Assembly: GCA_964359655.1 (NCBI GenBank)
Contig: CAYHVI010000001.1
Coordinates: 3,164-67,163, forward strand
Direction of reading: 5' to 3'
Origin: an uncultured Candidatus Saccharibacteria bacterium
GTDB taxonomy: Bacteria > Patescibacteriota > Minisyncoccia > Minisyncoccales > UBA10102
DNA length: 64,000 bases
Shown: piece after piece, positions 1-64,000 of the stretch
Layout of the letters: every line of letters starts with the position of its first letter
Position numbering within the stretch: the stretch's first letter is position 1
Translations under genes and position numbers: made by a program
The notes under the pieces: generated by a model
The model's database searches: none
What the model saw: the letters and a program-made list of their open reading frames with translations, nothing else
Told to the model about the DNA's origin: nothing

Positions 1-26
1 GGATCCCCACTCCTGAATTCGACTAT

Positions 27-707
27 ATGTTTTCTGTTGAAGACAAAATCAACCCCGAGCTCGAATATCCTCTTATCGTAAAGCCCGCGAACACCGATGA
101 CAGCATTGGAATTACTCAAAAATCAGTAGTAACCAACGAACGGCAACTTTTGGCTCAAGCAAGAGAAATCATCACGGTGTATAAGAGACCGGTGCTTGTG
201 GAAGAATACATTGTGGGTTCAGAGCTTGATATAGGAGTAATTGGAAATCGCGGTAACATTCGCGTGCTCCCTATCGAACGAACTCTTTTCGATAAAGTTC
301 CCAAAGACAAATGGGGCATTTATTCGTATGAAGACAAGTGGGGCAAAGAAGACATCCACAAATACTTCACTATTGAATCGCCTGCGCGCATTCCCAAAAA
401 ACAAATGCAGCTTGCCTCTGAAATCGCCATAGATGTGTTCAACGCCTTAGGTTGCCATGACTATGCGAGAGTTGAAATGCGCATGGACAAAGACAACAAT
501 CTCTATGTCATCGAGTTGAATGCCCACCCAACGCTTGAAGAAGATAGTTATTTTGGAAGGGTAGGAAAAAAACTTGGCCTTTCTTTTGGAGATATGCTCC
601 AAGAAATTATCGAAGCTGCTGCCGAACGCTACACCAATAAACCTCCATTTTACCACCTCCAAGGAAGCATCGAAGTCCCTGCCGACCTCACCCCTCCGGC
701 AAAGTAA
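27..707 (+). CDS. ddl: D-alanine--D-alanine ligase, C-terminal ATP-grasp part (5' truncated by window edge)
   Basis: Translation contains ATP-grasp motifs typical of Ddl (…EYIVGSELDIGV…, …YARVEMRMDKDNNLYVIELNAHP…). The ORF is open to the window start. Confidence 0.75.
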   Translation: MFSVEDKINPELEYPLIVKPANTDDSIGITQKSVVTNERQLLAQAREIITVYKRPVLVEEYIVGSELDIGVIGNRGNIRVLPIERTLFDKVPKDKWGIYSYEDKWGKEDIHKYFTIESPARIPKKQMQLASEIAIDVFNALGCHDYARVEMRMDKDNNLYVIELNAHPTLEEDSYFGRVGKKLGLSFGDMLQEIIEAAAERYTNKPPFYHLQGSIEVPADLTPPAK

Positions 708-782
708 AGAGAGTGCAGGCGTTTTGGGTAGTTTGTTGGGCGACTTCCTAATGTTCTCTTGAGAAGTACGATTGCTCACGTC

Positions 783-833
783 CAAAAAAAATTCGGGGGC
801 AAGAATATGTAAATCTCACCCCCTATTCTACGT
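783..833 (-). terminator. Weak candidate intrinsic terminator between convergent ddl and trpE-like genes
   Basis: GGGGG(795-799)…CCCCC(829-833) form a 5-bp stem with a long loop. An A8 run at 783-791 gives a U-tract on the minus strand. The stem overlaps the trpE-like stop codon. Confidence 0.25.
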
Positions 834-2305
834 TACATCTCAAGAAGAATTCTCTCGAGCTTAAAGCTCATTTCGGCCACGTCTATGGCGCGCATGAGGG
901 CGGAGGCCTTGTGAAGCGTCTCCTGGTACTCGGCGTCGGGCTGGCTGTCGAAGACGATGCCCCCGCCCGCCTGCACGTAGGCCACGCCGTCCTTCATGAC
1001 GAGTGTGCGTATCGTTATTGCAGTGTCCATGTTGCCGAAGAAGTCGAAGTAGCCGACCGCACCCGCGTATGGGCCGCGCTTGTGCGGCTCCATCTCGGCG
1101 ATTATCTCCATGGCACGGATTTTGGGCGCGCCGGACACCGTGCCCGCAGGGAAGCACGCCCTCAGCGCGTCGAAGTTGGTGCAGCCGTCCTTCAGCTTGC
1201 CGGTGACGTGGGAGACGAGGTGCATCACGTGGGAGTAGCGTTCAACGTCCATAAGCTGCGTGACATTGACCGTGCCCGGCTGGCTGACGCGGCCAATGTC
1301 GTTGCGGCCAAGGTCAACCAGCATGATGTGCTCGGCGCGCTCCTTCTCCTCGGTGCGCAGCTCGCGCTCCAACTCCTCATCCTCCTGGGGGGTAGCCCCT
1401 CTGCGGCGCGTACCCGCAATCGGGTGCGCCGCCACGTTGCCGTTCTCGACCTGCACGAGCATCTCAGGGGAAGCGCCCACTATCTGAAAGTCGTCGAGGT
1501 TCAGGTAGTACATATAGGGAGAGGGGTTGACCGTCCGCAGCGCGCGGTATATCTGGAACGGGTGCGCGCTGGTGCGGCGGGCAATCCGCTGGGACACCAC
1601 CGCCTGGATAATGTCTCCTTCATAGACGTACTTCTTGACCCGCCCGACCATGTCTTTGTACTGGTCTTTGCTCATGTTGGACTCCGTGCGAGTGGGCGGA
1701 GCGTAGTCTGACGAGCCGCTTGGCCCAGGCAGGCGCAGGGGTGATTCCAGGCGGCGAACAAGCTCGGCGATGCGCTCGACGGCCTCGTTGTAGGCGCGCG
1801 GCACGTCGCCGTTGAGCCTGGCGTGGCTGACGACGCGAATCCTGTGGCGCAGGTGGTCGAATATCAGGAAGGTGGTGGTCATCATGAACAGCGACTCTGG
1901 AAGTCCAAGCGGGTCTGCCGCTGGCGAAGGAAGGCGCTCGAAGTAGTTGACCGCCTCGTATGACAGGTATCCGACCGCGCCGCCATTGAACCGCTGGAGA
2001 TAGGACACAGGGGCTAGCTTGTGCCTGGATAGCGCGTTCTGAATGGGAATCAGGGGGTCAACCGCGCCGTCCTGCTGACCCGGCCCGGTCTTTATCAGGC
2101 TGTCGGGCTGGGTGCCGAGGAAGCTGTAGCGGGCGATGCGCTCGCCGCCTTCGACGCTTTCGAACAGGAATGAATACGGCGGGCGGGCGATTTTCAGGTA
2201 GGCCGTTACGGGCGTTTCCAGGTCGGCGTTTATCTCGCGGTACACGGGTACTAGGTTATACATACCTTGCATTTTCTTGAATTCCTCAAATGTTGGCTGA
2301 TACAC
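833..2305 (-). CDS. trpE: Anthranilate synthase component I / chorismate-binding enzyme (TrpE/PabB-like), GC-rich
   Basis: 490 aa with an N-terminal …YSFLFESVEGGERIARYSFLG… motif and a C-terminal chorismate-binding core (…GTVSGAPKIRAMEII…, …GGGIVFDS…). Local GC is far above the window average. No trpG/D/C/F/A/B genes are adjacent. Confidence 0.8.
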   Translation of the reverse strand: MYQPTFEEFKKMQGMYNLVPVYREINADLETPVTAYLKIARPPYSFLFESVEGGERIARYSFLGTQPDSLIKTGPGQQDGAVDPLIPIQNALSRHKLAPVSYLQRFNGGAVGYLSYEAVNYFERLPSPAADPLGLPESLFMMTTTFLIFDHLRHRIRVVSHARLNGDVPRAYNEAVERIAELVRRLESPLRLPGPSGSSDYAPPTRTESNMSKDQYKDMVGRVKKYVYEGDIIQAVVSQRIARRTSAHPFQIYRALRTVNPSPYMYYLNLDDFQIVGASPEMLVQVENGNVAAHPIAGTRRRGATPQEDEELERELRTEEKERAEHIMLVDLGRNDIGRVSQPGTVNVTQLMDVERYSHVMHLVSHVTGKLKDGCTNFDALRACFPAGTVSGAPKIRAMEIIAEMEPHKRGPYAGAVGYFDFFGNMDTAITIRTLVMKDGVAYVQAGGGIVFDSQPDAEYQETLHKASALMRAIDVAEMSFKLERILLEM

Positions 2306-2411
2306 TTGTTTCTCCTCTCTTCTGCAAGCAGAGCCAGCACATGCTTGTTTTTTTGATAAAGAACTTATTTGTGCTGGTGCTTAGATTCCCGAGAAATCCA
2401 ATCATCAACAC

Positions 2412-2437
2412 AAATAAAAACCTGGGCAAAGCCCAGG
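2412..2437 (-). terminator. Rho-independent terminator downstream of tatD (minus strand)
   Basis: CCTGGGCaaaGCCCAGG is a perfect 7-bp stem with a 3-nt loop at 2421-2437. It is preceded on the plus strand by an A-run, which gives a U-tract on the minus strand. Confidence 0.6.
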
Positions 2438-2639
2438 AAATCTATGAGTATGTATTAAATTAAAATCCAAAACCGGGCTTTGCGTTTAAGTCTGCAAAAC
2501 CCACCACCAAGCTGTTTTATTTTTTAGTCGTATTGTAGCCATAAAATTATCTCTTACTGAATTCTTTCTTCAATATATATCGTACTAGTACACTATCACT
2601 ACCCAACAAGCTTGTCAATACCTTTCAAGAGCCAGTTAT

Positions 2640-3548
2640 TCACACTCCCCTAAGATTAAACAGAGTTTGCGCATTCTTTGTCGTTGCACAGGCGACTTCT
2701 TTAGAATTCACTTTTTTGATGCGCGCGATTTCTTGGGCAATATACTTTACAAAGATTGGTTCGTTTCGCTCTTTTTCCGCTTGCGCAGGCACTAAATAAG
2801 GCGAATCTGTTTCCAGAACAATGCGATCCAAGGGAATAGATGCGATTACTTCTTCTGGTTTTGGCAATGCAGGAACATTCTTGAAAATCAAACCGTTAAA
2901 CCCAAGATACAAACCAAGACCCATAAACTTTTGCGCCTGCTCTACGGTCCCGGTAAAACAATGTATAACGCCACGCAAGGGTGTAGTTTTTAGTTTATAG
3001 TTTGTAGTTAGTAGTTCAAGTAAGTCTTCGTGGGCAACTCGGCAATGGAGAATAACAGGAAGGTTTAATCCATCTGCCAAATCCATTTGCTTTTGCAAAG
3101 TTTCTTTTTGTTTTTGCTTAATTTCCTCTCGTTTTGCTTTGCTCTTTGGGAAATAATAATAATCGAGTCCGATCTCGCCTATCGCAACCACCTTTTTACT
3201 CTTTGCAAGTTCTTTGTATTTCTCGTAATCAAATTCTTCTGATCGAGTCTCAAATGTCATCCAATTCGCAGAATTGCCCTGAGCTTGTCGAAGGGCTTCC
3301 GAATCTTCGGATTGAACCTCCAGTACATCAACCTTTCGCTGTTCTCCAAGATGAATCGGGTGCAATCCAACTGCGCTATACACCCCCTCTTTATATTGTT
3401 CTGCAATTTCAACTGCGCGCTTGGACGTGGAGTACTGCGAGCCTGGCATTATCACCCAAATATCGTTTTCCAGCACGCGTTTCAGCACTTCATCTGAATC
3501 ATTTTTGAACGCATTAAAATTCAAATGACAATGAGTATCGATCAACAT
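2640..3548 (-). CDS. tatD: TatD-family metal-dependent hydrolase/DNase, with a low-complexity internal insertion
   Basis: MLIDTHCHLNF… N-terminus plus …GLHPIH… and …AIGEIGLDYYY… TatD motifs. I take the start as the internal Met at 3546-3548, to avoid overlap with metG. It carries an extra segment …ELLTTNYKLKTTPLRG… encoded by a GTAGTTTGTAGTT-type repeat. Confidence 0.8.
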   Translation of the reverse strand: MLIDTHCHLNFNAFKNDSDEVLKRVLENDIWVIMPGSQYSTSKRAVEIAEQYKEGVYSAVGLHPIHLGEQRKVDVLEVQSEDSEALRQAQGNSANWMTFETRSEEFDYEKYKELAKSKKVVAIGEIGLDYYYFPKSKAKREEIKQKQKETLQKQMDLADGLNLPVILHCRVAHEDLLELLTTNYKLKTTPLRGVIHCFTGTVEQAQKFMGLGLYLGFNGLIFKNVPALPKPEEVIASIPLDRIVLETDSPYLVPAQAEKERNEPIFVKYIAQEIARIKKVNSKEVACATTKNAQTLFNLRGV

Positions 3549-3552
3549 AAAA

Positions 3553-5043
3553 TTAAGTCTCGATTCGCGGGAAAAGAGGATGGGATTCATTCGATTGAAG
3601 TTGCTGGACAATGTTTTCTGCGGCTTGAGGAAGAAACGGTTCCAAAGCCACAGCTATACGCCAAAGTGCGGTCAAGTTATTAACGATATCTCGATCTCTA
3701 TCTACTGCTGAAGTTTTTGGATCGAACGGCCGATGCGCCTCCGTAGAATCACTAATCCCGCTCACGCTGTAAACGTCCCAGAAACCTTGAGGAACTATAG
3801 AACTTTCTTCAGGAAGTCCTTGCCATATTAGCTCGAGCGCCTTCGCAAACTCAAAATTCTCTAGGTGCCTCCAGAGACCTCGACCTTCCCATTCATTGAT
3901 TACTACCCGACGATCGAGAAGTTCTGGTTTTATTCCATGTCTAATTGCTAATGCCAAAACTCTACTTACTTGATTTCCTAATCCATTTGCTAAATCAGCA
4001 TTATACCTTGTCTTAAACTTCTCGTAGCTAAAGTCGCCGTCTTCTGTGGCAGGAATTTCGCGCAAGAGAAAATAGCGCACCGCGTCCGCGCCGTACTTTG
4101 CGACCAGCTCGCAGGGATCTACAACATTCCCAGTGCTCTTGGACATTTTCTGGCCGTTTACCGTTATATACCCGTGGACGAAAAGTGTTTTGGGTAAAAC
4201 CAAACCCGCAGACAAAAGAAACGCCGGCCAATACACCGCGTGAAAACGGGTGATCCCTTTGCCGATTACGTGAACGTCTGCCGGCCACCACTTTTTGTAT
4301 TTTTCTTCGTCTAAACCAAACCCTACGCCCGACTGATAAATGTTTAAAGCATCGAACCACACATACATTTTTTGGCTGTCATCTCCTGGGACAGAGACGC
4401 CCCAGTTTTTCGCACGCTCATTGGAGCGCGAAATGCTTATATCTTGCAAAGGTTGGCTTAAAAAGGCCAGTACTTCATTTTTCCTTGTGACAGGAAAAAT
4501 CTTTAACTCATCTTGTTCTATTATCTCAAGGAGCTTATCTTGGTATTTGGAAAGTTTGAAAAAATAGTTCTCTTCTGCAACCATCTCAAGTTTGCGTCCC
4601 GGATGCTCAAAACACTCTTTGTTTGCGTCAAGCTCTCCTTCTGTGTAAAATGTTTCACACCCCACGCAATAGAGACCCTCGTATGATTTTTTATAGATAT
4701 CTCCGGCTTTTGCGCACAGCTCCCACAATTTTTGGCTCGCTAGGTGATGGTCTTTGCTGCTTCCTTTCTGAAATACACCAAACTGCACGCCGAGTTTTTC
4801 TGCGAGCTCGGCAAAAAGTTTCGCGTTTTCATCGATAAATTGCTGCACAGGCACTCCTGCTTTTTCTGCTGCCTGCACATTTTTCAAAGCATTTTCATCT
4901 GCGCCAGAAAGCAGCAACATATCCTCTCCTTTCAAACGGTGATAACGCGCCACCACATCTGCCTGAACAAATTCCAATGCATGGCCAATATGGGGCTTTG
5001 CATTCACATAAGGAATCGCCGTTGTAATGTAAAACTTGTTCAC
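3553..5043 (-). CDS. metG: Methionine--tRNA ligase (short form, no C-terminal tRNA-binding extension)
   Basis: Class I aaRS HIGH motif (PHIGHA) near the N-terminus and a KMSKS motif. 496 aa. Confidence 0.9.
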   Translation of the reverse strand: MNKFYITTAIPYVNAKPHIGHALEFVQADVVARYHRLKGEDMLLLSGADENALKNVQAAEKAGVPVQQFIDENAKLFAELAEKLGVQFGVFQKGSSKDHHLASQKLWELCAKAGDIYKKSYEGLYCVGCETFYTEGELDANKECFEHPGRKLEMVAEENYFFKLSKYQDKLLEIIEQDELKIFPVTRKNEVLAFLSQPLQDISISRSNERAKNWGVSVPGDDSQKMYVWFDALNIYQSGVGFGLDEEKYKKWWPADVHVIGKGITRFHAVYWPAFLLSAGLVLPKTLFVHGYITVNGQKMSKSTGNVVDPCELVAKYGADAVRYFLLREIPATEDGDFSYEKFKTRYNADLANGLGNQVSRVLALAIRHGIKPELLDRRVVINEWEGRGLWRHLENFEFAKALELIWQGLPEESSIVPQGFWDVYSVSGISDSTEAHRPFDPKTSAVDRDRDIVNNLTALWRIAVALEPFLPQAAENIVQQLQSNESHPLFPRIET

Positions 5044-5117
5044 AGCTTTATTCTTATCATACTCTCTTTAAGATATAAAGAACTGCCCCGCAACATGCTG
5101 TGCTGCGGGGCAAAGAA

Positions 5118-5336
5118 CTAAGGTGTACACTCGGCAGGAAGGATTTGAATGTCGCCAGGATCTACTCGGCCAATGTATTCCTCCGTACCTCCCTCCTTTC
5201 TTCCCATGAACAAGAAGATGTTCTCTGGTTCTATCAAAGCTACGATATACCCACGGTAAAAGTGACTGTGCAACCAAATGCCAAACGGTCGGCCCTCTTC
5301 GATGGCTCTCAAAACCTTCTGTACTTGTTCCTCCAT
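5118..5336 (-). CDS. Small hypothetical protein (72 aa)
   Basis: ORF only. It lies immediately downstream of the 190-aa ORF in a different frame, so it may be a separate small gene or the 3' part of a frameshifted gene. Confidence 0.3.
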   Translation of the reverse strand: MEEQVQKVLRAIEEGRPFGIWLHSHFYRGYIVALIEPENIFLFMGRKEGGTEEYIGRVDPGDIQILPAECTP

Positions 5337-5357
5337 AAACCCTCCTCTGGAGAAAAC

Positions 5358-5930
5358 TTACTCGGAAACAATTAGCCAACGCCAGTATGGAAAAGCGAAT
5401 ACGAAGTTGGAGCAAACGAAATATGGGTCCCAACCATCATATGAATCTAGGGGCATGAGGTAGGGTACGCGCGCCTCGCCTTCTGGGTCCTTCCATTCAG
5501 AACCTCCGAAAATTATAGGGCGAGGTATCGGGTGAATTCTTTCATCAGGTTTTGGGAATTTTTTTATGAAAGACTTCAGTGCCTGCCCCTCAAGGAGTCG
5601 ATAACCCATCTTGACAACTTTTCTCTCTGCCTCTTTAACAGTTTCGACATACCCAAGGCTTACAAACTTTACTCGGCATATCTTCTTTCCCTCGAACTTT
5701 GGGCCGATATAACTCCATCTGCTTGCCGATCTGAGAATTTCTAACGCTGTGAGGTATTTTGGGTATTTTGAGCCATCAATCTCGTATTGAGGAAGGGTAA
5801 CTATCTCCAAGGGATCGATATCATTGTCCACTTCGAGTTCGAACCAAACCCCATCTGCGGGAATAGCATTTGCTCGATGACCGCTGCCGTTGAATTGATG
5901 AATGCTTGTCACGGGATATCTCCTCCCCAA
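5358..5930 (-). CDS. Hypothetical protein (190 aa)
   Basis: ORF with an upstream GGGGAGGAG RBS-like sequence. I recognise no motif. Confidence 0.4.
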   Translation of the reverse strand: MGRRYPVTSIHQFNGSGHRANAIPADGVWFELEVDNDIDPLEIVTLPQYEIDGSKYPKYLTALEILRSASRWSYIGPKFEGKKICRVKFVSLGYVETVKEAERKVVKMGYRLLEGQALKSFIKKFPKPDERIHPIPRPIIFGGSEWKDPEGEARVPYLMPLDSYDGWDPYFVCSNFVFAFPYWRWLIVSE

Positions 5931-6128
5931 ATAAAATTCCTCTTCCCAATGGAAGAGGTTTCTTGAGATACGAATCTTTTTGGGGGTTGAATACTGTGTT
6001 TATTCACAGCCCAACAAACCTCTTCCATAGCAAAGAGGTCGTTGTAGTTTTTGCAGCTTTATTATTTACAAATTTCCCCATAATAAAGTAGTGTAATTCA
6101 CGTAAACATATCCGTCAAGTCCGTTATT

Positions 6129-8087
6129 TCACACTCTGTTTTTGATGAGGGCATCCACAACTGAAGGGTCGGCCAAAGTGCTTGTATCACCGAGTTCCTC
6201 GAAATTACCTTCTGCTATTTTGCGCAAGATTCTTCTCATAATCTTGCCGGAACGAGTCTTGGGAAGCTGTTCTGCAAACTGAATTTTATCTGGCTGCGCA
6301 ATAGGCCCAATTTCTTTCCTCAACTGCTGCACTAAAGCTTCTACCAAACCTGCAGAGGGTTGATAACCTTGCTTTAACGTAACAAAACAATACATTCCCT
6401 GGCCCTTGATATCGTGAGGAAATCCCACCACTGCTGCCTCTGCCACGCTCTCATGGGCCACCAACGCGCTTTCGATTTCTGCGGTGCCAAACCTGCGGCC
6501 TGCAATATTTAATACGTCGTCTACTCTGCCCAAAAGCCAATAAAATCCGTCTTCGTCTTTTCGGCAGCCGTCTCCGGTAAAGTATTTACCATGAAATGCA
6601 GAAAAATACACGCTTTTCACGAGTTCATTTTTCGGGTCGCCGTATACGCCTCGAATCATTCCTGGCCATGGTTTGGTAATGACTAATTTTCCGCCCTCGT
6701 TAATATCCGCGAGCGTGCCGTCTTCCCGCAAGATTTCAGGAACAACTCCAAAGAATGGAAACGAAGCAGACCCTGGCTTTGTTGGACTAGCTCCTGGAAG
6801 CGGAGTTATCATGATTCCTCCAGTTTCTGTTTGCCACCAGGTATCTACGATGGGACAGCGCTCTTTGCCGATCACGCGATAATACCACATCCATGCTTCA
6901 GGATTGATTGGTTCTCCCACGGTGCCTAAGATCCGAAGACTGGAAAGATCATGCTTATTTGGCCATACTTCTCCCAAACGCATTAACGCGCGTATCGCGG
7001 TAGGCGCTGTATAGAAAATGGTTACTTTGTATTCCTCAATAATTTTCCAAAAGCGATCAGGTTCAGGATACGTTGGTGTGCCCTCAAACATAAATACGGT
7101 AGCTCCATTTGAAAGAGGTCCATACACCACATAGGAATGCCCAGTAATCCATCCGGCATCTGCCGTGCACCAATACACATCTTCGTCTTTCATATCAAAT
7201 ATGTATTTAAAAGTGCAGGTTGCATACAACAAATATCCTCCTGTAGTATGCAAAACGCCTTTTGGTTTACCCGTGCTTCCGCTTGTGTACAAAATGAATA
7301 AAGGATCTTCTGCGTCCATCTCTACGGGTTCGTGTATATCAGAAATGTCAGACGCTTCCATTTCTTCTATCCACCAAAAGTCACGTCCCGGCTTCATGTC
7401 GCAACTGGTATTCCCCCGGTTGTACACGATTACTTTTTCTACTTTTAGACATCCTTGGAGCGCCTCATCCACTTTCTTTTTGAGCTCAATCATTTTGCCT
7501 GCATGAAACCCCACGTCTGCAGTAACAACAACTTGCGACTTGCAATCCAATATTCTGTTCTTTAACGCTTCTGCTGAAAATGCAGAGAACACTACCGAGT
7601 GAATAGCTCCAATGCGGCTGCAGGCAAGCATGGCAATGGGAAGCTGTAGAATCATGGGAAGGAAAATGGTAACGATCGTACCCTTTTTCACTCCATGCTT
7701 TTCTAACACATTGGCTAACTTACACACCTGTTCATGCAGTTGTTGATACGTGAGCGTGCGCTTTTCTTTTTCATCCTCTCCCTGCCAAATGATCGCAGCC
7801 TTGTTTTTCCTCCAGGTAGCAAGGTGTCTGTCCAAACAGTTGAATGACACGTTTATCTTGCCTCCTTCAAAGAATTTAAGATAAGGCTGTTCTTGCTCTC
7901 CTATGCGAGAGAAATCATATTCCATAACCCGATCCCATTTTTTAAACCACGAAAGATGTTGTTCTGCCTGTTGCGCCCAAAATCCTTCGGGATTCTCAAC
8001 CGACTCTTTATACAGCCTTTGATACTCTTCCATATTTGGAATATGAGCCTTCTCGCTCAACTCTTTGGGAGGGTAAAAGATAGCCAT
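6129..8087 (-). CDS. acs: Acetyl-CoA synthetase (AMP-forming)
   Basis: 652 aa with an N-terminus typical of Acs (…PEGFWAQQA…), the AMP-binding motif [11 protein letters not shown], …TGDG… and …WQTETGG…. Confidence 0.92.
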
Positions 8088-8089
8088 GG

Positions 8090-10852
8090 CTAGGATTTAA
8101 CTTTTTTATAAGCTTCCATGATACAAAAATTCGTGACCATAGTGAGGCCGTAATCTTGCGCAAACCTTTCTGCTTCTGGGGTATTCACGCCTTCAGCCAG
8201 CCAAACAGTTTTAATATTTCCCCGCTCTACCACGTCTTTCATACATCCTACTACTGCTTCGGGTTTTCTAAAAATATCCACAATATCAATGTGTATAGTT
8301 TTAGGGATTGCCAAAAGGCTTGGATACGCCTTTTCTCCCAGCACCTCTTGAATATTGGGATTCACAGGAATAATGCGGTAGCCCTTTTCTTGGAAATACT
8401 TTGCCACGATATGGCTATGGCGTTCTGGCTTATCCGACAAACCAATAACCGCGATGGTTCTCGCATTTTTCAGAATATCTCCATGCTTGATATCTTGCGG
8501 TGTAACCGTAACAGGAGACACGCCTTCCCATTGCCAGTCCGTAAGTTCTGGAGGGTCTTCTCCAAACTTTATAATGTACGCGGTGTGTCCTTTGAGAATT
8601 TTGTGGTATGCCGCAACCAAAACGTTTTTCCTTTCTTCTGAAACCACGCCTTCTTTTGCGGCAGTCTCAACAATTTCAATGGCAAGGTGGTAACGATCCG
8701 CTTCATTCCGAACAAGCATGTCAAAAGGCGTAGTTGTCCCTCCCTTCTCTTGGTAACCATGCACTGAAAAACGCTGCGGATTTTTGACATTAAAAAGCAC
8801 TGCTTTCAAGACTTCTGGATAGCCGTGAAAATTTACAATCACTGGCTTGTCGAACGTAAAGTATTTTTCTGCATGGGGGATTTGCGCATGGAATGCGTTT
8901 TCGCAAGAACATGCCGCTTGCAACCGCATGATGTTGACAAAACGAAGACGGATTGATGGCTGATCCTTTTTTACCAGCGCAAGTGCAGCCAATGCTTCTT
9001 TGCTCACATAATCTCCCACGCCCGCAAGAACAATATGAGGATTTTTATCACTGGTAAAATCCCAAATTTGAATGCCGTCTTGGAGCGCTTTTTTTGCCTG
9101 CGAAAAGGTCAGCCAGCGCGGCTCGGGTGTTTTTCCAACCACGACAACATTCATCTGGTTCTTGGAGCTAAGCGTTTCTTCCATTACCGCAAGCATGCTG
9201 TTGTCGTCAACCGGAAAATAGACTTTGATAAAATCGTTGTGTTTTTCCAGCATACCCGAAATAAAACTGGGGTTCTGGTGAGAATATCCATTGCGTTCTT
9301 GTCTCCAGACTGTAGATGTTAGCAAATAGTTTAGAGATGGAATGTCCAGTCGCCAAGGCACAACCCGTGCATATTTTAAAAACTTTTGGTACATATGCGC
9401 CATGCTGGAGAAAATCTGGGCAAAAGCTTCGTAGGTTGTAACGACCGCATGTCTGCCGGAAAGAATATATCCTTGGGCAAGCCCATGCATATTGAGTTCA
9501 GAAAGCATCTCCATAACCCGTCCATCTCTCGCAATATCTTTGTCTGATGAAAAATACGGCCAAACAAATGCACGGGAAGTTACCTGAAAAACATCGTCAA
9601 GCCGGTTGGAGTAAGTCTCGTCGGGAGACATTAAGCGAAAATTCCTCTGCCTTTTATTCAGCACAAAGACTTTCTTCAAGTAAGATCCCGCCGTTCTCAT
9701 GGCATTTGATTGCATTTCTCCTGGCGCGACAATCTCCTTGGCGAACTTTTCAACCTTTGGCAAGACAAGGGGCTTTACGGTTTTACCGAACACATGGGGA
9801 TTATTCCCCATAAGAAGGCTCTCTTCCGGTATAACAGACAATGTGTCTTTGGCAAAACCTTTCTTCTTATCAAACAATTCTCCAAAATGATATGATTTCA
9901 TCCACCCCTCAAGCGCGTGTAATTCCTGTTCGTCGCCCCGCACCGTGGGCATAACAACTTGGTGCGCTAAAATCGTTCCTTCAATTTGTTGCCCGCGTAA
10001 TTCTTTGACCGTGGTCCACCCTTTAGGGGTTTGGAGAATAATCATTGGGAAACGCGGCCGAAACGGAGCATTCAGTTTTCTTGCGTTGCGCTGGATTTTC
10101 TTGATGCGCTGGTAACAAGTTTCGAGAGTTTTGAGCATTTTTTCATCGATTCTTGGAGCCGCTACAAACAATGGTTCATATCCGTATCCTGAAAAAAGTT
10201 CTTTTAATTCGCGATTGCTCATTCTGCCAAAAATTGATGGTCCGGAAATTTTATAGCCGTTGAGGTGCAGAATTGGTAAAACCGCGCCGTTGGTTGCAGG
10301 ATCAATCAATTTGTTAATATGCCAAGCAGTCGCTATGGCTCCTGTTTCTGCCTCGCCGTCACCTATTAAGCAGACTGCGAGTAAGTCCGGATTGTCTAAA
10401 ATTGCGCCATAAGCAGAAGCAAGCGAATATCCCAGCTCTCCGCCTTCCAGAATAAGTCCCGGGATTTCCGGACTGCAATGACTGGAAAAACCATAGGGCC
10501 AGGTAAACATCTTGGAAATATATGCAATTCCTTCGGCATTACGCGCCGCCTTCTTATAATACTTTCCGAGCGTGCCCTCCAAAAACAAGTTAGCCTGCAA
10601 TCCCGGCATACCATGTCCTGGCCCAAGGACAAAAATAGCTGATTGCTTGTGTTTTTTGACTAAATAATGTAAGTGTCCATACACAAAGTTAATGCCAGGG
10701 CAGGTCCCCCAGTGGCCAGAAAGTTTTGGCTTGATATCTTCCGCTCTCAATGGCCGCTCAAGGAGAAAATTGTCTTGCAAATAAATCTGCGCAACAGTTA
10801 CATAATTCGCTGCGCGTATGTATTTATTGATGTTATCTAAAATTTTATTCAT
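8090..10852 (-). CDS. xfp: Xylulose-5-P/fructose-6-P phosphoketolase fused to a C-terminal CoA-binding (YccU/CoA_binding_2-like) domain
   Basis: …KYIRAANY…IYLQDN… N-terminus, a GHWGTCPG motif and a TPP-binding GDGE motif. The C-terminal ~140 aa (…[36 protein letters not shown]…VDIFRK…) matches a CoA-binding Rossmann domain. I take the start at the internal Met (ATG at 10850-10852), which sits downstream of the rsmI terminator. Confidence 0.85.
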
Positions 10853-10863
10853 AATGTTGCAAA

Positions 10864-10897
10864 GAAAAAAACCGCCCTGGAGCTTGTCGAAGGGCGG
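10864..10897 (-). terminator. Rho-independent terminator after rsmI (minus strand)
   Basis: CCGCCCTggagcttgtcgaAGGGCGG hairpin preceded by an A8 run on the plus strand, giving a U-tract on the minus strand. Confidence 0.6.
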
Positions 10898-11153
10898 CGC
10901 GCTCATGTTACAAATAGTTCTTAAATTCAATAACAAGAAGCGAAGACGCACCACCCTTCAAAAGTGGTTTTTTTCGCTTTTTTACTCGCGAGTGACGAAA
11001 CCTGAATCTTCGGAACCGCAGAGACTAAACCTCGACAACAACAATAACTCCTCCCCCATCTGGAGAAGGATTTTTCAGAGCCAAGATTTTCTCTTGCGTT
11101 TACCATGATACTCAAATCATAGAGGAGTCAAAAAATAATGTCAACCCCTCCCT

Positions 11154-11828
11154 TCATGTAAAATTAATCACGATAACAAATTCGCCCTTTAGCTCACCTT
11201 TCTTGATTTCATCAATAACTTCAGAAATAGTTCCTCGATGCACTGTTTCGAATTTTTTGGTGAGCTCGCGGCCTACTACGGTTTGTAGTTGGTAGTTTGT
11301 AGTTTTTAGCTCGTGCAAAGTTTTCATAATACGATAGGGAGATTCGTAGAGAATAACAGGATATTTCGACTGCGCAATTTCTTCAAAAAACTTTTTGCGA
11401 CCTTTCTTTGCGGGCGGAAATCCAAGGAACAAAAAGCGATCCATCGGAAACCCTGCGATGCTTGCAATCGTCGTGAGTGCAGAGACGCCTGGAATTGGCA
11501 CAATCCTTACTGTTTGAAGCCCGGCTTCAAACACGCGGGAAACAAGCTCGTTGCCGGGGTCTGAAATTCCTGGAGTGCCGGCATCGCAAACCAACGCAAG
11601 GTTTTTCCCTTCTTTCAAGAGCTCAATAATGTGTTCAACTTTCTCAAGCCTGCTATGCTGATGATAACTTATCAACGGCTTGTCAATCTGATAATGCGAA
11701 AGGAGTTTTTTTGTTACCCTTGTGTCTTCGCACAAGATAAAATCAACCTCCTTGAGGATGCGGAGGGCGCGCAGAGTGATGTCTTTAAGATTGCCGATGG
11801 GAGTCGCGACAATATACAAAGTGCTCAT
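11154..11828 (-). CDS. rsmI: 16S rRNA (cytidine1402-2'-O)-methyltransferase
   Basis: …LYIVATPIGNLKDITLRALRILKEVDFILCEDTRVT… tetrapyrrole-methylase-fold N-terminus. It contains the in-frame repeat insert …LKTTNYQLQT…. Confidence 0.85.
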   Translation of the reverse strand: MSTLYIVATPIGNLKDITLRALRILKEVDFILCEDTRVTKKLLSHYQIDKPLISYHQHSRLEKVEHIIELLKEGKNLALVCDAGTPGISDPGNELVSRVFEAGLQTVRIVPIPGVSALTTIASIAGFPMDRFLFLGFPPAKKGRKKFFEEIAQSKYPVILYESPYRIMKTLHELKTTNYQLQTVVGRELTKKFETVHRGTISEVIDEIKKGELKGEFVIVINFT

Positions 11829-12865
11829 TATATAACTACTGTTTTTTCCTCTTTGCGTTTTTTGAGAAAGTCGCGCAAGAACTCATAGAGCACGCCGGCA
11901 AGAGGAATTGCCAAGATTGCTCCCATAATTCCCCAGAACTGAACTCCAATGGCGAAAGAAATGAGCACCAGCGCTGGCGGCAGGCCGACAAAACGCTTGG
12001 ATAAAAGAGGCTCTAACACGTTGCCGTCGATTTGCTGAATAAGCGTAAAGGCTAAAAGCACGAACAAAGCCTGCAAGGGCGATTCCAAAGCAACCAACAA
12101 CGCAATAAGAATACCTGCGATTACTGGACCCACTATGGGAATGAAGTTCAGCAAAGCGGCCAGCGTGCTTAAAGAAAAACGAGATTGTTCTACTCCAAAT
12201 ATTAAAAGGGTGACATACGTTGCAAAAAGTACAAATAAGGAGCTTATAACCCTCGAAAGGAACCAGCCCGAAACTTTTCTCTGGGATTTTTCCCAGATAT
12301 TGAGCGCTAAAGTTTCATACTTTGGAGGAAACAATAAACTGATTATTCGTTCGATGGGACGATCTTCGATCGACAGAAAAAGCGCCACGCTGATCACAAA
12401 GATCGTTGAGAAAATGCCGCCAAAAATCACAAAAAACGCCTTGAAAACGTTTCCCGTATTTTGCGCCGCATCTTGAGTAAGAGCGTCCAAAAAGCTCTGG
12501 AAATCCTGGAAAGTTGCCACTCCCAGTCCCTGCAAGGAAGGAGAAATGCGCTCTTCAAAATACTGCGGGAGTCGATTGGAAAACTCCTGAACTTCATGAA
12601 TAAATATGGGCGCTGTAGCAAAAACTATATACGCAAGAAAGCCAAAAATACAGAAGTATACGAGCATCGTGGAGACAACCCGGGGAATATGCCATTTGTG
12701 CAGAGCATCAATGACAGGATCAAACAATACCGATATAATCAAGCCGAAAAGCACCCACACCAAAATTTCTCGAATCAGAAAAATCACGTATACAAGAAAC
12801 CCTGCGAGCGCAAGTTTCACAATTGTGCCCCACGAAATATCCAAAAGTTGATGATACCCGTTCAT
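11828..12865 (-). CDS. AI-2E family transporter (PerM/YhhT-like permease)
   Basis: 345-aa polytopic membrane protein with an AI-2E-like helix pattern and a C-terminal …AIPLAGVLYEFLRDFL… segment. Confidence 0.6.
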   Translation of the reverse strand: MNGYHQLLDISWGTIVKLALAGFLVYVIFLIREILVWVLFGLIISVLFDPVIDALHKWHIPRVVSTMLVYFCIFGFLAYIVFATAPIFIHEVQEFSNRLPQYFEERISPSLQGLGVATFQDFQSFLDALTQDAAQNTGNVFKAFFVIFGGIFSTIFVISVALFLSIEDRPIERIISLLFPPKYETLALNIWEKSQRKVSGWFLSRVISSLFVLFATYVTLLIFGVEQSRFSLSTLAALLNFIPIVGPVIAGILIALLVALESPLQALFVLLAFTLIQQIDGNVLEPLLSKRFVGLPPALVLISFAIGVQFWGIMGAILAIPLAGVLYEFLRDFLKKRKEEKTVVI

Positions 12866-12869
12866 TGGT

Positions 12870-14135
12870 TTATACTTTCAAAAGTTTGAGAAATCGTGCG
12901 TTGTCTCTATGGGGGCCAAGCACCACGAGATTAAGCCTCTCTGGTTGGAAAATGTCTCTGGCAACGGCTTGAATATGTTTGGGCGTTACTTTATATATCT
13001 TATCATACAACTGCGCTGGAGTTAACATTTCGCCCCGCAAAAGCTCCTGCATGCCGTAAAAACTTGCTTTTGCGTTGGAAGACTCGAGTTCAAGCGCCAT
13101 TTTCCCTTTTTCGTATTCTTTTACCTTCGTGAGTTCTGTCTTCGATATTCCTGCGCTTTTGAGTTTTTTGTACTCTCTCAAGATAACATAAATCGCTTTT
13201 TCTACAGAATCATTTTTAACGCCTGCCGTTGTTACGAGATACCCGGTATCAGGATTGCTTTCGCTTGTCGTCGCAATATCGTATGCCAAACCGAGTTTCT
13301 CCCTCACCTCCACAAACAAACGGGAGCTCATCATTCCTCCCAAAGCAACGGTCAATAAATGCTGCGCAAAACGCTTAGGATCAGAGAGATTATACGCCCG
13401 CACGCCCAGTGCAATGTTTGTTTGATTCGTTTTTCTCCATTCTAATAATAGGTGCGGGGCATGCTGTTCGTCTCTCACCTGCACCCTTACCATAGAATTT
13501 GCAGTTGGGATTTGCGCAAACGCTTGCCGCGCTTTTTCAACTGCCCTTCTCTGTGTTACATTCCCGGCAATGCACACCACTGTGTTCAAAGCAATATACT
13601 GACGCTTGATATACGCTTGGAGATCCTGTCGGGAAAGCTGAAGAATACTTTCCTTTCTCCCAACAATATTCCATCCTGCAGGCTGATCGCCGTAGAGCAA
13701 CTGCATCCACAAATTGTCTAAGTGTCGGCTCGGCATATCATAATACATATGCAATTCTTCTAACACCACTCCTTTTTCTTTTTGAATTTCTTTGGGCGGC
13801 AGCTTTGAATGCAAAAAGATATCTGCCACCCAGTCTAACGCCAGATCAAAGTGTGTGGCATCCACTTTAGCATAATATCCTGTATAATCTTCTCCGGTAA
13901 AAGCATTATACAAGCCGCCTACCTGGTCGAGCGCTTCTGCCACCAAAAGAGGTGTGGATCTTCTTTGGGTGCCTTTGAAAAACATGTGCTCTAAAAAGTG
14001 GGAGATGCCGTTTTTGTCTCGGGTTTCGTATTTGGAGCCCGTTCCCACCAATACGAAAACGGTCACCGTTCTGGTGCTCCGTTGTGGAATTGTTACAATT
14101 CTCAACCCGTTTTTCAGCGTTGTTTTCTTAGGCAT
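12870..14135 (-). CDS. M16-family (insulinase/pitrilysin-like) zinc peptidase
   Basis: Inverted zinc motif HFLEH followed by …GGLYNAFT…E… glutamate near the N-terminus. I take the start at the internal Met. Confidence 0.75.
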   Translation of the reverse strand: MPKKTTLKNGLRIVTIPQRSTRTVTVFVLVGTGSKYETRDKNGISHFLEHMFFKGTQRRSTPLLVAEALDQVGGLYNAFTGEDYTGYYAKVDATHFDLALDWVADIFLHSKLPPKEIQKEKGVVLEELHMYYDMPSRHLDNLWMQLLYGDQPAGWNIVGRKESILQLSRQDLQAYIKRQYIALNTVVCIAGNVTQRRAVEKARQAFAQIPTANSMVRVQVRDEQHAPHLLLEWRKTNQTNIALGVRAYNLSDPKRFAQHLLTVALGGMMSSRLFVEVREKLGLAYDIATTSESNPDTGYLVTTAGVKNDSVEKAIYVILREYKKLKSAGISKTELTKVKEYEKGKMALELESSNAKASFYGMQELLRGEMLTPAQLYDKIYKVTPKHIQAVARDIFQPERLNLVVLGPHRDNARFLKLLKV

Positions 14136-15492
14136 AAAATTCTTTGTGCAACTTCTCTCGGAGCTTTTCAATTTGTATTCGTTCTCGCTCCATAGTATCG
14201 CGGTCGCGGAGAGTAACGGTATTGTCTTTTAAGGTATCGAAGTCGATGGTAACGCAATGCGGCGTGCCGATTTCGTCTTGCCTGCGGTAACGGCGCCCTA
14301 TGGCACCAACCTCGTCATACTGGCACATAAAATCTTTTTTGAGCAGATTGTGCACTTCCCTTGCCTTTGCCGCGAGCTCTTGCTTGTTCTTCAAAAGCGG
14401 GAATACCGCAACCTGCACAGGCGCTATGTGCTTGGCTAAGCCTAGCACAACTTCTGTTTCTTTTATTGATGTTGTCGTAGTGGTTCTCCCACCTTCGACT
14501 TCTTTGTAGGCATCTATCAGCAACGCAAGCATTGTCCGCTCAATTCCCAACGTAGGCTCAATTACGTACGGGATATATTTTTTACCGGTCTCCTCGTCGT
14601 GATAAAAAAGATTCTTACCAGAAAATTTTTCATGCTGCTTTAAATCAAAATCAGTGCGGTTTGCGATTCCTGCAAGTTCGCCCCATCCAAAAGGAAACTT
14701 ATACTCAATATCCACTGTGCGCTTGGAATAGTGCGCTAAACTTTCTTTGGGATGTTCGTATCGCCGCAGATTCTCTTTTTTTAATCCAAGGTCAATGAAA
14801 AATTGTTCCCATGCATCCACCCAAAAATCAAACCATTTCTCATCTTGCCCGGGCTTCACAAAGAATTCGATTTCTGCGATTTCAAACTCTCGTGATCGAA
14901 AAATAAAGTTGCCGGTTGTAATTTCATTGCGAAATGCTTTTCCTATCTGCGCAATACCAAACGGTATTTTCTGGCGCATGCTTTCCTGCACCAGCCTGAA
15001 ATTCGTGAACATTGATTGTGCTGTTTCCGGACGCAAATAGGTTATATGTGCCGCATCTTCCACTGGACCAAGAAACGTTTTGAACATCAAGTTAAACTGC
15101 TTTGCCTGTGTAAAATCCCTATCCCCGCAAGTGGGGCACTGATTTGGTTCTTTCGCCTCTCCTTGTCCAACAAAACGCCCGTCAATCATATGATCTGCGC
15201 GAAATCTGCTATTGCACGATTTGCACTCGATTAAAGGATCCGTAAAGTTTTCAATGTGACCCGATGACTTCCACACATCAGGATGCATTAAAATAGAAGC
15301 ATCAATCGCAACCACATTGTCCATTTGCTGCACAAAACGACGAAACCACTCTTTTTTGATATTCTGTTTCATTTGAGCGCCCAAAGGCCCAAAATCCCAC
15401 AAAGCTTCCACGCCGCCATAAATTTCAGATGAAGGAAATACAAATCCCCGCCTTTTGACAAGCGATACGATTTTTTTCATCTTGTCGTCCAT
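14128..15492 (-). CDS. glyQS: Glycine--tRNA ligase (dimeric alpha2 class II type)
   Basis: …GFVFPSSEIYGG… class II motifs and an anticodon-binding C-terminal domain. 454 aa. Confidence 0.88.
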   Translation of the reverse strand: MDDKMKKIVSLVKRRGFVFPSSEIYGGVEALWDFGPLGAQMKQNIKKEWFRRFVQQMDNVVAIDASILMHPDVWKSSGHIENFTDPLIECKSCNSRFRADHMIDGRFVGQGEAKEPNQCPTCGDRDFTQAKQFNLMFKTFLGPVEDAAHITYLRPETAQSMFTNFRLVQESMRQKIPFGIAQIGKAFRNEITTGNFIFRSREFEIAEIEFFVKPGQDEKWFDFWVDAWEQFFIDLGLKKENLRRYEHPKESLAHYSKRTVDIEYKFPFGWGELAGIANRTDFDLKQHEKFSGKNLFYHDEETGKKYIPYVIEPTLGIERTMLALLIDAYKEVEGGRTTTTTSIKETEVVLGLAKHIAPVQVAVFPLLKNKQELAAKAREVHNLLKKDFMCQYDEVGAIGRRYRRQDEIGTPHCVTIDFDTLKDNTVTLRDRDTMERERIQIEKLREKLHKEFYA

Positions 15493-15653
15493 ATCGTTAT
15501 TCTAACCACATTCTCTCAAAAAATAAAGAGGGGTTCCGAATAAGTATCGCTATGTCGCTTGTGAAGCCGATCGGCGTTTCAAGCGACACGCTTCAAAACA
15601 AAAAGAAAATCGCGAAAGCCCGTTGAGCAAACAAACCTCCGTCCTTGGAATGT

Positions 15654-16706
15654 TTACAGCTCTATGTCTTCCCATGGGAATCCTGGTCTTCCAAAATGTC
15701 CATAGGTTGCCGTAGGTTGATAAATGGGCTGTCGCAATCCAAGCCGTTCAATGATGGCAAGGGGTCGAAAATCAAATTGTTTTCTTATCACATCAGTAAT
15801 ATTTTCGCCTCTTTCATTCAAAATTTGAACCATCAAAGGTTCTGCCCGGCCAATGGCATACGCCACTGACACCAAGCACTCTTTCGCAAAACCTTGCGCC
15901 ACGAGATTCTTTGCGACAAAACGAGCCATATAAGCACCACTGCGATCAACCTTTGTTGCATCCTTTCCGGAAAAAGCTCCACCACCATGAGGAATAAACC
16001 CGCCATAGCTATCCACCATAATTTTTCTTCCTGTTAAACCAGTGTCGGCAGCAAAACCGCCAAGAACGAACTTTCCGCTAGGATTCACCAGAATCTCCAC
16101 CCCCTCTGCTATACTGCCCAACAAAGGCTGTATCAGTTTTTCCACAATGGTCTGACGTATCTCTTCTTGAGAAATACCCTTTTCGTGCTGGCAACTTACA
16201 AGAATTTTCACTACGCGTCCTTCTTCAACGGTTACCTGCGCCTTGCCATCAGGACCCAGCCAAGGAATCCCCCTTGACTTGCGCAAACTCTCAAGCCCTC
16301 TTGTGAGTTGATGAACCAGAACAACGCCTCTGGGCAAATACTCGGGTGTTTCACGCGTAGCAAACCCATACATAATGCCCTGATCTCCTGCGCCGCCCGT
16401 ATTAACTCCTTGGGCGATATCTGGTGATTGCTGCACGACACGCACCAAGATTTCAAGGTTATCTTCGTATCCAGTTTCTCGATATACGGTGCGGGCAACT
16501 TCCGAGTAATCAACTGCAGCTCTTGTTGTGATTTCTCCGCCGACAACAAAGTATCCATGGCTGCCAAACGATTCAACCGCAACACGACTCAAAGAATCCT
16601 GTCTTAAACATGCATCCAAAATAGCATCTGAAATCTGGTCGCACAGTTTATCTGGGTGTCCCGATGTGACACTTTCGACGGTATATACGTGAGGAATAAA
16701 TGACAT
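15654..16706 (-). CDS. metK: S-adenosylmethionine synthetase
   Basis: GHPDK, GAGDQG and …DTGLTGRKI… motifs. Confidence 0.9.
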   Translation of the reverse strand: MSFIPHVYTVESVTSGHPDKLCDQISDAILDACLRQDSLSRVAVESFGSHGYFVVGGEITTRAAVDYSEVARTVYRETGYEDNLEILVRVVQQSPDIAQGVNTGGAGDQGIMYGFATRETPEYLPRGVVLVHQLTRGLESLRKSRGIPWLGPDGKAQVTVEEGRVVKILVSCQHEKGISQEEIRQTIVEKLIQPLLGSIAEGVEILVNPSGKFVLGGFAADTGLTGRKIMVDSYGGFIPHGGGAFSGKDATKVDRSGAYMARFVAKNLVAQGFAKECLVSVAYAIGRAEPLMVQILNERGENITDVIRKQFDFRPLAIIERLGLRQPIYQPTATYGHFGRPGFPWEDIEL

Positions 16707-16772
16707 AGATTTTTTAGGTCTTCAAATCAAAAGACTCTCTTCTATGAAATTTCTAAATGGGGTTGACGGGCG

Positions 16773-18440
16773 TTATTGCACTTTGCCCATTTCTGGAGTA
16801 ACAGAATCGTCGTCGGCAAGCGCAGTGTCAATTGGACTATCCATTGAAGAAACCAATTGATCTGTGAACAAATCTTCTCCTGTGATACGAACTTCCCCCA
16901 CTAGCTCCGGAGTCTTCCCCTTATGAACAAGAGTTGGCGTAAATGCAATTTGGAATGCTACGGAGGGCGCAGGAACCTCTTGGAATACTCCGGCGCCCGC
17001 AACAAGGTCGCCAATCTCCCAAACAATTTCTCTTGAACCAGAATCAAAGGTGAGAGTACTGTTCTCCGGGAAAATCTTTCCTGTCAACTCCACGCCAGAG
17101 GGCAGTTTTGCTTTCACCCTTGCATTCTGCACGTCTGAATAGGTGTTTTTCGCCTGCCAAATAATAGTATAAGTATTCCGCTGGCCCACTACTGGAGGAT
17201 GCACTCCTTGGTTGCCAAACACATCGTCCTGGAAAAAACCTTTTTGATCAATAACAAGATCAGCATTGAGTTTTAGTTCAAACTCTGCGTTTACTTCAGA
17301 AAGCAAAACCCGATTTTTTAAAACCAGTTCTTTGTCTTGGGGGCTGAATATTTCAATCTCGTCTTGCACGTTAACCCAAAATTCAACCTTGCCTTCTTCT
17401 CCTCTTCCCAAAAAGCGGAGCTTTGGCACATCTTTTGCTTCCCAAATTATTGAATTGTCTCCACGAGAAAACTTTCCACCGTTTGGCTTAATACTTGTTA
17501 AATCAAAGGCGCGGCTGTCGAGCGTTACAACCAAAAAGAGGTTTTCCAAAATTCGATCAGTGGGGTTTTTAAAGAAGATTTCATAATGCAAGGCGTCGCC
17601 AGCAGAGGCCACATAGCTTGGCGAAGAATTCACCACCTGCGTTAAAAGCAGCTGGGGTTTGGTAATCTGCACCGCTTTTGTTACCTCCCGCATAACCGTA
17701 AACTTTCCATCTTTCCAGCTTCCGATCACCGCGCGAAATAATTTTACTTCCTGTACGCTTCCATCCAAAACACCTTGTATGACAATCCGTCCGCCTTCGG
17801 TGCGATTCAAAACTCCAACGCTCCACTCATTATCCCCAAGAGGAGCAGGAACAGCGCTTCGGAAGGAAAACCCCTCAGGGTAATCTATTTGAATACGGAG
17901 ATCTGACAATGGGTATTCAGAGTTTGAAAAATAATTCACCGTAATCCCGAATTGTTGGCCTGCCTCCATGCGCGAAGGGATGTCGAGGTCAAAATTCAGG
18001 GGAACAAAAGAAATCACAGACGTGGCGCTCGTTTCTGAACGGAAGGAAGCGTTGAGATTGCGTGGAGTGTAGCTTAAAGACGCTCTTGCCTCCTTAACTT
18101 CATTTTCCTTTCCAAATAATCTCGCTAAAAACCGCAGAGAAACCTCTTGCCCTGGATTAATGTCGTCAACCGTCTTTGTAATTCGTAATTCTTCCCCTGC
18201 GGAGGGCACAGAACCTTCGGGATACTCAAAAATCAAAGCTGCATTTTCAAGTTGTGTTTCCCCAATGTTTTTCCAGCGCACCACATACGTTGCTTCCTCG
18301 CCCATCGTTATTTTTTCCGGAGCTATAATCTCGAGTTTTATATCGCCTGTGGAGAAAACATTTTTTTGCCAAAACCAAAAACCGGCAACCGAGAGAATTG
18401 CAACCGCAAAAAGCGCCGCATACACAATTTTCAAACGCAT
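16773..18440 (-). CDS. Membrane-anchored, large extracytoplasmic hypothetical protein
   Basis: N-terminal signal anchor MRLKIVYAALFAVAILSVAGFWFW, followed by ~530 aa of beta-rich, repeat-like sequence. Confidence 0.4.
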   Translation of the reverse strand: MRLKIVYAALFAVAILSVAGFWFWQKNVFSTGDIKLEIIAPEKITMGEEATYVVRWKNIGETQLENAALIFEYPEGSVPSAGEELRITKTVDDINPGQEVSLRFLARLFGKENEVKEARASLSYTPRNLNASFRSETSATSVISFVPLNFDLDIPSRMEAGQQFGITVNYFSNSEYPLSDLRIQIDYPEGFSFRSAVPAPLGDNEWSVGVLNRTEGGRIVIQGVLDGSVQEVKLFRAVIGSWKDGKFTVMREVTKAVQITKPQLLLTQVVNSSPSYVASAGDALHYEIFFKNPTDRILENLFLVVTLDSRAFDLTSIKPNGGKFSRGDNSIIWEAKDVPKLRFLGRGEEGKVEFWVNVQDEIEIFSPQDKELVLKNRVLLSEVNAEFELKLNADLVIDQKGFFQDDVFGNQGVHPPVVGQRNTYTIIWQAKNTYSDVQNARVKAKLPSGVELTGKIFPENSTLTFDSGSREIVWEIGDLVAGAGVFQEVPAPSVAFQIAFTPTLVHKGKTPELVGEVRITGEDLFTDQLVSSMDSPIDTALADDDSVTPEMGKVQ

Positions 18441-18457
18441 AGATATCCTCTATTCTA

Positions 18458-19081
18458 TCAATTTTGCAGAACCTTTGAAAGATGCTCTTGCGATATGGTG
18501 CGCAAAAGAGTTTCATTTATACCTTGAGTATCAATATTTTGCAAGGATTCAATGTTGCTCTCCAAAAACATCCCAATGAATTCGGCAATTCTCGCGTCTT
18601 TGGCAGCAATCTGCTCTAAAGAAGGCGCATATCCTGCATAAGAAAGAAGGTTCCAAAGGAAATAATAAGCAAGGATCTTCAAATCGTGACTCTCTAGTCT
18701 CGAACGGTTCAGAAAAGAAAGTGTCCCTTTGAGCAAATTCCAAATCTTTTCGTCCCGCTCTTGGCCTTTGATGAGTTCATCGGTAACTTCTGCAAATCTT
18801 TGCATTGCGCGCATACGCTCAAAGCTATTGCGTAACAAAGGATACCGTTCTACAAGAGTGGCGTCGGTAATGGTTTTGCGCGCTTTCCCCTGAATAAATT
18901 CTAGCTCTGAAAGATAAAAAAGCTCCAAGCCTCCGCGAAGTTTGGAAGTAATCTTGCGCTCTGAAATTGCCTGCAATTTTAGTTTGCCAAAATCTTTTGT
19001 AAAAACCGTAAACAGCCGATCTGCCTCCCCTCTATCCTGCTTTTTTAAAATAATCCCTTGTGTCCTGTAATGCACCGTCAT
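18458..19081 (-). CDS. recO: DNA repair protein RecO (short form)
   Basis: OB-fold N-terminus (…GIILKKQDRGEADRLFTVFT…) followed by a helical domain. Confidence 0.65.
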   Translation of the reverse strand: MTVHYRTQGIILKKQDRGEADRLFTVFTKDFGKLKLQAISERKITSKLRGGLELFYLSELEFIQGKARKTITDATLVERYPLLRNSFERMRAMQRFAEVTDELIKGQERDEKIWNLLKGTLSFLNRSRLESHDLKILAYYFLWNLLSYAGYAPSLEQIAAKDARIAEFIGMFLESNIESLQNIDTQGINETLLRTISQEHLSKVLQN

Positions 19082-22000
19082 TATTTTCGGATGGCGAGAC
19101 GGAGAGTTTGGCCTTCTAATGAGAACTCTTCTTCTACATCAAACGTTTGCTCTGACCGATCGCCCTCGCGCATTTCTTTCAACCCAACTTGAGACATAAT
19201 TGCTTTTTCATTTTCTTGCAGAATTTCTTTCAGTTCTTCTGCGCCCGTGTAGCGCAAACGTATTCTGTCTTGCGGCTTGTACCCTGCCTGCTTTCTCATT
19301 TCCTGGATATGGCGCATTATCTCGCGCAATGTTCCTTCTCTTTGCAATACGGGAGTAATGGTGGTATCGAGTTCTACCCCTTCTTTCGCGTTCGGATCGA
19401 CCAGAACCTCTTTTACATTAAGTTCATCCTTTATCAAATCCAGCAATTCTTTCGTCATTTTTAATTTTTCACTTTTAATTTTGAATTTTTGGAGCGGCTG
19501 TCTCACTTTTATTCCGACCTTCGCCCGTTCTGCCAATCCTTCTGCAACCAGCTTGCGAACTTGCATCATTTTTTTCTCGAGCTCTGCGTCAATTTTTTTT
19601 GAATCTGCTTTGGGCCAATTTTGCCAATGTACACTTCCCCTGCCCCCAAGTTCACCATAGATATACTCGCTCAAAAACGGGATGAGTGGCGCGGTCAACT
19701 TGCTGACTTCCAAAAGTACGCATCTTAAAACGCCTCTGGCTTCCTGAAGCTCTTTTTTGCTCTTGGGGTTTTGGGAACGTTGTCGAGAACGTCGAATATA
19801 CCACAAAGAGAGATCGTCGATCACAAAACTTTCGAGCACGCGCGCAGTTCCTGTGATGTCGTATTCATCAAACCTTTTGGTTGCCTCTCTTGTTATGGAG
19901 TGGATTCTCGAAATAATCCACTTATCTAAGATATTTTTTGTTTTGAGGTTTTGGGTTTTAGGGTTTGCTTGAGCATTGAGTCTTGAGGTTTGGGATTTTT
20001 TATATGTTTGGTAGAACACAAAAGAGTTCCACAACGTCAAAATAAATTTGCGCATTGTTTGCTGCAAATCTTTTTCCGCAAATAGTTTGGAATCCCACGG
20101 CTGGTTCAATGTATAAAAATACCAGCGAAGCGTGTCCACTCCATACTTTGCAATCATATCCCAAGGATTTACCACATTTCCTTTGGACTTGGACATTTTC
20201 TCGCCTTTCTCATCAAGCAAATGCCCCAAAGAAATTACGTTTTTGTATGGCGCTTTCAAGCCCAACGCCGTAGCCACAGCCAAAAGCGTATAAAACCATC
20301 CGCGTGTTTGGTCGATTGCTTCGCAAATATAATCTGCGGGGTAACCTTCCACGCCAGAAGCAAACGGCATGGAGCCTGAATCAAACCATACATCCACGAC
20401 GTCTTTTACGCGTTTCATTTGCCCTTTGCCACATTTTCCGCACTGAAATTCGATCGCATCAATGTACGGCCTGTGCAAATCAAGTTCCATATCTTCGTTC
20501 ATGGGAAGCCTCGCGAAAGCTACACGTCTTAACTCTCCTGGTTCAACTGCTTTTTTTTCGCGGAACTGCACGAATTTTTCTCGCGACATTCCCTTCATCG
20601 TTTTCTCCAACAAAGAAAGAGGTATCTCATGACTTACCAAAACAATGCGTTTCCCTTGATACTTTTTTTCTATTGCGGCTAGCAAATCAAACACGCGCTT
20701 TTCAACATCGACCCAATTCTCTCCCTGCGGCGGCCGTTCCACAAATCTACGCAGATAATGCTCCTGGATCGTTTCTCCTTCTTTTCTAAAGTATGCTCCA
20801 AACTCACGAATGTGCTTTCCATTGAAAATGCCTACATTAAGTTCTCGTAGCCGCGCATCGTAGATAATTTGCGCGCCAAGTTTTTTCCCAATGATTTCGG
20901 CAGTTTGTTTCGTTCGCAAAAGATCGGATGAAAAAATCAAATCAATGTTTTTGCGCAACAGACCTTCTGCGATTTTTGTAATTTGTTTCACTCCCTTGGG
21001 CGTCAAAGGAAACGGATCCGCCTCAGGATACGAACCCAAAATCCCCGTTACTTGACGCATAGAATGGCCGTGCCGCAAAAGATAGTACGTGTTTCCCGAA
21101 GTTCTTTGTTTTTTGAGATCGTCCAGAGAACCTATGACTTCCAAATGATCGCACGAACTGCACTCCCACACAGGTAAAGGAGTACCCCAGTACCGTTCTC
21201 TCGAAAACGCCCAGTCTTTCACCTCGGCCAACCATTCACCCATCCTGCCTACTTTCATATGGCTCGGAATCCAATTAATCTGTTGGTTATTCGAAATGAG
21301 ATCTTTTTTAATCTTCTGCATATTCACAAACCAGCTTTCTTTTGCGTAATACAGCAAAGGAGTCGAACACCTCCAGCAAAAAGGATATTCGTGTTCATAC
21401 AACTCTTCTTTGAACAAAAGATTTCTTTGCTTTAAATCTTCAACAATCAGAGGTTCTGCTTCTTTCACGAATACTCCTTGCCATTGAGGCACTAATTCGT
21501 TGAACTTTCCTTCTTCGTCTACCGTATGCCTTTTGGGAAGATTTAGTTTTTGCCCGAGCTTGTAATCGTCTTCTCCGTACATCACCGCAGTGTGCACAAC
21601 TCCTGTTCCTTCCTGCGTAGAAACAAAATCCGCCAGTGCCACATAATGTTTTTTCTCTGGCTGGCTTTTGAGAGAATCAAAAAGCGGTTCATATTCTATA
21701 CCTTCAAGGTTTTTTCCTGAAACTTCTTTGAGAATTTCGTAATCTCCCTGAAGAATCTTTAGAAGATCTTTGGCAAGAATATATATTTCTTCTCCTTGTT
21801 TTACTGCGACATACGAGATATTTTCCCCTACCGCAAGAGCGACGTTCCCAGGCAGTGTCCACGGTGTTGTTGTCCACGCCAACAAAAACAATTTTGAATT
21901 TTGAATTTTGAATTTTGAAATTGTTTCGGATTTCGAATTTCGGATTTCGAATTTCACAAAGACGGTTCTGTCTTTGACCGTCTTGTACCCTTGCGCCAAT

Positions 22001-22596
22001 TCATGCGACGACAAAGGAGTCCCACAACGCGGACAATAAGGCACCACTTTGTAATCTTTATATAACAATCCTTTCTTCCAAAACTGCTGGATAATCCACC
22101 ATAGACTCTCCATATAATTCTTCTCATAGGTGATGTACGGATTATCGATGTCTAACCAAAAACCTATGCGCTCTGTAAGTTCATCCCATTCTCTTTTATA
22201 TTCCCATACCGACTGTTTGCATTCTTTATTGAATTTTGCGATCCCGTATTGCTCAATTTCTTTTTTGGACTTTAATCCAAGTTTTTTCTCAACCTGCAAC
22301 TCTACGGGCAGACCGTGAGTATCCCAGCCAGCTTTTCTGCCAACGTAAAATCCCCGCATTGTTTTGTAGCGGCATATTACGTCTTTAAAAACCCGCGAAA
22401 GAACATGATGAATTCCGGGACTTCCGTTTGCCGTGGGAGGGCCTTCAAAAAATACAAAACGAGGAGAGCGCTTTCTCCTCTCAAGAGATTTTTCAAACGT
22501 TTTCTGCTCTTTCCACCGCTTCAGTATCTGCTCTTCCAACTTCGAAAAATCAGCTTCCATGCTCTTTAGAATACTACGTTTTGCATACCTTTTCAA
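19081..22596 (-). CDS. ileS: Isoleucine--tRNA ligase with an inserted histidine-phosphatase (PGAM-like) domain and two in-frame repeat insertions
   Basis: HIGH-type signature (…PTANGSPGIHHV…), KMSKS (KMSKSKGN), and editing and anticodon-binding domains. Residues ~498-703 (nt ~20488-21105) form a histidine-phosphatase domain (…YYLLRHGHS… plus …VLVSHE…). It sits between the conserved …YWGTPLPVWEC… and …HRPYID…WFDSG… segments. Confidence 0.9.
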   Translation of the reverse strand: MKRYAKRSILKSMEADFSKLEEQILKRWKEQKTFEKSLERRKRSPRFVFFEGPPTANGSPGIHHVLSRVFKDVICRYKTMRGFYVGRKAGWDTHGLPVELQVEKKLGLKSKKEIEQYGIAKFNKECKQSVWEYKREWDELTERIGFWLDIDNPYITYEKNYMESLWWIIQQFWKKGLLYKDYKVVPYCPRCGTPLSSHELAQGYKTVKDRTVFVKFEIRNSKSETISKFKIQNSKLFLLAWTTTPWTLPGNVALAVGENISYVAVKQGEEIYILAKDLLKILQGDYEILKEVSGKNLEGIEYEPLFDSLKSQPEKKHYVALADFVSTQEGTGVVHTAVMYGEDDYKLGQKLNLPKRHTVDEEGKFNELVPQWQGVFVKEAEPLIVEDLKQRNLLFKEELYEHEYPFCWRCSTPLLYYAKESWFVNMQKIKKDLISNNQQINWIPSHMKVGRMGEWLAEVKDWAFSRERYWGTPLPVWECSSCDHLEVIGSLDDLKKQRTSGNTYYLLRHGHSMRQVTGILGSYPEADPFPLTPKGVKQITKIAEGLLRKNIDLIFSSDLLRTKQTAEIIGKKLGAQIIYDARLRELNVGIFNGKHIREFGAYFRKEGETIQEHYLRRFVERPPQGENWVDVEKRVFDLLAAIEKKYQGKRIVLVSHEIPLSLLEKTMKGMSREKFVQFREKKAVEPGELRRVAFARLPMNEDMELDLHRPYIDAIEFQCGKCGKGQMKRVKDVVDVWFDSGSMPFASGVEGYPADYICEAIDQTRGWFYTLLAVATALGLKAPYKNVISLGHLLDEKGEKMSKSKGNVVNPWDMIAKYGVDTLRWYFYTLNQPWDSKLFAEKDLQQTMRKFILTLWNSFVFYQTYKKSQTSRLNAQANPKTQNLKTKNILDKWIISRIHSITREATKRFDEYDITGTARVLESFVIDDLSLWYIRRSRQRSQNPKSKKELQEARGVLRCVLLEVSKLTAPLIPFLSEYIYGELGGRGSVHWQNWPKADSKKIDAELEKKMMQVRKLVAEGLAERAKVGIKVRQPLQKFKIKSEKLKMTKELLDLIKDELNVKEVLVDPNAKEGVELDTTITPVLQREGTLREIMRHIQEMRKQAGYKPQDRIRLRYTGAEELKEILQENEKAIMSQVGLKEMREGDRSEQTFDVEEEFSLEGQTLRLAIRK

Positions 22597-22615
22597 TTAC
22601 CAAATATCCTTTCAA

Positions 22616-22653
22616 ATACTACAAAGTATTGCCATGGCAAGAAGTTGTAGTAT
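22616..22653. promoter_or_regulatory. Nested palindrome ATACTACAA-agta-TTGCCATGGCAA-gaag-TTGTAGTAT (candidate operator between the PaaX-like gene and ileS)
   Basis: A perfect 9-bp inverted repeat flanks a perfect 12-bp palindrome. A near-copy lies on the other side of the PaaX-like gene at 23235-23273. Confidence 0.5.
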
Positions 22654-23231
22654 CAAAGTTTGAAGTATTTTCGAATCTCGCGATCAGCACCAATGTCTCT
22701 TGCCACAATCACTCTTAACTCTTTCTCGCTTAAAGCAAAGAATTCTCGTAAGAGCCCTATTTCGTCCTTACAGTTATATGGGTGAACCCAGACGCTTTTC
22801 TGAAGAGGATACAAGTTCAAACGCTTTAAAAATCCTCGCAAAGCCTCTCGCTTTATTCGCTGCGGCTGGACAATGTCGAAAATAATAATCCTCCAATTTC
22901 CATCCCACTGTTTTGGTTTCTTTATTTCCAGACTATTCACCTGAAACCTTCCTGCCTTCCTTCTTCCCTCTTCAGTGAGAGAAATATAAATCTGATGATT
23001 ATGCTTTTCCACCTTAATATATCCGTCCCGCCGTAATCGAGAGAACGTATCATATATCTTTTTTCTGCCGTATTTCTTCCTTCCAAGAAATGCTCTTAAG
23101 AGATTAGTGCCGAAATAGGGAGATGAGGAGGCGACCACCATTGCACCTCCCGCCGCAAGCCAAGTAAGAATATCTTTCGTAATCTCTGGCTTCGGTTTCT
23201 TTAGATAATATTTGTACTTACTCATATACAT
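22653..23231 (-). CDS. PaaX-family-like winged-helix transcriptional regulator, short form (paralog 1)
   Basis: N-terminal wHTH (…IYDTFSRLRRDGYIKVEKHNHQIYISLTEEGRR…) and the PaaX_C core motif (WDGNWRIIIFDI…LYPLQKSVWV), which resembles E. coli PaaX …WDGKWLLLL…. A 192-aa paralog is at 53769-54347. Confidence 0.55.
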   Translation of the reverse strand: MYMSKYKYYLKKPKPEITKDILTWLAAGGAMVVASSSPYFGTNLLRAFLGRKKYGRKKIYDTFSRLRRDGYIKVEKHNHQIYISLTEEGRRKAGRFQVNSLEIKKPKQWDGNWRIIIFDIVQPQRIKREALRGFLKRLNLYPLQKSVWVHPYNCKDEIGLLREFFALSEKELRVIVARDIGADREIRKYFKL

Positions 23232-23234
23232 AAT

Positions 23235-23273
23235 GGTACTACAATTTATTGCCTAGGCAAAACTTCGTAGTTT
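23235..23273. promoter_or_regulatory. Palindrome TACTACAA-ttta-TTGCCTAGGCAA-aact-TCGTAGT overlapping the start region of PaaX-like paralog 1
   Basis: Second copy of the site found at 22616-22653, located 4-10 nt upstream of the gene's start codon. Confidence 0.5.
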
Positions 23274-23418
23274 CTTAATAGTTCCTAACGAGTTCGTCAA
23301 CGACAGAAACTTTTCAATCGTTCCGCATTGCTCAAATCACCTTTTTAATGCTTTTTCAATTTGAAGTATAATGGCTTAGTATCTATTGTACCTTTTACGG
23401 AAAGGAGATTGAGTAACA

Positions 23419-23816
23419 TGACTCTCAAGGAATGGTGGGAAAAACTTTATGACACTGTGCGTCTAAACGACTCTGGGGAATCTATTAAGTTCTTGGGACG
23501 TGAACCATCTTCCTTACTCCGAAGAGCAATCATGGAAGCCGATAACCCCTTTCCCCTGTCTCTCGGAGAACAGCTGCTCAACATAATCGCACAAGAACTT
23601 TTGAATCGGAATGTAGACCGTGGGGAGCGCATCTCAAATTTATTTGCAATAATAGTAAGTCGCTGCACAAGGACACTACGCGAGAAAGCATTAGGAGAGC
23701 TCATTGTTCTTGATGCAAAAGAACAAGTGGAAGATAGCATTATGGCTGTCGCTCTCCAGCGTCTTCCCTCGTTCTGCCCTTGGGATCCGAGATATTCGAG
23801 TTTGCTCAATAAATGA
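23419..23816 (+). CDS. Hypothetical protein (~132 aa)
   Basis: ORF with an AAGGAGA RBS 8 nt upstream of the ATG at 23419. I recognise no motif. Confidence 0.4.
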
Positions 23817-23857
23817 GGGCGGCAAAACCTTTTACGGTTTTGTCGCCCTCTAACTTT

Positions 23858-24304
23858 TTAAATTCGGGGTCCGTAGTTTCGCTTCTTCATCCCGAAGTTT
23901 ATGAAGGCTTCCAACTTGTGCACGTGGGGAATCTTCCCCACCTTCTCGCGCAAGAACTTGCTGAGCTCCTCCTGCGAACACAAGGTAGCCCAGATGAAGA
24001 TATCAAAAGAACCCGTGGTCATCATCACCCAGTTGACCTCGCTCAACTCCGCAAGGGCGTTCTCTACGCAGTTCACCATCCCTGGCTTTGCCTGAATACC
24101 TACCAATACCTCTGAGGTGTAACCGAGTTTCGCAGGATCGGGCAGCGCCACCATTTTTATGTATCCTTCGCTGATTAACCGTTTCAGCCGACGCCTCACC
24201 ACTTGCTCACTCACTCTCAATAGTCTTGCGATGTAGGCTTTGGAGCGTACAGCGTTCTCTTGTACCATCTTGATGATTTGCAAATCGAGATTATCTAATT
24301 CCAT
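23858..24304 (-). CDS. lrp: Lrp/AsnC-family transcriptional regulator (GC-rich gene)
   Basis: HTH_AsnC (…LDLQIIKMVQENAVRSKAYIARLLRVSEQVVRRRLKRLISEGYIK…) plus a C-terminal RAM domain. GC is clearly above the local background. Confidence 0.8.
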   Translation of the reverse strand: MELDNLDLQIIKMVQENAVRSKAYIARLLRVSEQVVRRRLKRLISEGYIKMVALPDPAKLGYTSEVLVGIQAKPGMVNCVENALAELSEVNWVMMTTGSFDIFIWATLCSQEELSKFLREKVGKIPHVHKLEAFINFGMKKRNYGPRI

Positions 24305-24397
24305 GGAAACCTCCTGACTCGAGAGTTCAGCAAATTTTTGCTGTAAACAGGTTATACATCCTTTAAGGAGGATTTGTCAACGATCATTAGATTGTAT

Positions 24398-26137
24398 TCA
24401 CATCTTCTCAAGAGTTTGTATCCCAAGAAGATAAAGGCTGTTTTGGATGAGTTGGGCGACAGCAGAGGTAAGAAGCAAACGAAACTCTTTTTGCTGTTTG
24501 GTTTCTGCTTGAAGCACAGAATGCGCGTTATAAAAGGCATTGTATTTTTGCGCAAGATCAAACACAAAGTTGCAAATAAGATTCGGGGCATATTTTTCTG
24601 CCGCCTCATACACAATCTCTGGAAATTTGTATATCGTGCGCAGTATACCCAATTCCTCTGCCGATAAATTAGGTAAAACATTGCTACGTAGCAGTATACT
24701 TCTTGCCGCATTGGGCTTGTGTAGGATGCTCTGACAACGAGCGTATGTATAAAGCAAATAAGGGCCGGAGTTTCCATCGAGCGCTACTGAACGTGCCAAA
24801 TCAAACATAACGTTCGATTTCGTGTCGGTTTTGAGCACCGAATATTTTACTGCCGCGATTGTGCCTTTTTCCCGCACTTCCTCTTTTTCTTTCAAAGTAA
24901 GTTCTTGGCTTGTGATAAGGTTTGTCAAAAGATTTTTCACTTCGTTGAGCAACCCGTCCACTGTCACCACCACGCCTGTCCGAGACGAAATCTTCTTTCC
25001 AACCAACTGCACCATACCCATAGGCAAGTGATACTCACGAGTCTTAAATTTTTCATCAACCAGTTCCAAAGCCTTAAACACTACCTCAAAGTATCCTGAC
25101 TGCTCATTTGCCACCACGTGAACGTTCAAATCAAAAGGAAAATCTTTATATTGTAAAGGCGCCAAACCCATTTCCTTTGCTTCGTACGTAGGATTTCCTT
25201 CTTTGGTGACAAAGACTCTTTTGTGCAAACCATACTTTTCTCCGTCGAATATGATTGCGCCCTCGCTCTTTTCGAAAACCTTTCCGACGTTCTGCAATAC
25301 AATGTTCTTGCCTTGTTCCGCAACTTCACTTTCAAAGTAGAGTTTATCAAACGTGGTGCCAAAGCGAGGGTAAAAGTGTTTATAGTAATCTAAACTCCAC
25401 TTTCGGGTACGCTTGTATGCTGGCATGACGCTCCTGTCTTTGCGATATAACTTTGCATTAAGCTCATCAATGTTTTCTTTATGCGTTTCATACTCCTGAT
25501 TTCCCCTTACATAACCCTCACCCAAAAGATGAGCTTTTTCTTGCAAATGTAACTTTTCCGCATCGCTCCACGACATCCCTCGCTCTCCTAAAATCTTTTC
25601 TGTGCCCCATATAGCTTTTGCCACGTGCGGCCCAATATCTCCCTGATAGTTTGCGCGGAATACTTTCGTCCCATTCGCCTCAAAAATACGCGCCAAAGCT
25701 TCTCCGGTAATTAAAGTTCGCATATGGCCAATATGCATTTCTTTGTGCGTATTCGGATGCGCGTACTCCACCATTATCTTTTTGCCGCGAAGCAATGTGT
25801 TTTGCCCGAATTTTTCTTTTTCCCGAAGCACTGTTTGAAGCGTCGCTTCAAACAGTTTGCGCGCCAGGTAGAAGTTTATAAAGCCATTTACTGTTTCAAC
25901 TTTCTCGAGGATTTCTGATTGTTTACCGCTGATCGCTGAAGCGATTGTCTCGGCAAGCTCTTTTGGATTTTTCTTGAGCTGCTTTCCTAGAATCAGAGCA
26001 ATGTTCGTCGAATAATCTCCATGTTCTGGATTTTCTGGATGCTCCAATAAGATCTGCTCAATAGAAAAATCGCCCAATTCATTTTTGAGTTCCTTGAGCG
26101 CATTCCGAATGATTTTCTCAATTTCTTCTCGGATCAT
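24398..26137 (-). CDS. argS: Arginine--tRNA ligase
   Basis: 579 aa with an N-terminal Arg_tRNA_synt_N-like region, a HIGH-class signature (…AHPNTHKEMHIGHMR…) and a DALR anticodon-binding C-terminus. Confidence 0.88.
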   Translation of the reverse strand: MIREEIEKIIRNALKELKNELGDFSIEQILLEHPENPEHGDYSTNIALILGKQLKKNPKELAETIASAISGKQSEILEKVETVNGFINFYLARKLFEATLQTVLREKEKFGQNTLLRGKKIMVEYAHPNTHKEMHIGHMRTLITGEALARIFEANGTKVFRANYQGDIGPHVAKAIWGTEKILGERGMSWSDAEKLHLQEKAHLLGEGYVRGNQEYETHKENIDELNAKLYRKDRSVMPAYKRTRKWSLDYYKHFYPRFGTTFDKLYFESEVAEQGKNIVLQNVGKVFEKSEGAIIFDGEKYGLHKRVFVTKEGNPTYEAKEMGLAPLQYKDFPFDLNVHVVANEQSGYFEVVFKALELVDEKFKTREYHLPMGMVQLVGKKISSRTGVVVTVDGLLNEVKNLLTNLITSQELTLKEKEEVREKGTIAAVKYSVLKTDTKSNVMFDLARSVALDGNSGPYLLYTYARCQSILHKPNAARSILLRSNVLPNLSAEELGILRTIYKFPEIVYEAAEKYAPNLICNFVFDLAQKYNAFYNAHSVLQAETKQQKEFRLLLTSAVAQLIQNSLYLLGIQTLEKM

Positions 26138-26244
26138 AAGTTTAATCTAACCTTTTCTGTCGGTTTTGTCGAAAAAAAGAAAAACCCCTGACGTAAACGC
26201 CAAGGGCAGAAACTTCTGATGTGGTACACCACCAAACTTGCCCA

Positions 26245-26661
26245 TTACTTGTTTTCTTTTGGGACGCGGGTTTTGAAGAAATACCAAAGTCCAGCAAAAT
26301 TAGCTGCTATCAGAAGAAATGCAATAATCAATTGGATTGTTTCGCTATTCATAACATTAGTTAACTTTTTTGGTACTCAAAATCAACCAAATAATGGTTC
26401 CTAAAGCTAAAATATTCGCACCGATGTAAAAAGGAATGAGGCTTGTCATGATTTTGTTGTTGCCTTCTCCCGCATAATTGCCATGGAAACTGCGAGAAAG
26501 ATTCCTGTCGCGATAAACCCTACTAAGATCGCTCCTATTTTTGCGTTCAACGATCCTTCTGCGCTCGACAGGAATGTTCCTACGACTAATGATCCAAACA
26601 GAATCTTTGCTCCATCAAGAAAAAAATTCGAGAGAATGCGTGCCCGTTCTTCTGTTATCAC
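26245..26661 (-). CDS. Cluster of three small hydrophobic peptide ORFs (71, 30 and 35 aa), possibly translationally coupled
   Basis: 26449-26661 encodes a 71-aa two-TM peptide. 26358-26449 encodes MTSLIPFYIGANILALGTIIWLILSTKKVN, whose ATG overlaps the upstream TGA (ATGA overlap). 26245-26352 encodes MNSETIQLIIAFLLIAANFAGLWYFFKTRVPKENK. The last two fall below the ORF-track size cutoff. Confidence 0.3.
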
Positions 26662-26725
26662 AAGCTTATGTTACCAAACCAAACAATAATTTGTCAAGCA
26701 AAAGGACCGATGATACACTGACCAC

Positions 26726-27172
26726 ATGAAGGTATATGCCGAAAACAGAAAAGCGCATTTCAACTATGACATTTTGGAAACATTCCAGGCTGGTTTGGCA
26801 TTGCAGGGGCAAGAAGTAAAATCGGTGAGGTTGGGAAGAATAAGTCTTGCCGGGTCTTACGTGATTGTTCGAAGAGAAGAGCTTTTTTTGCGCGGGGCAA
26901 CCATTTCTCCCTACCAGCCAGCGAACGCTCCTACGAACTACCATGCAGAGCGCGACAGAAAGCTTCTGTTGCACAAGGAGGAAATCCAGTATCTTCTCGG
27001 TAAATCAAAGGAAAGGGGCTTGACTTTAGTACCCTTAAAGGCGTATAATGACAAGCGCAATATCAAGCTTGAGTTTGGCTTAGCTCGGGGCAAAAAGAAG
27101 GAAGACAAAAGAGAGAATATCAAAAAAAGAGAAGCCGAACGCGAGATTGAACGCGCCTTAAAATACGGGTAA
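26726..27172 (+). CDS. smpB: SsrA-binding protein
   Basis: …HFNYDILETFQAGLALQGQEVKS… matches SmpB. It is directly followed by tmRNA. Confidence 0.9.
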   Translation: MKVYAENRKAHFNYDILETFQAGLALQGQEVKSVRLGRISLAGSYVIVRREELFLRGATISPYQPANAPTNYHAERDRKLLLHKEEIQYLLGKSKERGLTLVPLKAYNDKRNIKLEFGLARGKKKEDKRENIKKREAEREIERALKYG

Positions 27173-27177
27173 TGCAT

Positions 27178-27546
27178 GGGGATGTCTGTTTTGACAGCGA
27201 GATCAAGAAGTTCTTTGCGATGAGAGTATGGTCTCTTTTAAAACCAAAGCCCAGTTTGACTGGGCAGGCATACAACTGCCAACTTATTTGCCCCACAGCG
27301 GGCACTTGCTTACGCTTAATAAGCGCTAGGCCATTCGCTCTTTGACTCTCGATAAAAGAAGCGGGTGTCAACCATCGAGATAGATAGCTTTTTTGAAGGT
27401 CCGGAAGCTATTGATTTTAAGGACCATCAAAGAGAGAATGGTTTTGTCCAGTTCTCACATCCTCTCTTCAAATTAACTGGACTATCATCGTAGATGGAAT
27501 TTCTTAATCTCGCTGGACGAGGGCTCACTGCCCTCCATCTCCACCC
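27178..27546 (+). ncRNA. ssrA: tmRNA (ssrA)
   Basis: Starts GGGGAUG… 5 nt after the smpB stop. The 3' end is GGACGAGGGCUCACUGCCCUCCAUCUCCACC, with a 5-bp T-stem, 7-nt loop and 7-nt acceptor strand complementary to the 5' GGGGAUG. An internal frame …GCC AAC UUA UUU GCC CCA CAG CGG GCA CUU GCU UAC GCU UAA UAA gives tag …ANLFAPQRALAYA with a double stop. Confidence 0.8.
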
Positions 27547-27577
27547 TTCGACTTCGCTCAGGGTAAACTAACCTATT

Positions 27578-28090
27578 TTGCAGAAACGAATCTTCGTAAA
27601 CAATCAAATACGCGCTTCCCAAGTAATGCTTATCGACGAAACAGGAAAGCAACTGGGAATAGTGCCTCTCGCAGAGGCGCTCAAGCTTGCCCAAGATCGA
27701 GGTTTTGACCTAATCCAAGTGACCGAGCGGGTCGAACCTCCTGTATGCCGGCTTGGGGATTACGGAAAATACCTTTACCAGCAGGGGAAAAAGGCAAAAG
27801 AAGCAAAGAAACGGGAAGGAGGAGAACTAAAGGAAGTTCGACTCACCTTCACTATTTCAGACCACGATTTGGAAACAAGAATGAGACAAGCAGAAAAGTT
27901 TTTACAAAAAGGAAACCGTGTTCGTATTACTCTTCGGCTCCGAGGCCGACAAAATGCTTTGGAAAGATACGCAAGGGACAAAATCGAAAAGTTTATGGAA
28001 ATTCTCGGCACTCAAACTCCTGTGAAGAGAGAGCGAGAATTAAAAAGGGAACCGCGAGGATTATCGATCATAGTGGCGAAAGCAAGTTAG
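27578..28090 (+). CDS. infC: Translation initiation factor IF-3 (TTG start)
   Basis: …VMLIDETGKQLGIV… N-domain and C-domain motifs. The first base triplet is TTG, an unusual start that is common for infC. Confidence 0.88.
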   Translation: MQKRIFVNNQIRASQVMLIDETGKQLGIVPLAEALKLAQDRGFDLIQVTERVEPPVCRLGDYGKYLYQQGKKAKEAKKREGGELKEVRLTFTISDHDLETRMRQAEKFLQKGNRVRITLRLRGRQNALERYARDKIEKFMEILGTQTPVKRERELKREPRGLSIIVAKAS

Positions 28091-28108
28091 AGGAGCTCAA
28101 ACAATACT

Positions 28109-28303
28109 ATGGCAAAGCAAAAAACCAGAAAAGCGATTACCAAACGATTTCGCATAACTAAAACAGGGAAGATTTTGCGCAGACGAACTGGCCAAGATCA
28201 CTATCTTGCCAAACGGTCATCAAAAAAACGCAGAAGCTTGCGCCAATGGATTGCGCTTGCTCCTTCGGAAGCAAAAGCAATCAGGAGGCTCTTGAACCAA
28301 TAA
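28109..28303 (+). CDS. rpmI: 50S ribosomal protein L35
   Basis: MAKQKTRKAITKRF… The infC-rpmI-rplT operon order is conserved. Confidence 0.9.
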   Translation: MAKQKTRKAITKRFRITKTGKILRRRTGQDHYLAKRSSKKRRSLRQWIALAPSEAKAIRRLLNQ

Positions 28304-28304
28304 T

Positions 28305-28658
28305 ATGTCCCGGGTAAAAGGAGGAGTCATTTCCCATAAACATAGAAGAAATGTCTTGGAAAAGACCAAGGGTTTTCGTTGGGGCAGAAAATCCAAGTTA
28401 AGAGCAGCAAAAGATGCTCTGCGCCACGCCTGGGAATATGCGTACCGTGATCGCAAAGCAAAAAAACGCTTATTCAGACAAGACTGGCAACGCACCATCA
28501 GCAGCGCCGCAGAATCTCAAAACATCAACTACAGCAAACTTATCAACGCGCTCAAAAGAAATAAAGTCGAGCTTGACCGAAAAGTTCTCGCCCAGCTTGC
28601 CAAAGAGCATCCTGAAGCATTCCAAAAAATCGTAGAAAAAGTAATCAAGGAAATTTAG
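28305..28658 (+). CDS. rplT: 50S ribosomal protein L20
   Basis: MSRVKGGVISHKHRRNVLEKTKGFRWGR…. Confidence 0.92.
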   Translation: MSRVKGGVISHKHRRNVLEKTKGFRWGRKSKLRAAKDALRHAWEYAYRDRKAKKRLFRQDWQRTISSAAESQNINYSKLINALKRNKVELDRKVLAQLAKEHPEAFQKIVEKVIKEI

Positions 28659-29098
28659 AGGATCCCTTCTTGAGAAAGGAGGTGATGTGCTTTTTTAAGT
28701 ATTTGTTTTGCATTTTTATACGTAAGTTTTTGTTGTGCTTCTGCAAACTCAAGCCACTGGAAACCTAAGTGCTCCGAAGAAATAACCACATTTTCTTGTC
28801 TCGTTTTTGCCAAGTAGAACACTACTGTTTTTGAAATTTTCTGTCCCCCAAATTGAAACCAATAGCGAATTTCTTCTCTAAATCCATCAAACAACTCAAT
28901 GTCTTTTAACCCTGTTTCTTCTTTAATTTCGCGGCGCACGGTGTCCTGTTCTTCTTCGCCTTTCTCGATGTGGCCCTTTGGCAAATCCCAATATTCTTTC
29001 TTAGCCTTTGCTGAAGAAGGATAATGTAAGAGCAAATATTGAGGATTTCCGTGTTCTATGCGAAATACGATAGCTCCAGCCGAATGTTCCTTTTTCAT
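28655..29098 (-). CDS. NUDIX hydrolase
   Basis: Nudix box GHIEKGEEEQDTVRREIKEETGL. I take the start at the internal Met, to avoid overlap with polX. Confidence 0.8.
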   Translation of the reverse strand: MKKEHSAGAIVFRIEHGNPQYLLLHYPSSAKAKKEYWDLPKGHIEKGEEEQDTVRREIKEETGLKDIELFDGFREEIRYWFQFGGQKISKTVVFYLAKTRQENVVISSEHLGFQWLEFAEAQQKLTYKNAKQILKKAHHLLSQEGIL

Positions 29099-29099
29099 A

Positions 29100-30824
29100 C
29101 TATGGAAGCATCGCAAGCATTTTCTCTGCAGAAAGAGTGTTAATAATATCTTTCTTTTCTGCCCAACCGCGCTTGGCTTGCGCAATACCGTACTTCAAAC
29201 ATCCAAAATGATCTTGAGCATGGGCGTCAGAATCAATAGTCATCTTGCACCCTGCCTCTACGGCCTTTTTAATATTGCTGTCTTTTAAATCTAAACGATC
29301 CGGAAACGCGTTAATCTCTAGAATTGTTCCTGTTTTCTTTACTTCCCTTATAATTTCGTCCATATCAACCTCATACGCCTCCCTCTTATGAATAAGACGG
29401 CCGGTTGGGTGGAACAAGATATCAACATTGGGATTTCGCATGGCTTTCACTATTCTTGCGGTCATATCTTTTTTCGTCATCTTAAAACTCGAGTGCACAG
29501 CAATTCCTACCACATCGAGCCTTGAAAGAACTTCGTCTGTAATATCGAGTGTCCCGTCTTTTCGAATATTCACTTCCGCTCCTTTCAGTATCTTAAATTT
29601 CGAATTTCGAAATTCGGATTTCGAATTTATTTTGTCGATCTCTCGCATCTGCGCCAGCAGTTTTTTCTCGTCCATGCCTCCAGTCATCGCAAGATCTCGT
29701 GTGTGATCAGTTATTGCAATATACTCCAATCCCTGTTTCTTTGCCTCTTTTGCCATAGCTTCTATCGAGTCTTTACCATCGGTCCAGTTTGTCTGCACTT
29801 GCAAGTCTCCTTTCAACGAATCATACGGAATAACGCTTGGAAGTTTTCCTTCAAGGGCACAATCTATTTCTCCTTGATCTTCCCGCAGCTCTGGCTCAAT
29901 ATATTCCATTCCTAATGCTTTGTACACATCTTGTTCGGTTTTGCAGGCAATGCGTTTTTCCCCCCGAAACAATCCATATTCTGAAAGCTTATATCCCTTA
30001 TTTGCAGCACGTGTTCGCAACCTCACATTGTGCTCTTTTGATCCTGTAAAATATTGAAGTCCTGCTCCAAACACCTCTTGCCGCAGAACGCGCATATCAA
30101 TGTCGAACCCTTCGGTAGTGCGCAAAGAAACCTTGGTTGATCCTTTCCCCCAAATTTTTTCATACGAAACCAAGGAAAGAAAATACTCGACTGCTTTTTC
30201 CGGCTTGCTCGTGGTAATCAAGATATCCACATCGCCGATCGTTTCTTTCATTCGCCTGATCGAGCCTGCTGCAACCGCCCGCGTAATCAATGGAGAATCC
30301 TCCAGCCGCGCAACCAAATCTTCTTGATAAGGATAGATGTTGCCGAGGAGCCATCTTCCCTTCGAGCGTTTTACAAAATCAATGCCCTGCAGAATATTTT
30401 GCTCTGTTTTTTCGCCAAAGTTGGGAAGCTTTCGCACCTTGCCTGCTTTGGCCGCTTTTTCCAAATCATCGAGGGTTTTGATTTTCAGATGCTTATACAA
30501 ATCGCGCACCATTTTAGGCCCTACTCCCTCAATAGAAGTAAGCTCTTGAATGTCAACCGGAAATTTCTTCCGGAGTTTTTCATGCTCTTGGATTTCTCCT
30601 GTTTTAATGTACTCTTCGGTTTTCTCTGCTATGCTCTTCCCAACTCCCGGAATCTGTTCTAATCCCCGCAACCCTTCTCTCTCGTATATTTTTTCTACGC
30701 CTTCTGACAGAGATTCTATGGCATTTGCTGCTCTGACATATGCCTGCGGCTTGAAAGGCACACTGTCGATCTCCAGATACAAAGCAATATTCGAAAAGAG
30801 AGAGGCTAATTTTTTATTGGTCAT
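29100..30824 (-). CDS. polX: Family X DNA polymerase with C-terminal PHP domain (PolX)
   Basis: Pol-beta-like N-terminal HhH/fingers/palm (…GVGKSIAEK…, …GSIRRMKETIGDVDILI…) and a C-terminal PHP domain (…HTRDL…, …DSDAHA…). It contains the in-frame repeat insert …INSKSEFRNSKFKI…. Confidence 0.85.
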   Translation of the reverse strand: MTNKKLASLFSNIALYLEIDSVPFKPQAYVRAANAIESLSEGVEKIYEREGLRGLEQIPGVGKSIAEKTEEYIKTGEIQEHEKLRKKFPVDIQELTSIEGVGPKMVRDLYKHLKIKTLDDLEKAAKAGKVRKLPNFGEKTEQNILQGIDFVKRSKGRWLLGNIYPYQEDLVARLEDSPLITRAVAAGSIRRMKETIGDVDILITTSKPEKAVEYFLSLVSYEKIWGKGSTKVSLRTTEGFDIDMRVLRQEVFGAGLQYFTGSKEHNVRLRTRAANKGYKLSEYGLFRGEKRIACKTEQDVYKALGMEYIEPELREDQGEIDCALEGKLPSVIPYDSLKGDLQVQTNWTDGKDSIEAMAKEAKKQGLEYIAITDHTRDLAMTGGMDEKKLLAQMREIDKINSKSEFRNSKFKILKGAEVNIRKDGTLDITDEVLSRLDVVGIAVHSSFKMTKKDMTARIVKAMRNPNVDILFHPTGRLIHKREAYEVDMDEIIREVKKTGTILEINAFPDRLDLKDSNIKKAVEAGCKMTIDSDAHAQDHFGCLKYGIAQAKRGWAEKKDIINTLSAEKMLAMLP

Positions 30825-31792
30825 GGGAAACGGAACATTGTATGTTTTAAAAAACGTAAGCTGAAATGAAAAAGCAATACCAACCCAGCGACAGCAAACA
30901 AAACTTCAGCCGTACGCACAAGGAGTGCAAACGCAGCTCCCGTGCCAGCTCCAAAACCAAAAGCCCCAAAAGCAACTGCCTGCAAAGCTTCATGAAATCC
31001 GAGTGCTCCAGGGATTGGCACAAGAGCTGCAAGATAATAAAACCCCTGGATTGTAATTGCGGGAAGAATGACAAAGCCTTTTCCAAAGAAAAGAATTACA
31101 ATCCAAGCGCGCACAATTCCCACAAAACTCTTTCCCAAAGAAAAACAAATACCCTGCCACAAAAAAGGACTCCGCGACTGAAAGAACCGAAACACCTCTT
31201 GTTCTGTTTCTTGCGTGCTTTCGTTACCCTTCCAGAATAGTCTGATAATGCTCTTTTTTTGAAAAATGCGTATATACAGGAAGAAAAGAAGTAAAAACCA
31301 GATTCCAATAAATCCGATCACTCCAAGCGTTCTTAACGAATAAGAGATGTGCTCCCCCAGAAGGAAAAAGATAATTCCTCCTGCTACTACTACGAAAAGG
31401 TTAGAGGTTACCTCCAAGATGCGATCAATGGTGACCGAAGCTATTCCCCTGGGAAGGTCAATTGCATGATGTTCTTTTAAATAAGAGGCTCGAAAAATTT
31501 CGCTTGCAAAAGGAAACACAGGCACAAAAAATAAAAGAGAGAAGCCTGCGAGATATGTTTTCCACGTTGCGGAAAACGACACTCTGCAATGTTGCTTTTG
31601 CAAAATAAAGTACCATCGAAAAGCGCCGATCAAAAGAGAGACTCCCGTCAGAAAGAAAACGATAAGCGCTCCAAAAAACGGAAACGCAGAGAGCGGCTTC
31701 CAGATCTCTTGCCAACCAAGACCTGAAATCAAACCACCAAAAAGCAGAAATCCTACCAGCAACGTAGCCAAAAAGAGGAACAGTCGTTTCAT
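30821..31792 (-). CDS. Integral membrane protein, UPF0104 / flippase-like (MprF transmembrane-domain-like)
   Basis: 323 aa with ~8 TM helices and a short cytoplasmic basic loop. I recognise the family only from its topology and length pattern. Confidence 0.4.
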   Translation of the reverse strand: MKRLFLFLATLLVGFLLFGGLISGLGWQEIWKPLSAFPFFGALIVFFLTGVSLLIGAFRWYFILQKQHCRVSFSATWKTYLAGFSLLFFVPVFPFASEIFRASYLKEHHAIDLPRGIASVTIDRILEVTSNLFVVVAGGIIFFLLGEHISYSLRTLGVIGFIGIWFLLLFFLYIRIFQKKSIIRLFWKGNESTQETEQEVFRFFQSRSPFLWQGICFSLGKSFVGIVRAWIVILFFGKGFVILPAITIQGFYYLAALVPIPGALGFHEALQAVAFGAFGFGAGTGAAFALLVRTAEVLFAVAGLVLLFHFSLRFLKHTMFRFP

Positions 31793-31973
31793 CCCGTACG
31801 AAATAGGAAACGCTTCAATCTTGACTTCATGTAGCGTTTACCTCTACCTGACTTAAGGTATTGCTCTCTCGACTTTGCGCCTTCTTCATTTTACCATCTT
31901 TCTTGCTCCTTAGGATATACGTGTAATACATATGAGGATTTCGTACGGGATCATAAAGAATCGTGTATTATAC

Positions 31974-32008
31974 CAAAAGAAAAGGTCTCTGTCGCGAACG
32001 ACAGAGAC
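31974..32008 (-). terminator. Rho-independent terminator after the asparaginase gene (minus strand)
   Basis: GGTCTCTGTCGcgaaCGACAGAGACC is a perfect 11-bp stem. A preceding A-run on the plus strand gives a U-tract on the minus strand. Confidence 0.7.
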
Positions 32009-32029
32009 CTTGATCTGGACGAGAGGATG

Positions 32030-32932
32030 TTACTCATCTTCCTCCAGTATTTTATGTGAGGGCATAGGATAGTTCGAGGCTATACCTATACCTCCCGTTG
32101 TGATGGCGAGGAATCCCACTGGCACGTCCCGCCGGAAAAGCGCGACGGCCTGTTCGCACGCCTGTTGAGGATGGGATTTCATCGCGATCCGCTGATACAC
32201 CTGATCACATCCTCGTAGGTCGATGATCGCCTCGCCGACTCCGGTGGCAACCACAGCACCCTCTGGTCCGATCTGGAACCCCGCTCCTCGAACGGGCACG
32301 TCTCCACCCCGTCCTCGCCGCATCATCCCACTTCCGCCGGTTGACGAAGCAAGCGCGAATACGCCTGCCCTGTCGAGCGCGACTGCACCAACAGTGTCGA
32401 CTGCAGAGAGGACACCAGCAGGATTATCACACTCAACAAGTCGCCGAAGCTCCTCTATTGTCCATCCAGGAGGAATCTCCTTTCTCGACACCATATCCTT
32501 TATCTCTTCTCTAAGTGCGCGCAACCTCTCCTGCACTTCTTTTGTAGGACCAGGATGAGGCTTCAGGCCTCTCTCCATTGCAAACTCGTAAGCACCCTGA
32601 CCTGAAATGCGTCTAAGGTCAGTACTCATGAGTTCTTTTGCAACAAGGACGGGATTTTGTACCCCACTCACGACCTCTACCGCCCTCATGATACCCTGTG
32701 AGGTAGCGATCACGGCCTCCATCTCAATTCTCCCATCAATCCGCTGGATGGAGCCGACGCCAGCGTTGTACAAACCAGAATCTTCCATCCATCGCACGGT
32801 TTCGATCGCTGCGTCCAACGCAGAGCCATCGGGAAGAATAATCTTCATCCCTCTTTGATTAGCGCGCCGGCAACCAACCTCCCTCTTAGGGGAGGTGCCG
32901 CCAGCGCCGCCATGTACAACTATCCCGTACAT
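32030..32932 (-). CDS. Isoaspartyl peptidase / L-asparaginase (Ntn-hydrolase, plant-type), GC-rich
   Basis: …VVHGGAGG… N-terminus, an autoproteolytic …DTVGAVALD… nucleophile region and a …GGSGMMRRGRGGD… glycine-rich loop. GC is ~60%. Confidence 0.8.
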   Translation of the reverse strand: MYGIVVHGGAGGTSPKREVGCRRANQRGMKIILPDGSALDAAIETVRWMEDSGLYNAGVGSIQRIDGRIEMEAVIATSQGIMRAVEVVSGVQNPVLVAKELMSTDLRRISGQGAYEFAMERGLKPHPGPTKEVQERLRALREEIKDMVSRKEIPPGWTIEELRRLVECDNPAGVLSAVDTVGAVALDRAGVFALASSTGGSGMMRRGRGGDVPVRGAGFQIGPEGAVVATGVGEAIIDLRGCDQVYQRIAMKSHPQQACEQAVALFRRDVPVGFLAITTGGIGIASNYPMPSHKILEEDE

Positions 32933-32974
32933 TGCGACACCTCCTTTCTTAAATGTCCCTTATAAAGAGCAACC

Positions 32975-34375
32975 CTATCTTACATTGTTTTTTGCCCTTG
33001 TCAATGAAGGCAATGTTTCTTTTGGAATTCCTTTCAGATAGGGGTCAAAAGGAGAGAAAATTTTGCGAAGCGAGAATTTCTTTAAAAACTCTTCTGCTTC
33101 TTGATGATTCCCAAGGGCGACATAGTATTCAACGATTGAGGTGAGTTGATTAAGCGCCATAAATGCGCGGTACGAATCCAAGGAAAAACCATCCACCTGC
33201 TTCCGCAGAGCTTTTCCCTTCACGAGAAAATCAATAATAAGCGCTCCTCCGAGTGCATAGGGATTTAAGTGAGGGCGTACAGGAATGGAAGTATAAAAAT
33301 ACAAGCTGTGGCAAATCGTCATAATGAGAATTGCCTCGAGTTCTCGTTCGGTTAACGCGTTTTTCAAAATGAGAGTGCCGCATCCCTTAACTCCAAGAAG
33401 ATCGGTAAAAAGTTCATCAAAGTACGGAGTCAGTTCTCGTAAACGCGCTTGCGCATCTTCGTAGCGCATTAAAGTGTGGCATGCCTCGTGCAAAACATTG
33501 GTTTGCAGAAAGGCGTGTTTTAACTCTTCTTCTGTGAATTTTCCTTTTATCTTTCTTGAAAAAATACGCTGAAAAATCGGGAAAAGCCAGTTGGAAAATC
33601 TCCAGTCAGTGGGTTGGTTAAACAGCGTAAAAAGAGTGCCGTATTTTTTAATTAAATAAAGATCTGCAGAAGAAGGAATATTATTCCCTACAAACAAAAA
33701 GTCAGCAATAAGTCCGGAAAAGACCAGGGTGTCTTCCACTCGGATTTTTACTTTGGCAATCTTTGCGCGTTTTGCTCCTGGAAGATAGTTCCGCTCACTC
33801 AAAAGAATCGTGTCCTTAAATCGACTCAATTCATCGGTCTGCAGCGGATCCAAAATTCCGATCCATGCCATATATGCGCGTTTGCGAAAAAAGAGTTTGT
33901 CAATATATCGATCAAAGGGCCCAATAACAAAACCGATTTTCGACTGTTCGGTATTCAACCAAAGGATATTGCTTTTATCGAATTTGTCTCGCAAAAGATC
34001 TTGCGCGCGTGTTACAAGATATGCCCTAAACTCTTTATCTTTACTTAGAGACGCAGCTTCCCTAAGTAATTTTGCAATCTGGACGAGCTCTTTTTTGAAC
34101 CGTTTGCTGTAGGGTACCGCAACCAACTTTCCAGCCTTATCTCTCTCTACGAATGTATAAGGACTTAAGATGCTGGGATTTTGTTTTGAAGCCCGTTCAA
34201 TTTCTTCTCGGGTAGCATCGTGCGGATAAAAATTCGCCCCTGGGTATCGAGGGTCTCTTTGTACCAAATAGAGAGTAGAGATTATTGTTGCAGCTTCAGA
34301 AAGCTTTTGGACAATTTTTTTTTCGGATGCAGAAAGATTCGGCTCTCCGTTCGAAAAGCGCAAAAATGCTTTCAT
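32975..34375 (-). CDS. Putative zinc metallopeptidase (HEXXH), family uncertain
   Basis: 466 aa with a single HEACH motif in …NVLHEACHTLM… and a downstream conserved E. No signal peptide. Confidence 0.35.
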   Translation of the reverse strand: MKAFLRFSNGEPNLSASEKKIVQKLSEAATIISTLYLVQRDPRYPGANFYPHDATREEIERASKQNPSILSPYTFVERDKAGKLVAVPYSKRFKKELVQIAKLLREAASLSKDKEFRAYLVTRAQDLLRDKFDKSNILWLNTEQSKIGFVIGPFDRYIDKLFFRKRAYMAWIGILDPLQTDELSRFKDTILLSERNYLPGAKRAKIAKVKIRVEDTLVFSGLIADFLFVGNNIPSSADLYLIKKYGTLFTLFNQPTDWRFSNWLFPIFQRIFSRKIKGKFTEEELKHAFLQTNVLHEACHTLMRYEDAQARLRELTPYFDELFTDLLGVKGCGTLILKNALTERELEAILIMTICHSLYFYTSIPVRPHLNPYALGGALIIDFLVKGKALRKQVDGFSLDSYRAFMALNQLTSIVEYYVALGNHQEAEEFLKKFSLRKIFSPFDPYLKGIPKETLPSLTRAKNNVR

Positions 34376-34381
34376 AGAAAC

Positions 34382-34867
34382 TCAGGAATACTGATAAACA
34401 ATCTTCAGAATCTTACAATCGTGATTCACTAACTCGGTTTTCACCTTAACGATATCCCCCACTTCTGCTCCAAGCAATCCCGAACCGAGTGGACACTCAT
34501 TAGAAATTTTTTTCTGAACCGGCTCTGCTTCCAACGTTCCCACAATAGTAAACTCATCTACTTCTCCACCAAGATCCACAGTCACCGTTGCTCCAAGTCC
34601 TACTCGGTGCTGTTCTTTTCCACGCGGAGGTTTTTGAATAAGCTCTGCGTTTTGGAGAATGTTTTCGTGCTCTGCAATTCTGGAGTCGAGCAAACTCATG
34701 TCTTCCTGAAACGCTAAATATTCTGGGTTTGGCTCTTCTGAATGCAGCAAATTCGGCGTTTCACCCATTGTTTTCTGTCGTTTGAAATCTCGCAGTCTTT
34801 CGTACTCTGCTTTTACTTTTTTTAATCCTTCTTTGGTTACGTAGAATTTGTTGAGTGTTGTGGTCAT
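34382..34867 (-). CDS. greA: Transcription elongation factor GreA
   Basis: N-terminal coiled-coil followed by an FKBP-like C-domain (…VGLGATVTVDLGGEVDEFTIVG…). Confidence 0.88.
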   Translation of the reverse strand: MTTTLNKFYVTKEGLKKVKAEYERLRDFKRQKTMGETPNLLHSEEPNPEYLAFQEDMSLLDSRIAEHENILQNAELIQKPPRGKEQHRVGLGATVTVDLGGEVDEFTIVGTLEAEPVQKKISNECPLGSGLLGAEVGDIVKVKTELVNHDCKILKIVYQYS

Positions 34868-34877
34868 CGTAATGTGA

Positions 34878-34910
34878 TTAAAAAATCTGGCTCTTTATTA
34901 TGCCAGATTT
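34878..34910 (-). terminator. Rho-independent terminator in the PRTase-Lrp / greA intergenic region (minus strand)
   Basis: AAATCTGGCtctttattatGCCAGATTT is a 9-bp stem. An A-run on the plus strand gives a U-tract on the minus strand. Confidence 0.5.
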
Positions 34911-35124
34911 ATTGATTCGTCTTTCGCAAACATTGCGTTGAGAAATCAATAAATCTAGCCACCATCTCCAGAGATGACTTTTGCCAATGGATTATCAACA
35001 GTCTGGAATAACATCTCTGCGCTTTTCATAAATGCACTATCTATTGTAGACGATCAAGAAGATTTGTCAATAGCATTTATTTTCTTAAGCTTTTTTATTT
35101 TTCTTCTTTAGATTCTAAAGATAC

Positions 35125-35985
35125 CTAGAGGATTTTTGGAGGAATAGTTTTGGGAGCAAGGGGCAAACCGCCGGTAATGATAAAGATTTTCCGCACTCCT
35201 TTTTCTGCCCGTATTTCTCGTTCAATAAACTCCTCGATCGCATGCCAGTTGTGCGCAAGAATTCCAATACCAAGATTATAGATTCCCGTCACTCGAACTA
35301 AATGATACACCTCTTGTCTCCGTTCACACTTTTCAATAAGCATATCGACCGTTGCGGCGTCTGCCTCCAAAAATATCTGCGCACACATCGTATAAAACTG
35401 GTCGGCCCGAAGTTGTGCTTCAATCGTAATGACTTTTTCCCGCAAAAGTTTGTCTACTCTATTCTTCACTGTTACCGCGCTCAAGTTGATATCTTTTCCC
35501 ATATTTGCAAAAGGTTCTCGCCCATTTTCTGCAAGCTGAGCAATAATTTTCAAATCGAGTACATTCATCTCATCGAAATGCCAGATGGATTCAGGAGAGT
35601 ATTTCCACACGAAAAAGTCAGCGAGGCCCACGCGGTCAATAAACGTGGCGAACTTCACATCTCTTATCTGGAGTTCTTTTTTGCGCAACCTCAAGCCTTC
35701 GGTTGATCGCTTGTATGCCTTTCCCGTAACAACATCTGTATCAACAATGAGTACTTTTCTGCCGCGCACTTTTTCTTCTTCCAATCCGCCCCCATCATCA
35801 TCCATGGTGGTAATTACCAGATTTTTCTTTTTCGGTAAAAACCATTGATACAAACCTTGAGCATAGAAAATTCCATCTGGACGCAGATAAACAATACAGG
35901 CATCGTCTTTGCCGAAATACTTTTCAATATCTTTCCCCAATGTATCGATAAATTTTTTGATGGGCTCGTATTCTAAAAGGTTCAT
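35125..35985 (-). CDS. Phosphoribosyltransferase-like domain fused to an Lrp/AsnC-type regulator (HTH + RAM)
   Basis: N-terminal PRTase signature (…VLIVDTDVVTGKAY…). C-terminal HTH_AsnC (…LDLKIIAQLAENGREPFANMGKDINLSAVTVKNRVDKLLREKVI…) plus a RAM-like domain. Confidence 0.6.
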   Translation of the reverse strand: MNLLEYEPIKKFIDTLGKDIEKYFGKDDACIVYLRPDGIFYAQGLYQWFLPKKKNLVITTMDDDGGGLEEEKVRGRKVLIVDTDVVTGKAYKRSTEGLRLRKKELQIRDVKFATFIDRVGLADFFVWKYSPESIWHFDEMNVLDLKIIAQLAENGREPFANMGKDINLSAVTVKNRVDKLLREKVITIEAQLRADQFYTMCAQIFLEADAATVDMLIEKCERRQEVYHLVRVTGIYNLGIGILAHNWHAIEEFIEREIRAEKGVRKIFIITGGLPLAPKTIPPKIL

Positions 35986-35989
35986 AGAA

Positions 35990-37237
35990 TTAAAATAGAC
36001 TTTTTTGAGTAGTTACGGTTTGTTGTTCTCCTTCTCCAAAGATTTTAATTTTGCCGTATTCTCCATCGTATCCCGGCTCAATGTTCACTTTCCCCTCTCT
36101 TACTCTCATAATACCTTCTGCAATTTCTGGCAAGGTGGCTTCTCTCAACGCACTGGGTTCTGCGTCAAGGAGCACAGCGAACTCATTTCCAAGTTTTTGA
36201 ATAAGTGCTTCGTATTCTTGTTGAACTTGTTTGCTTGCCACTCCCAGCCCTAAGGCGTCAGCAATGATCTCTTGGAGTGGAATGAGACTCTTGAAGGGTA
36301 CCGCTCCTGACGGAACAAAATCTTCTGGTCTATCGGCGAGCTCTGCGACGCGATTGAGAACTCCAATAGTAAGGGGTCTTCCGCATTTGGGGCACATATT
36401 ATTGAGTTTCTTTGATTCTTCAGGAGCCAAACTTATCCCGCAAAGCCGATGGCCATCGTAATGATACTTTCCTTCCTCGGGGAAAAACTCAACAGTAAAT
36501 AAAAACTTGGTTGGATCTTTTTTCTTGATTGCATCTGCTATCGCAAAATAACTTACCTCGGCATCAAACACATTCGCCTCCCTCCCTATTTTTGGGAGAC
36601 TATGGCTATCAGAGTTGCTGATAATGGCGACTTTATCCAGTGCCGAAAGTCGCCAGTTCATTGCGGGATCTGAACTCAATCCCGTTTCAATTGCATAAAT
36701 ATATTTTGTGTATTCATCAAAGCATTCTTCCAACGAGTTGAATCCAGACTTGGACCCAAATACAGAAAACCACGGTGTCCACGCATGTGCCGGAACCACC
36801 ATACAGTCAGATGAGGCGTCGAGCGCGATTTTTACCACTTCTTTTGCATCGATGCCAATGATGGGTCTTCCGTCTGCTTTTAAATTCCCCTGCCAACCCA
36901 ATCTCGTATTGATTTTCTCAACAGCTTCCAGTAAAGGAGCGAAAACCAAAAGATGAACTCTTCTCCCCCGCCCGCCTTTTGTATAAATGCAGCTCAATTC
37001 AGTGGTCAGCAAAAATCTCGTGTCCAGGTTGCTTCCCTTGAGTTTATACAAGCCCTGCTCTGCGGGCTCGAGTTTTTCTTGCAGCTCTTTGAACCACAAA
37101 GGATGCGTGAAATCGCCTGGGCTTATTACTTTGATCCCTTTGATTTTTGCCCACTTGTCCAAATTTTCCAAGTTCATATCCTGCGACGTCGCCCTCGCAT
37201 ATTTTGAATGAATGTGAAAGTCACCAACGAAACGCAT
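35990..37237 (-). CDS. PHP-domain protein with a Cys zinc-finger (endonuclease Q-like, TIGR00375 family)
   Basis: MRFVGDFHIHSKYAR… PHP N-terminus and …CPKCGRPLT… zinc-ribbon. 415 aa. Confidence 0.5.
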   Translation of the reverse strand: MRFVGDFHIHSKYARATSQDMNLENLDKWAKIKGIKVISPGDFTHPLWFKELQEKLEPAEQGLYKLKGSNLDTRFLLTTELSCIYTKGGRGRRVHLLVFAPLLEAVEKINTRLGWQGNLKADGRPIIGIDAKEVVKIALDASSDCMVVPAHAWTPWFSVFGSKSGFNSLEECFDEYTKYIYAIETGLSSDPAMNWRLSALDKVAIISNSDSHSLPKIGREANVFDAEVSYFAIADAIKKKDPTKFLFTVEFFPEEGKYHYDGHRLCGISLAPEESKKLNNMCPKCGRPLTIGVLNRVAELADRPEDFVPSGAVPFKSLIPLQEIIADALGLGVASKQVQQEYEALIQKLGNEFAVLLDAEPSALREATLPEIAEGIMRVREGKVNIEPGYDGEYGKIKIFGEGEQQTVTTQKSLF

Positions 37238-37299
37238 ATTCTTTTCTTACCAAAAATCATTCACTCTCGCAACTGTGATAAGTATATACGAGCAAACAA

Positions 37300-37360
37300 A
37301 AAAGATTAAGGAGGTTCAGGATATTGTTGACACGCTGAACGCTTAATCTTTTTTCTTTGT
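37300..37360 (-). terminator. Bidirectional hairpin terminator flanked by A6/T6
   Basis: AAAAAAGATTAAG…(nested GTTCAG…CTGAAC)…CTTAATCTTTTTT. Confidence 0.45.
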
Positions 37361-37366
37361 GGGATA

Positions 37367-38074
37367 TCAGGGAGGGTGCGATAGAAGTTGTATGAACTGA
37401 TTTGCCAAGCGTATAAGAGCTTCTCTTCGATGGTGTTGTTCGTACCACCTTCGAGAGAGTTGTAGCTCTCGAGCTATCTGTGCAGTACTCCTGCCTTCGA
37501 TGAATCTCTCTATGAGGAGCTGAAGAACTGCACTGTCTGGCAGCATCTTCAGTTCTCCTATTACCCGCTGTGCAGACTCCAAAAGGAGCTGTCTGAGCGC
37601 GGTCGCCTCACTGATTCCTGATCGCATCCGCAACTCCCTGATTATTGGTAGACGTGCTAACCTACAATGCTGAAGCCAGTTTGGATCCTGGAGATGTCGG
37701 TAGAGTTCTATGACTTGATCTGGTGCGGGAAGTCGCTGCCCAGTCCCTTTTTGTTTTTTGGTAGGGCGCTCGATAGAACTACTGATTGAGTTAAACGAGC
37801 CTTCTGGATCTTCAAGATCAACTTTCATAAACTGCACTAGGCCGCGTCCTTCTGGAGTAATACACTGCAAGATCTTTGTTCCTCGTGGTTTATCAGGATA
37901 AGCTGGAACGAGTTTAATCAGTTGCGCCTGGAGCAGTTGTGCTCTGATGTTTTGTGCCCTACGTCTTGTTAACTTGAGCGCTTCATCTCGCTGGTGCAAA
38001 GAAAGCAAAGGACTCATTAAAATATGCACGAGATATCTGATAAGCTCAGGGGTGATACGAATAGACGGTTTCAT
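37367..38074 (-). CDS. Putative DNA-binding regulator of the GC-rich island
   Basis: wHTH-like segment (…LQAQLIKLV…KILQCITPEGRGL…) and a C-terminal sigma70-r4/LuxR-like HTH (…STAQIARELQLSRRWYEQ…). It is divergent from the B-C operon. Confidence 0.4.
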   Translation of the reverse strand: MKPSIRITPELIRYLVHILMSPLLSLHQRDEALKLTRRRAQNIRAQLLQAQLIKLVPAYPDKPRGTKILQCITPEGRGLVQFMKVDLEDPEGSFNSISSSIERPTKKQKGTGQRLPAPDQVIELYRHLQDPNWLQHCRLARLPIIRELRMRSGISEATALRQLLLESAQRVIGELKMLPDSAVLQLLIERFIEGRSTAQIARELQLSRRWYEQHHRREALIRLANQFIQLLSHPP

Positions 38075-38112
38075 GCTACACCTCGATTCTTGGCCGAATT
38101 GCGTGCTATTAA

Positions 38113-38150
38113 TATTCTAGAATAAAATAATAATCTTGTCAACATTGACA
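38113..38150. promoter_or_regulatory. Divergent promoter region with two perfect palindromes (TATTCTAGAATA; TGTCAAcaTTGACA)
   Basis: A 12-bp perfect palindrome at 38113-38124 and a 6+6 inverted repeat at 38137-38150. The latter also resembles paired -35 hexamers. Confidence 0.4.
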
Positions 38151-38232
38151 TAGCGAGTCATATATGCTACTAATGTCATAGTCCCCAGCACTTTAACAAT
38201 GTGCCATAACGCTGTTTTTAGGAGATAAACAG

Positions 38233-38988
38233 ATGCCAACACGCCAATTGTCGCCAACAGAGCGAGAGAACGTTAACAAGAACAGAGTGCAGTGGGCAGA
38301 GAAACTTGCTGCAGTTCTTCGAGAATGGTGCACAATTAATCAGTACATGCCTCGGAAACTACTGGCGCAAGAGCTGGGAATCCTCGACAACAACTGGAAA
38401 CATATTGTCGTTGGCGATGGTCTGACCGACGATATTTCGATCTACGCCCGCCTGCACGTCAGGACCGAGCTTGCTGAAGCTGATCCTCGAACAGTTCCTC
38501 CAAAGGCTCTGTATGCGCCCAGAGGGCTGTATTATTACGAAAGAGCATACGCGTGGACTGAACATGAATACACTTTATGGCTAAACCGTCATGGTTATTC
38601 GCTTCCCAGAGAGGTACAGACTTCTGTTCCGGTAACGGACGAACTCCCAGACATTAGGACGCTCTTCGAACAACTGCTACTCGACCCATTAGCGCAACGG
38701 ATTGTTCGGGCACTCGAACCTCGTCTTCTGAAAGCAATGGGATCTGCGATTGGTGACAAGCACCCTACTGCGCAGTCCGATGATGTCGGCGTTCTTGCCG
38801 ACAAGCTGTACAATGCTCTTGTGGCGTATGTCGAGGGAACCCCGGAAGAAAGGGATCAACTGATGGCAAAATATGGGAAAACCCATCTTGCAAGGGTGTA
38901 CTCACTTTTGCGGGATCTTAGTCTCCCGCCCGATGATCGAGAACAGGCGTTAAAAGTGAACCAAACCATTTCTGAAAGGAGTAGATAA
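38233..38988 (+). CDS. Hypothetical protein (251 aa), first gene of the island operon
   Basis: ORF only. Its stop is 2 nt before the GHKL-ATPase start. Confidence 0.4.
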   Translation: MPTRQLSPTERENVNKNRVQWAEKLAAVLREWCTINQYMPRKLLAQELGILDNNWKHIVVGDGLTDDISIYARLHVRTELAEADPRTVPPKALYAPRGLYYYERAYAWTEHEYTLWLNRHGYSLPREVQTSVPVTDELPDIRTLFEQLLLDPLAQRIVRALEPRLLKAMGSAIGDKHPTAQSDDVGVLADKLYNALVAYVEGTPEERDQLMAKYGKTHLARVYSLLRDLSLPPDDREQALKVNQTISERSR

Positions 38989-38989
38989 C

Positions 38990-40972
38990 ATGGTCACGCG
39001 AGATAGGATAGATTTCAACGGCGTATCCAGAATCAACACAGCCAAGGCCATTCTGCTGTTGGCCAGGGTGTATGCGCGGAATCCTGTTGAGATTCTCGCG
39101 CAATACATCGAGAACTCCATTGACGCCCGTGCAACCCAAGTGATCGTTGAGATGACACGAGATCGAATCGTCATCGCTGACAACGGGTCTGGTATGACCC
39201 CTTTCATTCTGCCAGACGATTTGACTGTCTTGCAGATGTACGCAGACGATGCCGCGCAAGGGAGACTTGATCCAGACTTCGACTTTCGCACTCTGATGAA
39301 CCCAGTCTCACTTCATAGTCTCCAGTGGATGAGAGAATGCATTGCCTTCTCTCCTAAGATTCCCGAGACGGGCACAATTGCAGGACAGCCACAACGCGGA
39401 ATGTTGGGTATCGGTATTGCGGCATTCCACCAGATCGCAAATCAAGCAGTCTGGCTTACGAGGCCGAACCTTGAGCTCGCACGGATGTATTGGGGCCCTC
39501 GCATAAACGCAGAGGACATCCCAGTCTTAAGGCTTGAGCCTCCTACGACCAAAATGCTCGACGGGATGAACTCGTCTTACCATATCGGCGAGACAGAAAA
39601 TCCCTTTGCTGATCCGTATGGTCGGAAACTTCAGTCAGGGACAATCATAGAGATTACATCTCTCACCCCTGGGCTGGACAAGGTTTTTCGGCCAGCTCTT
39701 CTTCAGCATCACTTCGCCAACCGCTTTGGTGAGGATACCAGAAGAGGAGTGAGCATTATCATCAGGGGGAGTCTCACGACTGACCCCACCCGAACTCCAC
39801 GCTTGCGCGAGGTAAGAGTGCAGCCCGTGATCCACCGAGGGATACCAGTGGTGGTAAAAACCACGATGTTTCTCGAGAATGGACAGTATCCTTTTGGGGT
39901 TGAGATCTACTACACCCCCTCTGGCCGTGGAGCAACAGGACTCAAACTACGGAGACTCGGGAGTGACGTCGCCCCGTTGACCGATCTTCCCCCGTTTCAA
40001 ACCCCTCCGTGGACCTTGCCATTATCAGGCTACGTGGAGTTTCCCAACACTCCGGAGGCTCCGTGGAATCCAGATAAAACCCTTCCAGTGGCCTCCAGGA
40101 TACTTCAGCAGTGGGAGGAAGTGATCCTGGCTCTTGCTCCTCAAATCGAGGACGTGGTTGAGCGAACCCAAAAGAGTGCAGAGGATGTACGTCTAAAGGA
40201 ATTTGCGAAGGAAGCAGAGGCTGCTACCGTAGAGGCAATCAGAAACCTCCCCATTTTCCAGAACTCATTGGGAGGCTTCCTGGCAGGCAAGAGAAGACAG
40301 GGAAAGGGTACTACCCCTCGTGTCGAAGATCGAGTAATCGTTTCTGTACGAGGAGAGTATAACCAAGGGATTCCTGGAATCTCCATTGAACTGTGCTCTG
40401 GAGTAAAGAATCCTCAACCCCTGGAGACACGCAAGACCGGCAAGAGTGGAGCAATCTCTTTTGGTCGGTTTGCTCCAGGAACCTACCTAGTTCGAGTAGT
40501 GGACTTACCAGAACACATGACCCTCCAGGATCCTGTAGACTTCAAGTTCAGACTCACTTCGGCAGAACCTGGAATTCGTGTAACATTCCGCGTGACCACT
40601 GGCGAGCAACCGCCAGAACAGACCAAGATACCCCCGGTAAGGATTGAGTTTGTCCCAGGTGATGATCCGGGTTTGTTATATAGAACTGACCGACTCCAGA
40701 CTTTTGGGGTAATTGAGGTCAACTCTACGGCCGACGGTGTTCGAGAGGCCTTAGCAGAAATGCTCGAGAGCAATGATTACGCTCGCCTCAATGCCATTAC
40801 TGCACAGATTGAGGCAGCGGCACTAACCGCTACTGTACTCAAGGGCGAGGTATCAGAACTCTTCCAGCAGGCGTGTCAGTTTGCTGTTCGACTCTACACC
40901 GAACTACTAAAAGCTGATACCCAAAGACAGCAAAAACTCCAGCAGCAACGCAGAAGGGCAAGACAGAGCTAA
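38990..40972 (+). CDS. GHKL-superfamily ATPase (HATPase_c, MORC/MutL-like Bergerat fold) with C-terminal carboxypeptidase-regulatory-like beta-sandwich
   Basis: N-box and G1 box in …ILAQYIENSIDARATQVIVEMTRDRIVIADNGSGMT…. The C-terminal segment …ISIELCSGVKNPQPLETRKTGKSGAISFGRFAPGTYLVRVV… fits the CarbopepD_reg-type pattern. Confidence 0.6.
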   Translation: MVTRDRIDFNGVSRINTAKAILLLARVYARNPVEILAQYIENSIDARATQVIVEMTRDRIVIADNGSGMTPFILPDDLTVLQMYADDAAQGRLDPDFDFRTLMNPVSLHSLQWMRECIAFSPKIPETGTIAGQPQRGMLGIGIAAFHQIANQAVWLTRPNLELARMYWGPRINAEDIPVLRLEPPTTKMLDGMNSSYHIGETENPFADPYGRKLQSGTIIEITSLTPGLDKVFRPALLQHHFANRFGEDTRRGVSIIIRGSLTTDPTRTPRLREVRVQPVIHRGIPVVVKTTMFLENGQYPFGVEIYYTPSGRGATGLKLRRLGSDVAPLTDLPPFQTPPWTLPLSGYVEFPNTPEAPWNPDKTLPVASRILQQWEEVILALAPQIEDVVERTQKSAEDVRLKEFAKEAEAATVEAIRNLPIFQNSLGGFLAGKRRQGKGTTPRVEDRVIVSVRGEYNQGIPGISIELCSGVKNPQPLETRKTGKSGAISFGRFAPGTYLVRVVDLPEHMTLQDPVDFKFRLTSAEPGIRVTFRVTTGEQPPEQTKIPPVRIEFVPGDDPGLLYRTDRLQTFGVIEVNSTADGVREALAEMLESNDYARLNAITAQIEAAALTATVLKGEVSELFQQACQFAVRLYTELLKADTQRQQKLQQQRRRARQS

Positions 40973-41009
40973 GGAATTCAACAACCCTTTGGACTCTGCA
41001 ACGCTAAGT

Positions 41010-41044
41010 AAGGATAGGGAGCTTCTCCCTATCCTTTTTTCTTT
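41010..41044 (+). terminator. Strong rho-independent terminator after the GHKL-ATPase gene
   Basis: AAGGATAGGGAG-ctt-CTCCCTATCCTT is a perfect 12-bp stem followed by TTTTTTCTTT. Confidence 0.75.
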
Positions 41045-41078
41045 GGATCTGTTGTACAATGTAAACTTCTAACGGGAT

Positions 41079-41861
41079 TCATAGAAAACTATATTGTCGA
41101 ATATTTTTTTCGTAATTGGGAATTTTGCAGAGCCACTCCTCGTTCGTCCATTCCCAGCGTTCTTTCAAGTCAAAGAAATGTTCCAAGTCGCGCTCATACC
41201 CCTTGAGCTCGCAAAACTCAATCTCCCCTTTCATGCCGCTCCATTGATGATTGCATACCTCGTTTCCTCCAACGATCCTTGCTCTTCCATATTTCTCTCG
41301 CATTCTTGCCAAACATCCTAAACATTCCTTGTATTGATCCACTCGCAAAATCCAGCGTTTCTTGCATACCCGTTCCCCCATTTGATTGTATGCATTCATA
41401 TAGGCAGCAGTTTGCAATCCATATTCTTTGGTCAAGGTTGTGCTCGTTTTCAAATCGATAATGCTTAACACTCCTTCAACCTCTGCGACAATATCAACAG
41501 TTCCTGCATACCCCCGTTCTAAATCCACAACTCTTCGCTCAATATCTTGAGCGGGATTGCTTACTCGGAAAGGATACTGCTCTCGCCACTTGCAGAATGT
41601 TTCAATACTCACTGCAATGCGCGCGTCAAACTGCGCCCTTTCGCCCTTGAGAATTTTCTCTACGGCTTCGTGGATCATTGTGCCCCACAAAGCTGCCTGT
41701 TGGAATCCAAACCGCCTTCCCAAAGGATCTGACTTTTTCAAAAAAGAAGACCCGCCTGCTAAAGCAGTAATGGATGTTACGCGAGGAAACCACACTCCAT
41801 CAATCTCATACCCAAATTTTTCTCTGAACAAATCTGCTGTCATTTTACACTGCAATTCCAA
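41079..41861 (-). CDS. Cas4/RecB-like PD-(D/E)xK nuclease with putative Fe-S cysteine cluster
   Basis: Nuclease motifs …[11 protein letters not shown]… (D, E), …IIDLKTS… (DxK) and …[10 protein letters not shown]… (QxxxY). One N-terminal Cys and a C-terminal Cys cluster (…VCKK…ECLGC…VCNH…) follow the Cas4/AddB arrangement. Confidence 0.55.
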
Positions 41862-42372
41862 AAAGTGTTTTTACTGCCCAACCCACTCCGTACGACACCA
41901 AAGCCGCTATCCCTCCTATGAGCAGTATTTCGAGTCCGCCCTCCAGAAAACTCCCTTTGGTAACGAGCCTGCGTGCCGCACCCACAGCGAAAAAAGAAAG
42001 TCCTGCCAACAGGCTGGATACAAAAAACTGTTGAGCGCCAAAAAAATTAAGCAAGTAGGGAACCAATGGAATAATCCCAGCCCCCACAAAGGCTATAAAT
42101 GTTACCAGTCCGTGCTCAAAAGGTTCTGTAAAGCCGGTCTCTTTCTTTGCCAAATCATGCTCTGTTCTGACGGCGAGGAAATTTGATGCTCCCATAGAAA
42201 ATCCATCAGCAAGCAGGTTTGCCAAGCCTAAAATAATAACCACTCCCGGAGAAAGGAGTGCGCCAGTGGCTCCTGCCACTACGGCAAAAGTTGTTACAAT
42301 GCCATCGTTCGCTCCATACACAAAATTTCCAATATACGTGCCGTCTCGAAACCTTCTCAAAAACGCGTTCAT
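41845..42372 (-). CDS. VIT1/CCC1-family (DUF125) iron/manganese transporter
   Basis: …[20 protein letters not shown]… signature and 4-5 TM helices. Confidence 0.65.
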
Positions 42373-42403
42373 AAGAATTCTTTATTGTATCCATTCAGCC
42401 TGC

Positions 42404-42682
42404 TCAAGGCAAGGTTGAAAAATTCTCCAATTCTCCACTCGGCTTCTCGTAGTTCACTTCGCATCGGTCTACCTTTGCTCCAGGTGGTCCTTGTTTGCAC
42501 CATTCCGCAAACTGCTCTACTGCTTCTTTCTCCCCTTCACACACAAGCTCAACTCTTCCGTCTGCAAGATTGCGTACCCACCCTCCAAGCCCGAATTCCT
42601 GCGCTCTTTGCTGCGCGCCAGCTCGAAAAAAGACCCCCTGCACTCTTCCTGAAACTACAATATGTATTCTTGCCTTTTCCAT
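42404..42682 (-). CDS. acyP: Acylphosphatase
   Basis: …IVSGRVQGVFFRAGAQQRAQEFGLGGWVRNLADGRVE… matches the acylphosphatase signatures. Confidence 0.8.
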   Translation of the reverse strand: MEKARIHIVVSGRVQGVFFRAGAQQRAQEFGLGGWVRNLADGRVELVCEGEKEAVEQFAEWCKQGPPGAKVDRCEVNYEKPSGELENFSTLP

Positions 42683-42685
42683 TCT

Positions 42686-43867
42686 TTATTGCGCAACAAT
42701 CTCCAAAATCGCTCCCAGAATAAGCATGATTACAAGCAAAAGTATGAGAAATCTTGGAACCTGCACCCTATATTCGGGTTCCCTCATGCTTTTTTGCCTT
42801 GCCTTCTGGTAGATCAAAACAATCACCACTCCTTCGAATACTCCAATAAAAGCACCAACCACGCCCATCACGGCAATGAATTCTCGAAACCCAACCAAAA
42901 AAAGAAGTAAAGGAGTGCCCAAGGCAATTCCTGCAGCAACAGCATCGGAAACCTTATGATCATATCGAAGGGAATTTTTGAGATAGTTTCCGAGCACCAA
43001 AAAAGAAGTTGCGAGGGCAATCATCCCAAACAAGGCACCGAGGATAACAACGTGATTCCCTAAAAAGGGAGTTAAACCCGAGAGCGCGTCTTGCGAAGTT
43101 TGGGGCCCTGAAACTCCGATCACAAAAAATGTAAACAATGCATATAAAGCTCCGCAAGGCACGAAGGCCCACCAGATGAGATTGTCGAGATTCCCTTTTT
43201 CTTTACGATTTTTAAACAACTCTGCAACTTCTGGAATCGCAGCCCATCCTGCAAACGCAAAAAGTACGACTCCGTACGGTAAAAAGATATGAGCGGCATC
43301 AAAAAGAACGAAATTCTCAAGGTGCACCTTAGGAATTGCAAAGAGGAAAACTCCAAAGATTACAAGAAAGAGTGCAAGACTCAACAAAAATTCCATCTTT
43401 GCAATGGTTTGAATTCCCCGAAGGATAAACAAAGAAAAAAATGCCCAAAATAAAAGCGAGTACACAAAACTGGAAAAAGGGAGAAACGATGAAAAAATAA
43501 TCTCCAAAAAATCGCCAGCAATAATAATATATGCCAAAAGTGCTCCTACCATTCCCACAATCGTAGAAACAGTTACAAGTTTTTTTGCCCACTTTCCAAG
43601 ATACAAAGAGGCATATCCTATTAAGCGATGTTTCTCTTTGGTACGCAAAGCAATCTCGCCAAACATTAAATGCAACAACAAGACCACTCCTCCAAGTACC
43701 ACGAAATAAAAAATGCCGGGGATAATCCCGCTTTTGGAAATCACATAGGGCAATCCAAAAATTCCTGCGCCCACAATCGTCCCCACCAATGTTGAGAATG
43801 CCAAAACAAATCTGCTGTTCATGCTCTTCATTATACGAAAAAGGGAGAGGGAAAGAAATGAGCTCAA
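42686..43867 (-). CDS. Amino-acid permease (APC/HAAAP-type, ~11 TM)
   Basis: …GAGIFGLPYV… N-terminal motif. 393-aa polytopic membrane protein. Confidence 0.55.
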   Translation of the reverse strand: MSSFLSLSLFRIMKSMNSRFVLAFSTLVGTIVGAGIFGLPYVISKSGIIPGIFYFVVLGGVVLLLHLMFGEIALRTKEKHRLIGYASLYLGKWAKKLVTVSTIVGMVGALLAYIIIAGDFLEIIFSSFLPFSSFVYSLLFWAFFSLFILRGIQTIAKMEFLLSLALFLVIFGVFLFAIPKVHLENFVLFDAAHIFLPYGVVLFAFAGWAAIPEVAELFKNRKEKGNLDNLIWWAFVPCGALYALFTFFVIGVSGPQTSQDALSGLTPFLGNHVVILGALFGMIALATSFLVLGNYLKNSLRYDHKVSDAVAAGIALGTPLLLFLVGFREFIAVMGVVGAFIGVFEGVVIVLIYQKARQKSMREPEYRVQVPRFLILLLVIMLILGAILEIVAQ

Positions 43868-43930
43868 GATTGCAGAGGTTTTATACTTATTATTTAAAGA
43901 GTATGCCGATTATTTGAATGCCTCAAGGAC

Positions 43931-43959
43931 AAAAAATTGACCAGGATTCTTCATCCTGG
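43931..43959 (-). terminator. Rho-independent terminator after the 608-aa gene (minus strand)
   Basis: CCAGGATtcttcATCCTGG stem. A preceding A6 on the plus strand gives a U-tract on the minus strand. Confidence 0.6.
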
Positions 43960-43994
43960 CCAATCTCTCAACTCCATTGAGCTCTACTGCGCTC

Positions 43995-45821
43995 TCATTG
44001 CGGAAAGAGAGTTGAAACCTCCTTTTCAGTAAATCCTGCTCTCGTGAGATCTCGAGCAAGGGAGTATCGGCTGTAGCCTCCAGCAGAAGCGGAGAGCATC
44101 AACGTCCGCCCACCTTTCTCGAAAATTTGGTGAGAAGATGCCTTTGCTCTAACTCTACGCCATCCCTGCTTCCGAACACTGCGTTCTAGCTCTTTATATC
44201 GAGGACTAGCCGGCAACCAGGAAACAGGAACCCGAGACTTGAATGCACCATCTCTGGATTGCTGGATCACTCTCGCTGTCTCTTCTTCAACTAACGGAAG
44301 GCCTGCATCTATACGCTTCCTCTTTCGAGGAACCGTTTGATGGGGTTTGGCTTTCGAAAGAGTTTCCTCCTGCTTCCCATCTTGGAGAATGAGCTTCGCA
44401 TGCTTAAGTGTTGATGCACGCTGAATTACAGTTCCGATTTCCTGTGGAGTTTTATCGGGAAACTGCCCCCAGAGGTGTATCCCGGTCCTTAGATATTCGG
44501 GCGCTAAACCACCACAGAGGAGCGCGTATATCTTTTCTGGATCGTTAGCCTGACATTGTTCGTGGATATACGCAATGAGATCGGTCCTGAGCGGCAACAG
44601 GCTTGCGGCCTGCAATTCCTCTAAAAGTTCAGGCAGCACTCCTTTTTGCGCCAGACTTCTTGCCTGGGCAAATGTTTCGGTGTATGGCATCAAAGCAACA
44701 CACGGCGCCATATCGCGAACTGGAACATTGTGGTGATACAGCCACGCTGCCTTACGGATACCATCCTGCTTCATTCCTTCCTCTCCCACTACCCTACTAA
44801 GCTCTAGGTGGTCTTGTGGAATCAGAAAGATTCCATACTTGATGCAAGAGAGCACAAACCCTTTCTGAAGTCGGTGTTCTTGTATCATTTGAGTCAGCTC
44901 TCCAAGCATCTCTAGGGTATAGAAACAGGTAGTAAACCCGCGTCCGAGATTGTAGGTAGCTTGATATCTCTCTCCCAAGTAAGCAAAGGGGTGGCCTATA
45001 TCTCCCGTGATGGTTGTTGATTCTCCCAATACTCGGCCGTCTCGATCCACCCAGCGATTTCTGATTGACTTGCAGTGCAGTTGATGAACTGCAAGCATGA
45101 TAGAATCTCGAAGCGCCATTACTGCATCTGCAATAACATTCCATTCTTTTTCGATCCGTTCTTCAGACCAAGAAATCCAACAGCAGCGTCCACGCTCAAG
45201 ACCGGCGATATACAGCATTGCATCGGCTGTTTTCTTTTTGGGAAGGATGCTGAAAGGCTGGGTGAAAGTGATGACATTTAATATCCTCACTATCACGCCG
45301 ATTCCTTGAGGAGATAATCCCTTAACCTTGAAACCACGGATAGCAGGATACCACAGGATTCTTTCGATCAGCAAACCCATGCGCGACATCCCGGTAGCCT
45401 CTCGAACATAGGCCAGTTGTTTTTCCAGGAGATTTGTCTGGATTCGCATCATCCCTATCCGCGCCGCTACTTGCCGATCCCACTGAAAGACAGGAATACC
45501 ACGTTTTCTTGGAGCTCTCTGCGGTTTCCTGTGCATTCGTCTCGTTCTGCCGCCAAGCGTCATAGTGAAGTCTGTGATACCTAGTTGTTCCATCTCATTT
45601 TGCGCATCCTGCCAAAATCCCTCAAGCGCCATCTGATAGGTTGCTGCGGTGATCCTGTGCTGACCGCAGATGACAGCCAGAGACAGGGGGAGGTTGAAAG
45701 AACCTTGCAGGCCAAGATTCTTATTCCAACCGCACCACACGAGGGACACCATGATGTATGCTTTCACGTAGTACCAGACAATTTTTATACGTGCTATGGA
45801 AAGAGCAGAACCTACCTTCAT
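43995..45821 (-). CDS. Large hypothetical protein (608 aa) with C-terminal HicA/YcfA-like domain, GC-rich, adjacent to tRNA-Arg
   Basis: The C-terminal ~60 aa (…KELERSVRKQGWRRVRAKASSHQIFEKGGRTLMLSASAGGYSRYSLARDLTRAGFTEKE…) fits the HicA pattern (Gw..vr.kGSHh.f…l..l.raG). I see no motifs in the remainder. GC is ~50%. Confidence 0.4.
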   Translation of the reverse strand: MKVGSALSIARIKIVWYYVKAYIMVSLVWCGWNKNLGLQGSFNLPLSLAVICGQHRITAATYQMALEGFWQDAQNEMEQLGITDFTMTLGGRTRRMHRKPQRAPRKRGIPVFQWDRQVAARIGMMRIQTNLLEKQLAYVREATGMSRMGLLIERILWYPAIRGFKVKGLSPQGIGVIVRILNVITFTQPFSILPKKKTADAMLYIAGLERGRCCWISWSEERIEKEWNVIADAVMALRDSIMLAVHQLHCKSIRNRWVDRDGRVLGESTTITGDIGHPFAYLGERYQATYNLGRGFTTCFYTLEMLGELTQMIQEHRLQKGFVLSCIKYGIFLIPQDHLELSRVVGEEGMKQDGIRKAAWLYHHNVPVRDMAPCVALMPYTETFAQARSLAQKGVLPELLEELQAASLLPLRTDLIAYIHEQCQANDPEKIYALLCGGLAPEYLRTGIHLWGQFPDKTPQEIGTVIQRASTLKHAKLILQDGKQEETLSKAKPHQTVPRKRKRIDAGLPLVEEETARVIQQSRDGAFKSRVPVSWLPASPRYKELERSVRKQGWRRVRAKASSHQIFEKGGRTLMLSASAGGYSRYSLARDLTRAGFTEKEVSTLFPQ

Positions 45822-45918
45822 CTTCCTCCTCCTTTAGTTTTCCAAGTATTTTGGTAGGAATAGCTATCTTTTTTATATAATATCCTAGAAATAATACAAA
45901 TCTCGTGCTCCTTTTATG

Positions 45919-45992
45919 TGTCCCCGGCGCGACTCGAACGCGCAATCTTTGGCTCCGGAGGCCAACGCTCTATCCAATTGAGCTACGGAGAC
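45919..45992 (-). tRNA. tRNA-Arg (anticodon CCG)
   Basis: Cloverleaf GTCTCCG-TAGCTCAATTGGATAGAGC-GTTGGCCTCCGGAGCCAAAG-ATTGC-GCGTTCGAGTCGCGC-CGGGGAC-A. The 7-bp acceptor stem has one G-U pair. The anticodon loop is CTCCGGA and the T-loop is TTCGAGT. CCA is not encoded. Confidence 0.85.
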
Positions 45993-46446
45993 GATATTTG
46001 TTTATTTCGTATCCCGCGATTCCGAATGCAACGGCGACATTCAGCGATTCTTTCTGCCCCAGCATTGGTATTTCGATTATAACATCTGCACGTTCCAAGA
46101 CCGAGGGAGACACGCCTTTGAGTTCATGGCCAATGACTAAAGCTAAAGGAAATTTGGGTTTGAATTTCGCCAAAGAAATACTTTTCTTGGTTTGTTCGAG
46201 CGCTGCCACAAAAACTCCCTGCGCCTTCAATTGCTCTACCAAGCGCCAAGTTTGTTTGTGATATTTCCATGGCACAATTTTTTCTGCGCCCAACGCGGTT
46301 TTTGATATTTTTTCTGAAGGCGGGTTCCCGGAAATACCACACAGAAAAACTTTATCCACTGCCAGCGCGTCTGCCGTGCGAAAAATCGAGCCAACATTTT
46401 CCAAGCTTCGGATGTTGTCGCAAATAACAAAGAATTGATTACGCAT
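45970..46446 (-). CDS. SpoU/TrmH-family RNA 2'-O-methyltransferase
   Basis: …ICDNIRSLENVGSIFRTADALAVDKVFLCG… and …LVIGHELKGVS… SPOUT motifs. Its reading frame runs ~8 codons into the tRNA-Arg gene before the first stop. Confidence 0.7.
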   Translation of the reverse strand: MRNQFFVICDNIRSLENVGSIFRTADALAVDKVFLCGISGNPPSEKISKTALGAEKIVPWKYHKQTWRLVEQLKAQGVFVAALEQTKKSISLAKFKPKFPLALVIGHELKGVSPSVLERADVIIEIPMLGQKESLNVAVAFGIAGYEINKYRLRSSIG

Positions 46447-47395
46447 TGCCTTCTCGAAGGCGAGAGAATCGAATAAGCCCGGAGCAAGGGATAATCTCGA
46501 TTCCCTGCCTTTCAAGCTCGTCCAAAATAAGATTCATTCCAAGAGAATCAGAAGACATATGGCCCGTTACCACAATATTCATATTGGCAGCTTCGGCTTC
46601 TTTTTTACTGTCTTCGGTAATATGCATATCAACAATCGTGCCAATTCCGGCTTGCGCCATTTTTTCATACAGCTTTGGCGGAGGTTCGGTGCCACCCGTC
46701 ATTCCCACGTAAATGGTGCCGCAACGGTTCTCCGGTTTCCCTGAAAAAATCTTTGGCCCCATGCCCATTTCTGTCGCTTTTTCATACTCTTCAATCGTGT
46801 GCAAAAAGTGCAGTAAATCTTCGACTCGCTCTGGGCTTTCTGCTTCAATTTTCTCACGCAAAAACTTTGACACTTGATTATCCGCAACCGTATGCATGCA
46901 CATAAAGTTTACCCCAAGCAGTTTTGCAGCGTCGACTGCTCTCCAATTATTTCGTGGATTCCACATACGGAATACTTCAGAACTCCGTTCTCGCAAAAGA
47001 CTTTCTGCAACATTGATGGGCACGCCATACGAGTATAAGATGTCAGCTTGCATCTCCATTACCTCGTGCATATCTACCGTAGCTCTTCCTGAAGGATGAT
47101 GCGAGATTACCAAATCGATATCGTCAAGCTCCTTGGCAAGTAAGATTTCTGCAGCCTCAATGTCAATGCCCACCAGCGCCTTTTTGATTTCCCTGTCGTC
47201 TGCAACGTAAAGCACGCGCGTATCAGAATAAGGATTTTGTAAGGACTCTTGATCAAACTCTTTCTTCTCGTGCTCTGAAAGTTTTTCAAATTTCATTCGC
47301 TTTCTTTCGAGCAGTTTTTCCACGCGCTCTCTGCCTCGAGAATCTGCCTCAATGCCTTTCTCTATGGATAACTTATAGATGTCGCCGATCTTCAT
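46439..47395 (-). CDS. Nif3-like dinuclear-metal-centre protein (YqfO/YbgI family)
   Basis: …DLVISHHP… and C-terminal …VVTGHMSSDS… metal-ligand motifs. I take the start at the internal Met. Confidence 0.55.
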   Translation of the reverse strand: MKIGDIYKLSIEKGIEADSRGRERVEKLLERKRMKFEKLSEHEKKEFDQESLQNPYSDTRVLYVADDREIKKALVGIDIEAAEILLAKELDDIDLVISHHPSGRATVDMHEVMEMQADILYSYGVPINVAESLLRERSSEVFRMWNPRNNWRAVDAAKLLGVNFMCMHTVADNQVSKFLREKIEAESPERVEDLLHFLHTIEEYEKATEMGMGPKIFSGKPENRCGTIYVGMTGGTEPPPKLYEKMAQAGIGTIVDMHITEDSKKEAEAANMNIVVTGHMSSDSLGMNLILDELERQGIEIIPCSGLIRFSRLREGNA

Positions 47396-47545
47396 TGGGA
47401 TAAAGTTTCTCAATTTGTTTCTTTTGCTCTTCAACATTAGCAGTACTGCGCCGAATTCGCGCCTTTTCTTTTCGTATGTATTTTCGCATACCATGGGGAA
47501 TTTTCATGATTGGTTTGGGCATAGCTCTTCATCCATAGCACATTC

Positions 47546-48865
47546 TCAAATTTTTGTAAATTCTTCCTCAACTACTTTGCGTTCATCCCATGGAATTTTT
47601 TTACCTCCAGCTATTGCAATTGCGTCTTCCGAACCCTTGCCGCTTATCACCACCACGTCGCCTTCTCGCGCCAAAGACAATGCTCTACGAATCGCCTCTC
47701 GTCTATCAATAATTTTCAATAAATCTTGAGCTTTGAGCTTTGAGCTTTGAGCTTGAGAAACTCCAGAAGCAATTTGCTCGATGATTGCTTCTGGGTTTTC
47801 GTCATAGGGATCTTCATTGGTCAAAACAATAGTGTCGCAATACGAGGAAGCGATTTTGCCCAATAGAGGACGCTTCCATTTGTCGCGGCCGCCTCCGCAC
47901 GCTCCAAATACGCAAATAAGCTTTTTTGGCTCGAACAAACGTCGCACCCCAGCGTATAAATTTTCCAGCGCCTTTGGAGTAACCGCGTAATCAATCAATA
48001 CGCAAAACGGTTGGGTAATCACGGGCTCGGTTCTGCCCGGCATCCTCGGCATTTTCGCCAAAGCAGATTGGCACACTTCCATAGAAATTCCATGCGCCAA
48101 TCCCACGCATGTTGCAGCTAATGCATTGTACGCGTTAAATTGCCCAATAAGATTCAAGTGAAAAGCTACTCCATTGATGAAAAAATTCGTGCCCTCTTTT
48201 GTTTCTCGCACGTCGCTTCCGACAAATGTTTGGGTTTTAGGATTTGGGATTTGATTGAGATTTGAGGTTTGGGGTTTTGGATTTACTCCATACATGTATG
48301 TTTCGTTTGCGGGAATCTGAAAAAAATATGCCGCGTTTTCGTCATCCCCATTGACTACATGGAGTTTTTTGGCAGTAAAAAACAGCTTTTGTTTTTCTGC
48401 CCGATATTTTTCAAAAGAGCCATGCCGCTCAATATGCTCGGGCGACAAATTGGTGATTACTGCAGTGTGGAAATTCAAAAATCGGTGGCGATGCTGCAAA
48501 ATTCCTTCAGAGCTCACCTCGATGATTGCATGCGTACATCCCTCGAGCAGAGCTTGTGCCAAGAATTTTTGCAAAAACATTCTACCTGGCATTCCCATTT
48601 TCAACGTGTTTTTCCACTTTTTTTCTCCTATTTGAAACCACACCGAAGAAGTCGAACAAGTCTTATGCCCTGCTTCTTTGAAAATCCGTGTAATCATTTC
48701 CGTAGTGGTGGACTTGCCATCTGTACCAGTTATGCCAACTACAGTGAGTTTCCTCGCGGGAAACCCGTACATCACAGCGCCCGAAAACGCCCACAAAAAA
48801 TGATACCAGCTCAAGGCAAATCTCGGGACAGACCTCTGCAAAAGATTCTTTGCTCTTGCCATCAT
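47546..48865 (-). CDS. murE: Mur ligase family protein (MurE/MurF-like), with two in-frame repeat insertions
   Basis: Mur-ligase P-loop GITGTDGKSTT, a central domain and a C-terminal domain (…DYAVTP…). It carries …NPKPQTSNLNQIPNPKTQT… and …QAQSSKLKAQ… low-complexity inserts. Confidence 0.7.
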   Translation of the reverse strand: MMARAKNLLQRSVPRFALSWYHFLWAFSGAVMYGFPARKLTVVGITGTDGKSTTTEMITRIFKEAGHKTCSTSSVWFQIGEKKWKNTLKMGMPGRMFLQKFLAQALLEGCTHAIIEVSSEGILQHRHRFLNFHTAVITNLSPEHIERHGSFEKYRAEKQKLFFTAKKLHVVNGDDENAAYFFQIPANETYMYGVNPKPQTSNLNQIPNPKTQTFVGSDVRETKEGTNFFINGVAFHLNLIGQFNAYNALAATCVGLAHGISMEVCQSALAKMPRMPGRTEPVITQPFCVLIDYAVTPKALENLYAGVRRLFEPKKLICVFGACGGGRDKWKRPLLGKIASSYCDTIVLTNEDPYDENPEAIIEQIASGVSQAQSSKLKAQDLLKIIDRREAIRRALSLAREGDVVVISGKGSEDAIAIAGGKKIPWDERKVVEEEFTKI

Positions 48866-48892
48866 CCTTTTAATCTAGCACGTTTCTCGCCC

Positions 48893-48931
48893 AAAATTAA
48901 AGGGCGCTGCTGATTCGTTGTCATAGCGCCC
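48893..48931 (-). terminator. Rho-independent terminator after the 179-aa gene (minus strand)
   Basis: GGGCGCT…AGCGCCC stem. A preceding A-rich run on the plus strand gives a U-tract on the minus strand. Confidence 0.5.
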
Positions 48932-48944
48932 TCCATCTCCATTA

Positions 48945-49484
48945 TTATTTTGGAGGTAGCGTACCCTTCCTTGTAAGCACCTCCTCCGTTTGCGCATCGA
49001 TAGAAGGCGGCAACTCCTGTCCTGCTGCAAGGCGCGCTTGTGCTTCCTTTTGGATCTGACTGCTCGTCTTCTGTACTCTGTATACCTGTTGCATGAAAGC
49101 CAAGCTTGCTGGGGTGCCGGCAATCCTTGAGAATTCCGGTGCTTTTCTCCCCCGGAATCGGTTTTTCTCGATAAGAAAATCTGCGTCCAGCTCCTCGAGG
49201 TACTTAGTCGCTAGCTCAAGAGTGAGCGGGCGTTTGTCTGGATATTCATCGTCATCCCAGCTTGGATCGGGGCCTAAACGAAATGCTTCGCCGGTTTCCA
49301 TCTTATCGAACCATTGTTGATACAGTTCGAAAACGTCATACTTGTTGACGGCATCTACCCAAGCACACGCTCTTGCTAGAGGATCGTCTCGATCCCCCCA
49401 CTCACTTATACACGAGTTGAACAGTGCATGCGGAGTAACTTCGTAGTACGCCATGCCAACTCCTTTCTTTAAACATTCGGCCAT
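48945..49484 (-). CDS. Hypothetical protein (179 aa), tandem paralog A, GC-rich
   Basis: ORF. It shares …AC/MACA-V…W…Q… and a C-terminal …ELPP… pattern with the adjacent 158-aa ORF. Confidence 0.4.
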   Translation of the reverse strand: MAECLKKGVGMAYYEVTPHALFNSCISEWGDRDDPLARACAWVDAVNKYDVFELYQQWFDKMETGEAFRLGPDPSWDDDEYPDKRPLTLELATKYLEELDADFLIEKNRFRGRKAPEFSRIAGTPASLAFMQQVYRVQKTSSQIQKEAQARLAAGQELPPSIDAQTEEVLTRKGTLPPK

Positions 49485-49945
49485 GGTGGCAATTCAATAC
49501 CCTCATCCAATAGTGCTTGAGCCTTTCTTCGCACCTCCTCTGAAGTTTGTATGACTGCACACCCTTCTTGATAAAAAGCTTGTCTGGCTGCAAGTGGCAT
49601 TTCTTTGAGTTTTGGCAAAAGCACCTTTTCATCTACGGTTGGGCCGTAGAACTCTCCAACTGCAGCATCGATAAATTCAATGGTTTTGTCGTTATCTGGT
49701 AGTTTCCTTGTCGGATCCAATCTCCGTTCATCAACTTTCCCCTGATCAATCAATTGAAGCCAGGTACGTACAAACCAAAGAAAGTCCCAAACGCCCTGTG
49801 CTTCTACTACCGCGCATGCCATCGTGAAGGGATGATCCTTTGATTGTCCGCTTATTTCTGTGATATCGCCTCCATCATTTGCAGAGAGAAGCCGATTATA
49901 GATAATCCGAAGAGTCTTTGGCGAGGGTCGTGGTTCTCTTGGCAT
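49469..49945 (-). CDS. Hypothetical protein (158 aa), tandem paralog B, GC-rich
   Basis: ORF. It is a paralog of 48945-49484. Confidence 0.4.
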   Translation of the reverse strand: MPREPRPSPKTLRIIYNRLLSANDGGDITEISGQSKDHPFTMACAVVEAQGVWDFLWFVRTWLQLIDQGKVDERRLDPTRKLPDNDKTIEFIDAAVGEFYGPTVDEKVLLPKLKEMPLAARQAFYQEGCAVIQTSEEVRRKAQALLDEGIELPPWPNV

Positions 49946-50030
49946 GTCTTAACCTCCTTTCCTTGCTTTATTTTTATAGTAAGAACAGATGATCAATCTT
50001 ATCACAATATCATCGAATGTACAGAACAAA

Positions 50031-50066
50031 AGAGGCGTCACGAGTTGTGACGCCTCTTCAATATTT
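50031..50066 (-). terminator. Rho-independent terminator (minus strand) downstream of the 161-aa gene
   Basis: AGAGGCGTCAC-gagtt-GTGACGCCTCT is a perfect 11-bp stem. ACAAAA on the plus strand gives a U-tract on the minus strand. Confidence 0.7.
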
Positions 50067-50204
50067 GACATGCATGCATAGAGCTATGGCTCTATCACAC
50101 GCCGTACTCTTCGCACTGTCCTGCTCCTTTGCCCAGGGCAATGATCAGGATCTGGCGCGTACCGACGCGCAGGATCTGGTTGCGGTCCAGGGCTAGTCGT
50201 CGGA

Positions 50205-50690
50205 CTAGTCCTCGTCGGCACTTCTGTCGGCTGAACTCCCTTTGCTATTTTTATTCTTGCCACCGAACTTACCTCCTTTTCTTTTCAGATCTTCAAACCG
50301 ATCCGAATAATCTTCCTTCCCGGGTTCGTTGCTGATCACCTCCCCAAACTCATCCACTGTTGTTTGTATCGCTGACTCGGCTGCAAGCGCCCGAATGCCC
50401 GCGTACACTTTCAGCAGCAGGCTTAGTCCCACACGCTCACTTCCGATCACAACGGATGATCTAGTAACCTCTCTGATTACCCAAAGCTCAGGAAGGCTGA
50501 AATAAACAGTCACTTGACTGCTTTGCTGGTCGGTTTCGAGCACAGCGCCGCCTATCTTCAGGAGCAGCGTCGGGTATGGCGACGCCTGGCCTTGCAGTCC
50601 GTCAGGCGGCCCCTGCATGAACATCGAGATCGAATCGGAGAGGTAGAGGCTCTCCAGGTGGGTCAGTTGGACCGGATAAGCGTTGGCCAC
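50205..50690 (-). CDS. Hypothetical protein (161 aa), GC-rich, Gly/Lys-rich tail
   Basis: ORF. The C-terminus is …KRKGGKFGGKNKNSKGSSADRSADED. Confidence 0.35.
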   Translation of the reverse strand: MANAYPVQLTHLESLYLSDSISMFMQGPPDGLQGQASPYPTLLLKIGGAVLETDQQSSQVTVYFSLPELWVIREVTRSSVVIGSERVGLSLLLKVYAGIRALAAESAIQTTVDEFGEVISNEPGKEDYSDRFEDLKRKGGKFGGKNKNSKGSSADRSADED

Positions 50691-50775
50691 GGTATCACCC
50701 CCTTTCTAAAATGAGCTGTTTTTGAAATCACCTCCTTCTTTAGATATACCTTCTCGATGAAGTAAGTCAATACTC

Positions 50776-51336
50776 CTATCGCTTTACGATCTTGAGCGCC
50801 TCCTTGATTTTTTGTTCAGGATCGGTCACTTCTGCCGGGATGCGAGACAAGGCGTCGCGGGCTTCTGCCTTGGAAAAACCAAGATTCACGAGCGAATCAA
50901 CAACCTCATCTCCCGATGATCGCTTGCTCTCAAAACTCCCGAGTTTACCCGTAAGCTCTAAAATTATTTTCTGGATTTTCTTCTCTCCGATCCCCTTAAT
51001 GCGGAAAAAGGCGGTGTTGCGCTGGTCAATTGCTTTCTTAATATCTTCTGGCTTTCCGAGCGAAGTTAAAATCATTGCGGCTTTTGGCCCTATCCCAGAA
51101 ACATTGCGGAAAACTTCAAAAAGCTTTAATGCTTCAAAAGACGGCAATCCGTAAAGTTCCAGAGTTGCTTCCTTTCTCACTTGGAGCGCGCAAAACATTT
51201 CAACCTGTTCTTGCCCTTGTTTCAACTGCATATGCAATCCCTCTGGCACAAACACCTTATACCCTACTCCGCCGGTTTCGAGTATGATATAATCAGAGTC
51301 TTTCAATAAGATTTTCCCCTTGAGATATGCAATCAT
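50776..51336 (-). CDS. ruvA: Holliday junction branch-migration complex subunit RuvA
   Basis: MIAYLKGKI… OB-fold, HhH pairs (…VSGIGPKAAMIL…, …IKGIGEKKIQKI…) and a C-terminal domain III. I take the start at the internal Met. Confidence 0.88.
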   Translation of the reverse strand: MIAYLKGKILLKDSDYIILETGGVGYKVFVPEGLHMQLKQGQEQVEMFCALQVRKEATLELYGLPSFEALKLFEVFRNVSGIGPKAAMILTSLGKPEDIKKAIDQRNTAFFRIKGIGEKKIQKIILELTGKLGSFESKRSSGDEVVDSLVNLGFSKAEARDALSRIPAEVTDPEQKIKEALKIVKR

Positions 51337-51349
51337 ATCTTTATAGTAA

Positions 51350-53293
51350 ATGAAATTCAGCTTAGTATCAAAATTCCGTCCGACTGGCGACCAACCGCAG
51401 GCAATTGCAAAACTAGTCTCCAATATCGAAGCTGGTGCAAAACACCAGGTGCTTTTGGGCGTTACGGGCAGCGGCAAAACATTCACCATGGCGAACGTAA
51501 TTGAAAAAACTCAAAAACCCACCCTCGTGATTTCGCCAAACAAAACTTTAGCCGCCCAACTCTACCAAGAATTCAGAGAGTTTTTCCCTAAAAATGGCGT
51601 GCACTACTTTGTTTCTTACTATGACTATTACCAGCCAGAGGCCTATATTCCCCAGTCTGACACGTACATCGAAAAAGATTCAAAGATCAATGATACCATA
51701 GATCGCCTGCGACACGAGGCAGTTCAAGACGTGCTCTCTAAAAAAGATGTCCTCGTGGTGGCTTCAGTTTCTTGCATTTACAACATTGGATCTCCTGAAG
51801 ATTACCAGAATATTGCTTTGGATGTAAAACTTGGCCAAAAAATTGAGCGGAAAAGCTTTCTTGCCCACATTACCGCGCTCCAGTACCAAAGGAATGATAT
51901 TGATTTTAAACCCGGAACCTTCCGAATCCGTGGAGAAGTAACGGAGATATTTGCAGTTACCGGAAAAGAACTTATCCGTATTGAATTTTCCGGCGACCAT
52001 ATTGAAGGACTCGCGCTTTCCCGCGATATCGTCAATCCTGCGTACAGCGCCACGGAAACCTACCGATTTTTCCCTGCGAAATTTTGGGTAACACCACAAA
52101 ACAAACTCTCGCTCGCAATGGAAAACATTCGTTCGGAGCTCTCTTGGCGCCTCCAAGAACTGCGCAAGCAAAACAAGGTGCTCCAAGCCCAACGTTTGGA
52201 ACAACGCACCAATTATGATTTGGAGTTAATACAAGAATCAGGATATTGTCACGGAATTGAAAATTATTCGCGGCATCTCGAATTTCGAAACGCGGGAGAT
52301 CCTCCGTATACGCTTTTGGAATACTTTGGCAAAGATTTTCTCTTTCTTGTTGACGAAAGCCATCTTACCCTTTCCCAATTGAAAGCTATGGCAGTGCAAG
52401 ATCGGGCGCGCAAACAAGCGCTGGTCGAACACGGATTCCGCCTACCCTCCGCGCTTGACAATCGCCCCTTAACCTTCAAAGAAACGTTCGAACGCGTTCC
52501 TCAAACCATATACATATCTGCTACGCCTGCCGTATTCGAACTCTCAACATCAAAACCTCATATCGCAGAACAACTCATTCGACCTACGGGATTGCTGGAG
52601 CCTGAAATTGAAATTCGGCCAACTACAAATCAGATCCAAGACATAATTAAAGAAATTGAAAAGCGCAAAGCAAAAAACCAAAGAGTACTCGTGCTTACTC
52701 TCACCAAACGTTTGGCAGAAGACATTGCAGATTATTTGGCGCAAAGAAACATTGCAGTCCAATGGCTCCATTCTGAAGTAAAAACACTGGAGCGGCCCGG
52801 AATTTTAGAGGATTTCAGAAGGGGCAAATATGATGTGATTGTGGGTATTAACCTTTTGCGGGAAGGTCTTGATTTACCCGAGGTCAGCCTCGTTGCCATT
52901 CTTGATGCAGACAAAGAAGGATTTTTGCGAAACGAAACCACCTTAATCCAAACCATGGGAAGAGCGGCGCGACATCCTGAAGGAAAAGCGATTTTGTATG
53001 CAGACGTCATGACTTTTTCAATAAAAAACGCTGTTGCAGAAATTGCGCGCCGGAAAAAAATACAGCAAGAATATAATAAAAAACATCACATTGTCCCGCA
53101 GCCAATAGTAAAAGAAATCAGAAAATGGGGGTTTGCCGACGCAAAAGAAATAGCAAAGGCAGAGTTTGGCCCAATTCAGGATGTAAAACTTCTTGAAAAA
53201 GAAATGAAGGAAGCTGCCAGCAATCTCAACTTTGAACGCGCCGCCCAAATCCGCGACCTCATCAAAAAGTTAAAAACGAAAAGTGCCAAGTGA
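51350..53293 (+). CDS. uvrB: Excinuclease ABC subunit B
   Basis: …F.LVSKFRPTGDQPQAI… N-terminus, Walker A GVTGSGKT, a beta-hairpin, helicase motifs and a C-terminal UVR domain. Confidence 0.93.
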   Translation: MKFSLVSKFRPTGDQPQAIAKLVSNIEAGAKHQVLLGVTGSGKTFTMANVIEKTQKPTLVISPNKTLAAQLYQEFREFFPKNGVHYFVSYYDYYQPEAYIPQSDTYIEKDSKINDTIDRLRHEAVQDVLSKKDVLVVASVSCIYNIGSPEDYQNIALDVKLGQKIERKSFLAHITALQYQRNDIDFKPGTFRIRGEVTEIFAVTGKELIRIEFSGDHIEGLALSRDIVNPAYSATETYRFFPAKFWVTPQNKLSLAMENIRSELSWRLQELRKQNKVLQAQRLEQRTNYDLELIQESGYCHGIENYSRHLEFRNAGDPPYTLLEYFGKDFLFLVDESHLTLSQLKAMAVQDRARKQALVEHGFRLPSALDNRPLTFKETFERVPQTIYISATPAVFELSTSKPHIAEQLIRPTGLLEPEIEIRPTTNQIQDIIKEIEKRKAKNQRVLVLTLTKRLAEDIADYLAQRNIAVQWLHSEVKTLERPGILEDFRRGKYDVIVGINLLREGLDLPEVSLVAILDADKEGFLRNETTLIQTMGRAARHPEGKAILYADVMTFSIKNAVAEIARRKKIQQEYNKKHHIVPQPIVKEIRKWGFADAKEIAKAEFGPIQDVKLLEKEMKEAASNLNFERAAQIRDLIKKLKTKSAK

Positions 53294-53320
53294 AAAATTC
53301 CCCAGAAAAAGTTGACAAAA

Positions 53321-53356
53321 GTAATGTTGGTGCTATTATTATATAAGCACTCAGTA
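53321..53356 (+). promoter_or_regulatory. Strong sigma70-like promoter (TTGACA-17-TATTAT) with a downstream AAGGAGGA but no adjacent start codon
   Basis: ttgacaaaagtaatgttggtgctattattatataag, followed by cagtaaggaggaac. Confidence 0.45.
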
Positions 53357-53724
53357 AGGAGGAACAGAACAGCTTAAGGCTGTTCAACGAGCCTCTGAGA
53401 AAAGCTCTTGGAAGGAACTCGCGCAACTAGCACCTACTACTCTCGGGAAGGAAAGCCTAGAATTAACGGCTCTGTTGAGTCAGGAGTTCGGGATCTCCAT
53501 CTGCATACTTGTAGACTTTTCGTCTGGGAACACGGGAGGTCACGACGACCCAGTTTTTCAAGCCAGCATTGATCACTACGTTGGAGAGCTCAAAGAATTG
53601 AGTGAGCGCAATGCTCGTTCGAAAACACCCACAACCGAATAGCTGGGAGTTTTATTTTATTCTCATAAACCCTTTTATCATAATCTTCTAACCTTAATTT
53701 CCTGATCTCATCCGGTCAAATATA

Positions 53725-53764
53725 TTACTTTGTTAATTCAACCATGGTATTATTAATAAAGTAA
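53725..53764. promoter_or_regulatory. 40-bp palindrome TTACTTTgTTAATtcaaCCATGGtattATTAAtAAAGTAA immediately upstream of PaaX-like paralog 2
   Basis: Near-perfect dyad centred on CCATGG. It ends 5 nt before the ATG at 53769. Confidence 0.5.
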
Positions 53765-53768
53765 GCTT

Positions 53769-54347
53769 ATGAAGTATACATATTATTTTCGGAAGCCAAA
53801 ATCGGAAGTGGCGAAAGATATTTTCCAATGGCTTCTGATAGGAGGGATGATAACCGTTGCAGCAACATCACCTTCCTTTGGCATTCATGCATGGCGAGCG
53901 TTTCAAAAGTGGCAGCAGAAAAAGCAATATCAAAAACGCAATTTTTCCGATATCTTTACGCACCTGCACCGAAAGGGACTGATTGACATAGAGCAACATG
54001 GACACAATCTTCATATTGCTCTTACTCCAAAGGGACGACAACTCGCAGGTTATCTTCAAATCGACTTCCTTAAAATCCAGCGACCAAAAATTTGGGATAA
54101 AAAGTGGAGACTTGTAATGTTTGATATTTCTCAACCAAAACGCAGGCATCGAAACGCTCTACGGGGCAAACTCGAAGAATTAGGATTTGTTCTGTATCAA
54201 AAAAGTGTGTGGCTGCACGCATTTGATTGCCGCAGTGAAATCGCAATACTCAAAGATTTCTTTGGACTCAAAGAAAATGAGATCTCCCTCATAGTGGCAC
54301 AGAAAATTGATCGAGAGGGCTATTTTAAAAAGCGCTTTCGAATATAA
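53769..54347 (+). CDS. PaaX-family-like winged-helix transcriptional regulator, short form (paralog 2)
   Basis: Same architecture as 22653-23231: a wHTH (…FTHLHRKGLIDIEQHGHNLHIALTPKGRQ…) plus the WDKKWRLVMFDI…LYQKSVWL core. Confidence 0.55.
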   Translation: MKYTYYFRKPKSEVAKDIFQWLLIGGMITVAATSPSFGIHAWRAFQKWQQKKQYQKRNFSDIFTHLHRKGLIDIEQHGHNLHIALTPKGRQLAGYLQIDFLKIQRPKIWDKKWRLVMFDISQPKRRHRNALRGKLEELGFVLYQKSVWLHAFDCRSEIAILKDFFGLKENEISLIVAQKIDREGYFKKRFRI

Positions 54348-54375
54348 CCCTCTCCTTAACTTTCTCACAAGGTAT

Positions 54376-54414
54376 ACTTCATTAAGAGTACCATGGTATT
54401 TTTAATCAAGTAAC
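54376..54414. promoter_or_regulatory. Palindrome ACTTcATTAAgagtaCCATGGtatttTTAATcAAGT downstream of PaaX-like paralog 2 (second copy of its cognate site)
   Basis: Dyad centred on CCATGG. It shares ACCATGGTATT(A/T)TTAAT(A/C)AAGTAA with the upstream copy. Confidence 0.5.
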
Positions 54415-54499
54415 ATTACCGATCTCCCTTACACGAAGAGAAAAGCGAAAAACGCGCCGTTCTTTACATTTTTCTCTTTTCGTTTTACACTTGCTCCAT

Positions 54500-54775
54500 A
54501 TGGCAATTACAAAATCAGCGAAAAAGGCTCTACGGCAAAACGCCACAGGAAAAGCAAGAAATCTCAAGAGAAAAAACACCTTTAAGACTCTGATTAAGCA
54601 GGAAAAGAAACTCGTTGAGCAAAAGAATTGGGAAGAAGCGCAAAAGCTTTTGCCCAAACTCTACAAGGCTTTGGACAAAGCTGCACAGCGCGGGGTTCTG
54701 AAGAAAAATACCGCGGCAAGAAAAAAATCGCGGCTTACCAAATTCTTCCGAGCAAACCTTAAAGTTGGGCAATAA
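54500..54775 (+). CDS. rpsT: 30S ribosomal protein S20
   Basis: MAITKSAKKALRQN…. Confidence 0.88.
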   Translation: MAITKSAKKALRQNATGKARNLKRKNTFKTLIKQEKKLVEQKNWEEAQKLLPKLYKALDKAAQRGVLKKNTAARKKSRLTKFFRANLKVGQ

Positions 54776-55712
54776 GAAGGTCGAACACTCCTTCTGGTGC
54801 TATTTTGCCTGTTTTAAGGTTTTTATCGAGGAGAAACAGTTTTTCGTACAGAGCCTTGAGCTCTTGCAAAGAGAAGTTCTGCGCGACTCGCAATCCTTTC
54901 TTGAGTATGTAGGGATGCAGTTTTGTTTTCTGCAGCATTGCCGCCAAGGAAAGTTTTCTCTCTACTAAATCTTGAATCTGCAGAATGGTTCTGAATTGAT
55001 AGACAAACATACTAAACAAATAGTAAGGCGAATCGCCCTTTTGCAAATGATCATAGAGTAAACGAAAGGCCTGCTTTTTGTTTTTTTGGGCAGCAGCTTC
55101 AATGGTCGAGAACACGTCGGCCTCTGCGCGTGAGGGTACGAGAAGCGCAATATCCGACTCTAACACCTGCGAATCTGTCGAGGACCCCTTCCATGCTGCA
55201 ATTTTTTTAATTTCGCAAGAAAGCTGCCAAAGATTGTTGCCCACTGCCCGGGCCAACATCTCTCGGACGCGCGAAGTTGCCTTGAGATGATAACGCAAAA
55301 ACTCCTGCTCGATCCACGCCTTTAATTGCGCAGGAGGAAGGAGCACAAATTCCTGATGCTTGGCGTTCTTGCAAAGCCACTGATAAAATTTGTTTGTGCC
55401 CTTTGCCTTGATCTCTTCTCGCTCAAACAAAACAACAATGTGGCGTGCGCTTTCTGCCAATTGTTTTCTTCTTTCAAACAGAAATTCCTCAAACTCCTTT
55501 TTTACAAACACATTTTGGAAAATCAGCAACTTTTTGGATTCAAACAGCGAAATGGTCTCTAAAGCATTTTTTGCGTCTTCTACATTTGCCTCCGCGCAAT
55601 CAAACTCTGTAATATGAACCGCACCAAAGTATGTTGTCTGATACTTTGCTTGAATCTCTTTGAGTTTTTGTCGCGCCCGATAGGTATCTGCACCGTGAAG
55701 AAATAAGATCAT
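54759..55712 (-). CDS. holA: DNA polymerase III delta subunit
   Basis: MILFLHGADTYRARQKL… with the typical delta N-terminus and AAA+-like fold. 317 aa. Confidence 0.7.
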   Translation of the reverse strand: MILFLHGADTYRARQKLKEIQAKYQTTYFGAVHITEFDCAEANVEDAKNALETISLFESKKLLIFQNVFVKKEFEEFLFERRKQLAESARHIVVLFEREEIKAKGTNKFYQWLCKNAKHQEFVLLPPAQLKAWIEQEFLRYHLKATSRVREMLARAVGNNLWQLSCEIKKIAAWKGSSTDSQVLESDIALLVPSRAEADVFSTIEAAAQKNKKQAFRLLYDHLQKGDSPYYLFSMFVYQFRTILQIQDLVERKLSLAAMLQKTKLHPYILKKGLRVAQNFSLQELKALYEKLFLLDKNLKTGKIAPEGVFDLLIAQL

Positions 55713-56101
55713 TGAGCTTCTTTGCTCTTTTTTGACATCTCTAAAGCAGCTTTGATCCTGTCTACAATCTCCCCTGGCGTGAAATGCGCCTTAATGAGAT
55801 AATCTTCTGCCCCCAAATCCATTCCTTTTTGCACATCGTCTCTTTGACCGAGGTTAGAGAGAATAATAACAGGTATGGATGCCAAGTTCGGATCTTTCTT
55901 CATGCGACTCAAAACCTCAAATCCATCAATGCCTGGCAAGATAAGATCGAGCAACACGAGATCTGGCTTTTCTTTTTTCATTTTTAAAAGCCCTTCTTCT
56001 CCTTCCGGAGCCTCTGTAACCTCGTACCCTTCCTTTCCTAACTTCTGGATAATGAGCTCTCGCAGAAACTTATCGTCTTCGATGAGTAAAATTTTGTACA
56101 T
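55709..56101 (-). CDS. Stand-alone response-regulator receiver domain protein
   Basis: …ILLIEDD… with the phospho-acceptor Asp in …LVLLDLILPGIDG… and a conserved Lys. There is no output domain. Confidence 0.8.
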   Translation of the reverse strand: MYKILLIEDDKFLRELIIQKLGKEGYEVTEAPEGEEGLLKMKKEKPDLVLLDLILPGIDGFEVLSRMKKDPNLASIPVIILSNLGQRDDVQKGMDLGAEDYLIKAHFTPGEIVDRIKAALEMSKKSKEAQ

Positions 56102-56113
56102 ACACGTGAAATA

Positions 56114-56488
56114 TTATTGTGCTTGACCAATCTGCCGCCGTACTTTTTCTAACACTTCTTGAGGATCAAACTCTGTTTTAATCAACCAGTCGCGAACTCC
56201 CGCTTCCTTTGCTTTTTCAATCTCCGTGGGCTGGCCCGAGTTTGAAATAATAATCACCGGGATTTTTCTCAACTCCTCGTCTTTCCTGATCTCTGACAAT
56301 ACTTCAAAGCCATTCAATCGCGGAAGCACAATGTCTAAAAGCACTAAGTCGGGCTGTTCCTCCCTCATTTGTTTTAAGGCCGCTTCCCCATCCTTTGCCA
56401 CAAACGCATAATAGCCGTCTCCCCTTAGCTTCTTTTGCAGCAAGTCGCCGATCAACTGCTCGTCTTCCACAATGAGAACCTTCTTCAT
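56114..56488 (-). CDS. Stand-alone response-regulator receiver domain protein (tandem paralog)
   Basis: …VLIVEDE… and …LVLLDIVLPRLNG…. Confidence 0.8.
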   Translation of the reverse strand: MKKVLIVEDEQLIGDLLQKKLRGDGYYAFVAKDGEAALKQMREEQPDLVLLDIVLPRLNGFEVLSEIRKDEELRKIPVIIISNSGQPTEIEKAKEAGVRDWLIKTEFDPQEVLEKVRRQIGQAQ

Positions 56489-56531
56489 GCCCTTATTCTA
56501 TCCTATCTCGTTTCTTCCAGCAAGAGAAGGC

Positions 56532-58769
56532 TCAAAAGAGAACTTTTTCCACACCATCCCAGTTTTTTCCTTTTTTCACATCCACTTGTAAGGGTACTTT
56601 GAGCACCAAGATTTTTTCCATGAGCAGCTTGATGGGGCGACTCCTTGCCTCCACTATACCATCTGCAATTTCAAACAACAACTCGTCATGAATCTGCAAG
56701 AGCATGCGTACTTCCTCTTTTGGCGGAGCGAGCTCTTGTTGGATTTTCACCATTGCCATTTTCACTAGGTCTGCAAGACTCCCTTGAATGGGGTGATTCT
56801 GCGCCATGCGTTCTGCCGCGGCGCGCAACTGGGGCGTGCTTGAGTTCACTTCCGGAAGGTATCTCCGCCTTCCAAACATGGTTTCCACATAGCTATGAGT
56901 TCTCGCAAACTCCTTGGTTTTTTCCATATACTCATAGATTTTCGGGAAACGAACAAAGTACTGTTCAATAAAGTCGCGGGCTTTGTCTATAGGAATTCCG
57001 GCAGACTTGGCAAACCCTTGAGCGCCCATGCCGTAGAGCACTCCAAAGTTTAGCGCCTTTGCGGAAAATCGCATCTCGTCAGTCACTTCTTTACTTAAAA
57101 CTCCGAACACCGAGGCAGCCGTCATCTTATGAATATCCTCGCCTGCCTGAAAAAATGAGCGCATCTGCTCATCGCCCGACAAATGGGCAGCAATACGCAG
57201 CTCCATTTGAGAGTAATCAAAAGAAACCAAGGAAAACCCTTTTTCTGCAATAAATCCCCGCCGAATGCGCCTTCCCCATTCCCCCTGTTTGGGAATATTC
57301 TGCAGATTGGGTTGGACAGAAGAGATGCGGCCTGTTGCAGTCCCCAACTGGTCAAAATGGGTATGCACTCTGTCTTTCTCGTCAGCAAGCAAAGGAAGCG
57401 GCCTTGCATACGTGGTGAGAAGCTTTTGAATTTCACGATACTTGAAAAGTTCTTCCACCACTGGATGGCTTTCTCGAAGTTTTTCTAATTCAGGCGAGGC
57501 AGTAGAAATTACGCCTTTTGGAGTTTTTTTCAATCCTTTCACCGGAAGCGCCAAATCTCCAAATAATACTTCAGACAGCTGCTGGGTTGAATTGATATTA
57601 AACTCTTTGCCTGCGTGCTCGTGGATCTTTTCTTTCAAAACATTCAGCGCCCCTTCCATCTCTCGAGAAAGTTTTCCAAAGTATGGTCTGTCGATTTTAA
57701 TCCCGATTTCTTCCATAGTACGCAATATGGGTACCAACTGCTTCTCTAATTTGTAGATTTCCTCTGAAAATACCTGCTCTGCATACAGTTGTTCAATTTT
57801 TTCGAGGGTCATATCGCGTGCGTTTTGTCCTTCAACAATCACAAGCTGCCCCTTTTCTCGAACTTGAACTTTCTTTCTGTCCAATCGCCCCAAGAGCGAC
57901 TGAAATCCAAAACGTTCCAGAACTTCTGTTATTTTTGAAAAATCCTCTTGCCACTCCAAATCTGGCAACCGAAAATCAATGGGCGTGTTTTTTTCAATTG
58001 TTGCCAATTGTTGACTTAAAAATGCTTGATCTTTGTAGTCTTTGAGCAGCTGGAGAATTCGTGGCTTTATTTTCTTTTCTGCCTCTCCACTCTCGAGCGC
58101 AGCATACAGAACCTCCAGAGAATCAAACATATTGAGCAACTCGATCGCGGTTTTCTCGCCAATTCCGGTAACTCCCGGAATATTATCTGAAGGATCTCCG
58201 CGCAACGCTTTGTAATCAATAATTTGTGCAGGCTTTAAACCTCCAAACTTTTTCTCCACTGCTTTCTCGTCATACAGCACTGTGTCTTGAATACCCTTGC
58301 GCATAGTGTACACCCTTGTTTTTTCGTTGATCAATTGAAACGCGTCCTGGTCTCCAGAAACAATAATAATTTCCATTGGAGGATGAACTTGTCTCTGTCC
58401 AGCTAATTTTGCAACAGTTCCTATACAGTCGTCAGCCTCAAATCCTTGCTTTTCATAGGTTGGGATACCGAGCTCTGCGAGCGCTTCTTTCACCAAAGGA
58501 ATTTGCGCATACAATTCATCGGGCGCTTTTGCCCTTTTTGCTTTGTATGCCGCGAATTTCTTTTCTCTCTCGGTTGGTCCTGGCGTATCAAAGGCAGCTG
58601 CGATGTAGTCTGGTTTGAATTCTTTTAACACCTTAAAAAACACCAGAAAAAATCCGTATACCGCATTCACCATTTCTCCTTTGGCCGTGCTCAAAGGCGG
58701 CAAAGCATGATACGCTCTGTGAATCAAAGAATTTGCGTCAATAATCAAAAGTGTTTTCTTCTCTGGCAT
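56532..58769 (-). CDS. polA: DNA polymerase I (5'-3' exonuclease + polymerase domains; 3'-5' exo region reduced)
   Basis: N-terminal 5' nuclease (…LLIIDANSLIHRAYHAL…, …GFEADD…) and C-terminal polymerase motifs A (…DYSQMELRI…), B (…RRxAKxxNFGxxYG…) and C (…QIHDELLFE…). 745 aa. Confidence 0.9.
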   Translation of the reverse strand: MPEKKTLLIIDANSLIHRAYHALPPLSTAKGEMVNAVYGFFLVFFKVLKEFKPDYIAAAFDTPGPTEREKKFAAYKAKRAKAPDELYAQIPLVKEALAELGIPTYEKQGFEADDCIGTVAKLAGQRQVHPPMEIIIVSGDQDAFQLINEKTRVYTMRKGIQDTVLYDEKAVEKKFGGLKPAQIIDYKALRGDPSDNIPGVTGIGEKTAIELLNMFDSLEVLYAALESGEAEKKIKPRILQLLKDYKDQAFLSQQLATIEKNTPIDFRLPDLEWQEDFSKITEVLERFGFQSLLGRLDRKKVQVREKGQLVIVEGQNARDMTLEKIEQLYAEQVFSEEIYKLEKQLVPILRTMEEIGIKIDRPYFGKLSREMEGALNVLKEKIHEHAGKEFNINSTQQLSEVLFGDLALPVKGLKKTPKGVISTASPELEKLRESHPVVEELFKYREIQKLLTTYARPLPLLADEKDRVHTHFDQLGTATGRISSVQPNLQNIPKQGEWGRRIRRGFIAEKGFSLVSFDYSQMELRIAAHLSGDEQMRSFFQAGEDIHKMTAASVFGVLSKEVTDEMRFSAKALNFGVLYGMGAQGFAKSAGIPIDKARDFIEQYFVRFPKIYEYMEKTKEFARTHSYVETMFGRRRYLPEVNSSTPQLRAAAERMAQNHPIQGSLADLVKMAMVKIQQELAPPKEEVRMLLQIHDELLFEIADGIVEARSRPIKLLMEKILVLKVPLQVDVKKGKNWDGVEKVLF

Positions 58770-58789
58770 AGTTTATTAATAGTAACACA

Positions 58790-59215
58790 CTACCCGTTTT
58801 CGATATTTACCATGTAGGTTTCGAGAAATTTCTGGATTGCCTGAATGGTTGCATCTTTCACTTTTGGATTACTTTGAGCAACCCAAACTGCAAAATTGTA
58901 CAGTTCTTGGTTATCCAGCTTGATCCATTTTTTGTTTTTATACAAAAGAAAGAGAAGTGTTGTAACAGCAATGCGTTTGTTCCCATTTTGAAAAGGGTGA
59001 TTTTTAATCATCAAGTAAAAAAGAACAGAGGCTTTTGCTACAAGCCCTTTATACGCCGCTTTCCCACTAAACGATTGAAATGGGGCGCCAAGACAACTTT
59101 CAAGAACATTTGGAAATCGAGTAGAAAAATCGGGAATGGGTTCATCCCATGCCATCGATTCTTGTGCCAATCGGTGAGCAACATATTCAACCTCTTGAAC
59201 CATCAATTGCTTCAT
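58790..59215 (-). CDS. doc: Doc-family (Fic-fold) toxin
   Basis: Doc motif HPFQNGNKR (H-x-F-x-N-G-N-K-R). 141 aa. Its start overlaps the upstream HTH gene by 4 nt. Confidence 0.75.
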   Translation of the reverse strand: MKQLMVQEVEYVAHRLAQESMAWDEPIPDFSTRFPNVLESCLGAPFQSFSGKAAYKGLVAKASVLFYLMIKNHPFQNGNKRIAVTTLLFLLYKNKKWIKLDNQELYNFAVWVAQSNPKVKDATIQAIQKFLETYMVNIENG

Positions 59216-59466
59216 TCTCTTCCCAAAAGTCGGAGTGCTTCCCCATATTCATGCACCGTCTTCTCTACCGCTTCGGCAATAACCCTTTTCCCGTCTTTGG
59301 TAAGCTGTCCACTTATTTCAACGGGGAGATCGGCTTTTCTAATAATATAATTACGCCCAATTTTTTGAGCTTTAATCTCTCCCGACTTAATCTTCTTGAA
59401 AATCGCTATACGGCTAACCCTAAGGAGCTTTGCAACTTCGCTTGTAGTGAAAATATCCTTTCCCAT
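59212..59466 (-). CDS. HTH (MerR/excisionase-like) DNA-binding protein, putative antitoxin for Doc
   Basis: …FTTSEVAKLLRVSRIAIFKKIKSGEIKAQKIGRNYIIRKADL… 84 aa with an ATGA overlap to doc. Confidence 0.6.
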   Translation of the reverse strand: MGKDIFTTSEVAKLLRVSRIAIFKKIKSGEIKAQKIGRNYIIRKADLPVEISGQLTKDGKRVIAEAVEKTVHEYGEALRLLGRE

Positions 59467-59479
59467 TACCTTAGCATAT

Positions 59480-59530
59480 CGCTTGTTAACCCACTTGTCA
59501 ACGGTTAACCTATGTTAACTGCGGTGGGAT
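59480..59530. promoter_or_regulatory. TA promoter/operator region with three GTTAAC palindromic hexamers nested in a CCCAC…GTGGG inverted repeat
   Basis: cttGTTAACccacttgtcaacgGTTAACctatGTTAACtgcggtggg. Confidence 0.4.
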
Positions 59531-59538
59531 TTGTACCT

Positions 59539-60042
59539 CTACAAAAAAGAAATTCTACGTTCGTTTTCTTTTGTGATTTCAAAAGAGATGGAAACTGTGT
59601 CTTTTGGAAGGATTTTTTGTATTCGCTCTGGCCATTCAATGAGGATTAAATTTTGAGGGTCGGACACAATCTTGTCCCATCCGAGCGAAAGAAGATCTTG
59701 TTCGTCTTTGATTCGGTAGCAATCAATGTGATACAAACACCCAAAATCCGAATATCGAATATCGAAATTCGAAACGTGTTTGGCTTTTCGTTTTGTTTCG
59801 GATTTCGTGCTTCGGATTTCGTATTTTTTGATAATAACAAATGTGGGAGAAAGAATTTTTTCTTGAATACCCAAACCTCGAGCAAATCCTTGTACAAAGG
59901 TAGTTTTTCCGCTACCTAAATTGCCCTTTAACCCAACGACAAGTGCATCTTTACACTTTCTATGATGCTCAAGTATATCGCAAGCAAACTTTCCTGCAAA
60001 ATGTTGTGTTTCTTTCGCAGAGGAACTTAAAAGAGTCTTCAT
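59539..60042 (-). CDS. tsaE: tRNA threonylcarbamoyladenosine biosynthesis protein TsaE, with in-frame repeat insertion
   Basis: P-loop GNLGSGKTTF and a …LYHIDCYRI… motif. The ~25-aa insert …EIRSTKSETKRKAKHVSNFDIRYSDFG… is encoded by TCGGATTTCG-type repeats. Confidence 0.8.
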   Translation of the reverse strand: MKTLLSSSAKETQHFAGKFACDILEHHRKCKDALVVGLKGNLGSGKTTFVQGFARGLGIQEKILSPTFVIIKKYEIRSTKSETKRKAKHVSNFDIRYSDFGCLYHIDCYRIKDEQDLLSLGWDKIVSDPQNLILIEWPERIQKILPKDTVSISFEITKENERRISFL

Positions 60043-60093
60043 ATCCCAGAATACATCTTTGACTTTTCTCTATAGATTAGCTACGGTGAAACC

Positions 60094-60891
60094 ATGAATG
60101 TAGCGCAGCTTCTTGAAAAATCAAAAACTATTTCTCTTGTTCTTCCTTTTGGAGCTCAACAAAGCGACACGCAAACAGCATTTTTGCTTGCGTGTGGTTT
60201 GAAGAAACTCGGCAAGCAGGTTTCTATTGAACATATCCAAACACCTCTCTTGGCCTCCTCTTTGAAAGAAAAAACTTTTGTTGTTTCTCTCAAGGGGCTT
60301 GCTCCCTGGATTGCGAGAGTGCGCTATGAAAAGGATGCCCAGGATCTTAAGCTTTATTTTACCTTAAACCAAGGAGAAGTTTCTCCAGAAGCTCTTTCTT
60401 TTCAAATGCAGGACCAAGCAGATCTTACTATTATTGTAGGAGATAAAGCTCTCCAAAACAATAACAGCCAACCCTTATCTGCGACCGTGCTTTCAGCAAG
60501 TGAAACGAAAGAACCGTTGCTCAACCTTCTTTGCTCTCAAGAAAACCCGCAGACAAAACTTTTGGGAGCAATCTTATCAAACCTCGAATACATTTCTCAT
60601 TTAGATACCCACCTTACTATTCTCCGTCAGGAAAATCTCCGGAACATACGCGTAGAATCGAAAAACCTTCCTCTTTTAGTCCCTGAATTACGAGAAAGTT
60701 TTGGTGATCAATGCTCATATCTTTTCCTTCTTGGCTCTCTTTTGGGGGCACAGGGCGTTCTATGGAGTCCTTCACCACAACTTAGAGCAAAGGTTCGCGA
60801 TATTGCCGGAGGGCAACAAAAAGGACCTTGGGTTCTCCTCCATCCCACTCCTTTATCAAGTGAACAACTTAAATATGCCTTCCTCTCCTAA
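60094..60891 (+). CDS. Hypothetical protein (265 aa), possibly degenerate DHH-like
   Basis: ORF. The N-terminal pattern loosely recalls NrnA-like proteins but lacks the DHH motif. Confidence 0.3.
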   Translation: MNVAQLLEKSKTISLVLPFGAQQSDTQTAFLLACGLKKLGKQVSIEHIQTPLLASSLKEKTFVVSLKGLAPWIARVRYEKDAQDLKLYFTLNQGEVSPEALSFQMQDQADLTIIVGDKALQNNNSQPLSATVLSASETKEPLLNLLCSQENPQTKLLGAILSNLEYISHLDTHLTILRQENLRNIRVESKNLPLLVPELRESFGDQCSYLFLLGSLLGAQGVLWSPSPQLRAKVRDIAGGQQKGPWVLLHPTPLSSEQLKYAFLS

Positions 60892-62224
60892 CTCCATCTT
60901 CCAAGCAACTGAAGAAAAAGGGCGAGAACAGCTTACCGGGCAAATCCAAATTCCTTCTTCTTTGGTCAAAGAAGTGCGTGCCGCCGTGCAGAACCTTGCC
61001 CAACTCAAGGAAAAACTTACGGGAGTGGCGCCAGAGGGAGTTACGAATTTCTTGCATATCTTATTGATTGCGAGTCTATCTCTTCAAGCCTCTGACGCGC
61101 ATATTGAACCAGAAGAAGACGAAGCAAAAATTAGACTTCGCATTGACGGACTCCTTCACGATTTAATCAACCTTTCTCTTCCTGTCTACGAAGCTCTACT
61201 TTCGCGCATTAAGCTTACATCTCGGATCAAGCTCAATATTTCAGATAAGCCGCAAGATGGAAGGTTTTCTTTTATTCTTGGAGAGGACCTCGTGGAGGCG
61301 CGCGTTGCCACACTTCCCGCAGAATACGGAGAAGCTGTGGTGCTCCGCGTGCTCAACCCTAAAAACTTAATTGAATTGGGCGCATTAGGCTTGCGGCCAG
61401 AAATTCTCCAGACCATAAGAAAAGAGCTCCAGAGGCCCAATGGCATGATAGCTGCGACCGGCCCCACAGGCTCTGGAAAAACCACAACGTTGTATGCTTT
61501 TTTAAAAGAAATTCAGAAACCGGAAATTAAAATTATCACCATTGAAGATCCTATCGAGTATCACTTGGAGGGAATTTCTCAAACCCAGGTTCATCCAGAA
61601 AAGGGATACGACTTTGCCTCGGGGCTCTCCGCAATTGTCCGCCAAGACCCTGACGCTATCTTGGTAGGAGAAATTCGCGACAAAGCAACTGCCCAAATCG
61701 CGCTTCAGGCAGCGCTCACTGGACACCTTGTACTTTCTACCCTTCATACCAACGATGCTCCAGGCACTATCTCCCGCCTCACCAGCTTGGGAGCTGAACC
61801 CCTGAATATTGGGGCAGCTTCAAACATGATTATTGGACAGCGTTTGGTTAGAAAAGTCTGCGCTCGTTGTACCATATTTACCAAAGCCACTGTCGCAGAG
61901 CTCGCGCAAATCAAAAAAGACCTTCAAAAATTAAAAGAGGCCCAGTTTTCTGCCCCTCCCCAAACCCTTAAGCTTGCGAGGCCGCAAGGTTGCGAGGAGT
62001 GCAATGCAACCGGCTACAGAGGACGGATTGGGGTGTTTGAGGTTATTATTGTGGACAGCGCCATGGAAGAATTTATTCTCCAAAAACCTTCAGCTTCTGC
62101 ACTGCGTAAGTTTGCGATAAAACAAGGAATGACTCCTATGTACCAAGATGGGCTTTTAAAAGTGATCCAGGGACTGACCACTTTAGAGGAGTTGATTCGG
62201 ATCATAGGAAAAGAAAAAACATAA
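60875..62224 (+). CDS. pilB: Type II/IV secretion-system ATPase (PilB/GspE-like)
   Basis: Walker A GPTGSGKTTT, Asp box, Walker B and His box, plus a C-terminal tetracysteine (…CARC…CEEC…). I take the start at the internal Met (ATG at 60875). Confidence 0.8.
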   Translation: MPSSPNSIFQATEEKGREQLTGQIQIPSSLVKEVRAAVQNLAQLKEKLTGVAPEGVTNFLHILLIASLSLQASDAHIEPEEDEAKIRLRIDGLLHDLINLSLPVYEALLSRIKLTSRIKLNISDKPQDGRFSFILGEDLVEARVATLPAEYGEAVVLRVLNPKNLIELGALGLRPEILQTIRKELQRPNGMIAATGPTGSGKTTTLYAFLKEIQKPEIKIITIEDPIEYHLEGISQTQVHPEKGYDFASGLSAIVRQDPDAILVGEIRDKATAQIALQAALTGHLVLSTLHTNDAPGTISRLTSLGAEPLNIGAASNMIIGQRLVRKVCARCTIFTKATVAELAQIKKDLQKLKEAQFSAPPQTLKLARPQGCEECNATGYRGRIGVFEVIIVDSAMEEFILQKPSASALRKFAIKQGMTPMYQDGLLKVIQGLTTLEELIRIIGKEKT

Positions 62225-62228
62225 TAAC

Positions 62229-62352
62229 CCCTCCAAGCTGGGGATCATTTGGTGTTCGGAACGCAAATGTGGAGTTATCTTGAGAAATAGCTCAGCATTA
62301 CCCGTGCTACCCTTCAAATGATAATTCCAGATCCCCAGCTTGGAGGGGTTAT
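62229..62352. repeat. MITE-like element / long hairpin: 22-bp perfect terminal inverted repeats TAACCCCTCCAAGCTGGGGATC … GATCCCCAGCTTGGAGGGGTTA flanking ~80 bp
   Basis: Direct sequence comparison. Each arm also contains the palindrome CCAGCTGG. The element lies between pilB and ruvB. Confidence 0.55.
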
Positions 62353-62402
62353 TACCAAAGATAGGACATGTCCTATTGTTTCTTATTATAAACCACAACA
62401 AA

Positions 62403-63395
62403 ATGTTTGTCAAGAGTCTCCGAGAGGAAATATTAGACAGGAGTCTTCGTCCCCGTAGATGGGACGAGTATCTAGGACAAGAAAGGGTGAAGAGTAACCT
62501 CAAAGTTATTATTGAGGCTGCAAAAAAACGTTCAGAACCACTTGAGCACCTTCTTTTTTACGGAAGTCCAGGGCTCGGGAAAACAACCCTTGCTTATGTT
62601 ATTGCGCATGAGTTGGGCGCGCAGATAAAAACTTGCACTGGCCCGACACTGGAAAAAGCAGGCGATCTTGCCTCTCTTCTCACCAATCTGGAAGACGGAG
62701 ACATTCTCTTTTTAGATGAGTGCCATAGGATGGGAAAGTCAGTCATGGAAATGCTGTATTCGGCTTTAGAGGAGTTCCAGCTCCATCTTATCATGGGAAA
62801 GGGGCCTATGGCTCGCACCATGGATCTTGACCTTCCCCGCTTCACCCTTATTGCCGCCACCACGCGCATGGCCTTGTTGCCATCCCCTTTTCGAAATCGA
62901 TTTGGGGCAATTTTCCAACTTCAGTTCTACGCTCAAAAAGAAATTGAACAAATCCTTCGACGTTCCTCCTCGCTCTTGCAAATTCCCGTTGACGAAGATG
63001 CGCTTTCCCTCATCTCCGTACGATCACGTTACACTCCACGCATTGCAAACCGAATTCTAAAAAGAGTGCGGGACTTTGCAACGATCGAAGGATCAAGTAC
63101 AATTACAAGAGAAATCGCGCAAAAAGCTTTTGCGTTTTTGGAAATTGATGAGCTGGGGTTGGAACCTGCAGATCGGAAGATTCTCGAAACCCTTATCGTT
63201 AAGTTCCTAGGAGGACCCGTTGGAATTCAAACGTTGGCGGCAGCGGTATCAGAAGAAGAAGACACGATCTTAGACTTGTATGAACCTTACCTCCTGCAAC
63301 TCGGGCTTTTGGAAAGAACTCCGCGTGGCAGGGTTGCAACTCCCTTAGCCTGGCGCCATCTTCACTTATCTTCTTCTCAAACAGAATTACTCTAA
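62403..63395 (+). CDS. ruvB: Holliday junction ATP-dependent DNA helicase RuvB
   Basis: …LRPRRWDEYLGQERVK…, Walker A GSPGLGKTTLA, Walker B …ILFLDECHRM… and a winged-helix C-terminus. Confidence 0.92.
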   Translation: MFVKSLREEILDRSLRPRRWDEYLGQERVKSNLKVIIEAAKKRSEPLEHLLFYGSPGLGKTTLAYVIAHELGAQIKTCTGPTLEKAGDLASLLTNLEDGDILFLDECHRMGKSVMEMLYSALEEFQLHLIMGKGPMARTMDLDLPRFTLIAATTRMALLPSPFRNRFGAIFQLQFYAQKEIEQILRRSSSLLQIPVDEDALSLISVRSRYTPRIANRILKRVRDFATIEGSSTITREIAQKAFAFLEIDELGLEPADRKILETLIVKFLGGPVGIQTLAAAVSEEEDTILDLYEPYLLQLGLLERTPRGRVATPLAWRHLHLSSSQTELL

Positions 63396-63406
63396 TCTTA
63401 AATCTT

Positions 63407-64000
63407 ATGTCAGGGCATAGTCACTGGGCAGGCATTAAACATAAAAAAGGTTTAGCTGACGCCAAACGAAGTCAGATTTTTTCAAAATTGGCAAAAGAAC
63501 TCACCATTGCTGCGAGAGAAAGTGGGGGCGGCAATCCCATGGCTCATCCAAGGGTCAGAACCGTTATGGAGAAGGCAAAAGAAGTAAATATGCCTTCAGA
63601 AAATGTAGAAAGGGCAATAAAAAAGGGTACCGGGGAAGATACCGTGCAGCTTGAGGAAATGTTTATTGAAGCATACGGACCCGGAGGAATTGCGCTTTTA
63701 ATCTCTGCGATTACCGATAACCGCAATCGCACCATAGGTGAAATTAAGCAGGTATTGCAAAGAAATCAAGGGAAAATGGTGGAGGGAGGCGCAGTAAGAT
63801 GGCTTTTTGAACGCAAAGGAGTGGCAACCGTAGATCAAAGCGAAACAAATCTTGCTCTTCAAAAAGAAGCGTTCGAGCTTCTCGCAATTGAGGCTGGCGC
63901 AGAAGACCTTTATTGGCACAACCGCAACCTTGATATGTATGCCAATCCTGCGAACCTAGCTTCTCTCAAGGAAAAACTCCAGGAAAAGGGGCTACAGGTC
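63407..64000 (+). CDS. yebC: YebC/PmpR-family transcriptional regulator (3' truncated by window edge)
   Basis: MSGHSHWAGIKHKKG… signature. The ORF is open to the window end and so is missing from the ORF track. Confidence 0.8.
   Translation, partial: MSGHSHWAGIKHKKGLADAKRSQIFSKLAKELTIAARESGGGNPMAHPRVRTVMEKAKEVNMPSENVERAIKKGTGEDTVQLEEMFIEAYGPGGIALLISAITDNRNRTIGEIKQVLQRNQGKMVEGGAVRWLFERKGVATVDQSETNLALQKEAFELLAIEAGAEDLYWHNRNLDMYANPANLASLKEKLQEKGLQV

Follow-up and report, generated by a model that had tools for sequence, protein, structure and literature searches.

The locus described here raises the question of why a small regulator-like gene should be bracketed by two copies of one long palindrome, and whether this arrangement serves gene control or reflects mobility. 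Patescibacteria (CPR) have tiny genomes with very few recognisable regulators, and to our knowledge almost nothing is known about gene control in them. In the window (the whole stretch of 64 kb analysed), the gene, here called gene A, is listed as an open reading frame at 22653-23231 on the minus strand, with 192 aa from the first ATG. Its true start is probably M3 at 23225, giving 190 aa as in the NCBI model (P0001). The downstream palindrome, a putative operator of 38 bp at 22616-22653 (dyad 22634/22635, centre GCCATGGC), was read from the sequence and by a repeat finder as ATACTACAAAGTATTGCCATGGCAAGAAGTTGTAGTAT, and its final base is shared with the TGA stop codon of gene A; the first-pass annotation, which let the palindrome abut the stop, was right to within this 1-nt overlap at 22653. 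The upstream palindrome, a second putative operator, is imperfect and also 38 bp long (23236-23273; dyad 23254/23255; centre GCCTAGGC; sequence GTACTACAATTTATTGCCTAGGCAAAACTTCGTAGTTT). It lies 4 nt 5' of the first ATG and 10 nt 5' of the likely start, matching the 4-10 nt claimed earlier, and only its boundary, previously placed at 23235, needed a trivial correction; the coordinates of the first site stand unchanged.

A pattern search allowing up to 3 mismatches found exactly two copies of this palindrome in the 64 kb, against 0.00 expected from shuffled sequences, and no third copy was found in the window with up to 8 mismatches of 26. The bracketing of gene A on both sides by its own palindrome of about 38 bp is thus real, and chance or a generic REP element was rejected as its origin. 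A paralogue, gene B (53769-54347, plus strand, 192 aa, 43% identical to A), repeats the site-gene-site layout with a different palindrome, as had been noticed before. Its putative upstream operator is a 38-bp palindrome at 53726-53763 (dyad 53744/53745, centre ACCATGGT), which contains an extended -10-like sequence (TGGTATTAT, 53745-53753) and stops 5 nt short of the ATG. The putative downstream operator, also a 38-bp palindrome (54375-54412, dyad 54393/54394), starts 27 nt past the stop codon, and 50 nt separate its end from the predicted -35 of rpsT, a gene identified by its match to Pfam Ribosomal_S20p. Here too the window holds two copies of the palindrome against 0.00 expected from shuffles.

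The arrangement is not confined to these two genes. The upstream flank matched the downstream flank in 65 of 76 related Patescibacteria loci (threshold, above the 99th percentile of mismatched-locus controls), and the same layout was found in members that are only 30-35% identical; paired flanking palindromes are a hallmark of the family. Family-wide, the palindromes are 38 nt long at the median, and their arms lie at -13 to -18. The proteins fall into 1687 clusters at 50% identity (E <= 1e-10), which is a minimum family size, and nearly all are 180-205 aa long. They constitute a very large, undescribed protein family marked by the gene-bracketing layout, and it may be one of the main sets of DNA-binding proteins of Patescibacteria. 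Some genomes carry four or five copies, and there are genomes with several units of distinct specificity, such as the five units in JACOYG01.

What kind of protein is encoded? PaaX is a GntR-type repressor of phenylacetate catabolism (PDB 8a39, 3l09 and 3kfw), and the earlier suggestion of a resemblance to it, based on a WDGNW and QKSVW core, is upheld: both motifs are present in gene A (residues 109-113 and 144-148), and Pfam PF20803 (PaaX_M) matches A with 62 bits (E 5e-17) and B with 61.5 bits, where the cut-off is 24. The AF2 model consists of a winged helix with H-E-H-H-E-E topology, for which the pLDDT is just 55-70, and a beta-alpha-beta-beta-alpha-beta domain. When this model was searched with Foldseek, the best match was E. 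coli PaaX (8a39, E 4e-7, 184 columns), followed by 3l09 and 3kfw. In gene A, a basic N-terminal arm precedes the winged helix (about aa 16-99) and the Cas2-like PaaX_M domain (aa 107-189). The N-terminal hydrophobic stretch had spurious matches to beta-lactamase leaders, but in the model it forms helix 1 and strand 1 of the winged helix, and a signal peptide was rejected. The scores for TIGR02277 (NCBIfam), 38 and 30 bits, fall short of its cut-off of 264.55, so that the equivalog level is not reached.

Whether the C-terminal half is a PaaX_C domain or a Cas2-like fold had been left for checking, and this is now settled. Pfam showed no match to PaaX_C, and the protein ends at residue 192; the C-terminal half is a Cas2-like PaaX_M domain with a Cas2-type Asp. 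Pfam CRISPR_Cas2 gave 16.1 and 18.9 bits (cut-off 23.8), and TIGR01573 gave 24.5 bits for B (exactly its cut-off) and 13.7 for A. Strand 113-118 is followed by an invariant Asp119, at the position of the metal-binding Asp at the end of Cas2 beta1, and the beta1-alpha1 segments align as FDI...R...QKSVW in the present proteins and YDV...R...QRSAF in Cas2 SSO8090. The Asp at the Cas2 catalytic position (FDI) is kept in the family, whereas the PaaX-like protein Rv0674 has VTS instead. No recognisable ligand-binding domain was found in these proteins, and no paa genes were seen among the neighbours. The family, here called mini-PaaX, is therefore a set of PaaX homologues cut down to a winged helix and a Cas2-like domain, and unlike PaaX it has lost the C-terminal effector domain for phenylacetyl-CoA. 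In the literature search, we found no paper linking PaaX with Cas2 or with CPR bacteria.

If mini-PaaX binds the palindromes that flank its gene, protein and site should change together, and the first-pass annotation had proposed such co-variation from the two paralogues. It is present and domain-specific. Residues 60/64/65 of the winged-helix recognition helix track the arm bases -13 to -17, residues 11/14 of the N-terminal arm track bases -9/-12, and residues 122/125/129 of the Cas2-like helix track the central bases -1 to -5, with permutation z-scores of up to 15.5. Of the 12 loci with N65, 11 have T-14/A-13; all nine with K65 have C-14 (9/9), and 31 of 33 with Y64 have C-16. At the centre, 36 of the 37 loci with E129 carry G at -4, and N/D129 is accompanied by A, while Q122+K125 go with the centre GCCATGGC, E122+K125 with GCTATAGC and R125 with CGATCG. 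In a test on 298 close pairs, base changes could be predicted from residue changes, whereas the four cross-domain controls predicted nothing (p 0.1-1.0). Specificity has shifted fast among syntenic orthologues (L004, L006, L024 and L008). The central dinucleotide swaps between AT and TA and the site stays palindromic (CCATGG/CCTAGG), as would suit a two-fold symmetric dimer bound to duplex DNA.

Sequence alone thus suffices to read a protein-to-DNA recognition code, and, on the same kind of evidence, the Cas2-like domain appears to read the operator centre base-specifically. The Cas2-like domain of PaaX has so far been treated as a dimerisation module, and the co-variation would assign it a base-reading role. 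Because each gene carries its own target on both flanks, the family provides hundreds of natural protein-operator pairs, in which the code (60/64/65, 11/14 and 122/125/129 versus defined bases) is directly readable; such cases are rare. The code could serve the design of repressors that do not cross-react.

Most likely, then, mini-PaaX is a two-domain sequence-specific DNA-binding protein that would sit as a symmetric dimer on its own palindrome of about 38 bp. Each monomer would take one 19-bp half-site through three reading elements: the recognition helix (60/64/65) would read the outer arm at -13 to -17, the basic N-terminal arm (11/14) the A/T-rich stretch at -9 to -12, and helix alpha-1 of the Cas2-like domain (122/125/129), directly after Asp119, the centre at -1 to -5. 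The explanation that we consider likely as a whole is an autorepressor bracketed by its operators, bound as such a dimer, with repression from the upstream site and an auxiliary site downstream.

The upstream site is where repression would be exerted. In gene A it overlaps the predicted minus-strand promoter, with -35 TTGCCT at 23260-23255, a 16-nt spacer, -10 TACCAT at 23238-23233 and then 7 nt to the ATG at 23225, so that the gene would be leaderless. This layout (TTGCCT-16-TATCAT-7/8-ATG) is kept in the orthologous loci L081 and L124. Across the family, 52% of the upstream sites have a gene-facing -10-like hexamer at +17 to +19 when at least 4/6 matches are required, and 39% when at least 5/6 are, as compared with 29-33% and 4-10% in the other three directions and a background of 9% and 2%; many of these upstream hexamers lie 6-8 nt ahead of the ATG. 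Autorepression is the reading that we favour, because the upstream site extends over the promoter of the gene itself, which is often leaderless. With the palindrome covering the predicted -35 and -10, binding should shut the gene off, a negative autoregulation like that of PaaX, which represses its own promoter Px by blocking RNA polymerase (PMC9493321). The operator of PaaX, TGATTC-N27-GAATCA, is 39 bp long (PMC9493321), and the mini-PaaX sites are likewise palindromes of about this length, with far-apart half-sites that overlap the promoter to be regulated. Of the two possibilities raised in the first-pass annotation, that of an autoregulatory repressor with paired operators thus gains support from the structural match to PaaX, the domain-specific co-variation, the promoter overlap and the PaaX-like length and spacing of the operators. 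The mini-PaaX system differs from PaaX in that the operators bracket the gene, in that many distinct specificities exist within Patescibacteria, and probably in the base-specific reading of the operator centre by the Cas2-like domain.

The downstream site is harder to account for. It starts a median of 5 nt after the stop codon, and the A-type site adjoining the stop is kept in the orthologues L081 and L083. Its distance to the next promoter varies, being centred about -60, -75 and -106. It is present in 18 of the 23 loci with a convergent next gene, and it carries a -10 signal only weakly above background; a role merely in the promoter of the next gene is thereby not supported. Nor is an intrinsic terminator, with 3.9 T on average in the following 10 nt, no more than in the control flank, and none found in a terminator scan. 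The two sites showed no 10-11 bp periodicity in their spacing (Rayleigh p 0.17-0.49), so that helical phasing gave no sign of looping. The downstream site is probably an auxiliary operator or a roadblock. The same protein would bind it, and the two sites could cooperate through a loop of about 620-650 bp that encloses the gene; alternatively, the downstream site could block read-through into the next gene, or insulate it (ileS for A, rpsT for B). A repressor gene between two operator regions of its own product is also known from lambda CI with OR and OL, and in both systems long-range cooperation would tighten autoregulation. Unlike lambda, there is a single palindrome on each side, the loop would be about 0.62-0.65 kb, and phage context is lacking apart from one distant viral match. 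As to the signal, sensing of redox state or metal by an invariant Cys154 with His150 and Glu157 is conceivable.

The position of the sites might instead point to RNA. RNase activity has been reported for Cas2 and VapD relatives, and the palindromes could be 5' and 3' hairpins of the mRNA that such a domain binds or cuts, with effects on stability or termination. The downstream site abutting the stop (median 5 nt) would suit this, as would palindromes without a gene, often 3-24 nt after a stop, and a slight excess of G.T over A.C mismatches on the sense strand (67 versus 46). However, this excess is weak, neither a T-run after downstream sites nor any Rfam match at the sites was found, and the centre is kept two-fold symmetric (CCATGG, CGATCG, CTATAG, with AT and TA exchanged), which a hairpin loop would not need. 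Moreover, because many upstream sites hold a -35, with the -10 at 6-8 nt from the ATG, their left half would be untranscribed. We regard a device at the RNA level as very improbable.

The second possibility raised at first was a self-contained mobile or selfish cassette, and for present-day mobility we found no positive support. The neighbours seen across the loci are argS, ileS, uvrB, rpsT, murB and recA; orthologues with 74-80% identity keep the same neighbours, and those of gene B (77-80% identical) conserve the order uvrB-X-rpsT. In an all-against-all blastn of the loci the closest pairs were syntenic, and similarity between paralogues of one genome stopped at the ORF ends. No tandem or second gene copies were found within 4 kb, nor any identical or near-identical copies of the units, such as mark insertion sequences or MITEs, at different sites. 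Recent transposition was rejected on these grounds. In the comparison of phylogeny with genomic context for cassette swapping, the NJ tree was star-like, with all identities at 50-80%. Association with phages or defence systems was limited to one distant viral match, which lacks the palindromes, while PADLOC and PHROGs returned at most weak matches to Cas2 or winged-helix proteins.

Sites without a gene do exist, nevertheless. A metagenome scan recovered 12 solo A-type palindromes versus seven gene-bearing contigs, and three solo sites of other types (L056:1580, L072:7488 and L019:871) were found in about 650 kb of related loci. Many stand 3-24 nt past a stop codon, and six lie within a longer inverted repeat, CCATCAAAGTTCAGGAA...TTCGTGGGTTTTGATGG. 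The first-pass annotation had reasoned that wide occurrence apart from a PaaX-like gene would mark generic REP elements; such solo copies do occur, so that this expectation is partly borne out, but they are low in number and specific to their cognate protein and hence no generic REPs. In 31 of 65 loci, the upstream and downstream sites also agree at non-symmetric positions, 21 times in direct and 10 times in inverted orientation, and in L014 the two sites form a perfect 52-nt inverted repeat extending 12 nt past the palindrome. These features are not needed for binding alone and suggest duplication or gene conversion.

Do these features make the unit a domesticated or ancient relative of REP/RAYT systems, in which RAYT genes are flanked by their REPs? 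The palindromes would then be low-copy dispersed elements, and the protein, as the cognate enzyme that maintains or processes them, would nick or cut their centres through Asp119. In both systems, a gene that is single-copy and vertically inherited lies between its cognate palindromes, with pairing by type, a genome has several protein-palindrome pairs of distinct specificity (as in JACOYG01), and solo palindromes occur between genes, often just past stop codons. The solo sites, including those inside longer inverted repeats, the shared asymmetries, the inverted repeat and inverted unit of L014 and the invariance of the Cas2-type Asp could all be read in the same way. Against this, no HUH, tyrosine or serine recombinase/resolvase signature was found with Pfam, NCBIfam, PADLOC or PHROGs, whose matches were confined to PaaX_M, winged helices and weak Cas2 similarity, whereas RAYT proteins are HUH-Y1 (IS200/IS605-like) transposases. 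The Foldseek matches, too, were all to PaaX, winged-helix or Cas2 structures. The mini-PaaX palindromes are low-copy (none extra in 64 kb, about 1-2 solos per gene in metagenome contigs), and the upstream one is the promoter of the gene. Near-identical copies are lacking, paralogue similarity ends at the ORF borders, orthologue synteny is conserved for both A and B, and DNA reading accounts for all the conserved surface features. We therefore judge a REP/RAYT-type cassette unlikely.

The same resemblances bear on Cas2 itself. Mini-PaaX shares with it the beta-alpha-beta-beta-alpha-beta fold, the beta1-alpha1 motif and weak profile matches, and in both cases partly palindromic repeats of about 36-38 bp flank a unit of DNA. 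In mini-PaaX, unlike Cas2, this unit is a 580-bp gene and not a spacer, the domain is fused to a winged helix, and it appears to read bases and not the DNA backbone alone. No CRISPR array or spaced direct repeats and no cas1 were found in the 64-kb window, and no cas genes were among the called neighbours of the related loci. That the Cas2-like domain is an active sequence-specific nuclease or nickase at the centres of the 36-40-bp palindromes, flanking and solo, within a self-propagating system of a REP/RAYT-like or proto-CRISPR-like kind, seems to us quite unlikely. If it were true, Cas2 would have a relative whose native targets are repeat-like palindromes, which would bear on the origin of Cas2 and of CRISPR repeats.

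Another system of similar layout is Hin, whose gene lies between the two imperfect palindromes hixL and hixR. By analogy, a protein of about 190 aa could recombine its flanking palindromes and flip or excise its own gene, and both direct and inverted site orientations do occur. The unit of L014 is inverted between argS and ileS relative to eight other loci. This is the single clear inverted case, however, and the L014 protein is not the closest relative of the others there. If direct repeats crossed over at the dyad, two perfect palindromes that differ from each other would result, and L014 shows otherwise. The proteins lack a recombinase domain or a universally conserved nucleophile, and distant members keep the layout but lack the N-terminal YKYY motif. 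Such an inversion or excision switch is extremely improbable.

Returning to the autorepressor with flanking operators, a genome would contain several such units of mutually orthogonal specificities, with a few solo sites for each type. The fast shifts of specificity among syntenic orthologues, the variable distance from the downstream site to the next promoter, the lack of a recognisable ligand-binding domain and the retained Cas2-type Asp count against this reading. Simple regulation leaves the role of the downstream site unexplained, and in view of this site, the solo copies and the homogenised flanks, a mechanism that goes beyond autoregulation is conceivable.

The promoter analysis also bears on the neighbouring genes. 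The downstream palindrome of gene A had been placed in the ileS promoter region, which holds only approximately: it ends 20 nt upstream of the predicted -35 of ileS. The predicted ileS promoter (22558-22596, minus strand) consists of -35 TTGAAA at 22596-22591, 17 nt, -10 TATTCT at 22573-22568 and 7 nt to the ATG, and would be leaderless. The true start of ileS is probably at 22560, and its homologues begin with MEADF... The same promoter layout occurs in L083 (TTGAAA-17-TAGATT-7-ATG) and in L014. For rpsT, a leaderless promoter is likewise predicted, read from the sequence as TTTACA at 54463-54468, 17 nt, TACACT at 54486-54491 and 8 nt to the ATG at 54500. As a side result, the promoter analysis hints that leaderless promoters are widespread in this lineage.

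Gene A, an ORF on the minus strand at 22653-23231, is bracketed by two copies of an imperfect palindrome of 38 bp. The downstream copy (22616-22653, ATACTACAA-AGTA-TTGCCATGGCAA-GAAG-TTGTAGTAT) overlaps its stop codon by one base, and the upstream copy (23236-23273, centre GCCTAGGC) is located directly upstream of the start. Both were recovered by a degenerate pattern for which shuffles gave 0.00 expected matches, and no third palindrome of this type was found in the 64 kb, even when 8/26 mismatches were allowed. Gene B, on the plus strand at 53769-54347 and 43% identical to gene A, shares this arrangement, but its palindrome is another one (53726-53763 and 54375-54412). The site-gene-site arrangement described for gene A in the first-pass annotation is correct save for a coordinate offset of one to two bases, and its claim that the paralog is likewise bracketed, by another palindrome, also stands. 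The window belongs to a Patescibacteria (CPR) genome; the NCBI entries for the exact proteins are AAB524_01175 and AAB524_00245 ('MAG: Patescibacteria group bacterium').

Both proteins match the Pfam family PaaX_M ('PaaX central Cas2-like domain') with E-values of about 1e-17; in profile searches their N-terminal halves gave weak winged-helix matches, Cas2 matches did not rise above threshold, and no PaaX_C domain was found in either. An AlphaFold2 model built on 63 homologues (pLDDT 72.5 overall, 85-95 in the C-terminal domain) contains a canonical winged helix (H16-28, E30-34, H40-49, H56-68, wing 72-85), followed by a linker helix and a beta-alpha-beta-beta-alpha-beta C-terminal domain (113-189). 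The top match of a Foldseek search against the PDB was E. coli PaaX (8a39; E 4e-7, 184 columns), followed by the PaaX-like structures 3l09 and 3kfw, and then by generic PadR/ArsR winged helices and Cas2 structures. The protein, called mini-PaaX here, is a PaaX homologue cut to its two N-terminal domains; the resemblance to PaaX noticed at first reading was borne out, and of the two C-terminal folds considered there, the Cas2-like PaaX_M domain is present and PaaX_C absent. In the C-terminal-domain profile, the FDI motif is aligned to YDV of Cas2 SSO8090, and the PaaX-like Rv0674 has VTS there, so mini-PaaX keeps the catalytic-position Asp of Cas2 (D119, invariant in mini-PaaX alignments) that is missing from Rv0674. 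Separately, C154 is invariant family-wide, including distant members, within a conserved (H/Y)P(Y/F)xCxxE motif (residues 150-157; HPYNCKDE in gene A), which might serve this regulator, otherwise without a ligand domain, for sensing redox state or metals.

An exhaustive phmmer search yielded 1687 clusters at 50% identity (E<=1e-10), nearly all of 180-205 aa. We collected 80 genomic loci of relatives, all from Patescibacteria-type MAGs, many of these genomes supplying three to five divergent mini-PaaX copies each; 76 loci were usable. At 65 of these, a segment of the 130 nt before the start recurs in the 130 nt after the stop (score above the 99th percentile of upstream/downstream pairs from different loci). 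The shared segments are palindromes of 32-46 nt (median 38); the upstream one ends a median of 19 nt before the ATG, and the downstream one begins a median of 5 nt after the stop. Their centres are conserved as C-N-A-T-N-G (CCATGG at 46 sites, CGATCG at 14 and CTATAG at 8), the arms are variable, and within one genome each gene copy has its own arms. The bracketed layout is also found in B-type orthologues (those of gene B), and holds in distant members whose identity to A is only 30-35% (L134-L137, among them a further argS->X locus, X being the mini-PaaX gene). Bracketing is a hallmark of the family, and the window case is real and non-random, one local example of a large family, in CPR bacteria, of PaaX-like DNA-binding proteins in truncated form. 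Among the papers searched, none linked PaaX with Cas2 or CPR bacteria, and such a family, with genes bracketed by their own operators, is apparently undescribed. Its public annotations conflict (P0274, P0314, P0301 and P0350 are examples), the labels in use being 'CRISPR-associated endonuclease Cas2', 'PadR family regulator', 'PaaX', 'phenylacetic acid degradation operon negative regulatory protein' and 'hypothetical protein'.

For the co-variation of protein and site, the sites of 55 loci were anchored on the dyad and alignment columns were compared with bases (200 permutations per pair). The central bases -1, -2, -4 and -5 co-vary with residues 122, 125 and 129, which lie on one face of the Cas2-like helix alpha-1, right after D119 (z-scores of 15.5, 11.8 and 10.6 against permutations); the outer-arm bases -13 to -17 co-vary with residues 60, 64 and 65 of the winged-helix recognition helix (56-68), and bases -9 and -12 with residues 11 and 14 of the basic N-terminal arm. 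G at -4 accompanies E129 in 36 of 37 loci, and A accompanies N/D129; GCCATGGC pairs with Q122+K125 and GCTATAGC with E122+K125 across several separate clades, and CGATCG with R125. In the arms, ..CGTA.. occurs with N65 in 11 of 12 loci, C at -14 with K65 in 9 of 9, and C at -16 with Y64 in 31 of 33. Syntenic orthologues, L004, L006, L024 and L008 among them, have different arms, with residue changes to match. Among 298 protein pairs at least 66% identical, a residue difference predicts a difference at the matching base, and cross-domain controls on the same pairs (129/-14, 65/-4, 122/-16 and 64/-2) gave nothing (p 0.1-1.0); because the pairs are not independent, small p-values are inflated, and the null controls are the meaningful comparison. 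The co-variation suggested by the first-pass annotation is thus seen domain by domain. From these correspondences, mini-PaaX is predicted with high confidence to read its own flanking palindromes, the Cas2-like domain acting as a second base-reading head, and DNA recognition as such is very probable. The central dinucleotide of A-type sites (those of the gene A kind) swaps between AT and TA yet stays palindromic (CCATGG/CCTAGG), which favours a dimer of two-fold symmetry, bound to duplex DNA, over a hairpin loop. Mini-PaaX shares with Cas2 the fold and the beta1-alpha1 motif but has no cas1 or CRISPR array in the window. A selfish or nuclease role of the Cas2-like domain is conceivable but unlikely.

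The half-centre TTGCCA/TTGACG resembles a -35 hexamer. When oriented towards the gene, 52% of the upstream sites have a -10-like hexamer that starts 17-19 nt right of the dyad and matches at 4/6 or better (with A2 and T6 required), and 39% have one that matches at 5/6 or better; the other three directions gave 29-33% and 4-10%, and the background 9% and 2%, respectively. In many loci this -10 is just 6-8 nt before the ATG, implying leaderless mRNAs. The predicted promoter of gene A consists of TTGCCT (23260-23255), 16 nt, TACCAT (23238-23233) and 7 nt before an ATG at 23225, which is consistent with the 190-aa NCBI model. This layout recurs in orthologues (TTGCCT-16-TATCAT-7/8-ATG); B-type upstream sites have an extended -10 (TGGTATTAT) at the dyad instead. 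Judged from these motifs, the upstream site is the gene's own putative promoter, and with such an overlap mini-PaaX binding should exclude RNA polymerase. PaaX excludes RNA polymerase at its own Px promoter, with an operator, TGATTC-N27-GAATCA, of 39 bp (PMC9493321). Mini-PaaX is like PaaX in fold, operator geometry and promoter-overlapping autoregulatory site, and belongs to the PaaX superfamily at the domain level, but falls short of a PaaX equivalog: it lacks PaaX_C, reaches 38 bits where the cut-off is 264, and has no paa context. Autorepression by mini-PaaX is quite probable. Hexamers of the form TTGnnn-16/17-TAnnnT, 6-8 nt before the ATG, are also seen at several unrelated genes (ileS, 22558-22596; rpsT, 54463-54502; dnaB; an oxidoreductase) and at many mini-PaaX genes (gene A, 23223-23260), with examples in L128, L019 and many L0xx loci, which suggests frequent leaderless mRNAs in this lineage.

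The downstream site is kept in 45 of 50 loci with a co-directional next gene and in 18 of 23 with a convergent one. No T-run follows the downstream sites, and no helical phasing with the upstream sites was found; centre-to-centre distances are 615 to 766 bp (median about 647). For gene A, the downstream site comes 20 nt before the -35 of a predicted leaderless promoter of ileS, which is conserved (TTGAAA-17-TATTCT-7-ATG), and for gene B it comes 50 nt before that of a similar promoter of rpsT; at two loci (L010 and L021) it is 12 nt before the start of the next gene, like an upstream site. With moderate to low confidence, we regard the downstream site as an auxiliary operator, which might cooperate with the upstream site by looping, or keep transcription of the unit from running on into the next gene; a looping or roadblock role of this kind is proposed tentatively. 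The layout resembles that of RAYT genes flanked by REPs and that of lambda cI between OR and OL, but the protein family is neither RAYT nor cI.

The first-pass annotation offered two readings, an autoregulatory repressor and a mobile or selfish cassette. The A-orthologues (74-77% identity) lie, as gene A does, upstream of an ileS with the histidine-phosphatase insert also seen in the window's ileS, and are flanked by argS at their other end; the B-orthologues (77-80%) keep the synteny ruvA-uvrB-X-rpsT-holA. In the closest locus pairs, kilobases of flanking genes align; L013 and L047, paralogs from one genome with a nucleotide identity of 79%, have the ORF in common and not the sites, and no tandem or identical copies exist among the loci compared. 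These loci thus show no recent transposition, which speaks against the cassette, and the promoter-embedded site favours the repressor. At 31 of 65 loci, however, the two sites agree at non-symmetric positions, 21 loci having them in direct orientation and 10 in inverted orientation; the latter group is associated with a divergent upstream neighbour. At L014 (3870-4800), the sites form a perfect 52-nt inverted repeat extending 12 nt beyond the palindrome (GACACCCCTCAA), and, compared with eight other loci, the whole unit is turned round between argS and ileS; the protein it encodes is not the nearest relative of those found at this position. The shared asymmetries, the L014 inversion and the rapid arm change are a poor fit to a plain regulator. 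The best explanation, and a fairly likely one, is an autorepressor that has one operator embedded in its promoter and an auxiliary one on the 3' side.

Scanning metagenomes for the A-type half-site gave 43 stretches. The gene is present on seven of them, of which four show both sites and three had one A-type site found; 12 have a full palindrome (at least 14/19 pairs) with no gene on the contig (solo sites), and the other 24 have at most 11/19 pairs, most looking like chance half-site matches. L126, from the Hainich H51 sample, has a possible half site. The idea that such palindromes always flank a PaaX-like gene held for the A-type in the 64-kb window, but not for these 12 contigs, many of which come from the groundwater sample and coverage range of gene-bearing contigs. 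The solos are intergenic: between the cysS stop and the dnaB promoter, upstream of a pyrH-like gene, between convergent genes and, in two different samples, upstream of TldD/PmbA-like genes. Half of them, six, are nested in a longer inverted repeat, CCATCAAAGTTCAGGAA...TTCGTGGGTTTTGATGG (L091:463-545, L118:984-1075, L105:~515-640, L104:~5800-5950, L112 and L114), sometimes with an extra hairpin between, and their gene contexts differ. This structure, absent from the window, has the look of a small MITE-like element, or else of a composite site that serves a second factor. Other site types have solos too, at L056:1580, L019:871 and L072:7488; the one in L072 matches the type of L066, from the same genome. 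The window itself has a 38-nt solo of family-like architecture at 15551-15588 (GTCGCTTG..GCCGATCGGC..CAAGCGAC), flanked by metK (15654-16706) and a gene for a class II aminoacyl-tRNA synthetase (14128-15492), with no T-run and no adjacent mini-PaaX gene; a paralog whose gene lies outside the window could be what binds it. Taking metagenome contigs and related loci together, the solos may represent a small regulon or a low-copy element.

Some other features of the window were noted. In the isoleucyl-tRNA synthetase encoded by ileS (19081-22560, minus strand), residues 493-667 form a complete histidine-phosphatase domain (Pfam His_Phos_1, E 1.8e-33), which separates one half of the catalytic core from the other; the ileS of L083 has this insert as well, and a synthetase-phosphatase fusion of this kind is, to our knowledge, unusual. 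The heptamer AATTTCG is tandemly repeated, with 9.9 copies at 21890-21955, which is coding sequence of ileS, and a further 4.7 at 29596-29628; a 7-nt period is odd within an ORF, and length variation could change the frame. A G+C-rich hairpin at 23813-23850 (GAGGGCGGCAAAACC...GGTTTTGTCGCCCTC), between the convergent genes 23418-23816 and 23858-24304 (the latter an AsnC/Lrp regulator), looks like a bidirectional terminator and not a member of the palindrome family. A tmRNA gene (27178-27546) adjoins smpB (26726-27172), and one tRNA gene is located at 45919-45992.

Follow-up and report, generated by a model that had tools for sequence, protein, structure and literature searches.

An inserted gene pair encoding a predicted GHKL ATPase in a host repair operon, and a candidate accessory module of Patescibacteria

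Described systems with GHKL ATPases

Iyer, Abhiman & Aravind (2008, PMC2292703) described prokaryotic MORC proteins with GHKL and S5 domains (paraMORC1-5) as the ATPases of restriction-modification-like systems, and VcSduA (Shedu type I-D) is a GHKL-nuclease defence protein (PMC12137116). A preliminary description of the window (the whole stretch of DNA analysed here, 64,000 nucleotides) proposed a regulator, a 251-aa protein, a GHKL ATPase and a Cas4-like Fe-S nuclease as the parts of a candidate defence module; on such a model the nuclease would be under the control of the ATPase. Pairings of GHKL proteins with PD-(D/E)xK nucleases do exist in defence, as in VcSduA (PMC12137116) and paraMORC3 (PMC2292703), and all four open reading frames are present at the locus (Table 1), that of the nuclease extending over 41079-41861 on the minus strand.

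Table 1. Features of the locus, with positions given in the window
Feature	Position	Strand	Basis or remark
EndoQ homologue, 415 aa	35990..37237	-	flank, outside module
Inserted block, 3841 bp	37238..41078	.	not present in syntenic relatives
AT-rich compound hairpin between A- and T-tracts	37293..37359	.	inverted repeat I1
Putative transcription activator, 235 aa	37367..38074	-	C-terminal sigma-70 region-4/ArpU-like HTH
Divergent promoter/operator region	38113..38150	.	palindromes and promoter scan
13-nt motif GCACTTTAACAAT, pattern GYACYTTRAHAAY	38188..38200	+	conserved, 45 nt upstream of gene A
Gene A, 251 aa, partner directly upstream of B	38233..38988	+	homologues upstream of B in other loci
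Gene B, 660 aa, MORC/SMCHD1-like GHKL ATPase	38990..40972	+	motifs and predicted structure model
Intrinsic terminator of the A-B operon	41010..41045	+	12-bp stem, 6 G-C pairs, T-tract; terminator scan
Possible decayed duplicate of first EndoQ codons, right junction	41059..41078	-	12/21 identity, L008 EndoQ 5' end
MGME1-like RecB-type PD-(D/E)xK exonuclease, 254 aa	41079..41843	-	flank, outside module

A 3.8-kb insertion between nuclease and EndoQ genes

Comparison with related sequences shows that this lineage gained a 3.8-kb segment precisely where the nuclease stop and the EndoQ start overlap in a host repair operon. The block sits between the EndoQ start codon (37235-37237, minus strand) and the nuclease stop codon (41079-41081), and its cargo consists of three genes, encoding the 235-aa regulator, A and B. 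In three related Patescibacteria contigs (L007, L008 and L009), where the order is VIT–nuclease–EndoQ, the true EndoQ gene starts within the stop codon region of the nuclease gene, the two codons overlapping, with neither A nor B at the junction, and in the junction alignment with relatives homology to the window picked up again on either side of 'CATA'. Both junctions were found in three independent assemblies (L001-L003), and the arrangement is therefore not an assembly chimera. The ATG overlapping the nuclease stop was kept at the right junction, as in relatives, and the sequence at the position homologous to the L008 EndoQ 5' end has an identity to it (12/21) that only 0.35% of window 21-mers reach, which is no more than suggestive of a decayed copy of the EndoQ 5' end. 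The host of the inserted DNA is an ultra-small groundwater bacterium.

The foreign appearance of the block noted earlier was borne out by its absence from syntenic relatives and by its composition, no other 2.8-kb stretch in the 64 kb deviating as far as A and B together (tetranucleotide distance 0.032; median 0.016, 95th percentile 0.025). Elevated GC, previously ascribed to a four-gene island, was observed for the three insert genes (regulator 0.475, A 0.501, B 0.521) and not for the nuclease gene (0.444, against 0.448 for the window).

Sequence comparisons indicate that the nuclease gene has descended vertically in Patescibacteria as a host repair gene of the VIT-nuclease-EndoQ string, because it is coupled to EndoQ in relatives, has the GC of the host, resembles MGME1 and carries no Cas4 Fe-S signature. 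It has >129 homologues in Patescibacteria, with identities falling gradually from 83% to 35%; in relatives the gene is translationally coupled to EndoQ. Translation probably starts at the ATG that yields a 254-aa protein, the start used in homologues and in gene calls, and not at that giving the 260 aa originally reported. Among proteins of solved structure its nearest relative is MGME1, an exonuclease (E 3.9e-9), and a match to the phage exonuclease family phrog_298 was also obtained (E 3.5e-25). The predicted RecB/Cas4 catalytic motifs were confirmed as invariant in 29 homologues (E102, D117, D130-x-K132, Q144xxxY148). The supposed Cas4-like 1+3 cysteine pattern did not hold: the conserved ligands are C174-x2-C177...C197-x-H199, there is no conserved N-terminal cysteine, and the Cas4 score was 20.1 against a cutoff of 65. 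The neighbouring 415-aa protein matches Pyrococcus furiosus EndoQ (5zb8, 7k30) over aa 4-399 (E 5e-56), and MJ0043_C is annotated in gene calls. CRISPR-like repeats were not found in the 64-kb window, in agreement with the reported absence of a nearby array.

That the four genes form one defence module is consequently very improbable. The genes are physically adjacent, with the nuclease convergent to A-B, and the catalytic residues are intact; against this, the many nuclease homologues compare with only 3 word-index homologues for B, relatives couple the nuclease to EndoQ without A or B, and no nuclease, helicase or methylase was recognised next to A-B in ~10 other loci. The four genes were not found together elsewhere, nor was the regulator conserved with the module. 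As the conserved module is A-B(-C) without the nuclease, the case for defence from a GHKL-nuclease pairing falls away.

The 235-aa protein matches phrog_248, annotated 'transcriptional activator' (E 1.2e-6), while matches to HTH_23, Sigma70_r4 and ArpU were all weak and under cutoffs; of the two HTH motifs claimed for it, one (aa 185-217) received weak support and the second none. No homologue was found in loci L004-L019, nor any relative in viral contigs, phages or PDB, and by its sequence the regulator appears specific to the window island, not conserved alongside A-B elsewhere. The phrog_248 and weak ArpU matches, together with the deviant composition, the possible target duplication at the junctions and a second variable slot nearby that adjoins tRNA-Arg, would fit a remnant of a prophage or integrative element, carrying A-B as cargo (e.g. 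for maintenance or counter-defence) under a phage-type activator. We consider this origin quite unlikely: integrase, transposase and structural phage genes are all missing from the insert, searches of 2.9 M viral contigs, 50,697 phages and 72,556 plasmids gave no relative of A, B or the regulator, the fold matches in BFVD were to generic GHKL proteins only, and A-B-C loci elsewhere lack element hallmarks.

Both perfect palindromes described in the divergent promoter were found. TATTCTAGAATA (38113-38124) includes the -10 box TAGAAT of a minus-strand promoter, and TGTCAAcaTTGACA (38137-38150) includes its -35 box and a facing plus-strand TTGACA; this promoter (TTGACA-17-TAGAAT), which coincides with the palindromes, scored 11/12 in the promoter scan. 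The strong terminators reported for the block were also recovered, as 41010-41036 with its T-tract and as an inverted repeat at 37293-37359. The latter, downstream of the regulator gene, has 18-nt arms that are 94% complementary and is terminator-like, perhaps bidirectional; it received no score in the terminator scan, which is G+C-based. The tail of the A-B terminator, CTTTTTTCTTTG, is the same as 37348-37359, which may be chance.

The A-B(-C) module and its predicted ATPase

Genes A and B are separated by one base. A lay upstream of B in 7/7 loci with upstream sequence, its homologues being directly upstream in L004, L011/L018, L012, L013, L014 and L019, and C, a coiled-coil protein with a basic linker, was found downstream of B in 8/10 independent loci with downstream sequence. 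Gene neighbourhoods thus show A-B to be the core of an undescribed module, usually A-B-C; the window copy is without C and may for that reason be incomplete or decaying. The combination was said to be unlike any named system, and searches of PADLOC, Pfam and NCBIfam were indeed all negative; A and C were negative in Pfam, PADLOC and PHROG, and B gave sporadic generic GHKL matches only. A, described as an operon partner of no known family, proved to be a constant neighbour of B with no Pfam, NCBIfam, PADLOC, PHROG or PDB match. It has a conserved N-terminal domain of ~95 aa (W21, W32, N36, Y38, W55, 'ADPRTVP' motif), and its C-terminal part is helical; an HTH profile match was not found, and the putative HTH in A is assigned from sequence pattern only.

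The 13-nt motif GCACTTTAACAAT may serve the module as an operator or as part of its promoter. Its pattern GYACYTTRAHAAY, which was derived from these same loci, occurs once in the window against 0.11 expected, and once each in L004, L011/L018, L014 and L019, 35-51 nt upstream of gene A; it was found nowhere else in 32 loci, the pattern having been built from its own motif-bearing sequences.

Motifs and the predicted model (pLDDT 93) identify B as a probable full-length GHKL and transducer ATPase of the MORC/SMCHD1/MutL type, in line with the MORC-like label given to it, and neither a degenerate kinase nor a MutL fragment. The approximate domains are a Bergerat fold (aa 1-232), an S5-like transducer (aa 233-380), a long helix (383-419), a transthyretin/CnaB-like beta-sandwich (449-536), a small alpha/beta domain (551-594) and a helical tail (598-659). 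The N-box and G1 box were supported by HATPase_c_3 (31.2 bits, cutoff 25), matched by 60/72 family members, and the C-terminal beta-sandwich by an SdrD_B/SpaA-like match (aa 457-533). GHKL residues and transducer K363 are invariant across the family; the catalytic-base position holds glutamine (Q38), as in 40% of the family, which may mean an inactive ATPase. An exhaustive search of 1.84 billion representatives gave 117 matches at E<=1e-30 and, among the best 150, 99 of the family type (a single stretch of up to 700 aa; some are fragments), so that by sequence B defines a family without annotation, of about 100 clusters.

The module is scattered in Patescibacteria (Wildermuthbacteria, Levybacteria, Microgenomates and others), at unrelated chromosomal sites that differ at every locus. 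Its GC exceeds that of its flanks by 5.6-9.4 points and GC3 by 5-15 points (six of six loci); GC1 and GC2 are raised too, and amino-acid composition could account for part of the rise seen in every host. Elsewhere it lies next to core genes of translation, replication and transcription (rplU, recR, dnaB, rpoB/C, rpsB-tsf, prfA), with no known defence or mobility gene in the flanks. These neighbours, the lack of an effector domain, the Foldseek search in which full-length Hsp90/TRAP1 ranked top, and the position of the window copy inside a DNA-repair operon would suit a lineage-specific housekeeping function (a MutL/SMCHD1-like chromosome-organising or repair clamp, or an Hsp90-like chaperone) brought here by ordinary rearrangement. 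Such a function is unlikely given the absence of the module at the same locus in the closest relatives of this genome, the 99 family-type matches among the best 150 of the exhaustive search, the scattered hosts, the changing genomic site and a GC3 above the host's everywhere.

Proposed role and comparison with known systems

We lean, with modest confidence, towards an inserted A-B pair of an undescribed module, a DNA-clamp ATPase with an accessory conflict or defence-type role, the nuclease being the host's. B would be a dimer joined through its C-terminal helices, like other GHKL and transducer ATPases, and ATP binding would close its N-terminal gates (N42, G1-G3 boxes, transducer K363), clamping a substrate that, by analogy with MORC, SMCHD1 and MutL, is probably DNA. 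Since window B and 40% of the family have glutamine for the catalytic glutamate, ATP is probably hydrolysed slowly, so that the clamp would persist. A would act as a targeting or adaptor subunit, perhaps as an autoregulator via the conserved 13-nt motif, and C, if present, as a second DNA-binding or scaffold subunit. An accessory and not a core role is proposed because the distribution is sporadic and the composition foreign; such a role, for example in silencing or trapping DNA that invades the cell, is unproven. Our best guess, made by analogy, is a mobile accessory module that uses ATP to clamp DNA and possibly serves in defence. Given the Foldseek ranking, B may instead have a chaperone-like, protein-directed role. 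Housekeeping flanks elsewhere, the missing C, Q38, the Hsp90/TRAP1 ranking and the GC caveat were counted against the proposed explanation.

Like MGME1 and Cas4/RecB exonucleases, the neighbouring nuclease has invariant GxxxHE, E, D, DxK and QxxxY motifs; unlike Cas4, it has CxxC...CxH and no four-cysteine Fe-S arrangement, is without cas genes or a CRISPR array and is EndoQ-coupled in its lineage. B differs from MutL (LN40 ATPase) in scoring 26 bits on MutL family models (cutoffs 180-937), in lacking the C-terminal endonuclease domain and in having glutamine at the position of E29, the catalytic base, and from Hsp90/TRAP1 in lacking the Hsp90 middle and C-terminal domains. Compared with prokaryotic MORC/paraMORC (PMC2292703), A-B has no linked SFII helicase, restriction-fold nuclease, HNH, TIR or methylase; the partners of B are two uncharacterised proteins, A and C, its C-terminal extension is a transthyretin/CnaB-like sandwich with a helical tail, and the hosts are essentially Patescibacteria. 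In VcSduA (PMC12137116) and Mza the nuclease is fused or a conserved operon partner, whereas A-B is without a linked nuclease, and the PADLOC MzaB model matches 1/72 B-family members (E 9e-4); like VcSduA and Mza (MzaB), the module places a GHKL ATPase in an accessory, apparently horizontally moving locus.

An insert between a nuclease gene and EndoQ

The genes for a 235-aa putative regulator, a 251-aa protein (gene A) and a 660-aa MORC-like GHKL ATPase (gene B) were found to lie within a 3841-bp insertion that splits two translationally coupled genes, those for a nuclease and EndoQ. Three related contigs (nuclease identity 76-79%) carry VIT, nuclease and EndoQ homologue in this order, with the stop codon of the nuclease overlapping the EndoQ start codon as ATGA, and share the remaining neighbourhood (AsnC, GreA, asparaginase, Pol X, acylphosphatase and a permease) with the window. 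When the junctions were aligned, homology to these relatives stopped at …GCATA (37235-37239) and restarted at TTCATA… (41078-41083), which identifies the intervening DNA as an insertion. The Patescibacteria (CPR) contig originates from Hainich groundwater (0.1 µm filter fraction), and an assembly chimera was ruled out because the same arrangement was repeated in three independent assemblies (ERZ1292627, ERZ1292623 and Logan ERR3858114). In one relative further removed, the corresponding junction is occupied by a different 119-aa ORF, and in another, more distant still, the nuclease stands alone amid housekeeping genes.

The 4-bp repeat CATA is present at both ends of the insert. At the right junction, the innermost 21 nt match the first EndoQ codons at 12 of 21 positions, a level attained by 0.35% of the 21-mers of the window, and suggest a possible decayed target duplication of 21-25 bp. 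No integrase or transposase gene was found within 37238-41078, nor a tRNA attachment site, the tRNA-Arg lying 4.8 kb from the insert with host genes between. Searches for a viral or plasmid origin in IMG/VR, INPHARED, PLSDB and BFVD gave nothing past generic GHKL folds. A 12-nt perfect direct repeat (CTTTTTTCTTTG), which brackets exactly the three inserted genes, may be due to chance or may be a trace of the insertion event; a stretch of 4.3 kb should by chance hold approximately 0.5 repeats of this kind, and the two copies are the T-rich tails of terminator hairpins, so that as an insertion trace it was indistinguishable from chance and was set aside.

Features of the window and of related loci (GC of the whole window 0.448)
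Feature	Sequence	Position	Strand	GC	Details
Chorismate-binding enzyme gene	window	833-2305	-	0.615 (GC3 0.80)	490 aa; Chorismate_bind E 1.9e-97 plus Anth_synt_I_N
tmRNA gene	window	27178-27546	+		Rfam 96 bits; unreported by ARAGORN
EndoQ gene	window	35990-37237	-		415 aa
Insert	window	37238-41078			3841 bp
Hairpin	window	37293-37359			present
CTTTTTTCTTTG, left copy	window	37348-37359			12-nt direct repeat
235-aa regulator gene	window	37367-38074	-	0.475	
Two promoter palindromes	window				present; coincide with near-consensus minus-strand promoter of the 235-aa gene (TTGACA-17-TAGAAT, 11/12)
GYACYTTRAHAAY	window	38188-38200			13-nt motif
Gene A	window	38233-38988	+	0.501	251 aa
Gene B	window	38990-40972	+	0.521	660 aa
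Intrinsic terminator	window	41010-41036			present (terminator scan)
CTTTTTTCTTTG, right copy	window	41034-41045			12-nt direct repeat
Nuclease gene	window	41079-41843	-	0.444	254 aa
608-aa ORF	window	43995-45821	-	0.49	
tRNA-Arg(CCG)	window	45918-45992	-		
GYACYTTRAHAAY	L004	302-314			13-nt motif
GYACYTTRAHAAY	L011	304-316			13-nt motif
GYACYTTRAHAAY	L014	7094-7106			13-nt motif
GYACYTTRAHAAY	L019	5165-5177			13-nt motif
EndoQ homologue	L007	6623-9163			846 aa; intein-splicing and LAGLIDADG matches
A homologue	L013	6664-7890			408 aa

In the preliminary description, four ORFs were placed in a single GC-shifted block. All four were confirmed in position, but the shift holds for the 235-aa gene, A and B and not for the nuclease gene. 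By tetranucleotide usage, no 2.8-kb stretch of the window deviates more than A and B together and, with the absence of the insert from syntenic relatives, this deviant composition is that expected of horizontally acquired DNA. The A-B module was, in 6/6 loci examined, 5.6-9.4 GC points above its flanks (GC3 5-15 points higher), and the GC shift belongs to the module itself, at whatever site. The argument from GC to a recent transfer is weakened by this excess of 6-9 points in every host, which is compatible with repeated acquisition from a GC-richer pool or, in part, with the amino-acid composition of the module. The synteny break is solid evidence for insertion at this site, while composition alone is weak proof of recent arrival.

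Two other regions of the window were noted. The chorismate-binding gene ranks second in the window by tetranucleotide deviation and appears to have been acquired recently from a high-GC donor by a genome of GC 0.45. The 608-aa ORF adjoining tRNA-Arg(CCG) gave no family match save a faint HicA-like C-terminus; the same slot holds AAA_14/DUF4143 plus HD in L007 and a reverse transcriptase in L008 (both syntenic relatives lacking the insert), and is a second variable hot spot.

The nuclease and EndoQ

More than 129 homologues of the nuclease were found, their identity falling gradually from 83% to 35%, and every named one is from Patescibacteria (B had three word-index homologues). E102, D117, D130-L-K132 and Q144...Y148 were invariant in 29 aligned sequences and constitute the E, D, (D/E)xK and QxxxY residues of a RecB-type PD-(D/E)xK exonuclease; the protein also matched PDDEXK_1 (29.5 bits, cutoff 22), and the nearest solved relative of the family is MGME1 (E 3.9e-9). 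Its score against the Cas4 model TIGR00372 was 20.1 bits, compared to a cutoff of 65. The 'Cas4-like 1+3' cysteine pattern originally attributed to the protein is not conserved: among the 29 homologues no N-terminal Cys is conserved, and the invariant ligands are instead C174-x2-C177…C197-x-H199, which is not the four-Cys Fe-S site of Cas4 (one N-terminal Cys and CxxCx5C at the C-terminus). No cas genes or CRISPR array were found near the gene, there being no repeats in the window, and the neighbouring genes encode VIT and EndoQ. The proposed four-gene module with a Cas4-like Fe-S nuclease fails, since the nuclease is a host gene which in relatives is coupled to EndoQ.

The left flank gene was identified as EndoQ by comparison with the P. 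furiosus enzyme 5zb8 (E 5.4e-56 over aa 4-399). The simplest reading, based on gene coupling, is that the nuclease is an EndoQ-associated repair exonuclease, and the translational coupling with overlapping stop and start codons in relatives suggests a repair pair in this Patescibacteria lineage, consisting of an EndoQ nick and an exonuclease. In the library searched, no paper treating EndoQ together with Cas4 was found. A stand-alone 'Cas4-like' gene beside an ATPase is easily over-read as defence; its reassignment here as the partner of EndoQ raises the testable possibility of a repair pathway in these bacteria that combines EndoQ with an exonuclease. The coupling of an MGME1-like exonuclease to an EndoQ homologue (VIT-nuclease-EndoQ) was observed in contigs L007, L008, L009 and L031, and the EndoQ homologue of L007 contains an intein.

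Gene B and its partners

Gene B at first appeared to be an orphan, a word-index search having found 3 relatives (0 for A), a view which was reversed by an exhaustive profile search across 1.84 billion representatives. This gave 117 matches at E≤1e-30; among the best 150 matches, 99 were of the family type (single-stretch, ≤700 aa, some of them fragments) and the other 51 were giant adhesin-like proteins reached only via the β-sandwich. In a 72-member alignment N42, G66, G68, G142, G217 and K363 were invariant and D45, M69, G137, G140 and T218 nearly so, and 60/72 members matched HATPase_c_3 (31.2 bits for window B, cutoff 25). The protein carries the N-box (ExxxNxxDA), G1 (DxGxG), G2 (GxxGxG) and G3 ('GT') motifs of the GHKL (Bergerat) fold, followed by an S5-fold transducer domain in one ATPase module; the N-box, G1 box and β-sandwich of the preliminary description were all present, as were the PD-(D/E)xK motifs of the nuclease, the terminator, the hairpin and the two palindromes. 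The catalytic-base position (E29 of MutL in the alignment), located four residues N-terminal to the N-box Asn, is E in 41/72 members and Q in 29/72, and is Q38 in window B, which lacks the Glu of a hydrolysis-competent GHKL ATPase. On these residues ATP binding is expected, and hydrolysis by the window copy is doubtful.

An AlphaFold2 model from the 72-sequence alignment (pLDDT 93, pTM 0.80) superseded one from 4 sequences (pLDDT 53), which was unusable. Structural comparison gave scores of 23.7 for MORC3 (290 residues, 3.3 Å), 23.5 for the SMCHD1 ATPase module, 21.2 for MORC2, 20.2 for MutL, 19.8 for TRAP1 and 18.9 for ParE, with residues 449-536 scoring 9-11 against CnaB/transthyretin-like domains. 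Foldseek concurred (Hsp90, MutL, MORC3), and on the strength of these matches the modelled protein is a complete GHKL plus transducer ATPase of MORC type. The alternative of a degenerate kinase or MutL fragment was excluded by this full architecture.

Approximately ten independent loci were gathered by genome and metagenome scans and contig look-ups, the locus search being based on an 11-sequence subset of B. An A homologue is immediately upstream of B wherever upstream sequence exists (L004, L011/L018, L012, L013, L014, L019 and the window). Immediately downstream of B in L004, L005, L006, L010, L011/L018, L012, L013 and L019 is a third gene, C (~230-290 aa), whose product begins with a coiled coil, continues through a basic linker and ends in a domain bearing a 'TLE.AL…G..W' motif. 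C is missing from L014, where the downstream ORF was rejected as a candidate, and from the window, the copy in which may be incomplete; the 235-aa protein and the 608-aa ORF were likewise rejected as a displaced C (hhalign probability 0.2-0.3, no BLAST similarity). The hosts are Wildermuthbacteria, Levybacteria, Microgenomates and other Patescibacteria, together with two MAGs labelled Proteobacteria, and the flanks are unlike in each locus and all housekeeping (rplU, recR-dnaB, rpoB-rpoC, rpmE-prfA / rpsB-tsf). No linked nuclease, helicase, methylase, integrase or known defence gene was recognised in the window insert or about 10 other loci.

Gene A had no match in Pfam, NCBIfam, PADLOC, PHROGs or the PDB, a PDB profile search giving insignificant matches only (RXR helical, E 0.11). 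In L013 its conserved N-terminal domain is duplicated in tandem, which indicates that this domain is an independent unit. The C-terminal domain of C (L004, L006, L010-L013, L019) gave an insignificant match to the Cdt1 C-terminal winged-helix region (E 0.15), a mere lead to a possible winged-helix DNA-binding domain.

The 235-aa protein has a putative sigma-70 region-4/ArpU-like HTH at its C-terminus and matches phrog_248, 'transcriptional activator' (E 1.2e-6); no relatives were found in other A-B loci, viral contigs, phages or the PDB. A second TTGACA is oriented toward the A-B operon. In five lineages, the window among them, the 13-nt motif GYACYTTRAHAAY, a pattern drawn from those sequences themselves, precedes gene A by 35-51 nt. 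No other occurrence was found in 32 loci, and the motif is put forward as a candidate operator or promoter for the A-B-C module.

Proposed role and comparison with known systems

Patescibacteria (CPR) make up a large, mostly uncultured share of bacterial diversity, and to our knowledge few recognised defence or chromatin-type systems come from them. The patchy, site-variable and compositionally foreign distribution of A-B(-C) favours an accessory conflict or defence-type role; since no effector is visible, a silencing or trapping mode, or a role other than defence, is also possible. In our judgement the case for defence consists of patchy distribution and composition alone, which makes the finding one of moderate interest and not striking. 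A MORC-like GHKL ATPase with two constant partners, both of them wholly uncharacterised, and no nuclease offers a small, tractable system for studying a GHKL clamp which lacks a linked effector.

Members of the MORC, SMCHD1 and MutL families are established to be constitutive dimers whose N-terminal gates shut on ATP and clamp DNA (PMC2292703). By analogy, B is probably a constitutive dimer whose gates close on ATP, clamping DNA, and a Gln in the catalytic-base position would keep them closed for longer; A may act as a targeting or adaptor subunit, possibly as an autoregulator, and C as a second scaffold or DNA-binding subunit. It is conceivable, although we consider it unlikely, that A-B(-C) is a nuclease-free anti-mobile-element system in which A loads a slow-hydrolysing B clamp onto invading or specific DNA, trapping or compacting it and in this way silencing it. 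If true, the module would work like eukaryotic MORC/SMCHD1, and MORC-type silencing would have a counterpart, perhaps even a forerunner, in prokaryotes.

The proteins were also compared with the named anti-phage systems of PADLOC-DB v2.0.0, as the preliminary description had proposed, and no named system was matched. The 235-aa protein, A and C had no matches save generic coiled-coil ones, window B matched REase_II via the generic N-box only (E 1.7e-3) and 6/72 family members had any match; the B family is outside PADLOC v2 coverage. No literature on GHKL proteins in Patescibacteria was found. The initial observations of a MORC-like ATPase, a partner of no known family, an insertion and the absence of a named system all hold.

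Among known systems, the B family comes nearest to the prokaryotic MORC/paraMORC radiation (PMC2292703), with which it has the GHKL plus S5 engine in common. The restriction-modification-like systems of that radiation have an SFII helicase, a restriction-fold/HNH nuclease or a DNA methylase as partner, whereas B has A and C, and no partner of the former type is present in the window insert or about 10 other loci. VcSduA (PMC12137116) is a related GHKL-nuclease defence protein, from which the B family differs in lacking the defining nuclease partner. With its partners A and C, the B family extends the known prokaryotic MORC/paraMORC repertoire.

Follow-up and report, generated by a model that had tools for sequence, protein, structure and literature searches.

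Short repeats in the housekeeping genes of the window

The genes for a Mur ligase and for isoleucyl-tRNA synthetase (IleRS) in the 64-kb stretch of DNA analysed here (the window) share short nucleotide units that yield a common NPKTQ peptide, which raises the question of what kind of repeat is found in the reading frames of unrelated housekeeping genes and how it came to be there. The genome is that of a Wildermuthbacteria-like member of the Parcubacteria (CPR), a group with small genomes. The Mur ligase (47546..48865, minus strand, 439 aa) has the Pfam domains Mur_ligase_M and Mur_ligase_C and belongs to the MurE subfamily, its ORF passing the TIGR01085 murE model with 345.7 bits (cut-off 257.3). 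IleRS (19081..22596, minus strand, 1171 aa), assigned by Pfam and homologs, carries an inserted His_Phos_1 domain (Pfam). Exact look-ups of the window MurE and of the IleRS P0121, which is 100% identical to that of the window, returned no record. TatD, RsmI, PolX and TsaE are the other hosts, and all six genes are on the minus strand. The original prediction called them essential, a term that in model bacteria is fairly applied to IleRS, MurE and TsaE, and not to TatD, RsmI and PolX.

The two repeats first grouped as 'family C' are in MurE loop 1 (48228..48285, minus strand) and IleRS site 2 (19933..20000, minus strand). The DNA quoted for both, its position in minus-strand ORFs, the peptides and the shared units that yield NPKTQ were all confirmed; what had been read as irregular 'gggatttg' units is a decayed array of period 7. 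In MurE loop 1 this array is degenerate (TRF at 48229-48284: period 7, consensus TTTGGGA, 8.4 copies, 75% matches), and its sense strand reads AAATCCA AAACCCC AAACCTC AAATCTC AATC AAATCCC AAATCCT AAAACCC, that is, four heptamers, a 4-nt partial unit and three heptamers. It translates to NPKPQTSNLNQIPNPKTQT (aa 194-213), and the translation of the MurE ORF across 48228-48285 includes VNPKPQTSNLNQIPNPKTQT (aa 194-213). IleRS site 2 encodes KKSQTSRLNAQANPKTQNLKTKN (aa 866-888) and has the sense units AAATCCC AAACCTC AAGACTC AATGCTC AAGC AAACCCT AAAACCC AAAACCT, for which TRF gives period 7/8/14 at 19940-19967. Both are G/T-rich on the plus strand.

MurE also has, in loop 2 (47726..47754, minus strand), a run that had been described as a hexamer, (gagctt)x4.5, and that is in fact a perfect heptamer, TTGAGCT x4.1 (sense AAGCTCA; TRF period 7, 100% matches, score 58, with the lag scan in agreement), encoding QAQSSKLKAQ (47726-47757, aa 370-380). 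The IleRS site-1 arrays (21890..21955, minus strand; TRF period 7, 9.9 copies) consist in the sense orientation of (GAAATYC)n followed by AAATTCA x4.3 and encode KFEIRNSKSETISKFKIQNSK (aa 214-236), and a weak array at IleRS site 3 (19457..19490, minus strand; TRF period 7, 4.9 copies, 77% matches) is ATTTTTA-type on the plus strand and encodes QKFKIKSEKLKM (aa 1036-1047). The PolX array (29596..29628, minus strand), with sense units AAATTCG/AAATCCG, encodes INSKSEFRNSKFKI (aa 399-410). AACTACA-type sense units are found both in TatD (2975..3016, minus strand; TRF period 7, 5.0 copies), where they encode LKTTNYKLKTT, and in the RsmI-like methyltransferase (11281..11309, minus strand; TRF period 7, 4.1 copies), where they encode LKTTNYQLQT. 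TsaE has a pair of arrays in inverted orientation (59743..59826, minus strand), one GAAATCC-type and one GAATTTC/GATATTC-type, which encode EIRSTKSETKRKAKHVSNFDIRYSDF and constitute a 24-aa insertion relative to the solved TsaE 6n9a_E; a hairpin of -22.8 kcal/mol (z = -2.2) is predicted for its RNA.

Tandem head-to-tail arrays of period 7 were thus found by TRF at 47726-47754, 48229-48284, 19940-19967, 21890-21955 and six further sites. By gene, there are one in TatD, one in RsmI, three in IleRS, one in PolX, two in MurE and the inverted pair in TsaE, for a total of 8-10 in six genes; with 9-10 arrays counted, the earlier figure of at least eight inserts in six genes within 64 kb holds. The arrays are 20-66 nt long with at most 5.4 units, and many are decayed. 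An Rfam scan of the window at the gathering threshold returned only tmRNA and tRNA-Arg, with no match at the arrays.

Since a unit of 7 nt cannot be divided into whole codons, translation passes through all three frames in 21 nt (three units) and yields a cycle of seven residues. The unit AAATCCC gives NPKSQIP, AAATTCG gives KFEIRNS, AACTACA gives NYKLQTT and AAGCTCA gives QAQSSKLK; NPKTQ, KFEIRNS, NYKLQTT and QAQSSKLK each represent one heptamer translated through three frames, and this explains the peptides common to unrelated genes. The arrays also account for odd peptides in CPR proteins (NSKFQI, KSEIRNP, TTNYKLQ, NPKTQ) that constitute an annotation puzzle. Searching (KFEIRNS)x6 against 5.8 billion proteins matched only tiny hypothetical ORFs, and no taxonomic range was obtained.

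Period specificity and distribution among related genomes

In a lag scan of the window, 9 period-7 arrays were found at a score of at least 9 (0.48 in dinucleotide shuffles), 8 at a score of at least 11 (0.05 in shuffles) and 6 at a score of at least 13 (0.03 in shuffles), the last threshold leaving 0 arrays at each other period from 4 to 15. The same excess was found in a sample of 80 related Parcubacteria MAG loci (1.16 Mb), in which 63 arrays have period 7 and each other period is represented by 0-14. Of the exact arrays of at least three units in these loci, 21 have period 7, 3 have period 6, 2 have period 8 and 1 has period 9, and no arrays were found in a 50-kb control from E. coli. Heptanucleotide arrays are widespread across the Parcubacteria, in coding and intergenic DNA, and the separate families A, B and C of the original prediction are instances of this one phenomenon.

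Of 69 arrays, 37 read open through ORFs of at least 150 codons and 32 are truly intergenic; array density among the relatives is ~226 per Mb in intergenic DNA and 33 per Mb in ORFs, a ~7x difference, while the window's own arrays all sit within ORFs. Even within ORFs, heptamers are commoner than hexamers and nonamers. The in-frame periods 6 and 9 show no enrichment, and therefore protein-level selection cannot account for the choice of 7. Among exact ORF arrays, 11/23 are 29-34 nt long (8-13 nt plus 21 nt, or three units) and 4 are 22-27 nt long, a mode at 29-34 nt that rests on few arrays (binomial p = 0.06), whereas the counts of intergenic exact arrays fall monotonically with length. No positional link of the arrays to translation starts was found. 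Seven intergenic array pairs are inverted and hairpin-capable, like the pair in TsaE.

The window and its relatives are metagenome-assembled and the evidence on arrays comes here from assemblies, so that sequencing or assembly artefacts of low-complexity DNA have to be considered; this explanation is exceedingly improbable. A second assembly (L081, an ENA contig from a Hainich groundwater sample), 99.6% identical to the window, corresponds to positions 46070-51582 with 0 gaps, both MurE arrays being identical and all 22 mismatches falling at contig ends. Orthologous arrays are present in MAGs of other studies, the arrays (up to 66 nt) are below read length and final assembly k-mers, and long ORFs stay open through all of them. 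The arrays are real.

Loop location and turnover of the arrays

The MurE and IleRS arrays are located in loops of variable length, as seen in 35 and 41 aligned homologs, respectively, and relatives show other heptamer-type peptides at the same sites. A location in surface loops had been put forward for checking on predicted structures, and in AlphaFold2 models of both proteins the arrays do fall in low-pLDDT loops flanked by conserved elements. In MurE, loop 1 is modelled between E188-193 and E211-221 (block pLDDT 77 and 56) and loop 2 between H358-371 and E382-384 (pLDDT 69). In IleRS, site 1 lies between E204-218 and E236-242 (block pLDDT 55), and at site 2, between H841-865 and H889-910, residues 869-882 have pLDDT <50. 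The array loops of MurE and IleRS are hypervariable, and of low confidence in these models. The MurE loop-2 position has different heptamer arrays in L011, L016, L018, L034, L056, L058 and L059, and the perfect TTGAGCT x4 of the window is lineage-specific. The IleRS site-3 loop is variable among 40 relatives, some of which have heptamer-type peptides there.

Orthologous arrays without indels were found for MurE loop 1 in L002 (39/57 nt identical, 68%) and for IleRS site 2 in L082 (56/66 nt identical, 85%), the substitutions in the latter being mostly non-synonymous; the IleRS site-2 position of L084 is occupied by unrelated sequence. At IleRS site 1, the window has seven more codons (att tca aaa ttc aaa att caa, three units) than the syntenic L084, and its MurE loop 1 exceeds the P0002-type loop by 7 aa. 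The position of the PolX array has a non-array sequence of equal length in L082, and both the PolX array and an ArgRS array replace non-repeat sequence without a change in length. The RsmI-like methyltransferase array is missing in L084 and L082. Arrays are thus gained, lost or replaced between species at 72-78% protein identity, and they span ages, some being young and perfect and others old and decayed. The term in-frame insertions is in part apt, since these are translated low-complexity additions in unrelated housekeeping genes; it does not suit loops that are length-variable in every relative, nor the replacement at equal length in PolX and ArgRS.

Copy-number variation was not seen at shorter distances, where sampling of close strains is thin: the window and L081 align without gaps, as do L084 and L085, ten protein clusters at 90% identity have no array-length variants, and the alignment of a 431-aa MurE variant (P0243) shows no internal indel. 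This lack of copy-number polymorphism counts against slippage that is still active.

That the same loops bear arrays in many lineages could also mean that these are selected elements, acting at the nucleic-acid level (as G-quadruplexes, hairpins or sites for a heptamer-reading protein) or as useful 7-residue peptide appendages. The G-rich template strand of family C and the hairpin-capable inverted pairs (TsaE and the seven intergenic ones) are in keeping with this, and the G-rich heptamer repeats of Xanthomonas and Nostoc form G4 structures (PMC4692102). However, neither family C array has four G tracts (G>=2) separated by loops of 1-7 nt, and the G-quadruplex reading was rejected, there being no motif even with 2-G tracts. 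The sense RNA of family C has virtually no structure (-3.6 and -1.2 kcal/mol, z ~ -0.8), and RNA structure was rejected for both family C and TTGAGCT x4, which fold no better than shuffles. Units at one site are unrelated among relatives, proteins that are 72-78% identical differ by the loss or replacement of arrays, the orthologous IleRS site-2 array has accumulated mostly non-synonymous substitutions, and the loops are of low confidence and disordered in the AlphaFold2 models. Selection for a function is accordingly an improbable explanation, and the array loops most probably serve no function in themselves.

Comparison with known repeat systems

Rickettsia palindromic elements (RPEs), which Ogata and colleagues reportedly described in 2000 as in-frame selfish insertions in genes, resemble the arrays in being repeated DNA placed in-frame in unrelated essential genes, where a surface peptide is added that the protein tolerates with its function intact. 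RPEs are palindromes of 100-150 bp that conform to a family consensus and lack a short period within them; the arrays described here, by contrast, are tandem, 20-66 nt long and without a common full-length consensus, and family C is non-palindromic. The contingency loci of Haemophilus and Neisseria, which include heptanucleotide tracts, have a long perfect tract in a surface, virulence or restriction-modification gene; the length of the tract varies from one isolate to another and turns the gene on or off. They share with the present arrays the tandem short repeats in reading frames, in which a one-unit change would shift the frame; however, the arrays here are short, often decayed, in housekeeping genes and with no polymorphism seen.

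Heterocystous cyanobacteria have STRR units such as CCCCAGT, TTGGTCA and CAACAGT, while the units found here are AAATCCC, AAGCTCA, AAATTCG and AACTACA and the host belongs to the Parcubacteria. As in Xanthomonas GGGAATC, Nostoc GGGGAYT and cyanobacterial STRR (PMC4692102), the unit is 7 nt long, about four units are preferred, arrays at the same locus vary in length and sequence between close species and some pairs are inverted. Those systems have one dominant unit per genome, G-quadruplexes and a location within 50 bp of gene ends (PMC4692102), whereas the present arrays have many A/T-rich units and no G4 motif, and those of the window are all intragenic. The TAACTGA direct repeats of marine Beggiatoaceae and some cyanobacteria (2-6 copies; PMC4679880) are likewise found in a few ORFs, in a stop-free orientation that gives a 7-aa repeat, LSVISYQ; they consist, however, of one heptamer that is most frequent upstream of start codons and for which a role in regulation has been proposed, unlike the diverse units described here.

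According to Mrazek, Guo & Shah (2007), as related in PMC4692102 and PMC4679880, heptamers are the most abundant class of long SSRs in most prokaryotes, and an origin by slippage tied to the polymerase footprint has been proposed. As these accounts portray such heptanucleotide LSSRs, the present arrays agree with them in their tandem 7-nt units, usually in ~3-5 copies, in the frequency of heptamers far above other lengths, in the many unit sequences, in the higher intergenic density and in the occasional inverted pairs. LSSRs are there ascribed mainly to large-genome free-living bacteria (Burkholderia, cyanobacteria, Xanthomonas, actinobacteria), whereas the present host is a member of the Parcubacteria; they are also given as intergenic and under-represented in coding DNA, with genic units that are multiples of 3 (PMC4679880), while about half of the arrays here are in-frame in housekeeping genes. 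A literature search on heptamer or simple-sequence repeats in CPR/Patescibacteria found none. The excess of heptamer SSRs in bacteria is already known, and its coding, CPR-wide form appears to be undescribed in the searchable literature.

Origin of the arrays

Here it is proposed that the arrays are probably slippage-type heptanucleotide SSRs filtered by reading-frame selection, which is the best explanation for the observations. The arrays would be created by a mutational process whose step is intrinsically 7 nt, through slipped-strand or reiterative copying in replication or repair, as has been proposed for bacterial heptamer SSRs generally. It would act genome-wide and leave its densest traces in intergenic DNA; within genes, an array would survive where the frame is kept, no sense frame has a stop and the loop is tolerant, and the expected outcome would be disordered surface loops with fast turnover between relatives. 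The A/C-rich sense strand follows from the need of surviving arrays for stop-free sense frames. The structure of the arrays, their period specificity, their spread through the lineage, their place in loops, their orthology and their turnover are observed; from these we infer slippage, the reason for the 7-nt step and neutrality. A further consideration counts against slippage: stepwise additions of 7 nt in a single-copy essential gene are lethal frameshifts, and therefore several units would have to be added at once or an insert formed beforehand, which ordinary slippage models do not predict.

The main rival explanation supplies such an insert, as arrays would grow in intergenic DNA and then be copied as blocks by ectopic gene conversion, template switching or a small non-autonomous mobile element, so that a few 'families' (A, B, C) accumulate in each genome and an in-frame block enters an essential gene in a single event. 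Judged by their alignment, the two family C arrays look like old paralogous copies: MurE loop 1 and IleRS site 2 share four units, the 4-nt partial unit and three units at 75% identity in one register, and the irregular partial unit at the same position in both hints at inter-locus copying. This register is the best one in all four cross-comparisons of the window, L002 and L082 (61-75%), although within the window register -7 nearly equals register 0. Shuffling of the unit order in the alignment gives p = 0.018, and blastn aligns the window IleRS site 2 with the MurE array of L002 over 27/32 nt. Identical units are more frequent within a genome (6/66 pairs) than between genomes (28/2407; odds ratio 8.5, p = 2e-4), but a permutation test on near-identical units was not significant (p = 0.17). 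AAATTCG arrays are found in IleRS, PolX and TsaE of the window and in ArgRS of L082; however, AAATTYN unit types recur in many unrelated genomes, with 11.8% of between-locus pairs within one mismatch, and therefore convergence is common.

The overwriting at constant length in PolX and ArgRS also speaks for copying, as does a dispersed intergenic element in L011, present in three copies, which has a conserved non-repeat flank and inverted heptamer arrays. Hairpins are seen in the TsaE insert and in some intergenic arrays of relatives. On the other hand, the window arrays lack a fixed-length consensus and show neither a terminal inverted repeat nor a target-site duplication, and no further copy of the full-length family C block was found in the window or in 85 loci. 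A mobile element (RPE-like, MITE or REPIN) was rejected, family C having only two copies at ~75% identity and no TIR/TSD. Exact AAATTCG x3 had 3 matches in 2.9 million viral contigs, so that no vector is evident and a link to phages was rejected. Copying of ready-made arrays is on this evidence an unlikely origin, and slippage with a frame filter is preferred.

As for the source of the 7-nt reiteration, a Pol I without a 3'-5' exonuclease domain and PolX, both encoded in the window, are candidate causes. A GHKL ATPase at 38990..40972 was rejected as MutL (25.8 bits; cut-off 180), and a literature search on mismatch repair in Patescibacteria returned nothing usable.

Implications for Parcubacteria

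Heptamer repeats have until now been regarded as essentially intergenic, and half of those described here are within housekeeping genes. A coding location provides a built-in read-out, as the step size becomes visible through frame selection (8-13 nt plus 21 nt, and one gain of three units, or seven codons), and it shows the birth and replacement of low-complexity loops in essential enzymes. If the 7-nt step can be traced to a specific polymerase or to a specific defect in repair, a question about the mechanism of bacterial mutation becomes testable. It is possible, as a tentative extension, that Parcubacteria, and perhaps CPR generally, have a peculiarity of replication or repair that adds 7-nt reiterations, possibly together with inter-locus copying of arrays; loops with a period of seven residues would in this way be written continuously into essential proteins, 21 nt at a time. 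If true, this would be a lineage-specific driver of major importance for the turnover of protein loops and would offer a natural system for dissecting the bacterial heptamer bias.

Heptamer arrays and their host genes

The DNA quoted in the original prediction at 48228-48285 and 19933-20000 is present, each stretch inside a minus-strand gene. The first gene (ORF 47546..48865, 439 aa) encodes a Mur ligase that contains the domains Mur_ligase_M and Mur_ligase_C and passes the cut-off of the NCBIfam murE subfamily (345.7 bits vs 257.3), and the second (ORF 19081..22596, 1171 aa) encodes IleRS. The peptides claimed for them were confirmed in the translations: VNPKPQTSNLNQIPNPKTQT at MurE aa 194-213, SQAQSSKLKAQ at MurE aa 370-380 and KKSQTSRLNAQANPKTQNLKTKN at IleRS aa 866-888. 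The supposed hexamer (gagctt)x4.5 of the Mur ligase is actually a perfect heptamer, TTGAGCT, at 47726-47754 (Tandem Repeats Finder, TRF; period 7, 4.1 copies, 100% matches), and at 48229-48284 the same gene has another period-7 array, which is degenerate (8.4 copies, 75% matches). TRF found period-7 arrays at ten places in the window, all within six minus-strand genes: TatD (2982-3016), an RsmI-like methyltransferase (11281-11309), IleRS (19457-19490, 19940-19967 and 21890-21955), PolX (29596-29628), MurE (47726-47754 and 48229-48284) and TsaE (59743-59774 and 59796-59826). The observation of at least eight in-frame inserts in six genes was real, with the unit length mis-measured. In our lag scan of the window, which scores tandem arrays, six period-7 arrays have a score of at least 13 (0.03 in dinucleotide shuffles) and none occurs at the remaining periods between 4 and 15; the period-7 counts are 8 vs 0.05 at a score of at least 11 and 9 vs 0.48 at a score of at least 9. 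Family C (the G-rich repeats in MurE and IleRS) has another short remnant of its unit type, CCCAAAACC, in the IleRS anticodon-binding domain (19763-19775, aa ~941-947, SQNPKSK).

Three 7-nt units make 21 nt, or seven codons, and a heptamer is therefore translated in all three frames, which is the reason for the peptides common to unrelated genes. Sense AAATCCC gives N-P-K-S-Q-I-P, AAACCCC gives NPKPKTQ-type strings, AAATTCG gives KFEIRNS, AAATTCA gives KFKIQNS, AACTACA gives NYKLQTT and AAGCTCA gives QAQSSKLK. Since these predictions agree with the peptides observed in the window proteins, families A, B and C are heptamer unit types of a single phenomenon, and the earlier interpretation was right in part.

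A sequencing or assembly artefact is very unlikely, because an ENA contig from Hainich groundwater (L081) matches 46070-51582 with 0 gaps and with 22 of 22 mismatches at contig ends, orthologous arrays are also found in MAGs of other projects, and a sequencing read is longer than any of these arrays.

Location in the proteins

Among 35 aligned MurE homologs, the two loops that vary most in length are those that hold the MurE arrays, and all three IleRS sites (site 1, 21890-21955; site 2, 19933-20000; site 3, 19457-19490) follow the same pattern in 40 relatives. The suggested mapping onto predicted structures placed the inserts of MurE and of IleRS sites 1 and 2 at loop positions in AlphaFold2 models (mean pLDDT 88.7 for MurE and 79.2 for IleRS). 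MurE array 1 is flanked by strands 188-193 and 211-221 (block pLDDT 77 and 56) and array 2 by helix 358-371 and strand 382-384 (pLDDT 69); IleRS site 1 is within a loop of pLDDT 55, and site 2 is flanked by helices 841-865 and 889-910, its residues 869-882 having pLDDT <50. The TsaE arrays (59743-59826, aa 73-100) correspond to a 24-residue insertion relative to the solved TsaE 6n9a_E; they are inverted in orientation, with a predicted 80-nt hairpin within the coding sequence (-22.8 kcal/mol, z = -2.2). The MurE loops of relatives have other heptamer-type peptides, e.g. KNSKSEIRNPKQIPNTKYQILN, SSKFKAQSSKLQLKSQN and SQNPNSKIQILK, and the DNA of loop 2 has unrelated units in the related loci L011, L016, L018, L034, L056, L058 and L059.

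The N-terminal domain usual in Mur ligases is missing from MurE, whose murE profile match begins at position 75; in its place the protein has at aa 1-40 (48746-48865) a hydrophobic two-helix hairpin, conserved in relatives, which may be a membrane anchor. IleRS has a His_Phos_1 histidine-phosphatase domain (RHG motif) inserted in its catalytic domain (aa 505-679, 20560-21084), whose presence in 120 of the 120 best homologs marks it as a feature of IleRS across Parcubacteria.

Array turnover and a probable signature of frame selection

The window was compared codon by codon with two syntenic relatives, a Wildermuthbacteria contig (L082/L002, 72% identity) and L084 (78%). The IleRS family C array has an ortholog in L082 (56/66 nt, no indel), with a shorter, unrelated sequence at this position in L084, and the MurE loop-1 array has one in L002 (39/57 nt, no indel). 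At IleRS site 1, the window has exactly seven codons more than L084, att tca aaa ttc aaa att caa, which amount to three AAATTCA units, and the L082 counterpart of the PolX array is non-repeat sequence of equal length. In the ArgRS of L082, a perfect AAATTCG x4.9 array occurs at 9651-9684, with the same unit type as arrays in IleRS, PolX and TsaE of the window; there the window ArgRS (24398..26137) is non-repeat at equal length, and about two units are present in L084. Gain, loss and replacement of arrays thus occur at 72-78% protein identity; in a small number of comparisons between very close sequences, the arrays did not change.

Among exact arrays in ORFs, 11 of 23 measure 29-34 nt and 4 measure 22-27 nt, a cluster of small numbers (binomial p = 0.06), while the number of intergenic ones falls monotonically with length, from 10 (19-21 nt) to 2 (25 nt) and 2 (30 nt). 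Together with the seven-codon gain in IleRS, this cluster suggests in-frame jumps as the origin of arrays in essential genes. Lengths of 29-34 nt are expected if three units (21 nt) are added to a seed made of one unit and 1-6 nt more. The jumps would come either from reiterative slippage with survival of three-unit products only, or from insertion of ready-made blocks. The window's DNA polymerase I (745 aa, 56532-58769, minus strand) has 5'-3' exonuclease and polymerase domains and lacks the 3'-5' exonuclease domain (no match to PolA profile positions ~290-472), an absence that may be relevant to slippage.

Possible copying between loci

In both family C arrays, a 4-nt partial unit (AATC or AAGC) is preceded by four heptamers and followed by three, and the two arrays align at 75% identity; one register is best in 4/4 comparisons across window, L002 and L082 arrays (61-75%), the unit-order shuffle gives p = 0.018, and blastn matches the window IleRS array to the MurE array of L002 (27/32 nt). 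This common architecture, register, unit order and match are suggestive of an old copying event, which would predate the split of the two genomes. Identical units are 8.5x commoner within a locus than between loci (p = 2e-4). L011 also has a dispersed intergenic element built on inverted heptamer arrays. Several results speak against spread by a mobile element: the arrays lack a consensus whose ends are defined, TIR and TSD are absent, no further full-length family C copies occur in the window and 85 loci, and AAATTYN-type units are present in many genomes. The L011 element has three copies (80-215, 857-943 and 2506-2587), each with a conserved non-repeat flank, AAAACCGACAGAGGCCCGACCCC, followed by AAGTTAA arrays as inverted arms.

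A perfect 25-nt inverted repeat, TAATAACCCCTCCAAGCTGGGGATC, is found in the window at 62222-62246 and 62330-62354, with 83 nt between the arms, in the gap that separates a T2SSE/PilB-like ATPase gene from the ORF after it. Candidate explanations are an invertible switch, a miniature element and a structured RNA.

Other features of the window

A G+C-rich gene pair (G+C 0.50; 38233-40972, plus strand) includes a GHKL-type ATPase of 660 aa, which is not MutL (25.8 bits vs a cut-off of 180) and has a weak BbrUII/HgiDII restriction-enzyme match. The pair is a candidate for an acquired module of defence or restriction. The phosphoketolase (XFP_N/XFP/XFP_C; 8090-10954, minus strand) has a fused C-terminal CoA_binding_2 domain and adjoins an acetyl-CoA synthetase-like gene (6129-8087). 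The tmRNA gene (27178-27546, Rfam 96 bits) is among the few plus-strand features, and SmpB adjoins it in syntenic relatives.

Heptamer repeats across Parcubacteria

The closest named homologs belong to Candidatus Wildermuthbacteria and other Parcubacteria. The 80 Patescibacteria loci compared (1.16 Mb, from a genome-collection scan with MurE alignment) contain 63 period-7 arrays vs 0-14 at each other period from 4 to 15; exact arrays of at least three units number 21 at period 7 and 3, 2 and 1 at periods 6, 8 and 9. Periods 6 and 9 would be harmless in genes, yet are not enriched among these exact arrays; the choice of 7 is therefore not due to protein-level selection, which points to a mutational bias. 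Frames of at least 150 codons run open through 37 of 69 arrays, and 32 are truly intergenic, often 2-80 nt off gene ends and seven as inverted pairs; density is ~33 per Mb within ORFs vs ~226 per Mb outside. A 50-kb E. coli control had no arrays.

The G-quadruplex motif is absent from both family C arrays, their RNA is unstructured, the units of relatives at any one site are unrelated in sequence, and substitutions in the orthologous IleRS array are largely non-synonymous; we therefore consider the arrays tolerated by-products rather than functional elements.

As relayed in PMC4692102 and PMC4679880, work from 2007 reported that heptamers lead all long simple-sequence repeats in abundance in most prokaryotic genomes and proposed a link to the DNA segment that the polymerase holds. 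Of the features that define these repeats, the arrays here have head-to-tail copies of a single unit, an excess over shuffled sequence and the dominance of period 7. Unlike those known, they occur in a Parcubacteria (CPR) organism, about half are translated within housekeeping genes, and heptamers dominate inside ORFs too. Small genomes are typical of Parcubacteria. In the literature outside subscription journals, no paper describing coding heptamer arrays for CPR bacteria was found. The arrays are heptanucleotide simple-sequence repeats in a coding, in-frame and lineage-wide form.
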